Assembly (NCBI GenBank): GCA_023403375.1
Contig: JAEYEN010000024.1
Location: forward strand, 1 to 43,404
Reading direction: 5' to 3'
DNA from: Bacillota bacterium
GTDB lineage: Bacteria; Bacillota; Clostridia; Christensenellales; Borkfalkiaceae
DNA length: 43,404 nucleotides
Shown here: positions 1 through 43,404 of the stretch, piece by piece
Position numbering within the stretch: position 1 is the stretch's first letter
Layout: each line of letters opens with the position of its first letter
Notes under the pieces: generated by a model
Told to the model about the DNA's origin: nothing
The model's database searches: none
The model's input: only the letters and a program-made list of their open reading frames with translations
Made by a program: the position numbers and the translations under genes

Positions 1-16
1 ACCTTCGACTTAAAAA

Positions 17-715
17 CTAAACGGCAAACACGTGTTGTCCGATAGTTACGGTTGTTCTTCTCGAAAATATCCACGAACTCGTTGCCGTGGACGGATTATA
101 ATAGTAAATCGCGCCGTAGGTGGGGTCCCAGCCGTTCATTGCGTCCTGCGCGGCTTTTTTAGCCGTTGCGTCCGGCGATAAGTTTATCTGCCCGTCGGCA
201 ACCGCCGTAAAGGCATAGGACTGATATATAACGCCTGCCATAGTGTTGGGGAAAGACGAACTTTTAATTCTGTTCATAACCACGGCGCCGACCGCCACTT
301 GTCCCACGTAACTTTCTCCCCTTGCTTCGCCGTAGATTAGTCTTGCAAGTAAGTTTACGTCCGAATTAGAATAAGACGACGAACTGCCGCTGCTCCCCGA
401 CGTGCTCATCCCGAGTGCTTTCAGGGTTTTGTTTCCGACGATACCGTCCGCCGTCAAGCCGTTTTTCTTCTGAAAGGCTATAACCGCTTTTTTGGTCCGG
501 CTTCCGAAAACGCCGTCTACCTTTCCGTTGTAATAACCCCAGTTTTTAAGTTTTTGCTGCAACGTTTTTACGGTTGCGCCCGAGTTGCCCTGTTTTAACG
601 TCGCCGCGCAAACCACTGCGGGTAATTGCGCTTTCGGTAAAAGAAGGGTGGTTGCGAACGTCGAAACGCCAAGCATTAAAACCGCCGCCAAAATTATAGT
701 TATTCTCTTTTTCAT
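17..715 (-). CDS. sleB: SleB-like spore cortex-lytic enzyme (signal/TM segment + peptidoglycan-binding domain + SleB hydrolase domain)
   Basis: 232-aa ORF. Hydrophobic N-terminus, PG-binding repeat ([37 protein letters not shown]), Ser-rich linker, and C-terminal SleB-type motif [22 protein letters not shown]. Overlaps the spoIIR stop by 4 nt. Confidence 0.85.
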
Positions 716-1257
716 TTACTCTCCTTGTTTTTCAAAAAATCGTTTATGATTTCGTAAATTTTGCTTTTTACGACGTATCCGCTATTACCGCCCGTAAAAC
801 AAAGCGGTGGATATACCACGCACCACCAGTTGTTGCCTTCGCCGCTTCCTAATTCTAAAATGAGCGCTTTATAAAACCCGTTTTCAAGCGTTAAATCGCC
901 GTAAGTTCTCGTGGGGAACTCTTCTACTCTTACGCTCGCTCTGGCTTTATAATCGAAGCCGTTTTCATAGAGCACGCCGTCCGCTACTTTCTCTATTTTG
1001 GAAAGATTGTCGCTTAGCATATTTTCCGCTTTTTCTTTCGTGTCGCACTCCGCGATATAGGGCGTTAAAAATTTCACAACCGCGTCCCTTACCAGATATT
1101 TAACGTTCTGGTCGGTTTCGCTGTTGGAATCGGCGCGGATATGTATTCTTAAATATTCGGTATTCGGTTGCGACTCGCCGTTTATCATCGTATACGCCGC
1201 AAATATAGTCAAAATTATTATGGCGAATGTTATTAAACTTATGCAGATTTTTTTCAT
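712..1257 (-). CDS. spoIIR: Stage II sporulation protein R
   Basis: 181-aa ORF with an N-terminal TM/signal segment and the SpoIIR hallmark [30 protein letters not shown] ribosome-binding site upstream. Confidence 0.85.
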
Positions 1258-1287
1258 TGTTTGCTCTCCGTAATTTTTTTACCTTTC

Positions 1288-1317
1288 TTTTATTGCCGCC
1301 TATCCCGATTTTTATAC
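1288..1317 (-). promoter_or_regulatory. Candidate forespore sigma-F-type promoter for spoIIR
   Basis: The minus strand reads GTATA-N15-GGCAATAAAA, ending about 30 nt upstream of the spoIIR ATG. It fits GYATA-N15-GGnRAnAnTW with one mismatch. Confidence 0.35.
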
Positions 1318-1558
1318 TTTAATTAAAAAATTTTTATACGTTAACAAAAAGCAAATTTTCCCCAACCAAAAAACGCGCCCTGTAAATACTTGCTGTAAAC
1401 GCGCAACGCAAACACCCACCCCCCTTGGATGCGACCTGCGAATACGCTCCGCAAAAAACAAAAAAGCACAGGATAACTCCTTGCGCTTTTATATTCTTTT
1501 ATATTTTATATTGTTTTATGTTTCTATGCCCTTATCTTTTATATTATGTTTAATCTTT

Positions 1559-3085
1559 TTAGAGCATAGGCTGAAACAGATTCATAAAAGAAGTGATTAT
1601 TCTTGTTATAAATCCGCGTTTTATCTTTTTCGGGTCTATCAGTTCAGACTCCGAAACGACTTCTTCAAAATCTTTGGCAATATCTTTTATGCAGTCGGCG
1701 TTATAAAGGTTTACACCGCACTCGAAGTGATGAACCAAACTTCTGTAATCCAGATTGACCGTTCCGACAAACGCCGCCTTATCGTCTACCAGCAACTGTT
1801 TGGAATGAATGAACCCGGGGGTGTATTCGTAAATTTTAACGCCCGCTTCCGTCAAAAACTTATAGTTGGAACGGGTAACCGAAAAGATGAGTTTTTTATC
1901 GGGTATGTGCGGAGTGATTATTCTGACGTCCACTCCCCGAAGCGCAGCGTTTCGTATCGCTAAAATCAAACTGTAATCGGGGATAAGATAAGGCGTGGTG
2001 ATATAAAGTTTTTGTTTTGCCACCCCTATTAAATTAAGAAAATTGTTTTCGGCAATAGCTTCTTCGTAAAGCGGTTTCGGTCCGTCGAAAAAGGGCTGAA
2101 CGTAGCCCGCATCTGTGAATTTGGACGATTTAACGCCGAGAAAATTTATATATTCGGATTTTCTGCCCGAAGAAACGTCGAACAAAAACAAAAAGTTCAT
2201 CGTAAACACTTTAACCGCCGAACCCTTTATTTTTATCGCAGAATCTTTCCATTTCCCGAAACGTTGCTTTTCGTTTATATATTCGTCGCTTAAATTCGCG
2301 CCGCCCGTAAACGCGGTAACGCCGTCTATAACCACAACTTTCCTGTGGTCGCGGTTATTGTATTTTCCCGAAGCGGTGGGGCCGAGCGGATTAAACATAA
2401 CGCAGTTAAACCCTTGCTTTTTAAGTTTTCGCTTAAAATCGGGCGGGTTGCCGAAAGAGCCCAAATCGTCGTACATTATTCTGACCTCTACCCCTTCGCG
2501 CAGTTTTTTAAGAAGAATTTCCTTTATTTCTCCCCACATTTTGCCGTTGTGGATTATAAAAAATTGTATAAAAACAAATTTCTTCGCTTTTTTGAGTTCT
2601 TCTTTCAGGTCTGCAAAAAACGCTTCGCCCGACGGCAGAAATTCGGCGCGGTTGCCGTACGCCCCCGTTACGCCCGACGTATTAAAAAGGTATTTGCTTA
2701 TACCCATATAATCCGAATAGTCCGCCCCGTCCTTTTCTTCTGCCATACTGTCGGACGGAAGAAGTTTTACGGTGTCTTTATAAAATTTGTCAAGCGTAGC
2801 CGCGTCTTTCTTTTTAAGTTTCGGACCCGAATACAATAAATAAAAAACGGTGCCAACGACGGGAAGGACGAAAAGCACCACTGCCCACGCAAGTTTATAC
2901 TCCGTGGGTTCTTTTTTATTGACAAGCGAGAAAAAGGCAATAATACCGACAATCAAACTCACCGCCTGAAAGAGCGCGTACCATTCCTTAAACAGCCAGA
3001 TTACCGCGACAATTAACCCTAATTGCGCCAAAAATGCAAGAATGGTTAAAAACGCTCTGCTGAATAACAGTTTAAAAAACTTCAT
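1559..3085 (-). CDS. cls: Cardiolipin synthase (two PLD/HKD domains, N-terminal TM helices)
   Basis: 508-aa ORF with two HxK motifs (HRKVVVIDG and HSKQLLVDD) and two N-terminal TM segments. Confidence 0.9.
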   Translation of the reverse strand: MKFFKLLFSRAFLTILAFLAQLGLIVAVIWLFKEWYALFQAVSLIVGIIAFFSLVNKKEPTEYKLAWAVVLFVLPVVGTVFYLLYSGPKLKKKDAATLDKFYKDTVKLLPSDSMAEEKDGADYSDYMGISKYLFNTSGVTGAYGNRAEFLPSGEAFFADLKEELKKAKKFVFIQFFIIHNGKMWGEIKEILLKKLREGVEVRIMYDDLGSFGNPPDFKRKLKKQGFNCVMFNPLGPTASGKYNNRDHRKVVVIDGVTAFTGGANLSDEYINEKQRFGKWKDSAIKIKGSAVKVFTMNFLFLFDVSSGRKSEYINFLGVKSSKFTDAGYVQPFFDGPKPLYEEAIAENNFLNLIGVAKQKLYITTPYLIPDYSLILAIRNAALRGVDVRIITPHIPDKKLIFSVTRSNYKFLTEAGVKIYEYTPGFIHSKQLLVDDKAAFVGTVNLDYRSLVHHFECGVNLYNADCIKDIAKDFEEVVSESELIDPKKIKRGFITRIITSFMNLFQPML

Positions 3086-3262
3086 GCTCTCTTCCCGTAA
3101 GGCAAAATTATCGCCGCCTTATCCCGACTATAAATCTTTATACCCGGTAAATCTTAATACTTGGTTTTTTTCGTTTATAAACAAAAATCCGTTTTTTGCT
3201 TCTGCCTTACAAATTCCGACCGAATTATCCGTTTATAAACGCTTAAAATTATTATACCCCTT

Positions 3263-3703
3263 TTAATTGTTTTTTTCAAGTTTTTCTTTTATCTCTTTTA
3301 TGGCTTCTTTGTATCCTGCAAAACCCTTACCGCAAACGGTGGTAAACGCGTATAAACTTACGTAACTTTTCTTTCTGAATTCTTCTCTGTTGTTAACGTC
3401 CGTCAGGTGCACTTCCGCCGTCGGAATACCCACCGCTTTCAAAGCGTCTAATATCGCCACGCTCGTATGCGTGTACGCCGCGGGGTTTATCACTATGCCG
3501 TCGTATTTTTTATACGCTTTCTGTATATATTCGCAAATTTTACCTTCATAATTAGAAAACACGCATTTAACCGTAACGCCAAGTTCTTTTGCGGAAGTTT
3601 TAATGTATTTTACCAGCGACTTATAGTCTTGTTTTCCGTAAAGCGCAGGCTCTCTTATCCCCAGCATATTAAGGTTCACGCCGTTAATAACTAAAATCTT
3701 CAT
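3263..3703 (-). CDS. aroQ: 3-dehydroquinate dehydratase, type II
   Basis: 146 aa. Motifs ILVINGVNLNMLGIREPALYG, NPAAYTHTSVAI and HLTDVNNREEFRKKS. Confidence 0.9.
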   Translation of the reverse strand: MKILVINGVNLNMLGIREPALYGKQDYKSLVKYIKTSAKELGVTVKCVFSNYEGKICEYIQKAYKKYDGIVINPAAYTHTSVAILDALKAVGIPTAEVHLTDVNNREEFRKKSYVSLYAFTTVCGKGFAGYKEAIKEIKEKLEKNN

Positions 3704-5069
3704 AAATTTTTACCGCCTTTATAACGCACTCGTCTATCGTAGCGTCGTTTTTAATTTTGTAATCGCAAGTTTTTTCGTATAAATCTTTTCTTTCGCCGAA
3801 AAGTTTTTCTATGCTTTTTTGTCTGGAAACGGGTCTGTTTTTATCGGTAAGAAGCGCCAAATCTCTTTCGATATAGATAACTATGCCGTTTTGGGAAAGC
3901 CGCTTAACGTTTTGCGGACGGACTACCGCGCCGCCGCCCGTCGATATAACGCAGTTCTGTAATGCGGCGACCTTTTTTATAATCTCTTCTTCTATATCGC
4001 GAAACGCCTGTTCGCCGTCTTTTAAGATTATTTCCGCAGCGCTTTTTCCCGTGCTCTTTTTTATCTCTTCGTCAGTGTCGATAAAGGTTTTATTGAGTTT
4101 TTCGGCAAGAATTCTGCCCACCGAAGTTTTCCCGCAGGACGGCATACCCGTAAGCGTTATATTAAGTTTACCGCGGCGAAGTTCCCTGTAAATTCTCTCT
4201 ATAACAAGAACTTCTTCTTCCGAAAGAATTTCTTTTTCCGAAAACGCGGCGCCGTTATCCGACGACGGGCGCCCGTCCGCCGACAAAGCAGTGTCGTTAC
4301 CCAACGGAACGTGTTTATTGCCTGACGAAACGCGTTTGTTGCCTGACGGAACGCGCGCGCCGTCCGATGAAAAACGCTCGCTTTCCCAGATTTTTTCCGC
4401 GGCGACAGCCTGCGCAATCAGCATAGGCAGTCCGCCCGAACATTTTATACCCGCTTTTTCCGAATTCAATATAAGTTGGGTTTTAAGCGGATTGTATCCG
4501 CAGTCGAACACGAATTCTAACCGCTTAAACTTAAAAACGTCTAAAACCGCGCCGTCCAAATCGGGGCTTGTGCCTACGGGCGTGGCGTTTATTATAACTT
4601 CCGTATCGGGCAAAAGGTCGTAACAGTTAGTATAATTTATCTCGCCCGTGCGACTTACGTAATTTACGCTGAGCGCGTTTTTCTTTTTGCAAAGATACTC
4701 GGCGGTTTTTCTCGTTCCGCCGCTACCCGCAATCAGAACGCGCTTGCCCTTCAAGTCCGCTCCCGCACGGGTTACGGCATATTCCATACCCAAAACGTCG
4801 GTATTGAACCCATAATATAACCCACCCGATTTTTTCACGGTGTTAACGCCGCCTATGGCTTCCGCTTCGGGCGACAGATAGTCCATATATTTTAAAACTT
4901 CTTCCTTATACGGAATGGTAACGTTAAATCCGTCGTAAATATTATCGCGCAAAAAACCGTCTAACTTGTCCTGCGGAATCTCTTTAAGCCCGTAATCGAA
5001 CCCGTTTTTTTTATGAATGTCCCCCGAAAAACTGTAAGACAATTTTTTTCCTATCAAGCAATATTTCAT
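3684..5069 (-). CDS. aroE-aroK: Fused shikimate dehydrogenase (N-terminal) / shikimate kinase (C-terminal)
   Basis: 461 aa. The N-terminal ~235 aa are AroE-like (NVTIPYK, GVNTV, GSGGTRKT Rossmann). The C-terminal ~170 aa are AroK-like (P-loop GMPSCGKTSVGR, DTDEEI, STGGG). The two parts are joined by a low-complexity linker. Confidence 0.85.
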   Translation of the reverse strand: MKYCLIGKKLSYSFSGDIHKKNGFDYGLKEIPQDKLDGFLRDNIYDGFNVTIPYKEEVLKYMDYLSPEAEAIGGVNTVKKSGGLYYGFNTDVLGMEYAVTRAGADLKGKRVLIAGSGGTRKTAEYLCKKKNALSVNYVSRTGEINYTNCYDLLPDTEVIINATPVGTSPDLDGAVLDVFKFKRLEFVFDCGYNPLKTQLILNSEKAGIKCSGGLPMLIAQAVAAEKIWESERFSSDGARVPSGNKRVSSGNKHVPLGNDTALSADGRPSSDNGAAFSEKEILSEEEVLVIERIYRELRRGKLNITLTGMPSCGKTSVGRILAEKLNKTFIDTDEEIKKSTGKSAAEIILKDGEQAFRDIEEEIIKKVAALQNCVISTGGGAVVRPQNVKRLSQNGIVIYIERDLALLTDKNRPVSRQKSIEKLFGERKDLYEKTCDYKIKNDATIDECVIKAVKIYEDFSY

Positions 5070-5171
5070 ACAAAATTTTTCCGAAAAATGTTTTGGTCTG
5101 TTTCTTTGTAACGTTTCGGTCTGTCTTTTTTAATTCTGTCGTCGTTTCCGAAACGGCAAGCCGCGTAAAAA

Positions 5172-6314
5172 TTAAACCGTTTCTTTATACGCGCCAAGGA
5201 ATACGAACTTATCGGAGCCGTTTTCCAAATCCGCGATTAAACTCTGAACGTCTTTATTTTTAATGTCGCCTTCGAAATCGAAATAGAACATAAATTCAAA
5301 ATCCGTTCCTTCTATCGGGCGCGATTCGATTTTGGTCATATTAAGCCCTAAGCAAGAAAATCTCATAAGCAGTCTGTTAAGACTTCCCGCAGTATGCGGA
5401 AGAGCGGTCATCAGGCTTATTTTATCGCATCCGTCTATAAGCGCGGGGTCTTTCGATATACAGATAAATCTCGTATAGTTATCCGCAACGTTCTGAATGT
5501 TTCTGTCTATAATTTTAAGTCCGTAACGTTTAGCCGAACGCGGAGAACAGATAACCGCGGCGGTAGTATCGCCGCTTGCCGATAAATTTTTAGCCGCCGC
5601 GGCGGTGTTTGCACATTCTTCTTTTTCTAATTTATGGCTTAAAATGTATTCGGAACACTGCCCCAATGCCTGTGGATGAGAATAGACTTTCTTTATCGCC
5701 CTTTCTTCTGCCAGCGGAAGAGCCGCCAGACAATGCTCTATTTTGAGTTTTGCCGCGCGGACGATATAGAAACGGTGCTTTTTCATCAGGTCGTACACTT
5801 CCGAAACCGAACCGAACGTGCTGTTTTCTATCGGCAACACGCCGTAGTCGCAAAGTCCGCGTTCAACCGCAGAGAAAACGCCGTCAAACGACTTGAAAAA
5901 AGTTACGTCCGAAATGGGGAAGAACTTTTCCGCCGCCGATTCGCTGTACGCGCCTTCCACACCCTGACAGGCAACCGCCGCTCTCACGGGCATTTCTTTA
6001 ACGCCTTCTTCTATGAGTTTTTTCAGCACTTCCACCGTGGGCGAAGATTTTTTTATTATAGCCGACTGGTACGCCTTAGACGCCGCAAAAAGCGTGGCGT
6101 AAAGTTCTTTAACGTACATTTTAAGTTTATCGGGAACGTTTTCGGTAATTCTGTATAAAATCTCCGCTTCTCTCTTCCCGTCGGTAATCTGTGCGTCTGT
6201 TTTGGCTTTTTCTTCCGCCACGAAACCGCAAACCTTAAACCTTTCCAAAAGTTCTTTTATAAGTCTGTCGTCTATTTCGTCTATCTCTTTTCTTAACTGT
6301 TCTAAATCCGCCAC
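5172..6314 (-). CDS. pheA: Bifunctional chorismate mutase / prephenate dehydratase (P-protein) with ACT domain
   Basis: 380 aa. N-terminal CM helix motif LRKEIDEIDDRLIKELLERF, a central PDT domain (VACQGVEGAYSE .. YTRF) and a C-terminal ACT-like region. Confidence 0.85.
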   Translation of the reverse strand: MADLEQLRKEIDEIDDRLIKELLERFKVCGFVAEEKAKTDAQITDGKREAEILYRITENVPDKLKMYVKELYATLFAASKAYQSAIIKKSSPTVEVLKKLIEEGVKEMPVRAAVACQGVEGAYSESAAEKFFPISDVTFFKSFDGVFSAVERGLCDYGVLPIENSTFGSVSEVYDLMKKHRFYIVRAAKLKIEHCLAALPLAEERAIKKVYSHPQALGQCSEYILSHKLEKEECANTAAAAKNLSASGDTTAAVICSPRSAKRYGLKIIDRNIQNVADNYTRFICISKDPALIDGCDKISLMTALPHTAGSLNRLLMRFSCLGLNMTKIESRPIEGTDFEFMFYFDFEGDIKNKDVQSLIADLENGSDKFVFLGAYKETV

Positions 6315-6421
6315 AATTTTTACCGTCCTTTATTTTTTTAATGTTTTTATTATTTTTTGCAATACTGTTTTTAATATCTTTGTTTTGCCAAAGATTATCT
6401 GCCTTTTCGCTTAATATTAAT

Positions 6422-7507
6422 TTAGTTTTGTTTTTTATTTTCCTTTTCAAAAGCGATAATTTCGTCAGTCAGCGCGATTGCCGCCGCGCTTTCTATAACG
6501 GGCACCGCTCTCGGCAGAATACACGCGTCGTGTCTGCCGGCGATTTTTATTTCCGCGTTTGTTTTGTTTACCAAATCCACCGTGCGTTGCAGCTTCGATA
6601 TAGACGGCGTGGGTTTTACTGCAACGCCTATCGTTACGTCTTCTCCGCAAGCAATTCCGCCGTAAATTCCGCCTGCGTTTTCGGAATAAAACTTTATTTT
6701 TCCGTCCTGATAAAACATTTCGTCGTTTACTTCGCTTGCCCTTTTATCGCAAAAAGAAAAGCCAAGTCCGAACTCCACGCCTTTTACCGCAGGCACCGCG
6801 TAAATCGCAGACGATAACATTCCTTCCAGCCCGCCAAACAGGTTATCGCCCATTCCCGCAGGTAGCCCCGATATAACGCACTCTATTCTGCCGCCCACGG
6901 AATCGCCGTCCGCTTTCGCATTTTTTATTTCTTCCGTCATTTCGGCTTTTTTGTCTAACGACGGGTATTCGCCCGTTCTTTTATTTTCAATTTCGTTTAC
7001 CGTTAATTTTCGGTCTTTATACGATAATCCGTTTACGTTGCCCGTTTTTGCGATAAACGCCGCAATACGTATTCCGCGCGCTTCGAGATACTGTTTGCAA
7101 ATACCGCCCACCACGCAAAACGGTGCGGTAAGCCTTCCGGAAAACCTGCCGCCGCCCGTAAAAGACAGCGTTCCGTCTTTAAGATAAGCGCAAATATCTG
7201 CATGATTAGGTCTTGGCTTTCCGTAAAGATTGTCGTAATCTCCGCTTTTAACGTTGCGGTTTAATATATAAAATGAAAACTCGCCGTCGATAGCCCCGTC
7301 GCTTATACCTTCAAAAACAGGTTCGTCCGCTTCTGTCCGCGCGGTCGAAAATACTCCGCCGCCCGCTTTCCGCCGCGATAAAAAGCCGTTAAGTTGGTCA
7401 AAATCGGGCGAGAATTTCGGAAAGCCTTTAACTACCGCGCCGATTTTTTCGGAATGGGATTCCCCGAATATTTCCACGCTTAAATTTTTTCCGTTAAACA
7501 CCGACAT
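6422..7507 (-). CDS. aroC: Chorismate synthase
   Basis: 361 aa. Motifs FGESHS, RPGHAD-like RPNHADI and GRHDACILPRAV. Confidence 0.9.
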   Translation of the reverse strand: MSVFNGKNLSVEIFGESHSEKIGAVVKGFPKFSPDFDQLNGFLSRRKAGGGVFSTARTEADEPVFEGISDGAIDGEFSFYILNRNVKSGDYDNLYGKPRPNHADICAYLKDGTLSFTGGGRFSGRLTAPFCVVGGICKQYLEARGIRIAAFIAKTGNVNGLSYKDRKLTVNEIENKRTGEYPSLDKKAEMTEEIKNAKADGDSVGGRIECVISGLPAGMGDNLFGGLEGMLSSAIYAVPAVKGVEFGLGFSFCDKRASEVNDEMFYQDGKIKFYSENAGGIYGGIACGEDVTIGVAVKPTPSISKLQRTVDLVNKTNAEIKIAGRHDACILPRAVPVIESAAAIALTDEIIAFEKENKKQN

Positions 7508-8912
7508 TTACGTTTTCTCCTAATTTAATCAAATCTTCAAAAAATGCGGGGTAAGATTTTTCCACCGCCTGCGCGCCCGTTATAAGCGTTTCGCCCGTCG
7601 CACCCGCGCCAAGTACCGCCGCCGACATAACCGTTCTGTGGTCGTTTCCGCCGTCCGTTTGAAAGCCTTGCGGCGTTCCGCCCGTGATTTTAATGCTGTT
7701 TCCGTCGAAAACCGCGGCGATTTTCGCTTTTTCAAGCATAGACAAAATCGCTTCTATTCTGTCGCTCTCTTTAACCCTTAACCGTTCCACGTTTTTAAGT
7801 ACGGTAACTCCTTTTGCAAAAGCCGCCACCGCCGATATAACCTGAACCAAATCGGGGATATTTTCGCAATCCAGAGTTATCGCTTTAAGTTTATTTTTCT
7901 TTATCGTAACGCCGCCGTCCGCTTTCCGCACGTTCGCGCCCATTTTTTTGAGTACTTTTACGATTTTTTTGTCGCCCTGCCGCGATTTTAAGTTAAGCCC
8001 TTTAACCGTAACTTCACCGCAAATCGCGCCCAACGACAACATAAACGCCGCGCCCGAAAAATCGCCTTCCGTCAGATATTGCGCGCTGATGTTTTTTGCG
8101 CTTTTTCTACTTTTCGGTATAATTTTATATCCGTCTTTTCGCTTTAAGGTTTTAACGCCGAACGACTTTAATACGCTTCTCGTAACTTCTATATAATTCT
8201 CGCTTACTCTCTTTCCCGTAACCGTTATGCGGCTTGGTTTATCCGTAAAACCCAGCGCCAGCATAAGCCCCGTTACGTATTGAGAACTGACCGAAGCGTC
8301 TATAACGTATTCCCACCGTCTTATATTCGTTGTATTCGCCTCGGTTATATCGCTTTTTTTCTCGGTCTTTTGGCTTTTGCGGTCTGCTATTCCACCGCCC
8401 ACGGAAGCGCCGTTTTTACCGCTTGTCAAACGGTCTTCGGGCGTGCGGTGTGCCCCTCCCCCGTTCTCGGAAGCGCCGCAATTTAACTTTCCCCTTACGG
8501 AAAAGCCGCTGATTTTTGCGCCCTTTTTATTAAGACATTCTATCAACTTGTCCGCAGGGCGGGATAAAAGCCTTTCACCGCCCGTAAAGTCCGCTTTGAT
8601 TCCGAAAGCCGCCGCCACGGGCAATAAAAACCTTAAAGTAGAACCGCTTTCGCCGCAGTCGGCGGTTACTATTCTATCCGTTACGGGGGAAAAAGAATTT
8701 ACCGCAAAATCTCCGTTCTCGATTTTGCAGTCCGCCCCGAAAGATTTTAAGCATCTTGCGGTGGCGAGAACGTCTTTGCTTTCGCCCACGTTTTTAACCG
8801 TTATTTTTTTCCCGCTTAAAGCCGCCGCAATCATCAGCCTGTGCGCAAGCGTTTTAGAAGGCGGCGCGTTAATCGTGCCCGAAATTTCGGCAGGACAGAT
8901 TTTTACATTCAT
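7494..8912 (-). CDS. aroA: 3-phosphoshikimate 1-carboxyvinyltransferase (EPSP synthase) with an internal ~50-aa insertion
   Basis: 472 aa. Motifs PPSKTLAHR, GESGSTLRFL, DASVSSQY and KESDR. Overlaps aroC and aroB at both ends. Confidence 0.9.
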   Translation of the reverse strand: MNVKICPAEISGTINAPPSKTLAHRLMIAAALSGKKITVKNVGESKDVLATARCLKSFGADCKIENGDFAVNSFSPVTDRIVTADCGESGSTLRFLLPVAAAFGIKADFTGGERLLSRPADKLIECLNKKGAKISGFSVRGKLNCGASENGGGAHRTPEDRLTSGKNGASVGGGIADRKSQKTEKKSDITEANTTNIRRWEYVIDASVSSQYVTGLMLALGFTDKPSRITVTGKRVSENYIEVTRSVLKSFGVKTLKRKDGYKIIPKSRKSAKNISAQYLTEGDFSGAAFMLSLGAICGEVTVKGLNLKSRQGDKKIVKVLKKMGANVRKADGGVTIKKNKLKAITLDCENIPDLVQVISAVAAFAKGVTVLKNVERLRVKESDRIEAILSMLEKAKIAAVFDGNSIKITGGTPQGFQTDGGNDHRTVMSAAVLGAGATGETLITGAQAVEKSYPAFFEDLIKLGENVNVGV

Positions 8913-9940
8913 TTAACGTATTCTCCAAGTTTGCTTACGGAAAGGTTTTCTATACGGGCGGTCCCCGTTTTGTCGGATGTTATAAAACTTATCTCGTCGC
9001 CCTTTCTTTTTTTGTCGCTTTTTATCGCTTCCAAAAGTTTATCCGTTTCATACTCGCAATCGGGGTTTATGCCGAGCGATTCTGCTTCTTTTAAGAATTC
9101 TTGTAACTCTTCGCCGTCTTTGTTATAAAACTTTTTTGATAGAATAAGCGCGTATTTAATGCCTTTTACAACGCATATCCCGTGCGGAAGTTTATAACCC
9201 GAAACCTTTTCTATCGCGTGACCGAACGTATGCCCGAAGTTTAAAAGTTTACGTTCTCCGCTTTCTAACTCGTCCTTTTCTACTATGTCCGCTTTAATTT
9301 TAAGACAGTCGTAAATAAGTTGTTCGGTTATATCCGCAATTTTTCCGCCCGAATATTTTTTCTTGAATTCGGGCGATATATAAGTATACTTGATTATCTC
9401 GCCAAGTCCGTTTCTAATCTCTTTTTCGGGCAGTGTTTTCAAAAATTCCAGATTGACGTAAACTGCCGACGGCTGATAAAAAGTGCCGCAAAGATTTTTG
9501 CCTGCCTTTAAGTCTACCGCCGTCTTTCCGCCGATAGACGAATCCACCATTGATAAAAGCGAAGTCGGAAAAGCCACAAGCGTTATTCCGCGCATATAGG
9601 TAGACGCAACGAACGCGCCCAAATCGCCTGCAACGCCGCCGCCGAGCGTTACTATCCCGTCCTCTCTCGTAAACCCGTCTTTTGCGAGTTTATTAAGGAT
9701 TTTATTATAGTTTTTAATGTTTTTACTCTTTTCGCCGTGTTTTATCGTGTATAAAAACACTTTTTTTCCGTCAAACACCGCCTTTACCTTTTCAAAATAA
9801 AGTTTTGCGGTTATATCGTCCGCCACAATTCCTATTTTTTCGCCTTTGAACAGCGGCCTGCATACGCTTTTTGCGGCGGAAAGGTCGCTTGCGATTGTAA
9901 CGGAATAAATTTTGGCGGCGTTTACTTTAAGTGTCAACAT
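8909..9940 (-). CDS. aroB: 3-dehydroquinate synthase
   Basis: 343 aa. Motifs GGGVAGDLGAFVASTYMRG, GGKTAVDL and HTFGHAIE. Confidence 0.9.
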   Translation of the reverse strand: MLTLKVNAAKIYSVTIASDLSAAKSVCRPLFKGEKIGIVADDITAKLYFEKVKAVFDGKKVFLYTIKHGEKSKNIKNYNKILNKLAKDGFTREDGIVTLGGGVAGDLGAFVASTYMRGITLVAFPTSLLSMVDSSIGGKTAVDLKAGKNLCGTFYQPSAVYVNLEFLKTLPEKEIRNGLGEIIKYTYISPEFKKKYSGGKIADITEQLIYDCLKIKADIVEKDELESGERKLLNFGHTFGHAIEKVSGYKLPHGICVVKGIKYALILSKKFYNKDGEELQEFLKEAESLGINPDCEYETDKLLEAIKSDKKRKGDEISFITSDKTGTARIENLSVSKLGEYVK

Positions 9941-9987
9941 AAAATTTCTTTCCCTTTTCGGTTTTTTCTTTAATTTGGCGGACGTCT

Positions 9988-10833
9988 TTATTTTTTGCCT
10001 TTAACGTCTAAATATAATTTGCGCTCGTTGCCTTCGTATAAAAGTTTATAAAGCGTTTCGCTGTCTTTGTTTTTAAGCGCGGATAAGTATTTGTTAAGGT
10101 TATCTATCAGTTCGGATAGTTCGCTTGACAGATTGTCGGCGTTTTCCGTCATCAGTTCCGTCCACATTTGCGGGTTTAATCTCGCCACTCGCGTCATATC
10201 TTTATAACTTCCCGCAGAAAAACCGTCGTGCGATTCCGCGCTTTTGTTTTTTATAAACGCATTGGACAAAACGTGGCAAAGTTGAGAAGTGAACGCGATT
10301 TCTTCGTCGTGCCTTTCCGCCGAACAGATTTCAACGTTCTTAAAGCCTAACGAAAGATAGAATTTTTTAAGTTCTTCAAGTTTGAAAATATCGGCGTTCA
10401 CGTTTACGAGAATCATAGACGCGCCCTCAAAAAGCGTTGCGGTGGAGTGGTCTATACCCGAAAATTCGCGCCCTGCCATGGGGTGGCCGCCGACGAAAAT
10501 TATATCCTTATATTTTTCGGAAAAGGCTTTCATCGTTTTAACGACGCCGCGCTTGATTCCGCAAAAATCGGTAACCACCGCGCCCTTTTTTAAGTGCGGC
10601 AGATATTTTTCCAGAATACTTTCCACTTTATCGGGCGTTACCGCAAGGATAAGCATATCGAGTTTTGCGGCGCTCTTTTCGTCCAACTTTTCGGACACGG
10701 CGTGGAGAAGTTCGGCTTTTAAGAACGCGCTGTCCGACAGGTCTTCGCCGTAAACCTTAAAGCCGCCCTTTGTATAAAGCGTTCTTCCGAAAGAACCGCC
10801 CATTAAACCTAAACCTACGATACCTATATTCAT
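9988..10833 (-). CDS. tyrA: Prephenate dehydrogenase
   Basis: I chose the start at MNIGIVGLGLMGGSFG (ATG at 10833) because it forms an ATGA overlap with the aroF stop. The 32-codon N-terminal extension in the ORF track lies inside aroF and is Arg-rich junk. Confidence 0.85.
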   Translation of the reverse strand: MNIGIVGLGLMGGSFGRTLYTKGGFKVYGEDLSDSAFLKAELLHAVSEKLDEKSAAKLDMLILAVTPDKVESILEKYLPHLKKGAVVTDFCGIKRGVVKTMKAFSEKYKDIIFVGGHPMAGREFSGIDHSTATLFEGASMILVNVNADIFKLEELKKFYLSLGFKNVEICSAERHDEEIAFTSQLCHVLSNAFIKNKSAESHDGFSAGSYKDMTRVARLNPQMWTELMTENADNLSSELSELIDNLNKYLSALKNKDSETLYKLLYEGNERKLYLDVKGKK

Positions 10834-11846
10834 AATATACACTTCTTTCCGCAAATGGGGAGCATTACGTTTACGCAATGCGTTATATCGTCGAACTGTT
10901 CGGGACGAACGGACTGCGCGCCGTCGCAAAGAGCGTGCGGCGGGTCGTTATGCACTTCTATCATAAGTCCGTCCGCACTTGCGCCGACGGAAGCGAGCGA
11001 TAACGGTTTTACAAGCCTGCTTAACCCCGAAGCGTGCGACGGGTCTACGATTACGGGTAAATGCGTTAATTCTTTAAGCACGGGGATTGCCGATAAATCA
11101 AGCGTGTTTCTGGTATACGGCTCGAACGTTCTTATTCCCCTTTCGCAAAGCACCACGTCTTTGCTGCCTTCCGACATAATGTATTCCGCACTCATAAGCC
11201 ACTCTTCTATGGTATTGCAGAATCCTCTTTTAAGCAAAACGGGTTTGCCCGTCTTTCCCACTTCTTTTAAGAGTTCGTAGTTTTGCATATCCCTTGCGCC
11301 AATCTGAATCAGGTCTACGTCTTTAAATAAGTCTATGTGGCGAACGCTCATAATTTCGGTAACAATGGGAAGTCCCGTTTCTTCTTTCGCTTTAAGCAGA
11401 AGTTCCAGCCCCGTTTCCCTTAACCCCTGGAAAGAGTAAGGCGAAGTTCTGGGTTTGAACGCGCCGCCCCTTAAAAGTTTTGCGCCCGACTTTTTAACCG
11501 ACTGCGCGATTTCCACAATCTGTTTTTCCGTTTCGACCGAACACGGCCCCGCGACAACCGTAAAATTATCGCCGCCTATTTTAACGCCCGAAACGTCTAC
11601 AATCGTGTCTTCGGGGTGGAATTTTCTGTTGGCGAGTTTAAAAGGTTCCTGAATTCTTTTAACGCTTTCCACTATGTCCAAAGAGCGAACGAGGTCGATG
11701 TCGATTTTGCTGGTATCGCCGATAAGCCCTAAAACGGTGGAGTGGCTGCCGTTACTTACGTCAACTTCCAAGCCCTGCTTTTTAACCCAATCTATAAGGT
11801 TTTTTAACTGTTTTTCTTCTCTGTCCTGTTTTACGATGATAATCAT
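10830..11846 (-). CDS. aroF: 3-deoxy-7-phosphoheptulonate (DAHP) synthase, type I-beta with an N-terminal regulatory-like domain
   Basis: 338 aa. Motifs GPCSVE, KPRTSPYSFQGL and DPSHA. An extra ~70-aa N-terminal domain resembles that of Thermotoga/Bacillus-type DAHPS. Confidence 0.9.
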   Translation of the reverse strand: MIIIVKQDREEKQLKNLIDWVKKQGLEVDVSNGSHSTVLGLIGDTSKIDIDLVRSLDIVESVKRIQEPFKLANRKFHPEDTIVDVSGVKIGGDNFTVVAGPCSVETEKQIVEIAQSVKKSGAKLLRGGAFKPRTSPYSFQGLRETGLELLLKAKEETGLPIVTEIMSVRHIDLFKDVDLIQIGARDMQNYELLKEVGKTGKPVLLKRGFCNTIEEWLMSAEYIMSEGSKDVVLCERGIRTFEPYTRNTLDLSAIPVLKELTHLPVIVDPSHASGLSRLVKPLSLASVGASADGLMIEVHNDPPHALCDGAQSVRPEQFDDITHCVNVMLPICGKKCIL

Positions 11847-11878
11847 ATCTGCACCCGTTAAAAAATAAAATTATAAAT

Positions 11879-11906
11879 AAAAAAACGACCGATTGATTTA
11901 TCGGTC
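11879..11906 (-). terminator. Attenuator terminator in the aro operon leader
   Basis: The minus strand reads GACCGAT-AAATCA-ATCGGTC-G-TTTTTTT, 32 nt upstream of the aroF ATG. The 5' arm can alternatively pair with ATCGGTTA at 11947-11954. Confidence 0.6.
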
Positions 11907-11955
11907 ATTTTATAAACACTTAATAAAAATAAAAGCACGAAAAAAATAACCGATA

Positions 11956-12012
11956 TTAACAATATGGTCTGATAAAGTAATATTCAAAATAAAAAGCGGA
12001 TAAAACTTTCAT
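11956..12012 (-). CDS. Candidate aromatic-rich leader peptide MKVLSAFYFEYYFIRPYC (18 aa)
   Basis: ATG preceded by AAGGA about 9 nt upstream and by a TTGACA-17-TATACT promoter. 7 of 18 codons are Phe or Tyr. The stop codon is 1 nt from the antiterminator arm. Confidence 0.55.
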   Translation of the reverse strand: MKVLSAFYFEYYFIRPYC

Positions 12013-12032
12013 ATTCGTGTTCCTTTTCTTTC

Positions 12033-12061
12033 AGTATATTATCATTTATTTTTCGTGTCAA
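12033..12061 (-). promoter_or_regulatory. Sigma-A promoter of the aro leader/operon
   Basis: Minus strand TTGACA (12056-12061), 17-nt spacer, TATACT (12033-12038). Confidence 0.6.
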
Positions 12062-12103
12062 CCTTTTTTCGACTGAATTTTTTAAAATTTTTGTCGCAAA
12101 CGT

Positions 12104-12132
12104 TTGACAACGCATATAAATATTGATATAAT
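12104..12132 (+). promoter_or_regulatory. Consensus sigma-A promoter of the T-box/trpB2 transcript
   Basis: TTGACA (12104-12109), 17-nt spacer, TATAAT (12127-12132). Confidence 0.7.
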
Positions 12133-12138
12133 CGGCTT

Positions 12139-12420
12139 AAATTAAACCTTTGATACAGAGTAGTAACTGTTTATCGGACGTTAAGAGAGTTTTGGGTTGG
12201 TGCGACAAAACCGTTTATATTCAGCGAATGGACTGTTGAGGGCAAACGAACGGCAAACTTTTTGCCAAGTAGCAATTGACGGGTTGCGCCCGTTAAAGCG
12301 CATTGCGTATGATAGTACGTTAAAGAGAACGTGTAAACGTTAATTTGGGTGGCACCGCGGAATTATTCGTCCCAAAAGCAATTTTGCTTTTGGGATTTTT
12401 TGTTTTTTTTCGGAGGCAGT
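12139..12420 (+). promoter_or_regulatory. T-box riboswitch leader with Trp specifier (UGG)
   Basis: AGAGA/GGTGCGA stem I elements. Specifier loop GCGAA-TGG-A with UGG at 12229-12231. F-box-like CCCGTTAA. T-box sequence AATTTGGGTGGCACCGCGG (12342-12360). Terminator TCCCAAAAGCA-ATTT-TGCTTTTGGGA plus a T-run (12370-12420). Confidence 0.85.
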
Positions 12421-12673
12421 TATGAAAAAATACGGAATAGACCTATACCTGCGATGGCGAAAAGACTTTGTCGCCTTTCCACGCTTCAATCGATTTTAAC
12501 GGGCGTTTTAATTTTTGGCAGAACGTAAAATAAAACAATCCGATAATCAGCGGAAAACCAAAAAAACGCAAAGTCAAAAGTTAAAGGTTAAACCTTAAAA
12601 ATCAAAATAAAAAACTAAAATAAAAACGCAAAATATAAACAATATATAAGAATAGTTAAAGGAGAAAAAAATT

Positions 12674-14047
12674 ATGGATAAGAAAATACCTTATAAAATA
12701 TATTTAGAAGAAAAAGAGATGCCGAAAAGTTGGTATAACGTCCGCGCGGATATGAAAGTTAAACCCGCGCCCCTTCTTAACCCCGCAACGGGCAAACCCG
12801 CCACGCTTGAAGAACTTTCTCACGTTTTCTGCAAAGAACTTGCGGAGCAGGAATTGAACAACGACGACGCTTATATCGAAATTCCCGAAGAGATAAGGGA
12901 TTTTTACAAAATGTATCGTCCGTCTCCGTTGGTGAGAGCGTATTGCTTGGAGAAAAAGTTGGGCACGCCCGCGCACATTTACTATAAATTTGAAGGAAAC
13001 AACACTTCCGGTTCGCACAAACTCAACAGCGCGATTGCGCAGGCTTATTACGCTAAAAAAGAAGGTCTTACGGGAGTTACCACCGAAACGGGCGCAGGAC
13101 AGTGGGGCACGGCGCTTTCCATGGCTTGCTCTTACTTCGACTTAAAATGCGACGTGTTTATGGTAAAGTGTTCTTACGAACAAAAGCCTTTCCGTCGTGA
13201 AGTTATGAGAACTTACGGCGCGAACGTTACCCCCTCGCCTTCTATGACGACGGAAATAGGTAAAAAAATAAACGCGGAATTCCCCGGAACTTCGGGTTCT
13301 CTCGGTTGCGCTATATCGGAAGCGGTTGAGAAAGCGGTTACCACGCCCAACACCAGATACGTTTTAGGCTCCGTTTTAAGTCAGGTTCTTTTGCACCAGT
13401 CGATAATCGGATTAGAAACCAAAGCCGCATTCGACAAGATTGGCGTTAAGCCCGATATTATTATCGGTTGCGCAGGCGGCGGCTCCAACCTTGGCGGTCT
13501 TATCTCTCCCTTCGTCGGCGAAATGTTAAGGGGCGAAGCGAAATACGACATTATTGCGGTTGAACCTGCTTCTTGTCCGTCGCTTACACGCGGTAAATAC
13601 GCTTACGACTTCTGCGATACGGGTAAAGTTTGTCCGCTCGCTAAAATGTACACTCTCGGCAGTTCGTTCATTCCTTCCGCTAATCACGCAGGCGGATTAA
13701 GATACCACGGTATGAGTTCGGTTGTTTCCGAACTTTACGACCAAGGCTATCTGACCGCGCGCTCCGTAGAACAGACGGAGGTTTTCAAAGCGGCGGAAGA
13801 GTTTGCAAGAGTTGAAGGTATTCTCCCCGCACCCGAAAGCAGCCACGCTATCAAAGTTGCGATAGACGAAGCGCTTAAATGCAAAGAAACGGGCGAAGAA
13901 AAGAACATCGTTTTCGGCCTTACCGGCACGGGCTATTTCGATATGGTTGCATACAACAAGTATAACGACGGCGTTATGGGCGACTACATTCCCACCGACG
14001 AAGAAATTAAAAAGAGTCTTGATAAACTCCCCGTCGTAAACAAATAA
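12674..14047 (+). CDS. trpB: TrpB2-type tryptophan synthase beta-like PLP enzyme (stand-alone)
   Basis: 457 aa, the long TrpB2 form. PLP-lysine motif GSHKLNSA and GGGSN loop. AAAGGAG ribosome-binding site. No trpA adjacent. Confidence 0.9.
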   Translation: MDKKIPYKIYLEEKEMPKSWYNVRADMKVKPAPLLNPATGKPATLEELSHVFCKELAEQELNNDDAYIEIPEEIRDFYKMYRPSPLVRAYCLEKKLGTPAHIYYKFEGNNTSGSHKLNSAIAQAYYAKKEGLTGVTTETGAGQWGTALSMACSYFDLKCDVFMVKCSYEQKPFRREVMRTYGANVTPSPSMTTEIGKKINAEFPGTSGSLGCAISEAVEKAVTTPNTRYVLGSVLSQVLLHQSIIGLETKAAFDKIGVKPDIIIGCAGGGSNLGGLISPFVGEMLRGEAKYDIIAVEPASCPSLTRGKYAYDFCDTGKVCPLAKMYTLGSSFIPSANHAGGLRYHGMSSVVSELYDQGYLTARSVEQTEVFKAAEEFARVEGILPAPESSHAIKVAIDEALKCKETGEEKNIVFGLTGTGYFDMVAYNKYNDGVMGDYIPTDEEIKKSLDKLPVVNK

Positions 14048-14087
14048 TCTCACAATAATCTCGTCGTAAATTGAATTTTACAACTAA

Positions 14088-14119
14088 AAAGAGTTCGGAA
14101 AATTCCGAACTCTTTTTTT
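14088..14119 (+). terminator. Rho-independent terminator after trpB2
   Basis: AAAGAGTTCGG-loop-CCGAACTCTTT followed by a T-run. Confidence 0.8.
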
Positions 14120-14370
14120 CTTTGCGGTTTTATTGTCGCCGTCAGCGGATTTTTGCCGTTATCTTCGATTTCACCGCCGCTTTGTAACAGGTTTTTTTGC
14201 TTTTCAAATATATAGTGTTAGATAAATTAAATTTATGTGTATTTTTAGTAAATTATTAAAAAAATATACAAAGTTAAAAAAAAGTATGTTATACTGATTA
14301 TAAAGATTGCAGATACTCTTGGTTTTACTCCACAGCAATCTTTCAGAATTTGTCAATAAGGAGGAAAAAT

Positions 14371-16194
14371 ATGACAAAGAAATACTTTATTTGGGCGTTT
14401 GTATTAGCCTTTATGTTGTTGGTGCCCGCAATGTTTCTGTTTTCGGCTTGCGGGAAACATGAACATTCATTTAGTGGTGATTGGTCTAAATCAGAAACTC
14501 AACATTGGCATGATTGCACAGACAAAAATTGTGAAGAAAAAAACGACTTGGCTGATCACGACTTTGTTTGGGTTGAAAAGACCCCTGCCGGTGTCCACAC
14601 CGACAAAGTAGAAACAGGCACTTGCTCAACCTGTCAATATCAAAAAGACAGAACAATCGCAGGTTCGGGCGACAACATTCATACTTGGGAAAGAAAAAGT
14701 GATGAAACTAAACATTGGGAACAAACAACCTGTACCCAACACGACGCAATTAAAAGAAACGAAGAAGCTCATTCTTGGGAATGGAAAGCCAACGACCAAA
14801 AACATTGGCAAGAAACAACCTGCGAACTAGAAACTCCATTACAACAAAATGAGCAAGACCATACTTGGGTATATGAGTCAGAAGGCGAATTAACTCACAA
14901 ACGCCAAACCAACTGTGGCGAAGAAAAACACGCACTAAGAATAGAAACTAACATTGCACACAGATATACAGATGAAAACGATGTTGATTGTAACGACTGT
15001 GGTTATGTTAGAAGTATTGCCGGCAAAGGTTCCTTTGGCACACTTTCAGCAAAAACATACAATGCCGGAGCACAAGGTGTTGCTTCAAGCGATTACACAG
15101 TTGCTGAAGCAATAAAAGATCTTTGCGAAATTCAATACAAAGTGAAAGGTGCAAACGATAGCACCTACACCACAACAGCTCCTACAAATGCAGGAACTTA
15201 TGAAGTAAGAATTTACTGCAGAGGAAATGATACTTATCTAAAAGGCGAAGTTGCAAAAACAGATTATGTAATCAATAAATACAAAGTTGAAATTGCTAGA
15301 GGTTTAAGTTTTAAGGTTGCTTACAACAAAGCAGCTATGGAAGATCCTAATGTTCAATATATACATTTAGGAACTGTTACCGTATCTGAAGGTTTAGTTG
15401 AACCTGTTGACGTTCCAATTAAAGCACCAAAGAGAGACGACAACAAAAATCCTGGAAGAAATCCAATTTATGTTGAATACTTATTAACTGAAGATGACAA
15501 TTTCGCAATTAAGGAATTGCCACCAAGTGACACTAATAGAAAAGTTAATTTAGTTCACTATAACGACAGCGTTGTAGCAACATTAACAAGTAAAGATGAA
15601 ACAAATGTTAAATGGGACGAGACCAAAGAACAAGTTGGTATTACTGTTAATAGAGTTAACAACGGAACAATAAGAGTTGGTGACTATATGATTTGCGAGG
15701 GTTATGCAACACCTCTAGAAGTAGTTGCCTTAAAATTGGAATATAATGTTCCTACTGACATGTTAGTAAATGCCGACAGAAACTGTGAGATATATTTTGA
15801 CTATAGTAGTTTTGCTGATTTAGACGCTGCAAAAACTATTTTGGCAAACAAAACCTTTACAGAAGTTGAAACTCTTAACTTTGTAGAAGGCGAAAATTAT
15901 ACCAACACTGTAAGCAGACAACTAAACAAAGGCGAAAAATTTTATCTTGTATTCACTACAGAAGCTTCTGAAAATCTAAAAACTTATAAATTAAATTTTG
16001 ACACAAATGGAACAGGCTATGTGACAACTAGTGACTCGGTTGTTTTCTATAGAGAAGATGGATCTGGTGTTTCCGGGGGATACGAACTACACGTACAAAC
16101 ACCTGACGGAGTGTTATATTTTGTTACAGTAACAAAAACTGCCGACTGTGAGGCAGGAAAAGAAAGTGTAGATTTCTATATCACTAAAAGATAA
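14371..16194 (+). CDS. Surface lipoprotein with His/Trp/Cys-rich N-terminal repeats and an MBG/Ig-like adhesin-type region
   Basis: I chose the start at the ATG 7 nt after GGAGG (14371). Signal peptide with lipobox LFSAC. Six H-x-W..HW..C repeats. TAPTNAGTYEVRIY motif. CpG content is markedly lower than in flanking genes. Confidence 0.75.
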   Translation: MTKKYFIWAFVLAFMLLVPAMFLFSACGKHEHSFSGDWSKSETQHWHDCTDKNCEEKNDLADHDFVWVEKTPAGVHTDKVETGTCSTCQYQKDRTIAGSGDNIHTWERKSDETKHWEQTTCTQHDAIKRNEEAHSWEWKANDQKHWQETTCELETPLQQNEQDHTWVYESEGELTHKRQTNCGEEKHALRIETNIAHRYTDENDVDCNDCGYVRSIAGKGSFGTLSAKTYNAGAQGVASSDYTVAEAIKDLCEIQYKVKGANDSTYTTTAPTNAGTYEVRIYCRGNDTYLKGEVAKTDYVINKYKVEIARGLSFKVAYNKAAMEDPNVQYIHLGTVTVSEGLVEPVDVPIKAPKRDDNKNPGRNPIYVEYLLTEDDNFAIKELPPSDTNRKVNLVHYNDSVVATLTSKDETNVKWDETKEQVGITVNRVNNGTIRVGDYMICEGYATPLEVVALKLEYNVPTDMLVNADRNCEIYFDYSSFADLDAAKTILANKTFTEVETLNFVEGENYTNTVSRQLNKGEKFYLVFTTEASENLKTYKLNFDTNGTGYVTTSDSVVFYREDGSGVSGGYELHVQTPDGVLYFVTVTKTADCEAGKESVDFYITKR

Positions 16195-16224
16195 AGCAAA
16201 CAGCTACGTTTGTTAGCATTATTT

Positions 16225-16267
16225 AAAAAAAGCATATTTTAGGAGTTTTCCTAGATATGCTTTTTTT
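16225..16267 (+). terminator. Rho-independent terminator after the lipoprotein gene
   Basis: AAAAAAGCATATTTTAGGA-GTTT-TCCTAGATATGCTTTTTTT. Confidence 0.75.
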
Positions 16268-16536
16268 GTGCCTGCAAAAAAAGACTACAATTAAATTCTT
16301 CCCCTCAAATAACAAACTTGGTTTTTCCGGCTTCCTTATAATGGGTAAAGGCGGAAGAAAATAAATGCGTAAAATGATATTCATGTAAAAATAGGAGTTT
16401 TATTAAAGAGAACAACACGATTTGCGAGCAAATTGCAAGCCCTTATTTTTATACTTAATTTAGTCTGTTTTGACGATATAAAAAATAAATCCGAACCATT
16501 CGCTCGTGACGATGATACAATTCGGATTATAACTTC

Positions 16537-16558
16537 TTGGTGCGCCATAAGGAATTCG
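16537..16558 (-). repeat. 22-nt exact copy of the tRNA-Arg 3' end (att-like remnant)
   Basis: TTGGTGCGCCATAAGGAATTCG is identical to 16963-16984 (3' acceptor/T-arm of the intact tRNA). Confidence 0.7.
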
Positions 16559-16737
16559 TTCTTGCCATTTGCAAAGCATTTGCTAAACCCCCTTTTTGTT
16601 GCTTTGCAAATGACTTCGGTCATCGCTGAAAACTTGCCACAGGCAACTTTTCCCGCCCTGCGGCGCTCTCATTCGAATTCCTTATTCTTACTTTGTTCTA
16701 ACAAAAAAAGACGGAAAGTAATTCCGTCTTTTTTTGT

Positions 16738-16870
16738 TGGTGCGCCATTCTGTTATTCGGATAATTTTTTAGTGTTAGACAACGCTCTGCGCCTTTGCGA
16801 AGCAAAGAAGTATGGTTGACGGACAAACGACAGCCCTGCCGACAATTTCAGTTGAGCGAGCGATAACTGC
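16738..16870 (-). pseudogene. Decayed tRNA-Arg copy with its own downstream terminator
   Basis: Colinear matches to the intact tRNA, in minus sense: GCTCAACTG, GAGCGTTG-TCTA and ATGGCGCACCA. They are interrupted by unrelated sequence. It is followed by the hairpin AAAAAAAGACGGA..TCCGTCTTTTTTT (16703-16735). Confidence 0.45.
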
Positions 16871-16963
16871 ACGGGCATTGGCTACGGCTACGGATAGTGT
16901 TCGGCTTCTTTGTCGTAGACAAAGCAAAAAACCTTGTTGCTTGTTAGCATCAAGGTTTTTTGT

Positions 16964-17040
16964 TGGTGCGCCATAAGGAATTCGAATCCCTAGCCTTTGG
17001 TTCCGTAGACCAACGCTCTATCCAGTTGAGCTAATGGCGC
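16964..17040 (-). tRNA. tRNA-Arg (anticodon ACG), CCA encoded
   Basis: Folds by hand as a cloverleaf: acceptor GCGCCAT/ATGGCGC, D arm GCTC-AACTGGATA-GAGC, anticodon arm TTGGT-CTACGGA-ACCAA, T arm AGGGA-TTCGAAT-TCCTT, then ACCA. Followed by a terminator hairpin (16925-16961). Confidence 0.9.
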
Positions 17041-17083
17041 AAATAAAATATAAAATTTTATGTTCTCTTCTGAACGCTTAATT

Positions 17084-17112
17084 ATTTTATACTTTATTTT
17101 TTTATTTGTCAA
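17084..17112 (-). promoter_or_regulatory. Sigma-A promoter for tRNA-Arg
   Basis: Minus strand TTGACA (17107-17112), 17 nt, TAAAAT (17084-17089). Confidence 0.5.
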
Positions 17113-17134
17113 CCGCTTTATAGTAAAATCTCTA

Positions 17135-18955
17135 TTATTTAAGTACCGCTTTGATTCTTCTTATTCCGGACGCGGAACTTTCTTCCTTTTTAATTTCAAA
17201 CTTACCTAAATCGCCCGTGTTTTTTGCGTGCGGTCCGCCGCAAATCTGTTTATCAACGCCCGCTATCGTATAAACCGATACTATCTGGTCTTCGGAAGTG
17301 GGATTAAACACGCCGTAAGCCCCTTCTTTTATAGCCTGACTATACGGAATTTCCGTTCTCACAACGTCTATCTTTTGGGCGATAACGTCGTTTACGAAAT
17401 TTTCCAACTGTTTCAACTCGTCTTCGGTCATCTTATGGTCGCAGTTAAAGTCGAATCTCATTCTTTCTTCGGTTATATTAGAGCCTTTTTGCTCGGTTTT
17501 TTCGCCGAACATTTTTCTCAGTCCCGCAAGCATGATATGCGTTGCAGTGTGGTAATTAGTTGTGATTTCCGTTCTTTCGGTAAGACCGCCTTTCGCGCTC
17601 TGTGCCTGCGCTTTGGATATTTCCTGATGTGCTTTGAACGCTTCGTCAAAACCTTTTTCGTCTACCGTCAAGCCCCTTTCCGTAAGCAATTCTTTCGTGA
17701 GTTCCAACGGGAAGCCGAACGTATCGTATAATCTGAACGCCTGTTTTCCGCTCATTTCCGTTTCGGGAACGTAGTCCGCGTTCTTTACTTTCATAAACGC
17801 GTTCTTTCTCTCTATGCCCGTAACGCACTTATCGAATTCTTTCATACCCGAAACAAGCGTCGCTTCAAACTTCTTTATCTCTTTTTCGATTTCGTCGAGA
17901 ATATAATTTTCTTTTTCTTTAAGAAGCGGATAGGCTTTATCGTAAACTTCTTCTATAAAAATTTTCGCAACGTTGCACATTTCGGCGGAACTTATTTCCA
18001 GCGACTTGCAATACCTTATCGCGCGGCGCAAAAGTCTTCTTAAAATATATCCCGCGCCCGTGTTGGACGGCGTTATTCCGTTTACGTCGCCTATAAGCAT
18101 AGTTGCGGTTCTCACGTGGTCTGCAATTATCCTTATCGCTTTTTTAGCCTTTTCGTCGTTATCGTAACTCTTTCCGGAAACCTTTTCCAGATATTTAACG
18201 CTGTCTATGAAAAGGTCGGTTTTATACCCGTCGTCAAGTCCGTTAAGGAACACCAAGAGTCTATCTAAACCAAACCCCGTGTCTACGTTTTTGTTCTCCA
18301 ACTCGGTATACGTATTGTTCGGGCCCTTTTTATACTGCATATAAACGTCGTTGCCGACTTCTACGTATCTGTCGGAAGTTAAAAAGTCCGAACTGTTTTT
18401 TTCTATATCGTAACGGGGATAGAACCATTCGTTATCGGGTCCGCACGGCGTTCCCACGGTGCCTTCCAATTCCCACCAGTTGCTGGATTTGTCGAGATAG
18501 AAAACGTTCTCTTCTCTGATTCCTAAACTTTTAAGATATTCCGCCGTTTCGGTATCTCTTTTCACGCTCTCGTTCCCTTCAAAAACCGTAGAGCAGATTT
18601 TATCTTTATCAAACCCAAAAACCTGCGTTAAAAGTTCAAACGTCCAGCGCGTTTTTTCCTTTTTGAAATAATCGCCAAGGCTCCAATTTCCCATCATCTC
18701 GAAAAAGGTGAAGTGAGTAGCGTCGCCGACGGAATCTATGTCCACCGTTCTCACGCAACCCTGAACGTTGCAAAGCCTTGTCCCCTTAGGATGTTTTTTG
18801 CCCAGAAGATACGGCATAAGCGGTTGCATACCCGCAACGTTAAACATAACGCCCGTCGTTCCGTCGCCTATCAGAGAAACCGCGCCGATATTGACGTGCC
18901 CTCTTTCTTCGTAAAACTTAATCCATTTTTCTCTTAGTTCTTTCGATGTTATCAT
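17135..18955 (-). CDS. alaS: Alanine--tRNA ligase, short form lacking the C-Ala domain
   Basis: 606 aa. Class II catalytic core (FNVAGMQP, FFEMMGNWSLGDYFK, VDTGFGLDR) and editing-domain motifs HTATHIM and CGGPHAKNTG. Ends directly after the editing domain. Confidence 0.85.
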   Translation of the reverse strand: MITSKELREKWIKFYEERGHVNIGAVSLIGDGTTGVMFNVAGMQPLMPYLLGKKHPKGTRLCNVQGCVRTVDIDSVGDATHFTFFEMMGNWSLGDYFKKEKTRWTFELLTQVFGFDKDKICSTVFEGNESVKRDTETAEYLKSLGIREENVFYLDKSSNWWELEGTVGTPCGPDNEWFYPRYDIEKNSSDFLTSDRYVEVGNDVYMQYKKGPNNTYTELENKNVDTGFGLDRLLVFLNGLDDGYKTDLFIDSVKYLEKVSGKSYDNDEKAKKAIRIIADHVRTATMLIGDVNGITPSNTGAGYILRRLLRRAIRYCKSLEISSAEMCNVAKIFIEEVYDKAYPLLKEKENYILDEIEKEIKKFEATLVSGMKEFDKCVTGIERKNAFMKVKNADYVPETEMSGKQAFRLYDTFGFPLELTKELLTERGLTVDEKGFDEAFKAHQEISKAQAQSAKGGLTERTEITTNYHTATHIMLAGLRKMFGEKTEQKGSNITEERMRFDFNCDHKMTEDELKQLENFVNDVIAQKIDVVRTEIPYSQAIKEGAYGVFNPTSEDQIVSVYTIAGVDKQICGGPHAKNTGDLGKFEIKKEESSASGIRRIKAVLK

Positions 18956-18998
18956 TTTGATTCCTGTCTTTTTTTGTTTTCTGAGGTTTCTTTTAGTT

Positions 18999-20396
18999 TT
19001 ATTTTTTTGTTAAAGAGTAGCCGTCTTTTCCGACCGAAACGTTATATCCGGCGGCGTTTATGTCGGCGCGGAGTCGGTCTGCCAGAGCGTAATCTTTAAC
19101 CGCCCTTGCCGCCTGCATTTTTTCCGCCAAATCCACGATGTCCTGCGGGAGTTCGGCTTTTTCGGATTTTCCGTATTTTTTAAGGAATTCCTTAGGTTCG
19201 GACTTAAACAGTCCTAAAAGAGAATAGGTGTTTTTAATCTGATTTAACCGTGCGCCGGCGCTACTGTCGTTTGCCGCGATTTTAGCCTTAATTTCCTTAA
19301 AATACACAAACAGATTGCTTATCGCAAGCGCGGTGTTAAAGTCGTTATCCATAGCGTCGTTAAATTCGTCGTCAATCTTCTTGTATTCGCCCGTTATCGC
19401 TATCCCCTTTTCTTCCGCCGCGTTAAACACGCCGTAAAATTCCGCAAGGTGCTTTTCCGCTTCGGGAAAGAGCGAATCGGTAACGTTTATATCGCCCCTG
19501 TAATTAGTGGAAAGAAGCGCGAGTTTAATCGTTTCGGGAGAATATTCGTCGAGCAAGTCTTTAAGCAAAAGACTGTTTCCCAAAGATTTACTCATCTTCT
19601 GCCCGTTGACTTTGATAAGTCCGTTATGAATCCAATATTTAGCGAACGGCTTGCCCGTAAGCGATTCCGACTGCGCGATTTCGTTTTCGTGATGGGGGAA
19701 AATCAAATCTCTGCCGCCGCCGTGAATATCTATCTCTTCGCCGAACGCCTTTTTATTCATTGTGGAGCATTCTATATGCCAACCGGGTCTGCCTTTGCCC
19801 CACGGCGATTCCCAGCAAGGTTCGCCTTCTTTCGCCGCTTTCCAGAGCGCAAAGTCCAGCGGATTTTTCTTTTCTTCGTCGTTGTCTATTCTCACGCCGT
19901 TCATTGCGTCTTCCAGATTTCTGTGCGACAACTTGCCGTAAGACGGAAAACTTTCGACGGAAAAATACACGTCGCCGTTTTTGGTCGCATAGGCGTGCCC
20001 TTTTTCTATCAACGCCGAAACGAACGCGATAATATCGCCGATACATTCGGTTGCTTTAAGCCACACGTCGGGGTCGCCGACGTCTAATCTTTTCATTTGC
20101 TTGTCTATGCTTTTAATGGTCATAATCGCGTACTTATCGGCGGGGATACCCGTTTCGTGCGATTTTGCAATTATTTTATCGTCTATATCCGTATAGTTTC
20201 TCGCATAGGTAACGTTATAGCCCTTTTTCACGAGATACTTTCTTATAATGTCGTAAATAAGCGCCTGATAAGCGTGCCCGATATGCGCTTCGCCCGATAC
20301 GGTTATACCGCAAGCGTACATTTTAACGTTTTTTCCGTCCAGCGGAATAAATTCTTCTTTCGTACCGGAAAGTGTGTTGTATATTTTCATATTCAC
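18999..20396 (-). CDS. cysS: Cysteine--tRNA ligase
   Basis: 465 aa. HIGH motif (AHIGHAY) and KMSKS present. Confidence 0.92.
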   Translation of the reverse strand: MNMKIYNTLSGTKEEFIPLDGKNVKMYACGITVSGEAHIGHAYQALIYDIIRKYLVKKGYNVTYARNYTDIDDKIIAKSHETGIPADKYAIMTIKSIDKQMKRLDVGDPDVWLKATECIGDIIAFVSALIEKGHAYATKNGDVYFSVESFPSYGKLSHRNLEDAMNGVRIDNDEEKKNPLDFALWKAAKEGEPCWESPWGKGRPGWHIECSTMNKKAFGEEIDIHGGGRDLIFPHHENEIAQSESLTGKPFAKYWIHNGLIKVNGQKMSKSLGNSLLLKDLLDEYSPETIKLALLSTNYRGDINVTDSLFPEAEKHLAEFYGVFNAAEEKGIAITGEYKKIDDEFNDAMDNDFNTALAISNLFVYFKEIKAKIAANDSSAGARLNQIKNTYSLLGLFKSEPKEFLKKYGKSEKAELPQDIVDLAEKMQAARAVKDYALADRLRADINAAGYNVSVGKDGYSLTKK

Positions 20397-21028
20397 CTTT
20401 TATTTTTAAGTTCTTCTATTTCTTGCTCTAACGTGTAAAGTTTATCTCTTAAATGGCAAATTTCTTCCTGCAACGGGTCGCATTTTTCCTGTTCCAAATC
20501 GGCAACCTTTTCGCCGTTAATTCTTACGACTCTTGCGGGAACGCCCACAACCGTAGCGTGCGGCGGCACTTCTTTAAGCACGACCGCGCCCGCCCCGATT
20601 TTTGCGAATTCGCCGACCGTGAACCCGCCGAGAACTTTTGCACCCGCGCTGATAACGACGCCTTTTTTAATGGTGGGGTGGCGTTTACCCGTTTCTTTGC
20701 CCGTTCCGCCGAGAGTTACGCCCTGATAAATAACCACGCCTTCTTCTATCTCCGCCGTTTCGCCTATAACTACGCCGGCGCCGTGGTCGATGAACACGCC
20801 CGAAGCGATTTTAGCCGCAGGGTGAATTTCTATACCCGTAAGCCACTTTGCGTACTGACTGGTTATTCTCGCCAGAAGTTTAAATTTTATTCTGTATAAA
20901 AAGTTCGCCCACCTGTGCCAGGATAACGCTTTCACGCCCGAATACGTAAGCCATATTTCAAACTTGCTTCTGGCGGCCGGGTCGTTTGCTTTTGCGGCGT
21001 TTATATCCGCCCTTAATCTCTTAAACAT
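20393..21028 (-). CDS. cysE: Serine O-acetyltransferase with a C-terminal coiled-coil extension
   Basis: 211 aa. N-terminal SATase helix region and left-handed beta-helix hexapeptide repeats (GIEIHPAAKIASGVFIDHGAGVVIGETAEI). 4-nt overlap with cysS. Confidence 0.9.
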   Translation of the reverse strand: MFKRLRADINAAKANDPAARSKFEIWLTYSGVKALSWHRWANFLYRIKFKLLARITSQYAKWLTGIEIHPAAKIASGVFIDHGAGVVIGETAEIEEGVVIYQGVTLGGTGKETGKRHPTIKKGVVISAGAKVLGGFTVGEFAKIGAGAVVLKEVPPHATVVGVPARVVRINGEKVADLEQEKCDPLQEEICHLRDKLYTLEQEIEELKNKR

Positions 21029-21054
21029 TTTTTGTCCTTTTCCGTTATACTTTT

Positions 21055-21813
21055 TTAATATACTTTTATGCCCGACTGCTCTATTGCGTTACGGAGTTCT
21101 TTCGGGAAGTTTTTGTCCACCACCATACAGTTTATATCGTTTAACGAAGCAAACGTATAGGTGGAATTATTGTTTACCTTTGAACTGTCTAAAAGCATAA
21201 TAACGTTGTTCGCGCGTTTTATCGCCTGACGTTTAACTTCCGCTTCGGACTGGTTTCCGCAGGTAAAACAACCGCTGCTGTTGATAAAGCCCGTTGCCGT
21301 CATCACTGCGGTCTGAATATTTATCTGTTGCAAAAAGTCCGAACAGGTTTTGCCGACCGTTATAAAATTATTCTTTTTAACGTCGCCCCCCAAAAGGGTT
21401 ACGGTGGGTTTATCCTTTCTCAGAACGGTTTCCGCTATGCTTAACGCGTTGGTTATAATATAGTAATTATCGTCGGGGAGCGCCCTTGCAAAAAAAGTCG
21501 TGGTAGAACCGCTGTCTACAAAAATACAACTTTTAGGTTCCACAAGTTTTATCGCTTTGTCGGCAATCTCGCGTTTTTCTTCGGTGTTATAAATAATACG
21601 TTCCGCAAAATCATTGTCCTTTGCTTTCAATACGCTGTCAACCGAAATCGCCCCGCCCGAAATTCTTATAACGGCATTCTTTTCTTCTAACCTTAATAAA
21701 TCGCGCCTTAAAGTCATTCCCGATACTTCGGGAAAGGCTATTTCGAGTTCTTTAAAGGTAACTTTGCCGTATTTGTCTACAAATTCTTTAATTTCCTGTA
21801 ATCTTTCTTTCAT
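21055..21813 (-). CDS. DeoR/GlpR-family transcriptional regulator
   Basis: 252 aa. N-terminal wHTH (VTFKELEIAFPEVSGMTLRRDLLRLEE) and a C-terminal DeoR sugar-binding-type domain. Confidence 0.85.
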   Translation of the reverse strand: MKERLQEIKEFVDKYGKVTFKELEIAFPEVSGMTLRRDLLRLEEKNAVIRISGGAISVDSVLKAKDNDFAERIIYNTEEKREIADKAIKLVEPKSCIFVDSGSTTTFFARALPDDNYYIITNALSIAETVLRKDKPTVTLLGGDVKKNNFITVGKTCSDFLQQINIQTAVMTATGFINSSGCFTCGNQSEAEVKRQAIKRANNVIMLLDSSKVNNNSTYTFASLNDINCMVVDKNFPKELRNAIEQSGIKVY

Positions 21814-21826
21814 ACAAAAAACCTAC

Positions 21827-21863
21827 TTTGTTACATTGTAACAAATACCTTTAATTTTGGCAA
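21827..21863 (-). promoter_or_regulatory. deoR promoter with an overlapping 19-bp perfect palindromic operator
   Basis: Minus strand TTGCCA (21858-21863), 17 nt, TACAAT (21835-21840). The palindrome TTTGTTACA-T-TGTAACAAA (21827-21845) is centred on the -10. Confidence 0.55.
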
Positions 21864-21962
21864 GGAATAATGATAAATTTTAACTTTTTTTACCTGTTTT
21901 TCGCCTTGCGTTTTCGTTTAACAAAAAATATAACGCAAAATTAAAGTAAGCCCCCGAATTAA

Positions 21963-22095
21963 GGTCTGAAAATAACGTCCGTAAATAAAGTTCCCGAACA
22001 ACGTCTTTAAAAAAGGCCCCCGAAAATTCCGGGATACCGTCCTTAATACCGTCTTTGACACGTCTTTGATAGCGTCCTTAGCACAGTCCTTGATT
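21963..22095 (+). repeat. Helically phased direct repeats CGTCYTTRA
   Basis: Copies start at 22038, 22050, 22061, 22073 and 22085 (spacing 11-12 bp). Looser copies occur at 21976 and 22002, and GCCCCCGAA occurs twice. Confidence 0.7.
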
Positions 22096-22174
22096 CGGTG
22101 TCATTAAAAAAGCGGCAGTTTTACCCCGTTCAGAACGTTTATAAAAAAATTGCTTCTATTTGTTCATCATATTA

Positions 22175-22203
22175 TTGATTTTTAGCCAAAATAACGCTAT
22201 AAT
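22175..22203 (+). promoter_or_regulatory. Sigma-A promoter of serS
   Basis: TTGATT, 17 nt, TATAAT. Confidence 0.55.
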
Positions 22204-22257
22204 GTTTGTTGAATTAAATTTCGGAAAACATTCGGGAGAAAACATTCGGAGAAAATT

Positions 22258-23544
22258 ATGTTAGATTTAAAAAGAATTCTGAAAGAGAAAGAAAAAATCG
22301 AAGAACTTTTGTCGAGAAAGGGCTACAAAGCCGATTTTGACCGCATAATCTCGCTTGACGCGGAAAGAAGAAAAGTCATCGGCGAAGTGGAAACTCTTAA
22401 AGCGGAAAGAAACAAAGTTTCGGCGGAAATTCCCAAACTTAAAAAAGAAGGAAAGCCCGTAGACGGCATATTTGCGGATATGCGCGCTCTGGGCGAAAAG
22501 ATTGCGGAAGGCGATAAAAAAGCAAACGAATTGGACGAACAGATTTTTAACGCGCTTGCCGTTATGCCGAATATTCCCGACGAAGACCTGCTTGCAGGCG
22601 AAAAGGAAAACAATCGGGTTATAAAAGTTGTCGGCGAAAAACCCGTTTTCGATTTTGCGGCGCAAAACCACGTAGATATTTGCAACAAGTTAGGAATTAT
22701 CGATTATCAACGCGGCGTTAAACTTTCGGGCGGCGGCTTCTGGCTTTACAGGGGCGACGGCGCAAGGCTGGAATGGGCGCTTCTTAATTTCTTTATTTCG
22801 GAACACTTAAAAGACGGGTACGAATTTATACTTCCACCCCACCAGTTAGGTTATACGTGCGGTTTCGGTGCGGGGCAGTTCCCCAAATTCTCCGACGAAG
22901 TTTACTGGCTTGATTGCGACGAAGACAGAAAGAAAAACAGATTTATGTTACCTACTGCGGAAACGGCGCTTGTCAACATGTATTCGGGCGAAATTATCGA
23001 CGAAGACAAACTCCCGATGAAATTCTTTGCTTACACCCCCTGCTATCGTAAAGAAGCGGGTTCTTACAGGGCGGAAGAACGCGGAATGATAAGGGGACAT
23101 CAATTCAACAAAGTGGAAATGGTTCAATACGCGCACCCCGAACACAGTAAAGAAGCCTTTGAAGAACTTGTAAACAAAGCGGCGTCTTTAATGGAAAAAT
23201 TAGGGTTGCATTTCAGAATAAGTAAACTTGCCGCGGGCGATTGTTCCGCGTCTATGGCGAGAACTTACGATATAGAAGTCTGGATTCCTTCTATGGGAAT
23301 TTATAAAGAAGTAAGTTCGGTTTCCAACGCCAACGACTATCAGGCAAGAAGAAACAATACCAAATACCGCGACAGTAAAACGGGCAAACCCGCTTACGTT
23401 CACACGCTCAACGGGTCGGGGCTTGCCACCAGCAGAGTTTTCCCCGCGATAATCGAACAGTTCCAGAACGCCGACGGAAGCGTTACGATTCCCGAAGTGT
23501 TAAGACCGTTTATGGGCGGGCAGGAAGTAATAAAAGCAAAATAA
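22258..23544 (+). CDS. serS: Serine--tRNA ligase
   Basis: 428 aa. N-terminal coiled-coil arm and class II motifs (FMLPTAE, YTPCYRKEAGS, LNGSGLATSR). Confidence 0.93.
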   Translation: MLDLKRILKEKEKIEELLSRKGYKADFDRIISLDAERRKVIGEVETLKAERNKVSAEIPKLKKEGKPVDGIFADMRALGEKIAEGDKKANELDEQIFNALAVMPNIPDEDLLAGEKENNRVIKVVGEKPVFDFAAQNHVDICNKLGIIDYQRGVKLSGGGFWLYRGDGARLEWALLNFFISEHLKDGYEFILPPHQLGYTCGFGAGQFPKFSDEVYWLDCDEDRKKNRFMLPTAETALVNMYSGEIIDEDKLPMKFFAYTPCYRKEAGSYRAEERGMIRGHQFNKVEMVQYAHPEHSKEAFEELVNKAASLMEKLGLHFRISKLAAGDCSASMARTYDIEVWIPSMGIYKEVSSVSNANDYQARRNNTKYRDSKTGKPAYVHTLNGSGLATSRVFPAIIEQFQNADGSVTIPEVLRPFMGGQEVIKAK

Positions 23545-23572
23545 AAAAGAGCGGGTTTTCACCCGCTTTTTT
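23545..23572 (+). terminator. Rho-independent terminator after serS
   Basis: GCGGGT-TTTC-ACCCGC followed by TTTTTT. Confidence 0.8.
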
Positions 23573-23814
23573 AATAAGAAAATTTTATTATAAGCATTTT
23601 TCGGTAAAAACTTTTTGCGGAATTTATCGGGAGTTTGTTTATAAAAGTTGACAAAACGGATATTACATTTTAACCTGTAAATTGCATATAATAAAAATAG
23701 GCTTTTTACGTTTTACCGAAAAACAACTATAAACGAATATAAACGAAAGACGTGCGATTGTAAAATTCGTTTGTAACACACAACTAAAAACATTGTGCTA
23801 AAAGGAGATAAATT

Positions 23815-24405
23815 ATGAGAATTTGTGTTTACGGTGCATCAAGCAATAAAATTTCGCCGAGATACGTTTCGGCTGTGGAGAGTTTAGGTTGCACGCTCGC
23901 AAAAAGGGGACATAGCCTTGTTTTCGGCGGCGGAAACGACGGGGCGATGGGCGCCGCGGCAAGGGGCGTTGCCCGTGGCGGCGGCAAAATACTCGGTATC
24001 GCGCCCAAATTTTTGAATGCAGACGGCGTGCTTTATAAAAACTGCACGGAAATAATTTATACCGAAACTATGAGAGAACGTAAAAAACTTTTGGAAGACA
24101 ATGCGGACGCTTATATAATTACCCCGGGCGGAATGGGCACTTTCGACGAACTTTTTGAAATTTTAACGTTAAAACAGTTAGGTCGTGAAAACAAACCGAT
24201 AGCTTTTTATAACGTAGACGGATACTATAATCCCTTAATAGCCATGCTCGAAAACGCCGTCAAAGAAAACTTTATGACGGAAGAGTCCACCTCGCTCTAT
24301 TCGGTTTTCGACAATGCAGACGAACTGTTTGAATATTTAGAAAACTATTCTTACGAAATTAAGGACGTTTCCTGTTATAAATCGGTTCCGCATATCAACA
24401 AGTAA
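23815..24405 (+). CDS. LOG-family (TIGR00730-type) Rossmann-fold nucleotide-binding protein
   Basis: 196 aa. Motifs GGGNDGAMGAAARG and PGGMGTFDELFE. Confidence 0.85.
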   Translation: MRICVYGASSNKISPRYVSAVESLGCTLAKRGHSLVFGGGNDGAMGAAARGVARGGGKILGIAPKFLNADGVLYKNCTEIIYTETMRERKKLLEDNADAYIITPGGMGTFDELFEILTLKQLGRENKPIAFYNVDGYYNPLIAMLENAVKENFMTEESTSLYSVFDNADELFEYLENYSYEIKDVSCYKSVPHINK

Positions 24406-24564
24406 AACTTTAAGATAAGTTTTCAACAAACTCTCAACTCAATCCCGATTGATTTTAATCTATTTTCGATATAAAACATAATCCGTTTCGGGGCAATTTT
24501 TAACGAATTTCATTGAGTTTTATTGAGATTGTTTTTAAATGAGCATTTGATAATAAAAAAAGAA

Positions 24565-24591
24565 AAAGACCGCTTTTAAAAAGCGGTCTTT
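24565..24591. terminator. Bidirectional terminator between the LOG gene and the MATE gene
   Basis: AAAGACCGCTT-TTAAA-AAGCGGTCTTT flanked by A- and T-runs. Confidence 0.7.
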
Positions 24592-24778
24592 ATTGCTATC
24601 TTTTATCAAAACTTTAATAGCCTGATTTTCTTTATTGTTTAATTAAATATTGTTTTATTATATACTGTTATCTACAATAAAAGCGGGCAATAAAAATATA
24701 GGTTTTCGTGCGCATCTGCAATGTTTTTCCGTCGGTATATCGGCTTTCCGCACGATTAAACCTTATTTTTACGGCGTT

Positions 24779-26149
24779 TTACAACTTCTCGGCCGCAAGC
24801 GACTTTTCTTTAAGTTTTTTAGACGGGCGGTATATTAAAAGTGCGACAAGCAGGAATATCGCGGTCGTTCCAAGGCTTACGGGATAGACTATCATTATAG
24901 AAGTAAATGTATTGTAAACCTTAAAGACGGTGTAAATCCAGACGATTCTTATTCCGCACACGCCGATGATAGTAAGTATCGCAGGGACGAGCGAAATTCC
25001 GTACCCCCTTAAATAAGACGCCGCAATTTCGTACAGCATACTGAAAATATACGCCGAGAAAATAACGACAAGTCGGGTATACCCTAAACTTATAACTTCG
25101 GGGTCGCCGTTGAAAATTGCAAGCAACGGTTTCCCTGCAAGAAGAATCAGTCCAACGGAAATCGCGGTCGCAATCAAATCTTCGAGCAGACATATTCCCA
25201 GAATTTTTTTACACCTGTCAAACTGTCTGGCTCCGTAGTTTTGCCCCGTAAACGTCGTGCACGCCTGACTGAACGAGTTGATAACAAAGTATGCGATAAT
25301 CTCTAAGTTATACGCCGCGCTGGAAGCCGCCATCACCGTCGCCCCAAGACTGTTTATCGCAGACTGAATAACTATGTTTGAAAGCGAAAACACCGCGCCC
25401 TGCAAACCGGACGGAAAACCTATTCTGATTATTCCTTTGAAACTATCTTTGTAGATTCTTAACTCTTTTATTCTGACTTTTATCGGCTTGTTTGTTTTAA
25501 GCAAAACGATAAATAATATAATCGAACTAAGCGCATTTGAAACGACCGTTGCGATAGCAACGCCGTCAACGTCCATTTTCAGCACGATAACGAAAAACAA
25601 GTTAAGCAAAACGTTTATCACGCCCGAAACCGCAAGCGCGATAAGCGGAAGTTTTGTCTGCCCTATACTTCTGAAAATCGCCGCTTCAAAATTGTATAAC
25701 AAAATTACGGGCATTCCTAACAGGTAGATTCTTAAATACTTCGTGGAATACGGCAGCACGTCTTCGGGAACGTTCAGACTTTGTAACAAATACGGCGCAA
25801 CAATCTCGCCTATTGCCGCAATAACCACGCCGAATATAACGGAAAGCACAACAGAAGTATGCACCGCTCTCCGCACGCCGTCTTCGTTACCTTCTCCTAT
25901 GCATTTAGAAATAACGACGTTCGCACCTAACGCAAACCCGACGAAAAAGTTTATTATTAAATTTATAATCGGTCCGTTCGCACCGACGGCAGCCATGGCG
26001 ACCGTTTTCAGTTCGCCCGTAAAGTTACCGACAATCGCCACGTCAGACGCATTAAAAAGTTGTTCTAATATTGCGGTAGCGGCAACCGGCAACGCAAATA
26101 ATAATATTTTGTTCCATAATTTGCCGCTAAGCATATCGCTTTTTATCAT
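24779..26149 (-). CDS. MATE-family efflux transporter
   Basis: 456 aa with ~12 predicted TM helices. Typical MATE N-terminus LWNKILLFALPVAATAILEQLFNASDVAIVG. Confidence 0.88.
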   Translation of the reverse strand: MIKSDMLSGKLWNKILLFALPVAATAILEQLFNASDVAIVGNFTGELKTVAMAAVGANGPIINLIINFFVGFALGANVVISKCIGEGNEDGVRRAVHTSVVLSVIFGVVIAAIGEIVAPYLLQSLNVPEDVLPYSTKYLRIYLLGMPVILLYNFEAAIFRSIGQTKLPLIALAVSGVINVLLNLFFVIVLKMDVDGVAIATVVSNALSSIILFIVLLKTNKPIKVRIKELRIYKDSFKGIIRIGFPSGLQGAVFSLSNIVIQSAINSLGATVMAASSAAYNLEIIAYFVINSFSQACTTFTGQNYGARQFDRCKKILGICLLEDLIATAISVGLILLAGKPLLAIFNGDPEVISLGYTRLVVIFSAYIFSMLYEIAASYLRGYGISLVPAILTIIGVCGIRIVWIYTVFKVYNTFTSIMIVYPVSLGTTAIFLLVALLIYRPSKKLKEKSLAAEKL

Positions 26150-26661
26150 ATCAAGCCCGCTTTTCGCCTTTTGTTTTTTCTTTTATATCCTTTACTTTTT
26201 TAACGTTTTCTTTTTTAGAAAACAAAAAAAATATAAACTGTCAAATAAATTATCGTCCTGCCCTTGTTAATTGAATAATAGTCTTACCACCGCCACCCTT
26301 GTTTAAAAGGTAGTTTTTAGCGCGATCGCTAATTAACGATGAAGTTACGCTAACCACAAACTGTTTGTGTTCGTCCATAATGTAAAACCAAAATTGTTAT
26401 TTGTTTATAAAAATATATATTTTATAAAAATATATGTGCAGAAAGAATTATACGCTTTCTGTTCCATGATAGCAATCGTTTATCAAACTTTTATTTTCCG
26501 TCGACACCTTTTCCTTAAATTATACTGCCTGATTGCGCTTGACCGCTTAGGTGTTTTTTTATACTTGTCGGTCACTACAAAATAGTATAGTGCCAGCATC
26601 TTTTTATAACGAAGTAAATGGTTTCATACTGCCTTTTTTTTAAAACAAAAGTTTATATTGT

Positions 26662-26902
26662 TTCTTTGCCCCCGACTTTTTCCACCCACAAAATATTTTT
26701 TGTAGATTGTTTTGTCGTAAAAGTTTTGTCATTTTTTCCATAGACACACTTTTTATAAGTAACTATTTTCATCTCACTTGCCAATCAAACCAAAATATTA
26801 TTTTTTTTCCTTACCCCAGCTTTTACTATGAATATAATATTTTTTGTAAACTGCTTTGTCGTAAATATTTTCGTACATTTTTCCACAAATACTCTTTTTT
26901 AT
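26662..26902. repeat. Two tandem copies of a ~95-bp element, period 144 bp
   Basis: ATATTTTTTGTA anchors at 26693 and 26837. Flanking blocks TTTGTCGTAAA, CATTTTT(T)CCA and CCCC(C/A)G(A)CTTTT are conserved. A 1-nt indel breaks any shared reading frame. Confidence 0.7.
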
Positions 26903-27007
26903 GTTTTTTTCTCAAATATTTTGTTTTAATATAATCAATATAGAAGATATGCTATTTTTTAGCAAAAAAACAGAGAAAGACACTACTAAACATAGTGCCT
27001 TTGTTTT

Positions 27008-27038
27008 TAATAAAAAAGGAGCGTTTTGTTAACGCTCC
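27008..27038 (-). terminator. Rho-independent terminator of the 27336/27029 gene pair
   Basis: Minus strand GGAGCGTT-AACAA-AACGCTCC-TTTTTT. The stem includes the stop codon. Confidence 0.75.
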
Positions 27039-27334
27039 AACTTTTCTAATTTTTCTCTTAATTTTTTTATTTTCTCTTCTTTATAATCTTTATGAAAGTA
27101 AGCTATTCCTTCTTTTATTCCCCCGTATTTTAATATAATTACTATATTTACTATTACAAGGCAAAGCGAACAAAATAGAGCAATTAAAAGCAAATACTTT
27201 TTCAACATATATTTGTTAAAAAAATTGTATATAGTACTTAAAAAAATTGTAAATTCTATTTCTATTACAATGCTATAAATAAGTGCCGCGCCTAAAAGAG
27301 CAAGCAACACGATTTTAATAATTTTCTTTGCCAT
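27029..27334 (-). CDS. Small membrane protein, holin-like architecture (2-3 TM plus a charged C-terminal helix)
   Basis: 101 aa. Hydrophobic segments at ~4-24, 28-39 and 47-68, with the tail KEEKIKKLREKLEKLER. The start lies 1 nt after the upstream stop. Very AT-rich. Confidence 0.45.
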   Translation of the reverse strand: MAKKIIKIVLLALLGAALIYSIVIEIEFTIFLSTIYNFFNKYMLKKYLLLIALFCSLCLVIVNIVIILKYGGIKEGIAYFHKDYKEEKIKKLREKLEKLER

Positions 27335-27335
27335 T

Positions 27336-27674
27336 TTAAGAACCTAAATACTTATTCCCCAGAGCGTTAGTGAAAGTTATACTATCTCCGATAAAGCCTT
27401 CTAATATCTTCGTTAATTCTATCAAATACAATTGATGATTATACCTTCCGCTTCCGACAGGGCTTTCGACCGATTTATCGTTTGAAACTAAGTACGTTAC
27501 CGTCTTTGTTTCCGTTATTCGATTATTTTCTAATCGCATTGTCGTTTTTCCGTCCGTAGATACATAAGAACCGTCTTCGGCTTTATTAAAGGTCAAGTCC
27601 GAACGGTCTATAACCTTTAACATTGTTTGGTTGAACTTCGCTTCGGACGAGTTTGCAATTATCGCCTTACACAT
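27336..27674 (-). CDS. Hypothetical soluble protein (possibly a fragment of a larger phage-derived protein)
   Basis: 112 aa. The frame stays open for >35 codons upstream of the ATG with no start codon, which suggests truncation. No motif recognised with certainty. Confidence 0.4.
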   Translation of the reverse strand: MCKAIIANSSEAKFNQTMLKVIDRSDLTFNKAEDGSYVSTDGKTTMRLENNRITETKTVTYLVSNDKSVESPVGSGRYNHQLYLIELTKILEGFIGDSITFTNALGNKYLGS

Positions 27675-27793
27675 TGTAAGCGGCTTTATGTATTGAGTTT
27701 CTTTCCCGCACTGAATTAAATCTATACTACATTCGTCAAGATATAAAAAAGCATATAAAATTAAAAAATGATTATATGGCGCAAAAATAATTT

Positions 27794-28354
27794 TTATGCG
27801 CCATATTTGTTTTCGCCAAAATTTACGAAAGCGCTTTTAACATATTCCATTATGCCTTCTGAAATAACTTCCGCCATTTTATATACGAGATTCAGTCTTG
27901 TAAGATTAAACAAATTATAATTCTTTATAGACTTAGTCGCAACCACGCCTATTATACTTATATCCCCCAACACACCCAGATTCTTATTTAACCCCAAACC
28001 GGGTTTTAGTCCCTTATCTATAATCTTGATTACACCAACGTCATCTGCATCGCCAACGGCAGCGTCAATAGCAATTACAATAGAATTCGGGTGCATTATT
28101 TTCAGATAATCTTTCGCGTAAGACACTTCTTTTGCGGTAATCGGGCAATTTAACGTGCCATAAATAAACGCGTCAAAGTTATTTTTACGCAAAAAAGTAC
28201 CCACAAGCGGCCCCAGACTGTCGCCCAACACCAAATCGCTGCCAACACACACAATAATCGGTTTTTTATTATCACCATTATATTTCAATAACGATTGAGC
28301 GATTCCGTTTTTAGCAAACTCGTTAAACATATTAAAACTATATAAATTTTCCAT
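27794..28354 (-). CDS. yyaC: YyaC-family putative sporulation protease
   Basis: Motifs KPIIVCVGSDLVLGDSLGPLVG and AIDAAVG. I chose the start at MENLYSF. A hairpin terminator (27766-27805) overlaps the stop. Confidence 0.8.
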   Translation of the reverse strand: MENLYSFNMFNEFAKNGIAQSLLKYNGDNKKPIIVCVGSDLVLGDSLGPLVGTFLRKNNFDAFIYGTLNCPITAKEVSYAKDYLKIMHPNSIVIAIDAAVGDADDVGVIKIIDKGLKPGLGLNKNLGVLGDISIIGVVATKSIKNYNLFNLTRLNLVYKMAEVISEGIMEYVKSAFVNFGENKYGA

Positions 28355-28437
28355 ATATAAGCCACCCACAATTTTTTATATTTTTATACCCTCTTTTTAC
28401 CATAATTATACGTCTATCACATAAATCCCTATTGTTT

Positions 28438-28453
28438 TGTTTCACGTGAAACA
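28438..28453. other. parS site 1 (perfect consensus)
   Basis: TGTTTCACGTGAAACA, a 16-bp perfect palindrome matching TGTTNCACGTGAAACA. Confidence 0.85.
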
Positions 28454-28470
28454 TCTCTTTTTACTCAAAT

Positions 28471-28486
28471 TGTTTCATGTGAAACA
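28471..28486. other. parS site 2 (one mismatch)
   Basis: TGTTTCATGTGAAACA. Confidence 0.75.
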
Positions 28487-28639
28487 AAAACTTTTTCAAA
28501 CACCAAAAAATACAAAAGCGCAACATAAAAATGTTATATTTTTATTGTTTTTATGCATAAAATCGGTCAAAAATATCATAATTTATTTTCAAAAACACAA
28601 CAGAAATCCTTTGTCCGATGAATTTTTCTAAAAAACAGC

Positions 28640-28655
28640 GGTTTCACGTGAAACA
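28640..28655. other. parS site 3 (one mismatch)
   Basis: GGTTTCACGTGAAACA. Confidence 0.8.
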
Positions 28656-29576
28656 AAACAGTGTAAAATTATATATTATTAAAAATAAAAATCAATTTTT
28701 TGCGCATTATCAAAATTGATTAATGATAAAACAATAAACAGATAAATATGAAATTTTAGCAAAAAATATCTTTTTGCCACACAGAATAAAGCCTATTTTT
28801 GGTCGGAAAAATTCATGCCCCATTCTGTCTCAGAGCGTTAAAATCGATATTTTTAAATAATGTTTTGTTGGTACAAATAGTTGTATTGGTTGCCAAATCA
28901 ATGCTATTATGCATAAAAATACGTTGTTTTTTGTGAATTGAATATTGTTTTTGTTTTTCTATTAACTTTTTTGCGTTGCTGTCTGAAATGTAAGTTTAAT
29001 CTAAAAAATTATCGCGCCAATCTGCGTTTTAAATTATAGGTGTTAAATTTTTTTGGCGCAATTAGCGTAAAAATGGTTTAATTCTGAAACGCAGTATAAA
29101 ACGTTGCGTGTCTTATGCTGTTTTGTAGTTATAGGTTTTATTGTAGTTAAAACTATATGTCTGCACGTGTACAAAAAGAAAAAATATATTAAAACACATT
29201 GATTTTTCGCAAAAACGTGCGGTGCATATATGATAATCGTGTTTATTTATATTAAAAGCCGTATATTAAATGCTTTATAAGTGCATACCCGATAGAAAAG
29301 TAAGTCTACTGAAATCAGTGTTGAATAGTGCGCGTTTGTATAATAACGCCGTGTATTATATTTGGCGCAACACTTACAAAACTTAAAAGCGCATTTATAT
29401 TTAAAATGGTTGGTGTAAATAGTTAAAATACTATTAAATAATTGGCGTATAATATAAAACGCGGCAAAAATTTTTTGCACTTATAATAAAAGCGCCGTTT
29501 TAATATAAAGCGCATAATAATATTATATCTTTTGAGCGCAAAGATATTTTTTTAAGCGCTTGTTCGGTTTTGGGTT

Positions 29577-31769
29577 TTTTGTATATTTTGTACAATAATT
29601 GATATTTGTACAAAAACCACAATTAGCTCAACAACCGAATACAGATAATACTAATAGTGTTTTATATAAAAACGCTCCGCTTTTGGTCTGACAGGCTTAA
29701 AACATACAAGCATATGCCCGCCTTATTGGCGGCAAGAATTATTTTTATTTTTTGTACAAAAAAATAATTTTGTATAAAATTGAATATAAAATTTATTCGT
29801 ACTACAAAATACATTTCGCATTGTTATTTTTAAAAAATTTAGTAAAAAACATAGGTTGCAAACTAAGAAATAAAACATTGTGGGAGAAGTTATTTGGTAT
29901 TATTTACGTTAAACGATACCACTAACACATATTTATTCTGCGTTTTGGAAAAGTTAAAATCAAAAACGAAATCCAAAATTAAAAATATATTTGTACAAAA
30001 GTTTTTATTGTACAAAAAGTAAGTTGTTAAGAAAAGAATTTATTAACCGTATTGTTTTTTAAATTTAATCAGTTTATTTAACGTCTAAATAATTTTGAAC
30101 AAATTCGGTTTTTTGTACAAAACTTCGAAATATATTAACTTAATGTAAGACAGTCGGATATTTTATATATAACTCTAAAATATAATTTTTATAATATTGC
30201 ACGATTGCACGCGGCATTAATTTTAATATCAAAAACTAATTGTTGAACAAAAAGTCATTTTTGTATTAAAGTATGTTTGCAGAATTTAATATAACTTTGT
30301 TTTATGTTTGAAAAAACTTCACTGTTTTGTATTTAATTAACCCCTACGTTCAGAGTTAAAGTTTTTAATTAAATTTTATTTTACAAAAATACATTTTGAA
30401 CAAAACTACAATTTTGTACAATACTAGTATTAAGGTATGAAAAATTGTATTTACGTATGGCAATCTGAAATTTAAAAACTTATTTTATATCAAACGGCTC
30501 TTGCTAAGCGTTTTATAGTGTTTTATTAAAGTTTTGTATTTTTTACTAATAAAATTACAAGCACTGTTTTACGTTTAGCGTTTTGTTTTTTTGGTTGACA
30601 TTTTATACAAAAATATTATTTTGTACAAAATTAGTATTGAAGTATGGTAAAAAGAAATTAAATAGTATTTAAGGTTAAAAATCCTTGCAGAATGGTTTAT
30701 TCTTCTATTCTCGCATTATTTATTATTAAAATTGCGTGTAAAGTTAAACGGTGTAAATTCTGTTTATTTGTTTGGTATTTTGAACAAAACAGTAATTTTG
30801 TACAAAAATGAAACTTGCAATAAATTAATGATGGCGGCAGAGCAGCCATGGGGAAGCGGTTTTTTGCGGCTTTTTTAGGAAACAGTAGGGTAATAATCGT
30901 AAATATACTTTCTAAAATAATTTTTATGTTTTGCCTTTTTTCGGGAAACAATCAGATAAATTGCAATTACATATTACAAATAAAGAAATAAATATCTATA
31001 AAACCGTTGTTATCTGAGATTTTACCGCCGCTTTGCCGCATATATTTCTGCTCTGTTTTTTTGCATTTTATCCTTGCTTTTTATTTTTGTTCTTTACTTT
31101 TGTCTATTTCTTGCCGCCAAATACTTTTTTATGAGTTTTTTCGGCGCGGAACGCAACGAATATAAAAAACTCAAAAGTCAAACAAAAATTAAGACGAAAA
31201 AACACGGCGTTCACGCTTACCGATTAACCCAAAAGGATTAAAATATAAACCCAACACGACTACCAAGCGACAAAATATTTGAACAAAAAAAGATTTTTGT
31301 ATAAAAATATAAAAAAATTAAAGGAGTTTTTTGTAAAGAAATATTTAAACTGCGCAAAAAACAAGACGTTTCTATACTTGTAATGGAATTTTATTGAACA
31401 AAGTTGTCCTTTTGAATGGATGTTTGTATAAAAACAAACTAGCAGTGTATTAAAAAAATCTTTTCGATTTACCGATAAGTTTTTACAAAAAAGGAAAAAC
31501 CCATAAACAATATACGCTAAAATTGAACAACGAATGATATTTGAACAAAATAATATATGGTTGTCTTTGGTTATAATTTTCGGCGCATTTTTAATGGCGT
31601 TTACAACCAAGTCGGCGGGCAGAATTGGCGCTAAATTCTTTATGCGAAGGCAGTTATAATTTAGTTTATCTTTTAGTTACTATTTTGACGAAAGCATAGT
31701 TGTCTTAAAAAGTAAATTTGCGAAGTTTTGCGGTTTTTGGTTTTTATACAAAAATAGGATTTTTATATA
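29577..31769 (+). repeat. Dispersed array of >=12 paired TTTTG(A/T)ACAAAA boxes with an 18-bp intra-pair offset
   Basis: Core hexamer starts: 29589/29607, 29753/29771, 29992/30009, 30096/30114, 30244/30262, 30397/30415, 30604/30622, 30781/30799, 31280/31298, 31395/31413, 31524/31542, 31745/31764. Confidence 0.85.
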
Positions 31770-32224
31770 AAAATGCGTGTTTACCCAATACGTATTTACA
31801 AATTGCAGTTTTTTATGAGAAATGTGCGCCGCTTTTACGTTGCCCGACGTTTAGTGCGAAGTATTTAATCTTTCCGCCGTCTTGCTTTTTATTGTTCGTT
31901 TTATAAGTTTAATTATCCATTGTGCACACTGCCACGACGTTTATTGCGCCGACGGTTTTACGGAATAAAGATTTGCGGCAAAAAAATAAATTATTTATTG
32001 TGTTTTTTGCTTTTTTGGTGTATACTATATAATGTTTAAGGTTTTTTAAATATTTATATGTTATATTTAATAAAATAATCTTGATAACCGCTTTTTACTG
32101 CGGTTTTTGGGAAAAGAACTGAAAATGCGATTTTTTATTTACGATTTATCGAAAAAGTAAACGACGCATATCGACGCATATTAAATTAACATATAAAATT
32201 TAGAAAAATAAGGAGAGCAAAAAT

Positions 32225-34468
32225 TTGAAGACTAGAAGTTCTAAAACATTCTGGATAATTTTGGTTATCGGTTTGGCACTCGCCGTCGGTATAACTATTT
32301 TTTCTTCCAGATGCACGGGAAAAACAAGCGTCAATACTTCTGAATTTGACGAACTTGTTCAGGTTCTGGCCGATGACGGAACAAATCAGTTCGCTTATGC
32401 GGACATTAAGGACGACGCAAAACTTGTATCCATAAAGAGCAAATTAGAAAAATATTCCGACTACAATTTTAAGTTAAAAGACGTTGTGTTTAACAATTAC
32501 GTTGTTAATTTTGAAATTTTCAGAGTGGATTCGGAAGGAAAGGAACTCGCACTGGTTTCGTTTACCACTAATTACAGCAGAAGTGCGGACGTCGTTCTCG
32601 AATTACAATCAAAACTTGCTGCGGCAAACGTAAACTATACCTATACCGACCCCAACGCGGGTTCGATTTGGTCGTCTATTCTCCCGCTTTTGGGATATCT
32701 TGTAATTGCGGTTGTATTCTTCCTTTTGATGATGCAGACGCAAGGCGGAACGAAAGGCGCGATGAATTTTGCGAAAACCAATGCGAGAGTAAACCACAAT
32801 ATAAAGGTAAGATTTTCGGACGTTGCCGGTGCCGAAGAAGAAAAGGCGGAACTTGCCGAAGTCGTGGACTTTTTGAAAAACCCGACCAAGTTTTCGCAAC
32901 TCGGCGCAAAAATTCCGAGAGGCGTATTGCTTGTAGGCCCTCCCGGAACGGGCAAAACACTGTTTGCAAAAGCGGTTGCCGGCGAAGCGGGCGTTCCGTT
33001 CTTTTCGATAAGCGGCTCGGACTTTGTTGAAATGTTTGTCGGCGTGGGCGCGTCCAGAGTAAGAGATTTATTTGACCTTGCCAAAAAGAATATGCCCTGT
33101 ATCGTGTTCATCGACGAAATCGACGCGGTAGGTCGTCAGCGTGGCGCCGGACTTGGCGGCGGTAACGACGAAAGAGAGCAGACTCTTAACCAACTCCTTG
33201 TTCAGATGGACGGTTTTGAAACCAACGACGGCGTTATCGTTATGGCGGCAACTAACCGTGCGGACATCTTAGACCCCGCGCTTATGCGCCCCGGCAGATT
33301 CGACCGCCAGATTTACGTAAACGTTCCCGACGTTAAGGGCAGAGAAGCGATACTCAAAGTACACGCGAGAAATAAACCGCTTGCACAGGACGTTAACTTT
33401 AAAACCGTTGCGAGAATGACCAGCGGATTTTCGGGCGCGGATTTAGAGAATCTGCTTAACGAAGCGGCTATCCTTGCCGCACGCGCAAACAGAAAATGTA
33501 TTACTAACAAAGACCTTTACGAAGGCATAAATAAAGTACTGTTAGGTCCGCAGAAGAAGAGCAGACTCGTTACCGAAACCGATAAGAGAATAACCGCTTA
33601 TCACGAATCGGGCCACGCGATACTTGCAAGGCTTCTTCCGCACTGCGACCCCGTACACGAAGTTTCTATTATACCGCGCGGTCAGGCGGCAGGCTACACG
33701 ATGACAAGACCCGAAAACGACGACAACCACCTGACGAAAGCCAAACTTTTAGACGATATCGTTATGACGCTTGGCGGCAGAGTGGCGGAAGAAATTATTA
33801 TAAAAGATATTTCGGCAGGCGCTTCGGGCGATATACAAGCCGTCAGCAAACGCGCAAGGCTTATGGTTACCGAATGGGGTATGAGCGAAAAAGTAGGCCC
33901 TATTTCCTACGGTTCCGACAAAGAAATATTTATCGGCAGAGATATGTCTTCGCACGTTACGTATAGCGAAGAAACCGCCGCGCTTATCGACAGAGAAGTT
34001 CAGGAAATAGTAGAAGAGGCTTTGGCAAAAGCCAGAAAACTTTTATCCGAACACAAACCCTTGCTTGACGTTATGGCGAGAGTTTTAGTGGAAAGAGAAA
34101 CCATTTTCTCCGAAGAAGTCGATATGATTATGGACGGAAAATCGGTTGAAGAAGTTATTAAATTTATGGACGAAAACGAACGTACTCTTGCCGAAAACCC
34201 CTTTGGCAGAAAGTCCGTTATCGTAACCGAAAAAAGTTACGAAGCGTCTGATAATAATTCGGTTGGTAATTCCCAAAATTCCGCAAAGGTAGGGGAAGCG
34301 CACGATAAAACGCCTTCTTTAAGCGACGATTCCGCAGACGGTAAAGATAAAACCGAAAGCAATAAGGATAAAGCCGCTTTAAATTCGGACGATAAAGCCG
34401 AACAAAAAAACGCTAAAAAAAGCGACGGCAAAACCGATAAAAAGACCGACGACAAAGACAAAAATTGA
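32225..34468 (+). CDS. ftsH: ATP-dependent zinc metalloprotease FtsH
   Basis: 747 aa with a TTG start 7 nt after AAGGAGAG. Two TM helices, Walker [13 protein letters not shown] region and HESGHA zinc motif. Lys/Asp-rich C-terminal tail. Confidence 0.93.
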
Positions 34469-34578
34469 CGGCGGAAAAGCGCGGAAAAATAAAGATTAAA
34501 GAAAAAGTAAAAAACTAAAATAAAGATAAATAAAGATTAAAAAAGCAATCGTAAGAGAAAAGTTTACAGGAGAAATTT

Positions 34579-35352
34579 ATGGGAAAAATTATTGCTTTTT
34601 CTAACCAGAAAGGCGGCGTAGGTAAAACCACAACCTGCGTTAATATGGCGGCTTATCTTGCAAACATGGGCAAAAAATGCCTTATCGTGGACCTGGACCC
34701 GCAAGGCAACGCGACTACGGGCTTGGGCTTTTCCAAATCGGAAGAAAAAAATTCCGTCTATAACGTTATGATAGACGATATGCCCATTGCGGACGCGGTT
34801 GTTAAGACTTCCGTCGAAAAACTCGATATTTTGCCGTCAAACATAAACTTGGCAGGCGCGGAAGTGGAACTCGTTTATATAAAAGACAGAGAACACGTTC
34901 TTAAAAAAGTGCTTGAAAAAGCCAGAAACTTTTACGATTTTATTGCGATAGACTGTCCGCCGTCGTTAGGGCTTTTAACGATAAACGCGCTTGCTGCTGC
35001 CGATACGGTAATTATTCCTATACAAAGCGAATATTACGCAATGGAAGGGTTAAGCCAACTTATGAACACCATAAAACTCGTTGTAAAACATCTTAACCCC
35101 AACCTTAAAATAGAGGGCGTTGTGCTTACGATGAACGATAACCGCGCGATAATTTCCAGACAGATTTCGGCGGAAATAAGAAAGTTCTTCGGAAAACGCG
35201 TTTACGACACGGTTATTCCCAGAAATATCAGGCTTTCGGAAGCGCCGAGCCACGGCGTTCCGATTATGCTCCACGACACCAAATGTACGGGCGCAAAAGC
35301 CTATCTCGCTCTTACAGAAGAGTTTTTAAGCCGTCAGCCGAAAAAGGCGTAA
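34579..35352 (+). CDS. soj: Chromosome partitioning ATPase ParA/Soj
   Basis: 257 aa. Deviant Walker A NQKGGVGKTTT. Confidence 0.92.
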   Translation: MGKIIAFSNQKGGVGKTTTCVNMAAYLANMGKKCLIVDLDPQGNATTGLGFSKSEEKNSVYNVMIDDMPIADAVVKTSVEKLDILPSNINLAGAEVELVYIKDREHVLKKVLEKARNFYDFIAIDCPPSLGLLTINALAAADTVIIPIQSEYYAMEGLSQLMNTIKLVVKHLNPNLKIEGVVLTMNDNRAIISRQISAEIRKFFGKRVYDTVIPRNIRLSEAPSHGVPIMLHDTKCTGAKAYLALTEEFLSRQPKKA

Positions 35353-35574
35353 AGACACAGTTAAAAGACATCGTATAATAAGCGAAGCGTATCGTCATAG
35401 TATAACGGGCGTATAGGCGTATCGTCATAATCGTTGCGACAAAGACGTAATATTATCGAAAGAGCACACTTGCTTGCGCTTTGATAAAAAACATAAACAA
35501 AAGATAAACAAAAGCGTTGCAGACGCGCGCAAAAGAAAAATTTAGGTTTCCATAAAAAAATTAAAAGGTATTTT

Positions 35575-36480
35575 ATGAAAAACAACAGAGGATTAGGAAA
35601 AGGGCTTTCCGCATTATTTTCGGAAACAGAAGAAGACTACGGTAAAAGTTTATTGTTTGACGAGAAAGAAATTTCCGCCAAAGAAAACGTTACCGAAATT
35701 GACATTAGTTCTATTTTCGCAAACCCCAATCAGCCGAGAAAGGTTTTCGACCAGACCGCACTCAGCGAACTTGCGGCTTCTATCAGCAAGCACGGCGTTA
35801 TTATGCCTATCATCGTAAATAAGAGCGGCGACAGGTATATGATAATTGCCGGCGAAAGAAGATTCCGCGCGAGCAAACTTGCAGGGCTTTCTAAAATCCC
35901 CGCTATCATTAAAACCTATAACGAACGTCAGATAAAAGAAATTTCGCTTATAGAAAACTTACAGCGAGAGGACTTAAACCCCATAGAAGCGGCAACCGCT
36001 ATGCGTTCTCTTATGGACGATTACGGATTAACGCAGGAAGATTTGGCGGACAGAATAGGTAAGTCCAGACCTGCCGTTGCCAACACGTTAAGACTATTAT
36101 CTCTCGCGCCCGAAGTTATAAAATTAGTGGCAAACGGAGATTTGTCCGCAGGGCACGCAAGGGCGTTGATACCCGTTCCGCAAGCGGACCAGATAAAAAT
36201 TGCGCAAGGTTCGGTTAAAGACGGATGTTCCGTAAGGGATATAGAGAAAAAAGTTAAAGATTACTTTATGCCGCCCGAAGAAAAAGCCAAAAAGAAAGCG
36301 CGTATTGAACTATCGGCAGAACTTAAAGAACTCGTAAGCGATATGCAACGCGTTTTAGGAACAAAGGTAAACGCCATAGGAAACGACAAAAAAGGCAGAA
36401 TTTACATAGATTATTACACGCGGGACGATTTGGACAGAATAGCCGAATTCTTAGAACTCGTTAAAAATCACAAAAACTAA
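35575..36480 (+). CDS. spo0J: Chromosome partitioning protein ParB/Spo0J
   Basis: 301 aa. N-terminal RGLGKGLSAL, CTP-binding GERRFRAS box, and HTH LTQEDLADRIGKSRPAVANTLRLL. Confidence 0.9.
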   Translation: MKNNRGLGKGLSALFSETEEDYGKSLLFDEKEISAKENVTEIDISSIFANPNQPRKVFDQTALSELAASISKHGVIMPIIVNKSGDRYMIIAGERRFRASKLAGLSKIPAIIKTYNERQIKEISLIENLQREDLNPIEAATAMRSLMDDYGLTQEDLADRIGKSRPAVANTLRLLSLAPEVIKLVANGDLSAGHARALIPVPQADQIKIAQGSVKDGCSVRDIEKKVKDYFMPPEEKAKKKARIELSAELKELVSDMQRVLGTKVNAIGNDKKGRIYIDYYTRDDLDRIAEFLELVKNHKN

Positions 36481-36487
36481 ATTAACC

Positions 36488-36521
36488 GAAAAGGCGAAAG
36501 TTCGCCTTTTCTCATTTTTTT
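36488..36521 (+). terminator. Rho-independent terminator after spo0J
   Basis: GAAAAGGCGAA-AG-TTCGCCTTTTC followed by a T-rich run. Confidence 0.8.
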
Positions 36522-37116
36522 CTTTATAAAAATCAAAAGATTGCCTGTAACAAAATATTTATAAAACTCCCTTGCCGTAAAGATTAAAATTTGATTGCAT
36601 AATCTTTTTATCGGAATAAGTTTATAAAAGCCTTTTTTAGTAAAATTATTTGAGCCCTTTTTTTTGTTTTTTTTCTGCTTTTGAGTTAAAAGTAAAAATA
36701 ATTGTTGCTTCGGAATTGTTGTTTCAGTGCGGAAAAAGTATATTTTTTCAGGCATATCGGTAGATTTTTATCGTATATTCTTTTATTTAAAGTATATTTA
36801 TATCTTTTACGGCTTTTACGGTTTAAGTATATTAACCCACATAAAGAGTAAAATATAATTATCCGAAAATTCGCAAAATAAGCGCGGATAAACATAAAGA
36901 TTAGAGAAAAAGGCATTTATTTCTTAAACTTTGCTATAAACAACTGCGGATAATACCGCGGAAAAGACCGCGTAAACGAATGCGGAAAAAAACGTTTAAT
37001 TTTTACCGAAAAAACGAAATAATTAAATAAAATGGTTAAGAGGCTTATCGTTGAACAAAAGTGCGTTTTTCGTTATTGCCTTTAACCGATAAATTTATTA
37101 AAACAGTATCTAAGAT

Positions 37117-38265
37117 ATGGAAAATAAAAAACTTATAATAACCGTTGTTTGCGACGTTCACGGAGAAGAAACCAACGGACAAACCATTGCCGCAAACAAT
37201 CTTATAAATTATCTTAAAGAAGAAGGACATACCGTCAGAGTTCTTTGCGCCGACAAAGCGGAAGAAGGAAAAGAAGGATATTATCTTTTGCCTGTAAGAA
37301 ATTTCGGAATATTTAACGGGTACTTTAAAAAGAACGGCGTCGCTCTCGCAAAACCCGTTGAAGAAACGATGAAAAGCGCCATATACGGCGCAGACCTTGT
37401 TCATGTTATTCTGCCATTTAAACTTGGCAGAATGTGCGCCAAAATGGCAAAAGACGCGGGCATTCCCGTTTCTTCCGGCTGCCATTTGCTTGCAGATAAC
37501 TTTTCGTCGCACTTTTTTATGAATAACTCTTATTTGTTCAACAGGCTTGTTTATAAACATTACAACAAAACCTATAAACTGTGCGACACTTTGCATTACG
37601 TTTCGGAGAAAATGCGCGACATTCAGGAAAAATTTTACGTTCCTAAAAACGGAGAAGTTATTTCTAACGGCGTGAACGACATGTTCAGAAATCTGCCCGA
37701 GAACAATTTTGAGAGGCTTGACAAAATAAATATTCTTTACACGGGCAGATACTGTAAAGAAAAGAATCAGTTAATTTTAATAAAGGCGATAAAACATTCT
37801 AAATATAAAGATAAAATACAACTTTATCTTGCCGGAACGGGACCCTATAAAAAACTCTTGAAAAATGCGGGAAAATCTCTACCTAATCCCCCGATAATGA
37901 AGGTATATTCGAGAGAAGAGATGGTCGCTTTAATGTCAGACGCTTATATTTACGTTCACGCGGCAAGCGCGGAAGCGGAGGGGATAGCGTGTATGGAAGC
38001 CATAACCGCAGGCGTTGTTCCTATTATTTCGGATTCTAAAAAGACCGCTACGAAAGAATACGCTCTTACGGATAAATCTTTATTTAAAAACAACAACGCA
38101 AAAGATTTGGCAAACAAAATAGATTGGTGGATAGAGCACCCCGAAAAGCGCGCCGAATACTCTAAACTATACAGGGAAGAAGCCAACGACCTTTTTGACC
38201 AGAATACCTGTATGAAAAGACTTTCGGAACTATTGTATAATACGGCAATAGAGCGTTGCTTATAA
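37117..38265 (+). CDS. Glycosyltransferase family 4 (GT-B fold)
   Basis: 382 aa. C-terminal GT1/GT4 signature region (YVHAASAEAEGIACMEAITAGVVPIISD). Confidence 0.8.
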   Translation: MENKKLIITVVCDVHGEETNGQTIAANNLINYLKEEGHTVRVLCADKAEEGKEGYYLLPVRNFGIFNGYFKKNGVALAKPVEETMKSAIYGADLVHVILPFKLGRMCAKMAKDAGIPVSSGCHLLADNFSSHFFMNNSYLFNRLVYKHYNKTYKLCDTLHYVSEKMRDIQEKFYVPKNGEVISNGVNDMFRNLPENNFERLDKINILYTGRYCKEKNQLILIKAIKHSKYKDKIQLYLAGTGPYKKLLKNAGKSLPNPPIMKVYSREEMVALMSDAYIYVHAASAEAEGIACMEAITAGVVPIISDSKKTATKEYALTDKSLFKNNNAKDLANKIDWWIEHPEKRAEYSKLYREEANDLFDQNTCMKRLSELLYNTAIERCL

Positions 38266-38277
38266 TTTTTTCGGAAT

Positions 38278-38318
38278 AAAAAAATCTCTCTTTAATAAAG
38301 AGAGATTTTTCTTTTTTT
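38278..38318. terminator. Bidirectional terminator between the GT4 gene and jag
   Basis: AAAAATCTCTCTTTA-AT-AAAGAGAGATTTTT flanked by A/T runs. Confidence 0.75.
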
Positions 38319-38351
38319 AAGAATTTTTCCGCTTATATTTTGATTAAAAAA

Positions 38352-39167
38352 TCAGTTGTCTTTTTTAAGACTGTTTCCTAAATAAGTGCCGAATGCGGAA
38401 GGCGTTTTTCTTTTTTCCGCTTCGCCGTAAGATTTCTTAAATCCGCCGCGATTTCCGCCCTTAAAGCCTCTTTTGTCGCCGCGTCTGTTATTATGCCTGT
38501 CGTCTTTTCCGTGTCTTCTGTCGCTGTTTCTGCCTGCATTATAGGGTTTAGAGTATTCGTCTAAATCGTTAGGAACGATAACTACGTATCTGTTGGGTTC
38601 TTTGCCTTCGCTCTTCGTCGTAACCGTTTCGCTGTTGGAAAGGGCGGTGTGGATAATTCTTCTTTCAAAAGGAATCATCGCTTCTAAAATTACTTCTCTT
38701 CTCATTTCTGTCGCTTTTTCTTCTAATTTATGAGCGAGTTTGATAAGAGTTTCTTCTCTTCTTTCTCTGTAATTTTCGCAATTTACGGTAACTTTTTCGT
38801 ATTCTTTTTTGCCGATGTTAAGCGCCGCGCCTGCCAAAGTTTGGAGAGCGTCTAACACTTCGCCGCGGTAACCGATAACTTCGGAAGATTTTTCCGCTAT
38901 AACGTTGATTATAGGTTCTGCTCCTTCGATGAGTTCGGCTTTTGCGTTTACGTCTAAAAGTTTTAATACTTCTTTAACGAAATCCAACGCTTTTTCGTTT
39001 CCGTCGGGTTTTTTCTCTATACTGATAACCGCTTTTCCTTTAAGTTTTCCGAAAAGACCTTTGGTCGGTTCTTCAAGAACCGTTATCGTGGAGTTATTTT
39101 CGTTTAATCCCGTTTCTTCGTAGGCTGATTTTATCGCTTCTTCAACCGTTTTTCCTGTAAATTCCAT
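38352..39167 (-). CDS. jag: RNA-binding protein Jag/KhpB (Jag_N + KH + R3H) with an RG-rich tail
   Basis: 271 aa. N-terminal MEFTGKTVEEAI, R3H-like ERRIIHTAL, and a C-terminal RRGDKRGFKGGNRGGFKK tail. Confidence 0.88.
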   Translation of the reverse strand: MEFTGKTVEEAIKSAYEETGLNENNSTITVLEEPTKGLFGKLKGKAVISIEKKPDGNEKALDFVKEVLKLLDVNAKAELIEGAEPIINVIAEKSSEVIGYRGEVLDALQTLAGAALNIGKKEYEKVTVNCENYRERREETLIKLAHKLEEKATEMRREVILEAMIPFERRIIHTALSNSETVTTKSEGKEPNRYVVIVPNDLDEYSKPYNAGRNSDRRHGKDDRHNNRRGDKRGFKGGNRGGFKKSYGEAEKRKTPSAFGTYLGNSLKKDN

Positions 39168-39199
39168 TATAAACCTCCTGCGCGACTTCGCGCTTTTAC

Positions 39200-40708
39200 T
39201 TATTTCTTTCTGCCACGCAGATATTTCTTTCCGCCGTTAATAAAATCGGGCTTTTCTTCTTCTTTTTTCTTTTTGCTCTTCTTTTCGGGCTGCGGTTCTT
39301 CTTTCGGAATATAAACTCTGCCCCTTATTTTTTCGGGTTCTTTATTGCCTTCTTTTTTCTTAAATCTTAAATCTATAATATAGTTTATCAATAGGGTAAA
39401 GGCAATGGTTATAACCTGAGATAATATCATGTAGATAGAGAACGCCGCGGTATACATAAACGCGAATACAGCCATCAATATAGGCATCATCCACATCATT
39501 ATCTTTTGCGTCTGCGCGCCTTGTCCGTCTACCGTTTGAAGTTCCATTGCCGCTTTCTGGCTCTTACTTAAAACAAACTGTGCCAAAAGCGAAATGCCTG
39601 CCGTTATAATTGCAAGAATAAAGTAACCGTTCGCTTCGGTTGTCTGCGTTTCTAAATCGGCGATAAGAAGTTTATAAGTATCTTCGCTCATATTAGAAAC
39701 TTCGCCGTCTTTGGTTTTGTATTCGTGAACGGACTTGAATTTTTCCCACGAACTTTCTACGGGGTGAGCAAGGGGGCTGTCCGCCACCCAGATGTTTTTA
39801 ACCCACAAGAAACTGCTGTTGTCCGCTTTATACTGTTTGCCCGCCATAACGCTGCCTACGTTTTGTAAAAACGTAAGTTCGTCAATCTCGGTGCCTTCGG
39901 TATATTCGTCGTAATTTTTATCTTCTATTTTTAAGAAGTTATTTTTTTCGGATAAAGATTTAACGTCCGGCTGATTTACGGATAACTCTTTTATTTTGCC
40001 GCTAATCAGAGAATAAACGCCGCTTCCCGAAGAATAATAATTTTCTCCGTCTACGGTATAGAATTGTTTATACTTAACGTAACCGTTAGAAGAATTTATA
40101 ATATAGTAATTGCCGTTTTCGCCTTCGGAACCTTTTTCTACGTTGTAAGTAATTCCGTTAGAATTAAAGTTTCCGTCCGCGTCTAATTCTTTATTTACTA
40201 TCTGATAATTATCGTAAACAAGTTTTCCTTCTTTTTCGTTATATTTAACAACTTCGTCGTCAATTTCCATACCGGCGTAAATAGCGTTGTTATACGCAAC
40301 GCTCATATCGTAAAAATACTTTTTATTGACGTATTTAGAATAGCCGTTGAATGCGGAAATAGCCACTATAAATATTACAAGCGTAACGATAGTGGGAAGG
40401 CAGGCGCCGAACATAGAATAACCGTTCTTTTTATAGAGCGCCATCATTTTCTGATTATATAATTGTTTATCGTTTGCGTACTGTTTTTGAAGTTTTTCTA
40501 AGTCAGGGCGCATTTTTTCCATAATAAGCGAGTTTTTACGCATCTGTATTCTGGAAATAGCGTCAAACGGAATGGTTATAAGTTTAAGAAAAACCGTAAA
40601 CAATATAACGCCCCACGCAATGGAAGAACAAATTCCGACTATCCACGCGATAACCGAAACCAACCCTTCAATCTGGGGTGCGACGAACAAGATTTCTGTA
40701 ATATTCAT
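39200..40708 (-). CDS. yidC: Membrane protein insertase YidC/Oxa1 family with a ~240-aa internal insertion
   Basis: 502 aa. Conserved core segments (MRPDLEKLQKQY, GCLPTIVTLVIF, MMWMMPILMAVF) are separated by a long Asn/Tyr-rich soluble segment. Confidence 0.85.
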   Translation of the reverse strand: MNITEILFVAPQIEGLVSVIAWIVGICSSIAWGVILFTVFLKLITIPFDAISRIQMRKNSLIMEKMRPDLEKLQKQYANDKQLYNQKMMALYKKNGYSMFGACLPTIVTLVIFIVAISAFNGYSKYVNKKYFYDMSVAYNNAIYAGMEIDDEVVKYNEKEGKLVYDNYQIVNKELDADGNFNSNGITYNVEKGSEGENGNYYIINSSNGYVKYKQFYTVDGENYYSSGSGVYSLISGKIKELSVNQPDVKSLSEKNNFLKIEDKNYDEYTEGTEIDELTFLQNVGSVMAGKQYKADNSSFLWVKNIWVADSPLAHPVESSWEKFKSVHEYKTKDGEVSNMSEDTYKLLIADLETQTTEANGYFILAIITAGISLLAQFVLSKSQKAAMELQTVDGQGAQTQKIMMWMMPILMAVFAFMYTAAFSIYMILSQVITIAFTLLINYIIDLRFKKKEGNKEPEKIRGRVYIPKEEPQPEKKSKKKKEEEKPDFINGGKKYLRGRKK

Positions 40709-40709
40709 A

Positions 40710-40973
40710 TTAGTATACCCATTTTAAAACACTTTTTTTATCGGGAACTTTATCGAAGCCGCCTTTTGACCACGGCATACATCTGATTATTCTTAACGTA
40801 CCTAAAAATATACCTACTATTATGCCCCTTTTTAATATTGCTTCAATCATATACTGAGAGCAAGAGGGGATAAATCTGCACGTTCCCTTTGATAAGAATT
40901 TCTGATAAAATTTAATCAGCGTTATCGGAAGAAGTTTTAACAAACGGTGAATTTTCTTTAATATAATTTTCAT
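40710..40973 (-). CDS. yidD: Membrane protein insertion efficiency factor YidD
   Basis: 87 aa. Motifs CRFIPSCSQYMIEAI and GGFDKVP. Confidence 0.85.
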   Translation of the reverse strand: MKIILKKIHRLLKLLPITLIKFYQKFLSKGTCRFIPSCSQYMIEAILKRGIIVGIFLGTLRIIRCMPWSKGGFDKVPDKKSVLKWVY

Positions 40974-41292
40974 CGTTAAAAAAACCCCCTTTTTTTAAAA
41001 GATACCCCATATCTTTTTTAATATCTTCCAATCTATACTCTTCTTTTACTTTCGGTATAAAAACAAAAAAGAAGTCTTGCCTTAAAAAAGGCAAAAAACT
41101 TCTGAAACTTTCTCTTAAATATCTCTTGATTTTGTTTCTTTTAACGCTGCCGCCGTGTTTTTTTCCGACGGCAAACCCAACTTTCAACGAATTTTGTTTA
41201 ATATATAAAAGAGTGAGATTATTAGAAAATAATCTCTTTCCTTTACCGAAAACTAAATTAAAATCTTTTTCTCTTTTTAATCTGTAATCCAA
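40912..41292 (-). CDS. rnpA: Ribonuclease P protein component
   Basis: 126 aa with a TTG start. Motifs LKREKDFNLVFGKGKR and GFAVGKKHGGSVKRNKIKR. Overlaps yidD by 62 nt. Confidence 0.85.
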   Translation of the reverse strand: MDYRLKREKDFNLVFGKGKRLFSNNLTLLYIKQNSLKVGFAVGKKHGGSVKRNKIKRYLRESFRSFLPFLRQDFFFVFIPKVKEEYRLEDIKKDMGYLLKKGGFFNDENYIKENSPFVKTSSDNAD

Positions 41293-41318
41293 CTTTAAAT
41301 ACCGAAAATCAGAAAAAT

Positions 41319-41453
41319 TTAAGCGGAAAGTTTATGACGACCTTTATTTCTGCGTCTTTTAAGAACGTTCTTTCCCGAACGTGTTTTCATTCTTTCTCTG
41401 AATCCGTGAACTTTGCTTCTTTGTCTTTTCTTAGGCTGGTAAGTCTGTTTCAT
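41319..41453 (-). CDS. rpmH: 50S ribosomal protein L34
   Basis: Not in the ORF track because it is under 60 aa. Hand translation: [50 protein letters not shown] ribosome-binding site upstream. Confidence 0.92.
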
Positions 41454-41536
41454 AATTATCTCCTTAAAACGCCTGCCGCGTATTTTTTAATTTTATTTTT
41501 TATTTTCTTTTTCGGCAAAAAACCGCCGACTTATTT

Positions 41537-41565
41537 ATTTTATTGTTTTTTTAACCTTTTGTCAA
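41537..41565 (-). promoter_or_regulatory. Sigma-A promoter of rpmH-rnpA
   Basis: Minus strand TTGACA (41560-41565), 17 nt, TAAAAT (41537-41542). Confidence 0.55.
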
Positions 41566-41570
41566 TTAAA

Positions 41571-42671
41571 TTAAGAGTTTATTCTTACCGGTAACACCAG
41601 ATAAGAGAAGTTTTTATCGCCGATAGGGGATAAAATACAGGGGTCTATCGCGGAATTAAGTTTTATAGTTACGAATTCTTCGTCTATAATTTTCAAAAAG
41701 TCCATAATATACTTTCCGTTAAATGATATATAAAGGTCTTTTCCGTTTAACGTTATTCCTATATTTTCGTTAACGTTACCTATTTCCGATTTAGCCGAAA
41801 CCGTCATATAATCTTCGTTTATATCGAAGTTTACAAAATTATATCTGTCGTTTTTAGCGACGATAGAAGCCCTTTCTATACTATTTAAAAGCGCGGTTTT
41901 ATTAACCGTTACAACGTTATTGAACGTTGTGGGAAGAATATGGTTATAGTTGACGAAATCGCCTTCTATAAGTCTTGATATAAGCGTAGTGTTTTCAACT
42001 TCTATAAACAACGAATTATTTTGTAAAATAACTTTAAGTTTTTCTTCGTCTTTATCCAAAAGCCTTGTTATCTCTTGAAGAGTTCTAGACGGAATAACCG
42101 CCTTAAAATCTCCGCTCGCTTCCGTTTCTTTCTTTAAAACCGCCATTCTGTAACCGTCTAACGAAACGACCGTTAAAACTCCGTCCTTAACTTCAAACAA
42201 GCAACCCTTTAATATAGGTCTGCTGTCGTCAAGCGCGCAGGCAAAAACCGTTCTTTCTATAATCTTCTTAAATTCTTTCTGGGAAAGAATAAAATAGTTC
42301 CCGTCGGTTGTCTTTTCTATCACGGGATAGTTTTCCGCAGGATACACCTGCAATTCGCTTGAAGAATCGGAATATTTAATCTGCAACTGCCCGTCTTCTA
42401 TTTTGCAAAGTTCTATCTGTTCGTTCTGTAACTTTTTAACGAATTCCACAAAATATTTACCTACAACGACGGTTTCGCCTTCCATAAGCACTTCCGCTTT
42501 AATGGTTTTTTCGATAGTAATTTCCATATCGGAAGCAAGAAGGGTAAGCGTTTCGCCTTTTGCGGTAATCTTTATACCTTCTAAAACAGGGTTAGAAGAT
42601 TTTACAGGCAACGCTTTGCTTACTTTAAGCACCGCGTCAGATAAATCCAAACCGTCGCAAATCAATTTCAT
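41571..42671 (-). CDS. dnaN: DNA polymerase III beta sliding clamp
   Basis: I chose the start at MKLICDG (ATG 42671, GGAG 9 nt upstream). This gives 366 aa with typical three-domain length and an N-terminus L..AV..V..A.P. Confidence 0.9.
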   Translation of the reverse strand: MKLICDGLDLSDAVLKVSKALPVKSSNPVLEGIKITAKGETLTLLASDMEITIEKTIKAEVLMEGETVVVGKYFVEFVKKLQNEQIELCKIEDGQLQIKYSDSSSELQVYPAENYPVIEKTTDGNYFILSQKEFKKIIERTVFACALDDSRPILKGCLFEVKDGVLTVVSLDGYRMAVLKKETEASGDFKAVIPSRTLQEITRLLDKDEEKLKVILQNNSLFIEVENTTLISRLIEGDFVNYNHILPTTFNNVVTVNKTALLNSIERASIVAKNDRYNFVNFDINEDYMTVSAKSEIGNVNENIGITLNGKDLYISFNGKYIMDFLKIIDEEFVTIKLNSAIDPCILSPIGDKNFSYLVLPVRINS

Positions 42672-42779
42672 AAAAATTTTCTCCGATAAAATAAAGTAAA
42701 AATAATTTTTTGTAAATAATATATATACGGACATATTATATAATATATAGAATTAAAAAGCAAGTTTTTTCGACTTTAA

Positions 42780-43180
42780 TAGAGAATATAGTTTAAGGGA
42801 ATTTTTTTAAAAAAAAGGACGGAATTTTTTGTTATTTTTTTATTTTTATTTATTTTTTAAATTTAAAATATAAGTATTATTCTTATTAACTAGTGGAAAA
42901 GTTGATAACTCAAAAATTATCAGATAAAACCTTATAAAAATCATCTTGATAAAAAGTTAAATTTTTGTGGAATAAACATTGATAAAATAAAAATAAAGTG
43001 GATAACTTTTTTAAACGAAAAGAAAAAGTAAAAAAAAGGGGACAAATTAAAATAAAATAATCGTAAAAATAAGAAAATCCCGAAAAGTTGATAAAAATGT
43101 AAAATAAAAGTTGATAACTTTTTAGTTACTTACAAAACAAAAAATAATTGATAAAAACAAATAACCGTGTTATAATTTTC
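42780..43180. other. oriC-like region: co-oriented DnaA-box variants plus an AT-rich unwinding-type stretch
   Basis: Boxes: AGTTGATAA at 42900, 43086 and 43109; AGTGGATAA at 42997; TGTGGAATA at 42966; ATTGATAAA at 42978; CTTGATAAA at 42945; AATTGATAA at 43146. A stretch above 90% AT lies at 42800-42890. Confidence 0.55.
43148..43176 (+). promoter_or_regulatory. Sigma-A promoter placing the TSS at the rsmG ATG (leaderless candidate)
   Basis: TTGATA (43148-43153), 17 nt, TATAAT (43171-43176). The ATG is at 43183 and has no SD. Confidence 0.45.
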
Positions 43181-43182
43181 TT

Positions 43183-43404
43183 ATGAAAAGTTTGAAAGAG
43201 ATACTTGCCGAAAACGAAATAGTTTTATCGGAAGACAAATTAAAAAAGTTTGAAAAATACTACGAGATTTTAGTTTTCTATAACGAAAAATTCAACATAA
43301 CCGCAATTACCGAAAGAGAAGAAGTGTATATAAAACATTTTTGCGACAGTCTGATAGGGTTAAAATATTTTAACTGTGAAAATGTTGATAACTTAATAGA
43401 CGTC
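43183..43404 (+). CDS. rsmG: 16S rRNA (guanine527-N7)-methyltransferase RsmG/GidB, 5' partial (runs off the window)
   Basis: Hand translation: MKSLKEILAENEIVLSEDKLKKFEKYYEILVFYNEKFNITAITEREEVYIKHFCDSL. This matches the RsmG N-terminal pattern (NLTAI..EE...KHF.DSL). Confidence 0.85.
   Translation, partial: MKSLKEILAENEIVLSEDKLKKFEKYYEILVFYNEKFNITAITEREEVYIKHFCDSLIGLKYFNCENVDNLIDV

Follow-up and report, generated by a model that had tools for sequence, protein, structure and literature searches.

The aroF-tyrA-aroB-aroA-aroC-pheA-aroE/K-aroQ operon in the window (that is, the whole 43,404-nt stretch of DNA that was analysed) is very probably preceded by a ribosome-mediated, leader-peptide transcription attenuator, which is predicted to read the supply of charged tRNA-Phe and tRNA-Tyr. 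This reading rests on the anatomy of the leader, the gene content of the operon, the conservation of the leader ORF and its signs of coding, the statistics of the antiterminator, the folds obtained under ribosome masking, and the precedent of the aroR leader of C. glutamicum. Judged from the sequence, the switch would most likely turn the aromatic amino acid operon on only when Phe or Tyr run short. The mechanism is a classical one, and the element is a member of a family that has no match in Rfam 15.

The aroF operon and its surroundings

The genes of the operon lie on one strand, overlapping or closely spaced, and encode the common shikimate pathway plus pheA and tyrA, the pheA product being a chorismate mutase fused to a prephenate dehydratase (Table 1). 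The first-pass annotation of this DNA had called the locus an aromatic supraoperon. An aromatic operon containing both pheA and tyrA is indeed present, but the term is loose, as trp genes are absent. The T-box that had been assigned to the neighbouring trpB2-like gene was found as described, with UGG as its specifier. The other aromatic-rich short ORF in the window, at 21870 (MINFNFFYLFF...), was considered as a second aromatic leader; it lies about 320 nt upstream of serS, without terminator logic, and was judged to be a chance occurrence.

Table 1. Features of the aroF leader, its operon and the adjoining divergent transcript
Feature	Coordinates	Strand	Details
Sigma-70-type promoter	12033..12061	-	-35 TTGACA 12061-12056, 17-nt spacer, -10 TATACT 12038-12033; 11/12 consensus positions
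Shine-Dalgarno sequence	12021..12025	-	AAGGA, 8 nt before the leader ATG
Leader ORF	11956..12012	-	18 codons + TAA, MKVLSAFYFEYYFIRPYC; ATG 12012, TAA 11958-11956
Putative regulatory codon run	11974..11994	-	codons 7-13, UUU UAU UUU GAA UAU UAC UUU (F Y F E Y Y F)
Region 1	11962..11968	-	ACCAUAU (codons 15-17), pairs with the 5′ part of region 2
Region 2	11943..11955	-	UAUCGGUUAUUUU, antiterminator 5′ strand, begins 1 nt past the stop codon
U7 run (11946-11940), then CGUGC	11934..11946	-	directly 3′ of the 1:2 hairpin
Region 3	11899..11911	-	AAAAUGACCGAUA, antiterminator 3′ strand and terminator 5′ arm
Region 4	11879..11893	-	AUCGGUCGUUUU plus remaining U tract, terminator 3′ arm and tail
aroF	10830..11846	-	3-deoxy-7-phosphoheptulonate synthase, ATG at 11846; first gene predicted to be regulated; NF006421, E = 1e-146
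tyrA, aroB, aroA, aroC, pheA, aroE-aroK fusion, aroQ	3263..10929	-	gene annotation
T-box promoter	12104-12132	+	back to back with the aroF leader promoter
T-box of the trpB2-like gene	12141-12377	+	opposite strand; only T-box in the region

A short ORF with a run of Phe and Tyr codons

The TTGACA-17-TATACT promoter, the AAGGA ribosome-binding site and the 18-codon ORF that had been annotated on the minus strand are all in place, and the promoter form TTGAC(A/T)-17-TATA(C/A)T is kept in the related loci L001-L003 and L081. The aromatic run had been undercounted, since codons 7-13 contain six aromatic codons (F7, Y8, F9, Y11, Y12 and F13) rather than five. As would be expected of an attenuator, the ORF is short and promoter-proximal, carries its own ribosome-binding site and start codon, and clusters codons for amino acids that the operon makes, that is, six Phe/Tyr codons ahead of an operon with pheA and tyrA. 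When the 250-nt upstream region is shuffled, 0.85% of the shuffles contain an ATG-initiated ORF in which 6 or more of 8 codons are aromatic, and only one other short ATG-ORF in the whole 43-kb window reaches 6/8.

Alternative RNA structures between the leader ORF and aroF

The intrinsic terminator GACCGAT-AAATCA-ATCGGTC-GTTTTTTT lies at 11906-11879 on the minus strand, exactly 32 nt before the aroF ATG, in agreement with the earlier annotation. A terminator scan returned a 12-pair stem with a 6-nt loop and a T tail (11911-11879; hairpin -13.9 kcal/mol). The octamer ATCGGTTA was likewise recovered one nucleotide past the stop codon, at 11954-11947 (minus strand). Its proposed pairing with the terminator 5′ arm stands, but the antiterminator, put at 8 bp, is a 13-bp helix formed by UAUCGGUUAUUUU (11955-11943) with AAAAUGACCGAUA (11911-11899). 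The two 13-nt strands are 92% complementary, plus one G-U pair; the helix belongs to the minimum-free-energy fold, and its duplex z-score is -3.5 to -4.0, that of the whole leader fold being -2.9 relative to dinucleotide shuffles. A 1:2 hairpin, ACCAUAU/AUAUCGGU (11968-11962 with 11956-11949), with the stop codon in or beside its loop, completes a four-region layout. It is weak (-4.1 kcal/mol). In the alignment of the closest leaders 89.8% of its cells are paired and zero pairs are changed on both sides, and in distant relatives the hairpin is not clearly recovered.

The antiterminator conformer is more stable than the terminator conformer (-22.7 versus -18.6). The masking geometry builds on general ribosome footprint sizes. 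Region 2 starts 1 nt after the UAA, and the distance between it and the start of codon 13 is 21 nt. Folding was carried out under constraints for the two conformers that the first-pass annotation had distinguished, and each appeared under the expected condition. That is, masking the RNA through position +10 past the stop codon converted the antiterminator into the terminator, whereas with a mask corresponding to a ribosome stalled at F13 the antiterminator formed. The leader thus has the RNA features of an attenuator, namely an intrinsic terminator before aroF, an alternative helix using its 5′ arm, and a geometry that would allow a ribosome to choose between them.

Conservation of the leader among aroF loci

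Upstream regions of 148 aroF genes from Clostridia genomes and metagenomes were examined. An ATG-ORF in which 5 or more of 8 codons are aromatic occurs in 121 of the 148 regions (82%) versus 1.8% of shuffles, and one with 6 or more in 70% versus 0.24%. The conservation of the small ORF and of its aromatic codon run, which had been named as a check in the first-pass annotation, is therefore borne out, with a Phe/Tyr ORF plus an intrinsic terminator before aroF in at least 124 sampled loci (109 distinct leaders), a set selected for having both, hence the terminator in all of them. The carriers include the cultured Oscillibacter valericigenes, Angelakisella massiliensis and Pseudoflavonifractor.

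Several features are signs that the run is coding. A Shine-Dalgarno-like 4-mer precedes 86 of the 109 leader ORFs (79%) versus 21% of the other ATGs in the same regions, and the count of aromatic codons in the best 8-codon window is 6.3 in frame versus 1.6 in the other two frames. Both synonymous Tyr codons are in use (UAC 222, UAU 154), and the third codon position within the run is almost always a pyrimidine, so that Phe/Tyr identity is kept.

The antiterminator strand has changed in step with the terminator. In 13 of the 15 nearest short-peptide relatives tested, region 2 begins 0-6 nt beyond the stop codon and forms a duplex with the terminator 5′ arm (z -2.5 to -5.7); the exceptions are L005, with a z of only -1.5, and L006, where the pairing is not significant. 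The region 2 sequences differ among relatives (AUCGGUUA, AUACGGUUA, AGCGGUCGU, UAUCGGCUG, UGGCUCC and GUGCGGUUU), and the pairing holds. A terminator arm is bound better by its cognate upstream strand than by strands from other leaders (mean percentile 0.36, p = 1e-6), and the region 2 strand of the window is the best binder among 109. In folds that stop short of region 4, sequestration of the terminator arm stands at 0.70 versus 0.56 in shuffles (p = 1e-8). In the distant long-peptide families the duplex test was often not significant, with a median z of -0.4 over 66 loci.

For the seven closest leaders among the matches listed, RNAalifold gave the 1:2 hairpin and the 3:4 terminator as the consensus. 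The helices in these seven are mostly invariant. Each structure has three pairs in which both partners differ, and the covariation score observed for helix 2:3 is reached in 28 of 500 shuffles. Because this seven-sequence alignment is too invariant to decide the matter, replacement of whole helices across sub-families and the cognate versus non-cognate comparison were used instead. The compensatory changes anticipated earlier were thus found at the level of the helix, with 2:3 replaced in step with the terminator across relatives, but strict base-pair covariation among the seven closest leaders is thin. The metagenome scan, in which relatives are mostly 62-73% identical among the matches listed, added breadth and little fine covariation. 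A covariance model (R1) built from the seven closest leaders recovers the aroF leaders of L016, L087, L008, L006, L009, L007, L025, L085, L017 and L088, weakly (17-32 bits), and also matches ordinary terminators elsewhere in the window; its alignment was too poor around helix 1:2 and was dropped for pair counts.

Proposed mechanism

Transcription would start at the TTGACA/TATACT promoter, and a ribosome would translate the 18-codon leader. With Phe and Tyr in ample supply, this ribosome would reach the UAA, where its footprint, extending about 10 nt beyond the stop, would cover region 2 (UAUCGGUUA...). With region 2 covered, region 3 would pair with region 4, the terminator would form and the transcript would end 32 nt before aroF. 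A shortage of Phe- or Tyr-tRNA would instead stall the ribosome in codons 7-13, where it would cover region 1 at most, leaving region 2 free to pair with region 3 in the 13-bp antiterminator, and the polymerase would read into the operon. Translation of the leader, the ribosome footprints, any polymerase pause in the U run and the way the operon responds to Phe and Tyr are steps that we infer. The central logic had been proposed by the first-pass annotation, namely that region 2 is masked by a ribosome at the stop codon and left free by one that has stalled, and it fits all of the in silico tests. Because the 1:2 hairpin is weak and the antiterminator conformer is the more stable one, termination would depend on tight timing between ribosome and RNA polymerase.

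A broader reading can be offered more tentatively. The leaders could represent a large undescribed family that acts as the main shikimate/Phe/Tyr regulator in gut/rumen Clostridia, with dual sensing of Phe- and Tyr-tRNA and a default-on design, in which the antiterminator would be the ground state and termination would be imposed by a terminating ribosome on region 2. The family would span several lineages, in records labelled Christensenellaceae, Oscillospiraceae, Lachnospiraceae and others. Taken as a whole this reading is possible, though we consider it doubtful.

Comparison with known systems

At the gathering score, Rfam 15 matched nothing in the leader when the whole window was searched, and nothing in the leaders of a diverse set of 20 carrier loci. 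Relaxing the threshold to E up to 10 over 11800-12140 also returned no described leader family such as the enterobacterial Phe, Trp or His leaders, the E. coli pheA leader being the Phe_leader family of Rfam. The T-box model RF00230 found no T-box sequence, specifier loop or stem I in the aroF leader. Like a T-box, the leader would be a sensor of tRNA charging with a terminator or antiterminator as output, but it would sense through translation of the leader. When 20 aroF loci without the leader ORF were scanned for other known leaders, a T-box was found in this position in L141 only. Our literature search yielded no description of a Clostridia aroF leader peptide.

The E. coli pheA leader (pheL) and pheST leader (pheM) are classical four-region attenuators with Phe-rich leaders of 14-15 codons, in which, as proposed here, region 2 is hidden by a ribosome that terminates, and stalling allows the 2:3 antiterminator. 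All their regulatory codons are for Phe, and what they control is one gene or the synthetase, whereas the present leader has both Phe and Tyr codons. Their strong 1:2 hairpin brings about termination without translation, whereas the present leader has a weak 1:2 and the antiterminator as its thermodynamic ground state, a default-on reading that contrasts with the default-off design of trp and pheA attenuation in E. coli.

An experimental precedent is the aroR leader peptide (Phe-Tyr-Phe) of C. glutamicum, which has been found to attenuate the aroF operon; in the summary of that work, ribosome stalling raises read-through, and Phe limitation is effective whereas Tyr availability is not (Neshat et al. 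2014, via PMC11802643). The likeness is one of description: both are short leader peptides in which Phe and Tyr codons adjoin, ahead of a gene for DAHP synthase, but aroR is from Actinobacteria and has 3 regulatory codons, against 6-8 in these Clostridia, and the present operon also contains tyrA, pheA and the whole common pathway. A predicted small ORF, uORFC-13-1 (24 sequences), has been reported only from Acholeplasma, which is allied to Firmicutes, and from environmental sequences, where it precedes aroF (Brewer et al. 2021, PMC8632094). It shares with the present leader a promoter, a ribosome-binding site, one or more Phe codons and an adjacent intrinsic terminator, but was reported with "at least one" Phe codon and no Tyr run (PMC8632094), the comparison with the Clostridia family again being by description only. 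Leader-peptide attenuators of his genes are known in the Bacillus cereus group, Clostridioides difficile and Erysipelotrichales, where regular leader-peptide attenuation replaces T-boxes upstream of amino acid operons (PMC2965389, PMC9413887). These attenuators concern another amino acid and another operon, are reported from a much narrower range of organisms and show no sequence relationship. The earlier view of a classical pheA/his/trp logic that is unusual in Firmicutes therefore keeps its first half, but the case is less exotic than was thought, given these his and other aroF leader peptides.

Alternative explanations

The most serious alternative is that the leader is an attenuator but senses one amino acid, e.g. 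Phe, the Tyr codons being tolerated or serving to build a U/A-rich, structure-poor stretch. Transcription under aroR rose with Phe limitation and Tyr had no effect, according to PMC11802643, and dual sensing is therefore not guaranteed here. In the 109 distinct leaders, however, Tyr codons are about as common as Phe codons (450 versus 483, with 8 Trp codons), and 107 of the 109 keep at least two of each. Tyr-dominated leaders exist, such as L015 (AYYYYYGY) and L031 (YNYYYYY), and tyrA directly follows aroF in 53 of the 60 loci with enough downstream sequence. On this evidence, sensing of a single amino acid seems unlikely. More distant is the idea that the small ORF is incidental and that a trans-acting RNA-binding protein or a small ligand reads the U/A-rich triplets, in the manner of TRAP or a riboswitch. 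The Phe/Tyr run is indeed a UUU/UAY triplet repeat and could conceivably be a protein-binding array, but the ATG, the Shine-Dalgarno-like sequence and the in-frame stop are conserved, the signal is frame-specific with pyrimidine third positions, and in the short-peptide relatives region 2 moves with the stop codon. Beyond the alternative hairpins no conserved ligand-binding fold was seen, and there were zero Rfam family matches, which together make such a reader very improbable.

Still less credit can be given to two further explanations, which we rate alike. The hairpin and U tract might be a constitutive leaky terminator, an mRNA-stabilising structure or the terminator of another transcript, the rest being chance, and the stem does also score as a weak terminator on the plus strand. 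Yet no upstream minus-strand gene could end at the hairpin, because the neighbouring gene is divergent; the co-occurrence of leader ORF and terminator in at least 124 loci, with most ORF-less aroF loci lacking the terminator as well, and an antiterminator complementarity far better than chance also speak against it. Alternatively, the Phe/Tyr-rich micropeptide might itself be the product, e.g. a hydrophobic regulatory or membrane peptide, as could be argued from the tails that sub-families keep (R/K-P-Y-x in the group of the window, GKAYFGLAE and ...S.S..CC in others). But peptide length (12-43 aa) and the sequence outside the aromatic run vary freely, and the conserved tails coincide with RNA regions 1 and 2. 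For example, the Pro codon CCA/CCG pairs with GGU/CGG of region 2, and the UGCUGC of the Cys-Cys codons mimics the terminator 3′ arm.

Implications and a conserved U run

If confirmed, the attenuator would bring a cis-regulatory family of wide distribution into the annotation of gut/rumen Clostridia, and would place the shikimate/Phe/Tyr pathway of these Firmicutes under leader-peptide attenuation, not T-boxes. The small ORFs would merit annotation as leader peptides instead of being ignored or called "hypothetical", and the family would be suitable for Rfam. If dual sensing holds true, the leader would be a natural Phe plus Tyr sensor whose two specificities are experimentally separable. Separating them matters because the only studied aroF leader, that of C. 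glutamicum, answered to Phe alone.

Directly 3′ of the 1:2 hairpin, the U7 run and the CGUGC that follows it are kept by close relatives as UUAUUUUUUGCGUAC, and a related motif, UUUG[CU][GU], is present in 54 of the 109 leaders versus 17.9 expected. Judged from its sequence, this element may be a site where RNA polymerase pauses, or else the remnant of an ancestral region 2.

Anatomy of the leader and its operon

Re-reading of the minus strand confirmed every coordinate that the first-pass annotation had proposed from the sequence alone, and independent consensus scans also returned its promoter and its terminator, the latter with a 12-pair stem, a 6-nt loop and a T tail ending 32 nt before the aroF ATG (11846). 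Two of its counts were too low, that is, codons 7-13 of the leader ORF hold six aromatic codons instead of five, and the antiterminator helix spans 13 bp instead of 8. A weak hairpin at the stop codon is also present, and the leader therefore carries the full set of regions 1-4, in which 1:2 is this hairpin, 2:3 the antiterminator and 3:4 the intrinsic terminator.

Features of the aroF leader and its surroundings, with predicted free energies
Feature	Position	Strand	Sequence or basis	Energy (kcal/mol)
Leader promoter	12061-12056; 12038-12033	minus	TTGACA, 17-nt spacer, TATACT; consensus scan, 11/12 positions	
AAGGA	12025-12021	minus		
Leader ORF	ATG 12012 to TAA 11958-11956	minus	MKVLSAFYFEYYFIRPYC	
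1:2 hairpin (weak)	11968-11962 with 11956-11949	minus	ACCAUAU/AUAUCGGU; stop codon in or beside loop	-4.1
Strand one U after stop codon	11954-11947	minus	AUCGGUUA	
2:3 antiterminator	11955-11943 with 11911-11899	minus	UAUCGGUUAUUUU with AAAAUGACCGAUA; 13 bp	-14.6
U7 run just 3' of 1:2 hairpin	11946-11940	minus		
3:4 terminator	11906-11879	minus	GACCGAU-AAAUCA-AUCGGUC then GUUUUUUU	-13.9
Whole-leader antiterminator conformer				-22.7
Whole-leader terminator conformer				-18.6
T-box promoter	12104-12132	plus	perfect TTGACA-17-TATAAT with upstream TG	
T-box leader of TrpB-like gene	12141-12377	plus	specifier UGG (Trp); 123 bits	
aroE-aroK single ORF, 461 aa	3684-5069	minus	AroE residues ~3-232, AroK residues ~300-457	

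Downstream on the minus strand, NCBIfam identified aroF (DAHP synthase, E = 1e-146), tyrA, aroB, aroA, aroC, a pheA encoding chorismate mutase fused to prephenate dehydratase, the aroE-aroK fusion and aroQ, with no trp genes among them. The operon thus covers the shared shikimate route together with the branches to Phe and Tyr. The divergent plus-strand gene (12674-14047) encodes a TrpB-like enzyme, and the T-box claimed to precede it was indeed found there. One 830-bp intergenic region would therefore hold two kinds of sensor, a T-box for Trp and a leader peptide for Phe/Tyr. The two promoters stand back to back, 42 bp apart. The closest AroF relatives among the matches listed belong to Christensenellaceae/Catabacter-like Clostridia metagenome-assembled genomes (88-80% identity).

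Within the window, the leader fold scored z = -2.9 against dinucleotide shuffles and the 2:3 duplex z = -3.5 to -4.0. When the 250-nt upstream region was shuffled, 0.85% of the shuffles produced an ATG-ORF with at least six aromatic codons out of eight, and only one other such ORF occurs in the 43-kb window.

Conservation of the leader ORF

Genomes and metagenomes each contributed 80 of the 160 loci of AroF relatives that we fetched; 147 of the 160, together with the window, gave 148 upstream regions of at least 250 nt. The aromatic codon run was conserved: an ATG-ORF with at least five aromatic codons in eight was found in 121 of the 148 (82%) versus 1.8% of shuffles, and at the six-of-eight cut-off in 70% versus 0.24%. 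An intrinsic terminator lay between such an ORF and aroF at 124 loci, corresponding to 109 distinct leaders, with median spacings of 40 nt from stop codon to terminator and 31 nt from terminator to aroF. Carriers are labelled Christensenellaceae, Oscillospiraceae, Acutalibacteraceae, Lachnospiraceae and Peptococcaceae, cultured ones including Oscillibacter valericigenes, Angelakisella massiliensis and Pseudoflavonifractor. Downstream sequence was long enough at 60 carrier loci to show the gene after aroF, and at 53 of them it is tyrA.

Alternative helices

Among the seven closest leaders (the window's own and those of L001-L005 and L081, handles for aroF loci of relatives), RNAalifold independently predicted the 1:2 hairpin and the 3:4 terminator. 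Standard pairs filled 91.7% of cells for 1:2 plus 3:4 and 85.7% for 2:3, versus 27-50% when partners were slid by 1-3 columns. Strict covariation is thin in this set because the sequences vary little, the main case being L003, where all three of regions 2, 3 and 4 changed jointly from AUCGG/CCGAU to AUACGG/CCGUAU. The compensatory changes looked for were thus sparse among close relatives, but region 2 does swap along with its own terminator arm in distant short-peptide relatives, whose terminators differ and in which a strand starting 0-6 nt past the stop codon complements the 5' arm. These relatives provide the stronger helix evidence.

Region 2 and region 3 strands in distant short-peptide relatives
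Locus	Region 2	Region 3	z
L007	AGCGGUCGU	GCGACCG	-2.6
L083 / L085	UAUCGGCUGUUU	AAGCGGUCGAUA	-4.7 / -5.7
L016	UGGCUCC	GGAGCUG	-3.0
L017	GUGCGGUUUU	AAAACCGC	-3.2
L089	GUGCGGU	ACCGCAC	-4.0
L008	GCGUGCGGU	ACCGUUACGC	-3.0

Across the 109 leaders, terminator arms paired more strongly with the upstream sequence of their own locus than with that of the 108 others (mean percentile 0.36; p = 1e-6, Wilcoxon), the best binder being the window's strand. Moreover, in folds ending before region 4, upstream sequence sequestered 70% of the terminator 5' arm versus 56% in shuffles (p = 1e-8). The long-peptide families are mostly Oscillospiraceae-like, and their region 2 is contained within the 3' end of the ORF; UUGUGCUGCA, for example, encodes ...CC... 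at the tail of the peptide. The logic would then be the same and the geometry different.

A covariance model built from the leaders matched weakly at 24508-24647, 23538-23631 and 16679-16733 of the window, next to serS, a LOG-family gene and MATE pair, and a 614-aa ORF. These were rejected as further attenuators, being ordinary terminators (GC stem plus U tract) that follow or separate genes.

Predicted mechanism

In constrained folds, with generic ribosome footprint sizes, masking the RNA to 10 nt past the stop codon (a terminating ribosome) gave the terminator, and a mask with F13 in the A site left region 2 free and gave the antiterminator. The folds behave as the model requires, and the attenuation logic of the first-pass annotation therefore holds in silico. 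That is, a terminating ribosome would cover region 2 and allow the 3:4 terminator to form, and one stalled at F13 would leave region 2 available for 2:3 pairing.

In the antiterminator conformer, regions 1 and 4 add an outer helix (GACC..AUUG paired to CAAU.GGUC, within 11879-11968, minus strand). This conformer is about 4 kcal/mol more stable than the terminator conformer, so that the leader looks 'default-on' without a ribosome. The predicted ribosome-free ground state is thus the antiterminator, and a terminating ribosome would probably have to impose termination, whereas in E. coli trp and pheA a strong 1:2 hairpin leads to termination without translation.

A U run leading into GCGU/CGUG is conserved on the 3' side of region 2, directly beyond it, in the window (11934-11946, minus), in five close relatives (L001, L002, L004, L005 and L081) and at many other loci, taking the form UUAUUUUUUGCGUAC in close relatives. 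In the window's sub-family this motif lies outside every predicted helix. The U7 run may be a pause site synchronising RNA polymerase with the ribosome, and the conservation of ...UUUUUUGCGUAC in close relatives points in the same direction. Another possibility is that the motif is a remnant of UUUG[CU][GU], which is found in 54 of the 109 leaders (17.9 expected) and constitutes the antiterminator strand (region 2) in distant families and other sub-families.

Competing explanations and known systems

It is unlikely that a protein or ligand runs the switch, with the small ORF incidental. A Shine-Dalgarno-like 4-mer precedes 79% of leader ORFs versus 21% of the remaining ATGs in these upstream regions, aromatic codons number 6.3 per window in frame versus 1.6 out of frame, and amino acid identity is kept across synonymous codons (UAC 222, UAU 154; UUU 273, UUC 37); by these measures the leader ORFs look translated, and the reading frame, the Shine-Dalgarno motif and the stop codon all argue against such a switch, as does the lack of a known RNA family matching the leader (Rfam 15; window and 20 diverse carriers). 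A constitutive or foreign terminator was excluded because the neighbouring gene is divergent and because ORF and terminator occur together. That the Phe/Tyr-rich micropeptide is itself functional is likewise unlikely, since conservation is limited to the aromatic run, and where peptide tails are conserved they overlie RNA regions 1 and 2.

Sensing of one amino acid only is a serious alternative to dual sensing. The 109 leaders total 483 Phe and 450 Tyr codons and only 8 Trp, with at least two of both Phe and Tyr in 107. In the closest known system, the Phe-Tyr-Phe leader peptide aroR that precedes the aroF operon of Corynebacterium glutamicum and was demonstrated experimentally (Neshat et al. 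2014, as relayed in PMC11802643), an effect is reported for Phe limitation only. The uORFC-13-1 motif of Acholeplasma, a predicted small ORF and terminator upstream of aroF (Brewer et al. 2021, PMC8632094), is similar by description, and leader peptides are documented in Firmicutes for his (PMC2965389, PMC9413887). None of the papers covered by our full-text searches describes an aroF leader from Clostridia.

With ORF, terminator and alternative helices conserved in relatives, the leader-peptide attenuator reading is supported in silico. The mechanism would be classical ribosome-mediated attenuation, not a new one, and its logic will not surprise a specialist. The leader is best seen as representing a large unannotated family, whose breadth, strict Phe plus Tyr composition and apparent default-on energetics merit a brief study and inclusion in a database. 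Of 20 scanned loci without the small ORF, 19 had no known RNA family upstream and one (L141) carries a T-box in its place (331-602, plus), which we interpret as regulatory replacement, known for other amino acid operons.

Other features of the window

The 614-aa ORF (TTG start, 14350-16194, plus) has the trpB-like gene on one side and a tRNA-Arg(ACG) gene (16964-17040, minus) on the other, and gave no NCBIfam match at E = 1e-10. The serS gene (22258-23544, plus) is without a T-box. A Phe-rich 24-codon ORF upstream of it (MINFNFFYLFF..., 21870, plus) is probably due to chance. In the 440-nt serS upstream region, CGTC(T/C)TT is repeated about six times (21975-22093) and ...CCCCCGAA three times, and GAAAACATTCGG stands in two exact copies directly before the start codon (22224-22249).

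Follow-up and report, generated by a model that had tools for sequence, protein, structure and literature searches.

A parS-adjacent gene desert with an array of paired palindromic 12-mers in a Bacillota genome

Why does a compact bacterial genome carry 3855 bp of DNA without a credible gene beside its chromosome partition locus, and what does this DNA contain? The question is raised by contig JAEYEN010000024.1 of a Borkfalkiaceae MAG (assembly GCA_023403375.1). The window, meaning here the whole stretch of DNA that was analysed, is 43,404 nt long. The features of the locus are listed in Table 1.

The gap, its flanks and its counterparts in relatives

The first-pass annotation had described the region between yyaC and ftsH as a gene desert, and this description holds. 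Once ORFs of 120 aa or more are masked across the whole 1.27-Mb assembly, positions 28370-32224 form the largest uncovered gap, followed by one of 1850 bp. The GC content is 0.27, against 0.415 for the genome, and the four AT-richest of the 2083 scored 2-kb windows (GC 0.257-0.275) all lie in the desert region. The five ORFs of the first-pass annotation are present where it placed them. An SD-like tetramer precedes only two ORFs of at least 15 aa in the desert, and neither is convincing. Of the 47 stop-to-stop frames with 35 aa or more, none had a Pfam match above noise (best E=0.011). In tblastx of the desert against its own genome, only a 93-nt scrap of an ABC-transporter gene surfaced as coding homology. 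No Rfam 15 family reached its gathering score in 28370-32224, where a cut-off of E<=5 gave chance-level rows only. The desert is non-coding: beyond that scrap, neither a credible RBS-bearing ORF nor homology in any frame marked a coding or decayed gene. Among sequencing runs, no RNA run turned up with the desert words, and only two other DNA runs contain 5% of them, in a few identical short contigs, none of them bridging; a 198-nt contig is identical to 30236-30433, and a 259-nt contig to 31809-32067.

Table 1. Features of the yyaC-ftsH interval and its flanks
Feature	Position	Strand	Basis or remark
yyaC (spore protease YyaC), left boundary	27794..28369	-	TIGR02841, E=3.2e-35, above curated cut-off
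Three parS sites	28438..28655	.	sequence read, repeat family D17; 28438-28453 TGTTTCACGTGAAACA, 28471-28486 (one change), 28640-28655
Conserved block CCATTCTGTCTCAGAGCGTTAAAAT..ATTTTTAAA	28820..28858	+	alignment A1; ACAGAAT arm upstream at about 28786
GCGC islands (RGCGCAWA boxes) in AT-rich DNA	28960..29570	.	sequence read
11 clear bipartite modules TTTTGWACAAAA-N6(5)-TTTTGTACAAAA	29586..31772	+	all one orientation; starts 29586, 29750, 29989, 30093, 30241, 30394, 30601, 30778, 31277, 31521, 31742
Module and flanks like promoter of 175-aa gene (C110 7901-7958)	29740..29793	+	79% identity, 58 nt
Three neighbouring units (30394, 30601, 30778), diverged tandem duplicates	30391..30830	+	repeat family D6
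Scrap copied from intergenic stretch of contig C20 (1966-2057)	31164..31258	+	80% identity, E=9e-15
One disrupted module copy	31392-31434		total 11-12 modules
93-nt scrap from inside ABC-transporter gene (C75:345-2321)	31554..31646	+	86% identity, E=5e-24
Proximal ftsH promoter TTGTGT-N17-TATACT and conserved leader word (TTTAAGGTTTTTT)	31998..32050	+	sequence read
ftsH, right boundary	32225..34468	+	TIGR01241, 799 bits
soj	34579-35352		downstream of ftsH
parB	35575-36480		downstream of ftsH

The desert does start with three parS sites, and the full site (GTTTCACGTGAAAC) is absent from the rest of the assembly. The 16-bp palindrome TGTTNCACGTGAAACA, together with the nearby parB, marks the first 290 bp as a partition site, but not the remaining 3.5 kb. 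The oriC-like region that had been placed 11 kb away was not borne out: dnaN lies at 41571-42734, but dnaA is on another contig (C74). The desert itself was also rejected as an origin or a datA-like locus. None of the 18 window matches to the DnaA box TTATCCACA (at most one mismatch) falls inside 28370-32224, no 600-bp window of the assembly exceeds three such boxes, and the clusters formed by the dnaA-upstream repeat TTRTAAACA single out no locus.

The gene order yyaC (with or without one further gene)-parS-ftsH is kept in the congeners, usually with 0.4-1.3 kb from the previous ORF to ftsH. A cluster of 2-4 parS sites occupies the same interval in 41 of the 45 fetched genus loci. Absence from close relatives is what was found for the interior: 0/119 congeners share its sequence, with just three trivial matches of 32-73 nt. 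An expanded interval of 1.8-3.7 kb is present in 4/44 relatives (G076, 3.7 kb; G072, 2.8 kb; G015, 2.2 kb; G083, 1.8 kb); these expansions are unrelated and have no common motif, and the G076 equivalent has a GC content of 21%. Judged from these comparisons, the desert represents a conserved parS-to-ftsH regulatory interval that underwent a lineage-specific expansion.

Several parts of this interval are conserved in the genus. The block at 28820-28858 was found in 36/45 loci, usually 380-680 nt upstream of ftsH, and lies on the ftsH strand in all of them but one (G001). In our own reading of the alignment, TTGnCA-N16/17-TAAAAT occurs within the block of several loci, and the block is possibly a promoter or operator reading towards ftsH. 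An RNA structure was considered for it and rejected: RNAalifold predicts no pairs, and in a hand-drawn helix of 14 bp the pairing amounts to 66%, covariation is weak, and 9-16 of 500 shuffles reach the observed measures. The GCGC-island zone is common in kind to the ftsH upstream regions of relatives, with GCGCAAAA in 22 of 35 block-to-ftsH intervals. The ftsH promoter of the relatives reads TTGTAT-N17/18-TATAAT, and the leader word TTCAAGGTT is found in 22/35 of them. Their ftsH upstream regions rarely contain the 12-mer word described below.

The module array and the 12-mer in the genus

The interior, earlier described as highly A/T-tract-rich, has more to it than such tracts: it holds a highly non-random array of bipartite modules. 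The window contains 53 copies of TTGWACAAAA (at most one mismatch); shuffled versions average 23.4 +/- 4.8, and none of 100 reached 53. The bipartite pattern gave 17 matches and its reversed control 0. The 12-mers (at most one mismatch) number 19 in the array and 68 in the other 1.27 Mb. The motif counts demonstrate, at the level of sequence, that 11-12 pairs of TTTTG-WW-CAAAA are retained. All modules share the orientation of ftsH (in the desert TGAACA occurs 8 times and TGTTCA 0 times), and their spacing is irregular, at 104-499 bp. The motif carries a mean information of 0.88 bit per position, and the flanks carry 0.19-0.26. The 12-mers are conserved, A/T positions included, while the 6-nt spacer embedded between them is not; the 12-mers therefore look constrained. 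The module variants TTTTATACAAAA and TTTTGTATAAAA represent G>A and C>T changes, as would be expected from neutral AT-biased decay.

Several familiar kinds of array were tried and rejected. A promoter array does not fit, since sigma-70-like sites are no more frequent than in shuffles (34 versus 35.1 +/- 6.4) and the modules are not followed by a conserved -10 at a constant distance. Terminators or other hairpins were discarded because the arm changes are non-compensatory (GAAC faces GTAC) and U-tracts are missing. The sequences downstream of the modules are unrelated save in the three neighbouring units, which speaks against sRNA paralogues or type I toxins; conserved tiny ORFs, as for a toxin array, were not found. 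Avoidance of a restriction site would not account for the word, as TGTACA is not avoided genome-wide (99 observed, 112 expected). A CRISPR array has a regular period with spacers of 25-75 nt; the module spacing is irregular, and TRF reported no long-period array. An exact-pattern scan of genome contigs (92 stretches) gave only single chance-like sites, as did the metagenome contigs among the at least 117 matches listed. The literature search with the word TTGTACAA gave cloning-primer matches only. The array is known from one contig of one MAG, as a one-off.

The word itself is spread more widely. Of 120 genus genomes, 37 contain the bipartite pair (at most one mismatch); the number of places per genome is 0-3, and the reversed control occurs in none of the 120. 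The genome studied here has six paired places, five of them inside the desert. By our own count, the 12-mer (at most one mismatch) lies within 300 nt upstream of spo0A in 23/30 loci. The typical arrangement there is TTTTGTACAAAA-TTCGACAAAT-ATTTTACAAAA, in which the 12-mer abuts a canonical 0A box (TTCGACA) in 10-bp phase; the in-phase word beside TTCGACA occurs upstream of spo0A in many of the 30 genus loci and also upstream of a gene for a 175-aa protein. In 13/30 promoters of the latter, the pair and a TCGACA box stand directly upstream of TTGACT-N17-TATAAT; a LexA box (CGAACAAATGTTCG) takes the same place in 15/30, and 2/30 have neither. In the genome studied here, the 175-aa protein is encoded at C110:8039-8554 and its native pair lies at C110:7911-7942, while the Spo0A DNA-binding domain is encoded at C47:1759-2502. 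Intermediate forms, TTCTACAAAA and TTCGGCAAAA, are found at the spoIIGA promoters. Taken together, these positions mark TTTTG-WW-CAAAA as a genuine cis-element of the whole genus, of which each genome has very few sites. As is characteristic of 0A boxes, the word itself is placed at Spo0A-controlled promoters in helical phase; the desert copies are not. The desert modules differ from the functional sites because each lacks an adjacent TCGACA box and promoter, and because the spacing is different, with a start-to-start distance within the module of 18 bp in the desert versus 20-21 bp at most native promoters.

Copies of the genome's own DNA in the desert

The alignments in Table 1 establish, as far as sequence identity can, that pieces of the desert originate from the genome itself by copying, tandem duplication and decay. 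The module at 29740-29793 is the probable founder copy of the array. The tandem units at 30391-30830 share 80% identity across 56 nt and 66% across 220 nt. The ABC-transporter scrap begins 3 nt past a module, and tblastn of the whole ABC protein recovered only this piece, 35 aa long. Ectopic copies of the promoter of the 175-aa gene, of the ABC gene fragment and of an intergenic piece landed here; units were then duplicated in tandem and decayed towards very low GC.

A xenogeneic origin, another suggestion of the first-pass annotation, is not supported, given these own-genome copies and the palindrome usage. ATTAAT occurs 3 times in the desert, against 8.7 +/- 2.6 in shuffles, and TTTAAA 8 times, against 22.9 +/- 4.3; the host genome avoids both words too. 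The desert has no phage match, and its plasmid matches are trivial, three in number and 56-60 nt long. Neither the foreign oligonucleotide usage nor the mobile-element genes or matches of a recently acquired island were found.

Possible binders and competing explanations

No TTCGACA or TGTCGAA, the canonical 0A box, occurs anywhere in the desert. 0A boxes are known from multi-box promoters, and as sets from phi29/Nf phages and from oriC. According to excerpts of one study (PMC3485338), Spo0A contacts G2, C4 and G5 of the core TGTCGAA, a change of C4 or G5 each costs about 10-fold affinity in C. difficile EMSAs, and degenerate boxes are normal at Spo0A targets. An excerpt of another paper describes sets of 0A boxes in phi29-family phages (PMC2731898). 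The desert word resembles the 0A boxes in that the 10-mer TTGTACAAAA has T-rich and A-rich flanks and G2. Its TGTACAA differs in having neither C4 nor G5, which with G2 make up the three base-specific contacts, and the word, which occurs in pairs, forms a perfect palindrome of 12 bp. Two kinds of factor may read the word: Spo0A~P, for which it would be a weak box of the 0A type, or a distinct regulator that acts as a dimer. One candidate binder is the 175-aa protein itself. A recognisable DNA-binding fold was looked for in it and rejected: Foldseek against the PDB gave nothing at E<0.6, VIA-align gave generic helical hairpins only (Z<=9, residues 1-72) and no HTH-type match, and Pfam gave no sigma or HTH match in any of the 36 members. 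Weak leads are an Atlas feature score of 0.93 to DUF1492/Sigma70_r4_2 clusters, and a match of 3/36 members to phrog_36 'transcriptional regulator'. CodY was dropped as a binder, as no HTH_CodY was found in the 86%-complete MAG, and so was a second ParB/Noc, as a single ParB homologue was found in the assembly.

The desert interior may be a cluster of binding sites, or a sink, for Spo0A or another partner; we regard this as the best reading, quite possible though somewhat short of probable. The array of about 22 predicted sites, adjoining parS and upstream of ftsH-soj-parB, would then act as a sink or a nucleoprotein patch for whichever factor reads this word at both spo0A and the 175-aa gene. 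A more elaborate version is a long shot. The word would be the operator of an SOS-inducible (LexA-box) phage-type regulator, the conserved, helical and so far undescribed 175-aa protein, acting beside the spo0A 0A boxes as a DNA-damage checkpoint on sporulation. The origin-proximal array would be a datA-like sink coupled to replication dosage, which would buffer this regulator or Spo0A~P and reset the threshold of sporulation entry.

Binding-site clusters that titrate master regulators include datA of E. coli and the DnaA-box clusters of B. subtilis. Like them, the desert is non-coding and origin-proximal, and repeats one word beyond the need of any promoter. However, its word is not the DnaA box, and its palindromic pairs are irregularly spaced and confined to one species. 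Plasmid centromere or iteron arrays, such as F sopC and R1 parC, likewise contain about a dozen repeats of a short word in some 2 kb of non-coding DNA. These are regular tandem repeats beside their own partition or replication genes, whereas the desert has irregular spacing, heterologous spacers and no such gene nearby.

The main rival to the binding-site reading is that the desert is neutral junk, a tolerated dumping ground for ectopic scraps and tandem duplicates. A promoter fragment would have been duplicated there, and the 12-mers, of no consequence as binding sites, would be the part of it that decays most slowly. The GC content of 27%, and of 21% in the G076 equivalent, looks like mutational equilibrium, and unrelated expansions with no motif in common are found at the same place in four relatives. 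The scraps are obviously non-functional, the variants are of the kind that decay produces, and the modules lack the strong 0A box and the promoter of the native sites. Uniform neutral decay, however, does not predict that the 6-nt spacer is randomised while the 12-mers are kept, and five of the six paired operators of the genome amount to a large dosage for a site that otherwise occurs 0-3 times per genome; we consider neutral junk unlikely, if by no means far-fetched. Rather improbable is a long 5' leader or ncRNA running from the block at 28820-28858 to ftsH, with the modules as 12-bp A/U RNA hairpins or internal promoters. The block is on the ftsH strand in 35/36 loci and every module has this orientation; shuffled sequences fold less well than the windows that cover the modules (z=-6.5 at 29545, for example), and some modules are sigma-70-like (e.g. 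TGTACA-16-TAAAAT at 29753). Against this stand the non-compensatory arm changes, the hairpins without a following U-tract, the lack of enrichment of promoter-like sites, a -35/-10 spacing of 15 nt if TTGWAC and TACAAA of the module are used, and the lack of a matching Rfam family.

A remnant of foreign or mobile DNA is very improbable, whether as the replicon or iteron-bearing centromere of a plasmid or phage, as recombination sites arrayed in integron or Xer fashion, or as MITEs. The 12-6-12 architecture of the modules is similar to the core sites of tyrosine recombinases; the 'spacers' are heterologous, a scrap starts within 3 nt of a module, and the GC content is the lowest in the genome. 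Yet the motif is native to the genus, the host-specific palindrome avoidance extends to the desert, and database matches are confined to the three short plasmid hits. The window has no recombinase or Rep gene, and the sole tyrosine recombinase of the assembly (PF00589) lies on C81, with no similar site seen beside its gene. The first-pass annotation had favoured an obstacle-free, A/T-rich runway for ParB spreading or SMC loading, which now appears hardly credible. The assembly has a single parS cluster, and the desert lies right at it, upstream of soj-parB; enlarged AT-rich DNA lies at this locus in several congeners too. However, the modules are unrelated in sequence to parS, the interval is well under 1.3 kb in most of the 44 relatives, and ParB-CTP spreading and SMC loading have no known requirement for gene-free DNA. 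The extra 3 kb or so has no counterpart in 119 congeners, and is therefore not a conserved part of the partition machinery. The earlier reading stands in part: the desert is non-coding and begins at a genuine parS cluster, but neither a partition platform nor a xenogeneic origin is supported.

If the binding-site reading is correct and the array binds a sporulation regulator, the desert would be a natural transcription-factor sink, born of recent duplication beside the chromosomal centromere in a gut Firmicute with a small genome. Further, it would offer a handle on an undescribed, genus-wide cis-element and its regulon, including spo0A and the LexA-linked 175-aa gene, in uncultured bacteria. 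If the array binds nothing, the parS-ftsH interval would be a recurrent site of junk-DNA accumulation in compact genomes of 1-2 Mb, which bears on the gain and loss of non-coding DNA in reduced genomes.

The gene-free stretch upstream of ftsH

The source MAG (G000) comprises 1.27 Mb in 130 contigs (86% complete, 41.5% GC). When ORFs of at least 120 aa were masked across the whole assembly, the stretch between yyaC and ftsH (28370-32224, the desert) was the largest uncovered gap, with 3855 bp versus 1850 bp for the runner-up. Of the 2083 2-kb windows that were scored, all four with the highest AT content fall within it. The gene desert described in the first-pass annotation is thus confirmed, and the five ORFs listed there all exist, with no sign of coding. 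An SD-like tetramer was found upstream of only two desert ORFs of at least 15 aa. Pfam searches of 47 stop-to-stop frames gave nothing better than E=0.011, and a tblastx search for decayed genes against the rest of the genome returned a single 93-nt scrap. No Rfam families or tRNAs were found in the desert. The window is the whole of contig C128, for which support is limited to synteny on either flank and some short contigs of identical sequence from two other runs.

The desert is non-coding, as had been noted earlier, and it is not featureless: parS sites, a conserved block, GCGC islands, modules, and an ftsH promoter and leader are present. The three parS sites recognized earlier are genuine, and the full site was found at no second place in the assembly.

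Features of the desert and its boundaries (window coordinates)
Feature	Position	Strand	Remarks
yyaC	27794-28369	-	left boundary of desert
Three parS sites	28438-28655		left end of desert
Genus-conserved block	28820-28858		right of parS cluster
Zone of GCGC islands	to about 29570		right of conserved block
Module array	29586-31772		11 clear and 1 disrupted TTTTGWACAAAA-N6-TTTTGTACAAAA, single orientation
Module with flanks	29740-29793		79% identity to C110:7901-7958
Scrap	31164-31258		80% identity to intergenic stretch of contig C20
Scrap	31554-31646		86% identity to internal piece of ABC-transporter gene on contig C75; 35-aa piece alone matches
ftsH promoter and leader	31998-32224		right end of desert
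ftsH	32225-34468	+	right boundary; soj then parB downstream

An oriC-like region had been placed 11 kb away, for which no confirmation was obtained: the window carries dnaN, whereas dnaA lies on contig C74 beside recF, and no canonical DnaA-box cluster was found anywhere in the assembly. The gene order of the origin region is unusual (window 38352-43404; C74:3364-6102). The dnaN gene is directly upstream of the rpmH region-rnpA-yidD-yidC-jag, co-directional, and gidB begins where the contig ends. On C74, dnaA and recF are arranged divergently, and the GTTATAAACAA repeat occurs three times between them. In a second AT-rich spacer of ~0.8 kb (26150-27029, GC 29-31%), a direct repeat of ~50 nt is present in two copies (26708-26754 and 26852-26899) at a distance of 145 bp; these include TTTTCCA(T/C)A words with weak DnaA-box likeness. 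There is also a T-box leader (123 bits) at 12141-12377, with a PLP-dependent enzyme gene (12674-14047) downstream.

The module array and its origin

Each module consists of two 12-mers (TTTTG-WW-CAAAA) with a 6-nt spacer, and the modules lie at intervals of 104-499 bp. The array is far above chance. The window has 53 occurrences of TTGWACAAAA with at most one mismatch, versus 23.4 +/- 4.8 in shuffles, and 12-mers with at most one mismatch number 19 within the 2.2 kb of the array versus 68 in the remaining 1.27 Mb. The bipartite pattern (at most two mismatches) gave 17 strand matches genome-wide, 16 of them on this contig; the reversed control gave 0. The mean information per position is 0.88 bit in the motif versus 0.19-0.26 in the flanks. 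Module likeness ends at 30 bp, except for three adjacent units, which are diverged tandem duplicates. Since the embedded spacer is randomised and the 12-mers are kept, the 12-mers appear to be under constraint.

The desert is species-specific and non-coding, built of own-genome scraps and tandem duplication. It contains the majority of the copies in this genome of an operator that is rare and occurs genus-wide. The promoter of a gene for a 175-aa protein (C110:8039-8554) was likely the founder of the array, because one module resembles it beyond the motif. The desert strongly avoids ATTAAT and TTTAAA, as the whole genome does; phage matches were absent and plasmid matches trivial. The desert is accordingly resident DNA and not a recent import. 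The earlier xenogeneic idea is not upheld, and a mobile or foreign remnant is very unlikely.

The whole assembly shows extreme avoidance of CTNNAG-type palindromes. Observed versus expected counts were 4 vs 498 for CTTAAG, 3 vs 142 for CTGCAG, 2 vs 67 for CTCGAG, 7 vs 190 for CTATAG, and 0 vs 2 for CCTAGG. ATTAAT is likewise avoided (30 vs 285). The pattern points to active restriction-modification systems that target these words.

The 12-mer in the genus and its candidate binders

The 12-mer is a cis-element native to the genus. Within 300 nt upstream of spo0A it was found (at most one mismatch) at 23 of 30 loci by hand count, usually as TTTTGTACAAAA-TTCGACAAAT-ATTTTACAAAA, ~108 nt ahead of the start codon. 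In this arrangement it adjoins a canonical 0A box (TTCGACA) at 10-bp phase, and a sigma-A-type promoter is just downstream. In G000 (spo0A at C47:1759), the 12-mers are at -202 and -97. The spoIIGA promoters carry TTCTACAAAA or TTCGGCAAAA, intermediate between the canonical 0A box and half of the 12-mer. The paired pattern (at most one mismatch) occurs in 37 of 120 genus genomes, at 0-3 places each, with 0 matches of the reversed control in all 120; of the six paired places in G000, the desert holds five.

The 175-aa gene, whose conserved product belongs to no known family, is present in 43 of 46 genus genomes. Among 30 genus loci (L347-L376; L347 is C110:7831-8554), 13 promoters carry, immediately upstream of TTGACT-N17-TATAAT, a TCGACA box and the paired TTTTGWWCAAAA operator with its 12-mers 20-21 bp apart. 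In 15 a LexA box (CGAACAAATGTTCG) takes the place of the pair, and two have neither; several pair-type genomes, including G000, have a LexA box further upstream. From these promoters, the gene looks SOS- and sporulation-linked.

On contig C36 (237-500, locus L025), a yfbR-like 5'-deoxynucleotidase gene has a ~200-nt G000-specific insertion between its RBS and the conserved promoter (TTGCGTCAAGC...TACAAT). The insertion contains a further pair (TTGAACAAAA) along with three copies of a AACNTTATCGATAA repeat; both insertion and motif are absent among the relatives listed.

Spo0A is one candidate binder. The 12-mer resembles the 0A box in its flanks and G2, and is in helical phase with canonical boxes; however, its core TGTACAA lacks C4 and G5. 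According to PMC3485338, degenerate boxes are usual among Spo0A targets, and a change at C4 or G5 costs ~10-fold affinity each. The perfect 12-bp palindrome in pairs also seems better suited to a dimeric regulator's operator than to a Spo0A site. A second candidate binder is the 175-aa protein, given that its own promoter contains a 12-mer pair. Its 167 homologues are all unnamed and without Pfam domains, and a Pfam search of 36 members gave no hit in any. The structure is confidently predicted as all-helical, with seven helices (pLDDT 88.7), and no informative PDB match was found. The sole, weak hints of DNA binding are its Atlas feature neighbours (0.93; DUF1492/Sigma70_r4_2 in a minority of members) and phrog_36 'transcriptional regulator' (3 of 36 members, best E=1e-4). 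CodY and a second ParB were not found in the G000 assembly.

The interval in relatives and possible roles

The collection holds 120 species genomes of the genus, including G000. The desert interior (28900-32000) was unmatched in the other 119, save three hits of 32-73 nt. The ftsH-upstream DNA of 44 relatives was fetched and scored jointly with G000 (45 loci). The parS sites are present at 41 loci, YyaC is upstream of ftsH in most, and the distance from ftsH to the preceding ORF (at least 100 aa) typically spans 0.4-1.3 kb. Expansions also occur in four relatives: G076 (3.7 kb, 21% GC), G072 (2.8 kb), G015 (2.2 kb), and G083 (1.8 kb). In G004, parS-like sites accompany an ORF-free stretch of 3.2 kb. 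These expansions lack the TTGTACAAAA word and have no common repeat except parS, so non-coding growth has recurred in the parS-ftsH interval, in a different form each time. The ORF-free G076 expansion (contig C3, locus L255) contains two diverged tandem copies of a ~120-nt element, ~1.9-0.4 kb upstream of ftsH. The element reads ...AAAATCAGAGGTATATAAACAAAAG...GACATATTTTGCTCGCGATGGAAAG... and might represent a small RNA or a riboswitch-like motif.

Several conserved parts are retained in G000. The block CCATTCTGTCTCAGAGCGTTAAAAT is found at 36 of 45 loci, as ~45 nt (CCATTCTGTCTCAGAGCGTTAAAATGACAATTTTTAAA) with an upstream ACAGAAT arm between parS and ftsH (window 28760-28866; loci L241-L280 and L018-L023). 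The GCGCAAAA boxes and the TTCAAGGTT leader word are each found in 22 of 35, and the ftsH promoter TTGTAT-N17/18-TATAAT is conserved among relatives. The block is on the ftsH strand, with G001 the sole exception, and has no Rfam match. Only 66% of its helix cells pair, so rather than forming an RNA hairpin it may serve as a distal promoter/operator (TTGnCA-N16/17-TAAAAT). An RNA-level role, in which a long ftsH leader would start at this block, is improbable.

Given the apparent constraint on the 12-mers, the desert may well act as a cluster of ~22 predicted binding sites, which would form a sink or a nucleoprotein patch adjoining parS and upstream of ftsH-soj-parB. We hold this reading tentatively. 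It is rather unlikely that the desert is plain junk, since spacers would not be expected to be randomised while the 12-mers are kept; this alternative keeps some weight because the desert pairs are 18 bp apart, not 20-21 as at the 175-aa gene promoters, and have no adjacent strong box or promoter. Moreover, their variants are G>A and C>T changes, as neutral decay predicts, and unrelated junk has grown at the same place in other species. A ParB/SMC platform beside parS, as proposed earlier, is extremely unlikely. Regulator-site clusters and titration loci are already known as a concept; what the desert would add is a new word in a new genomic setting, confined to one uncultured species.
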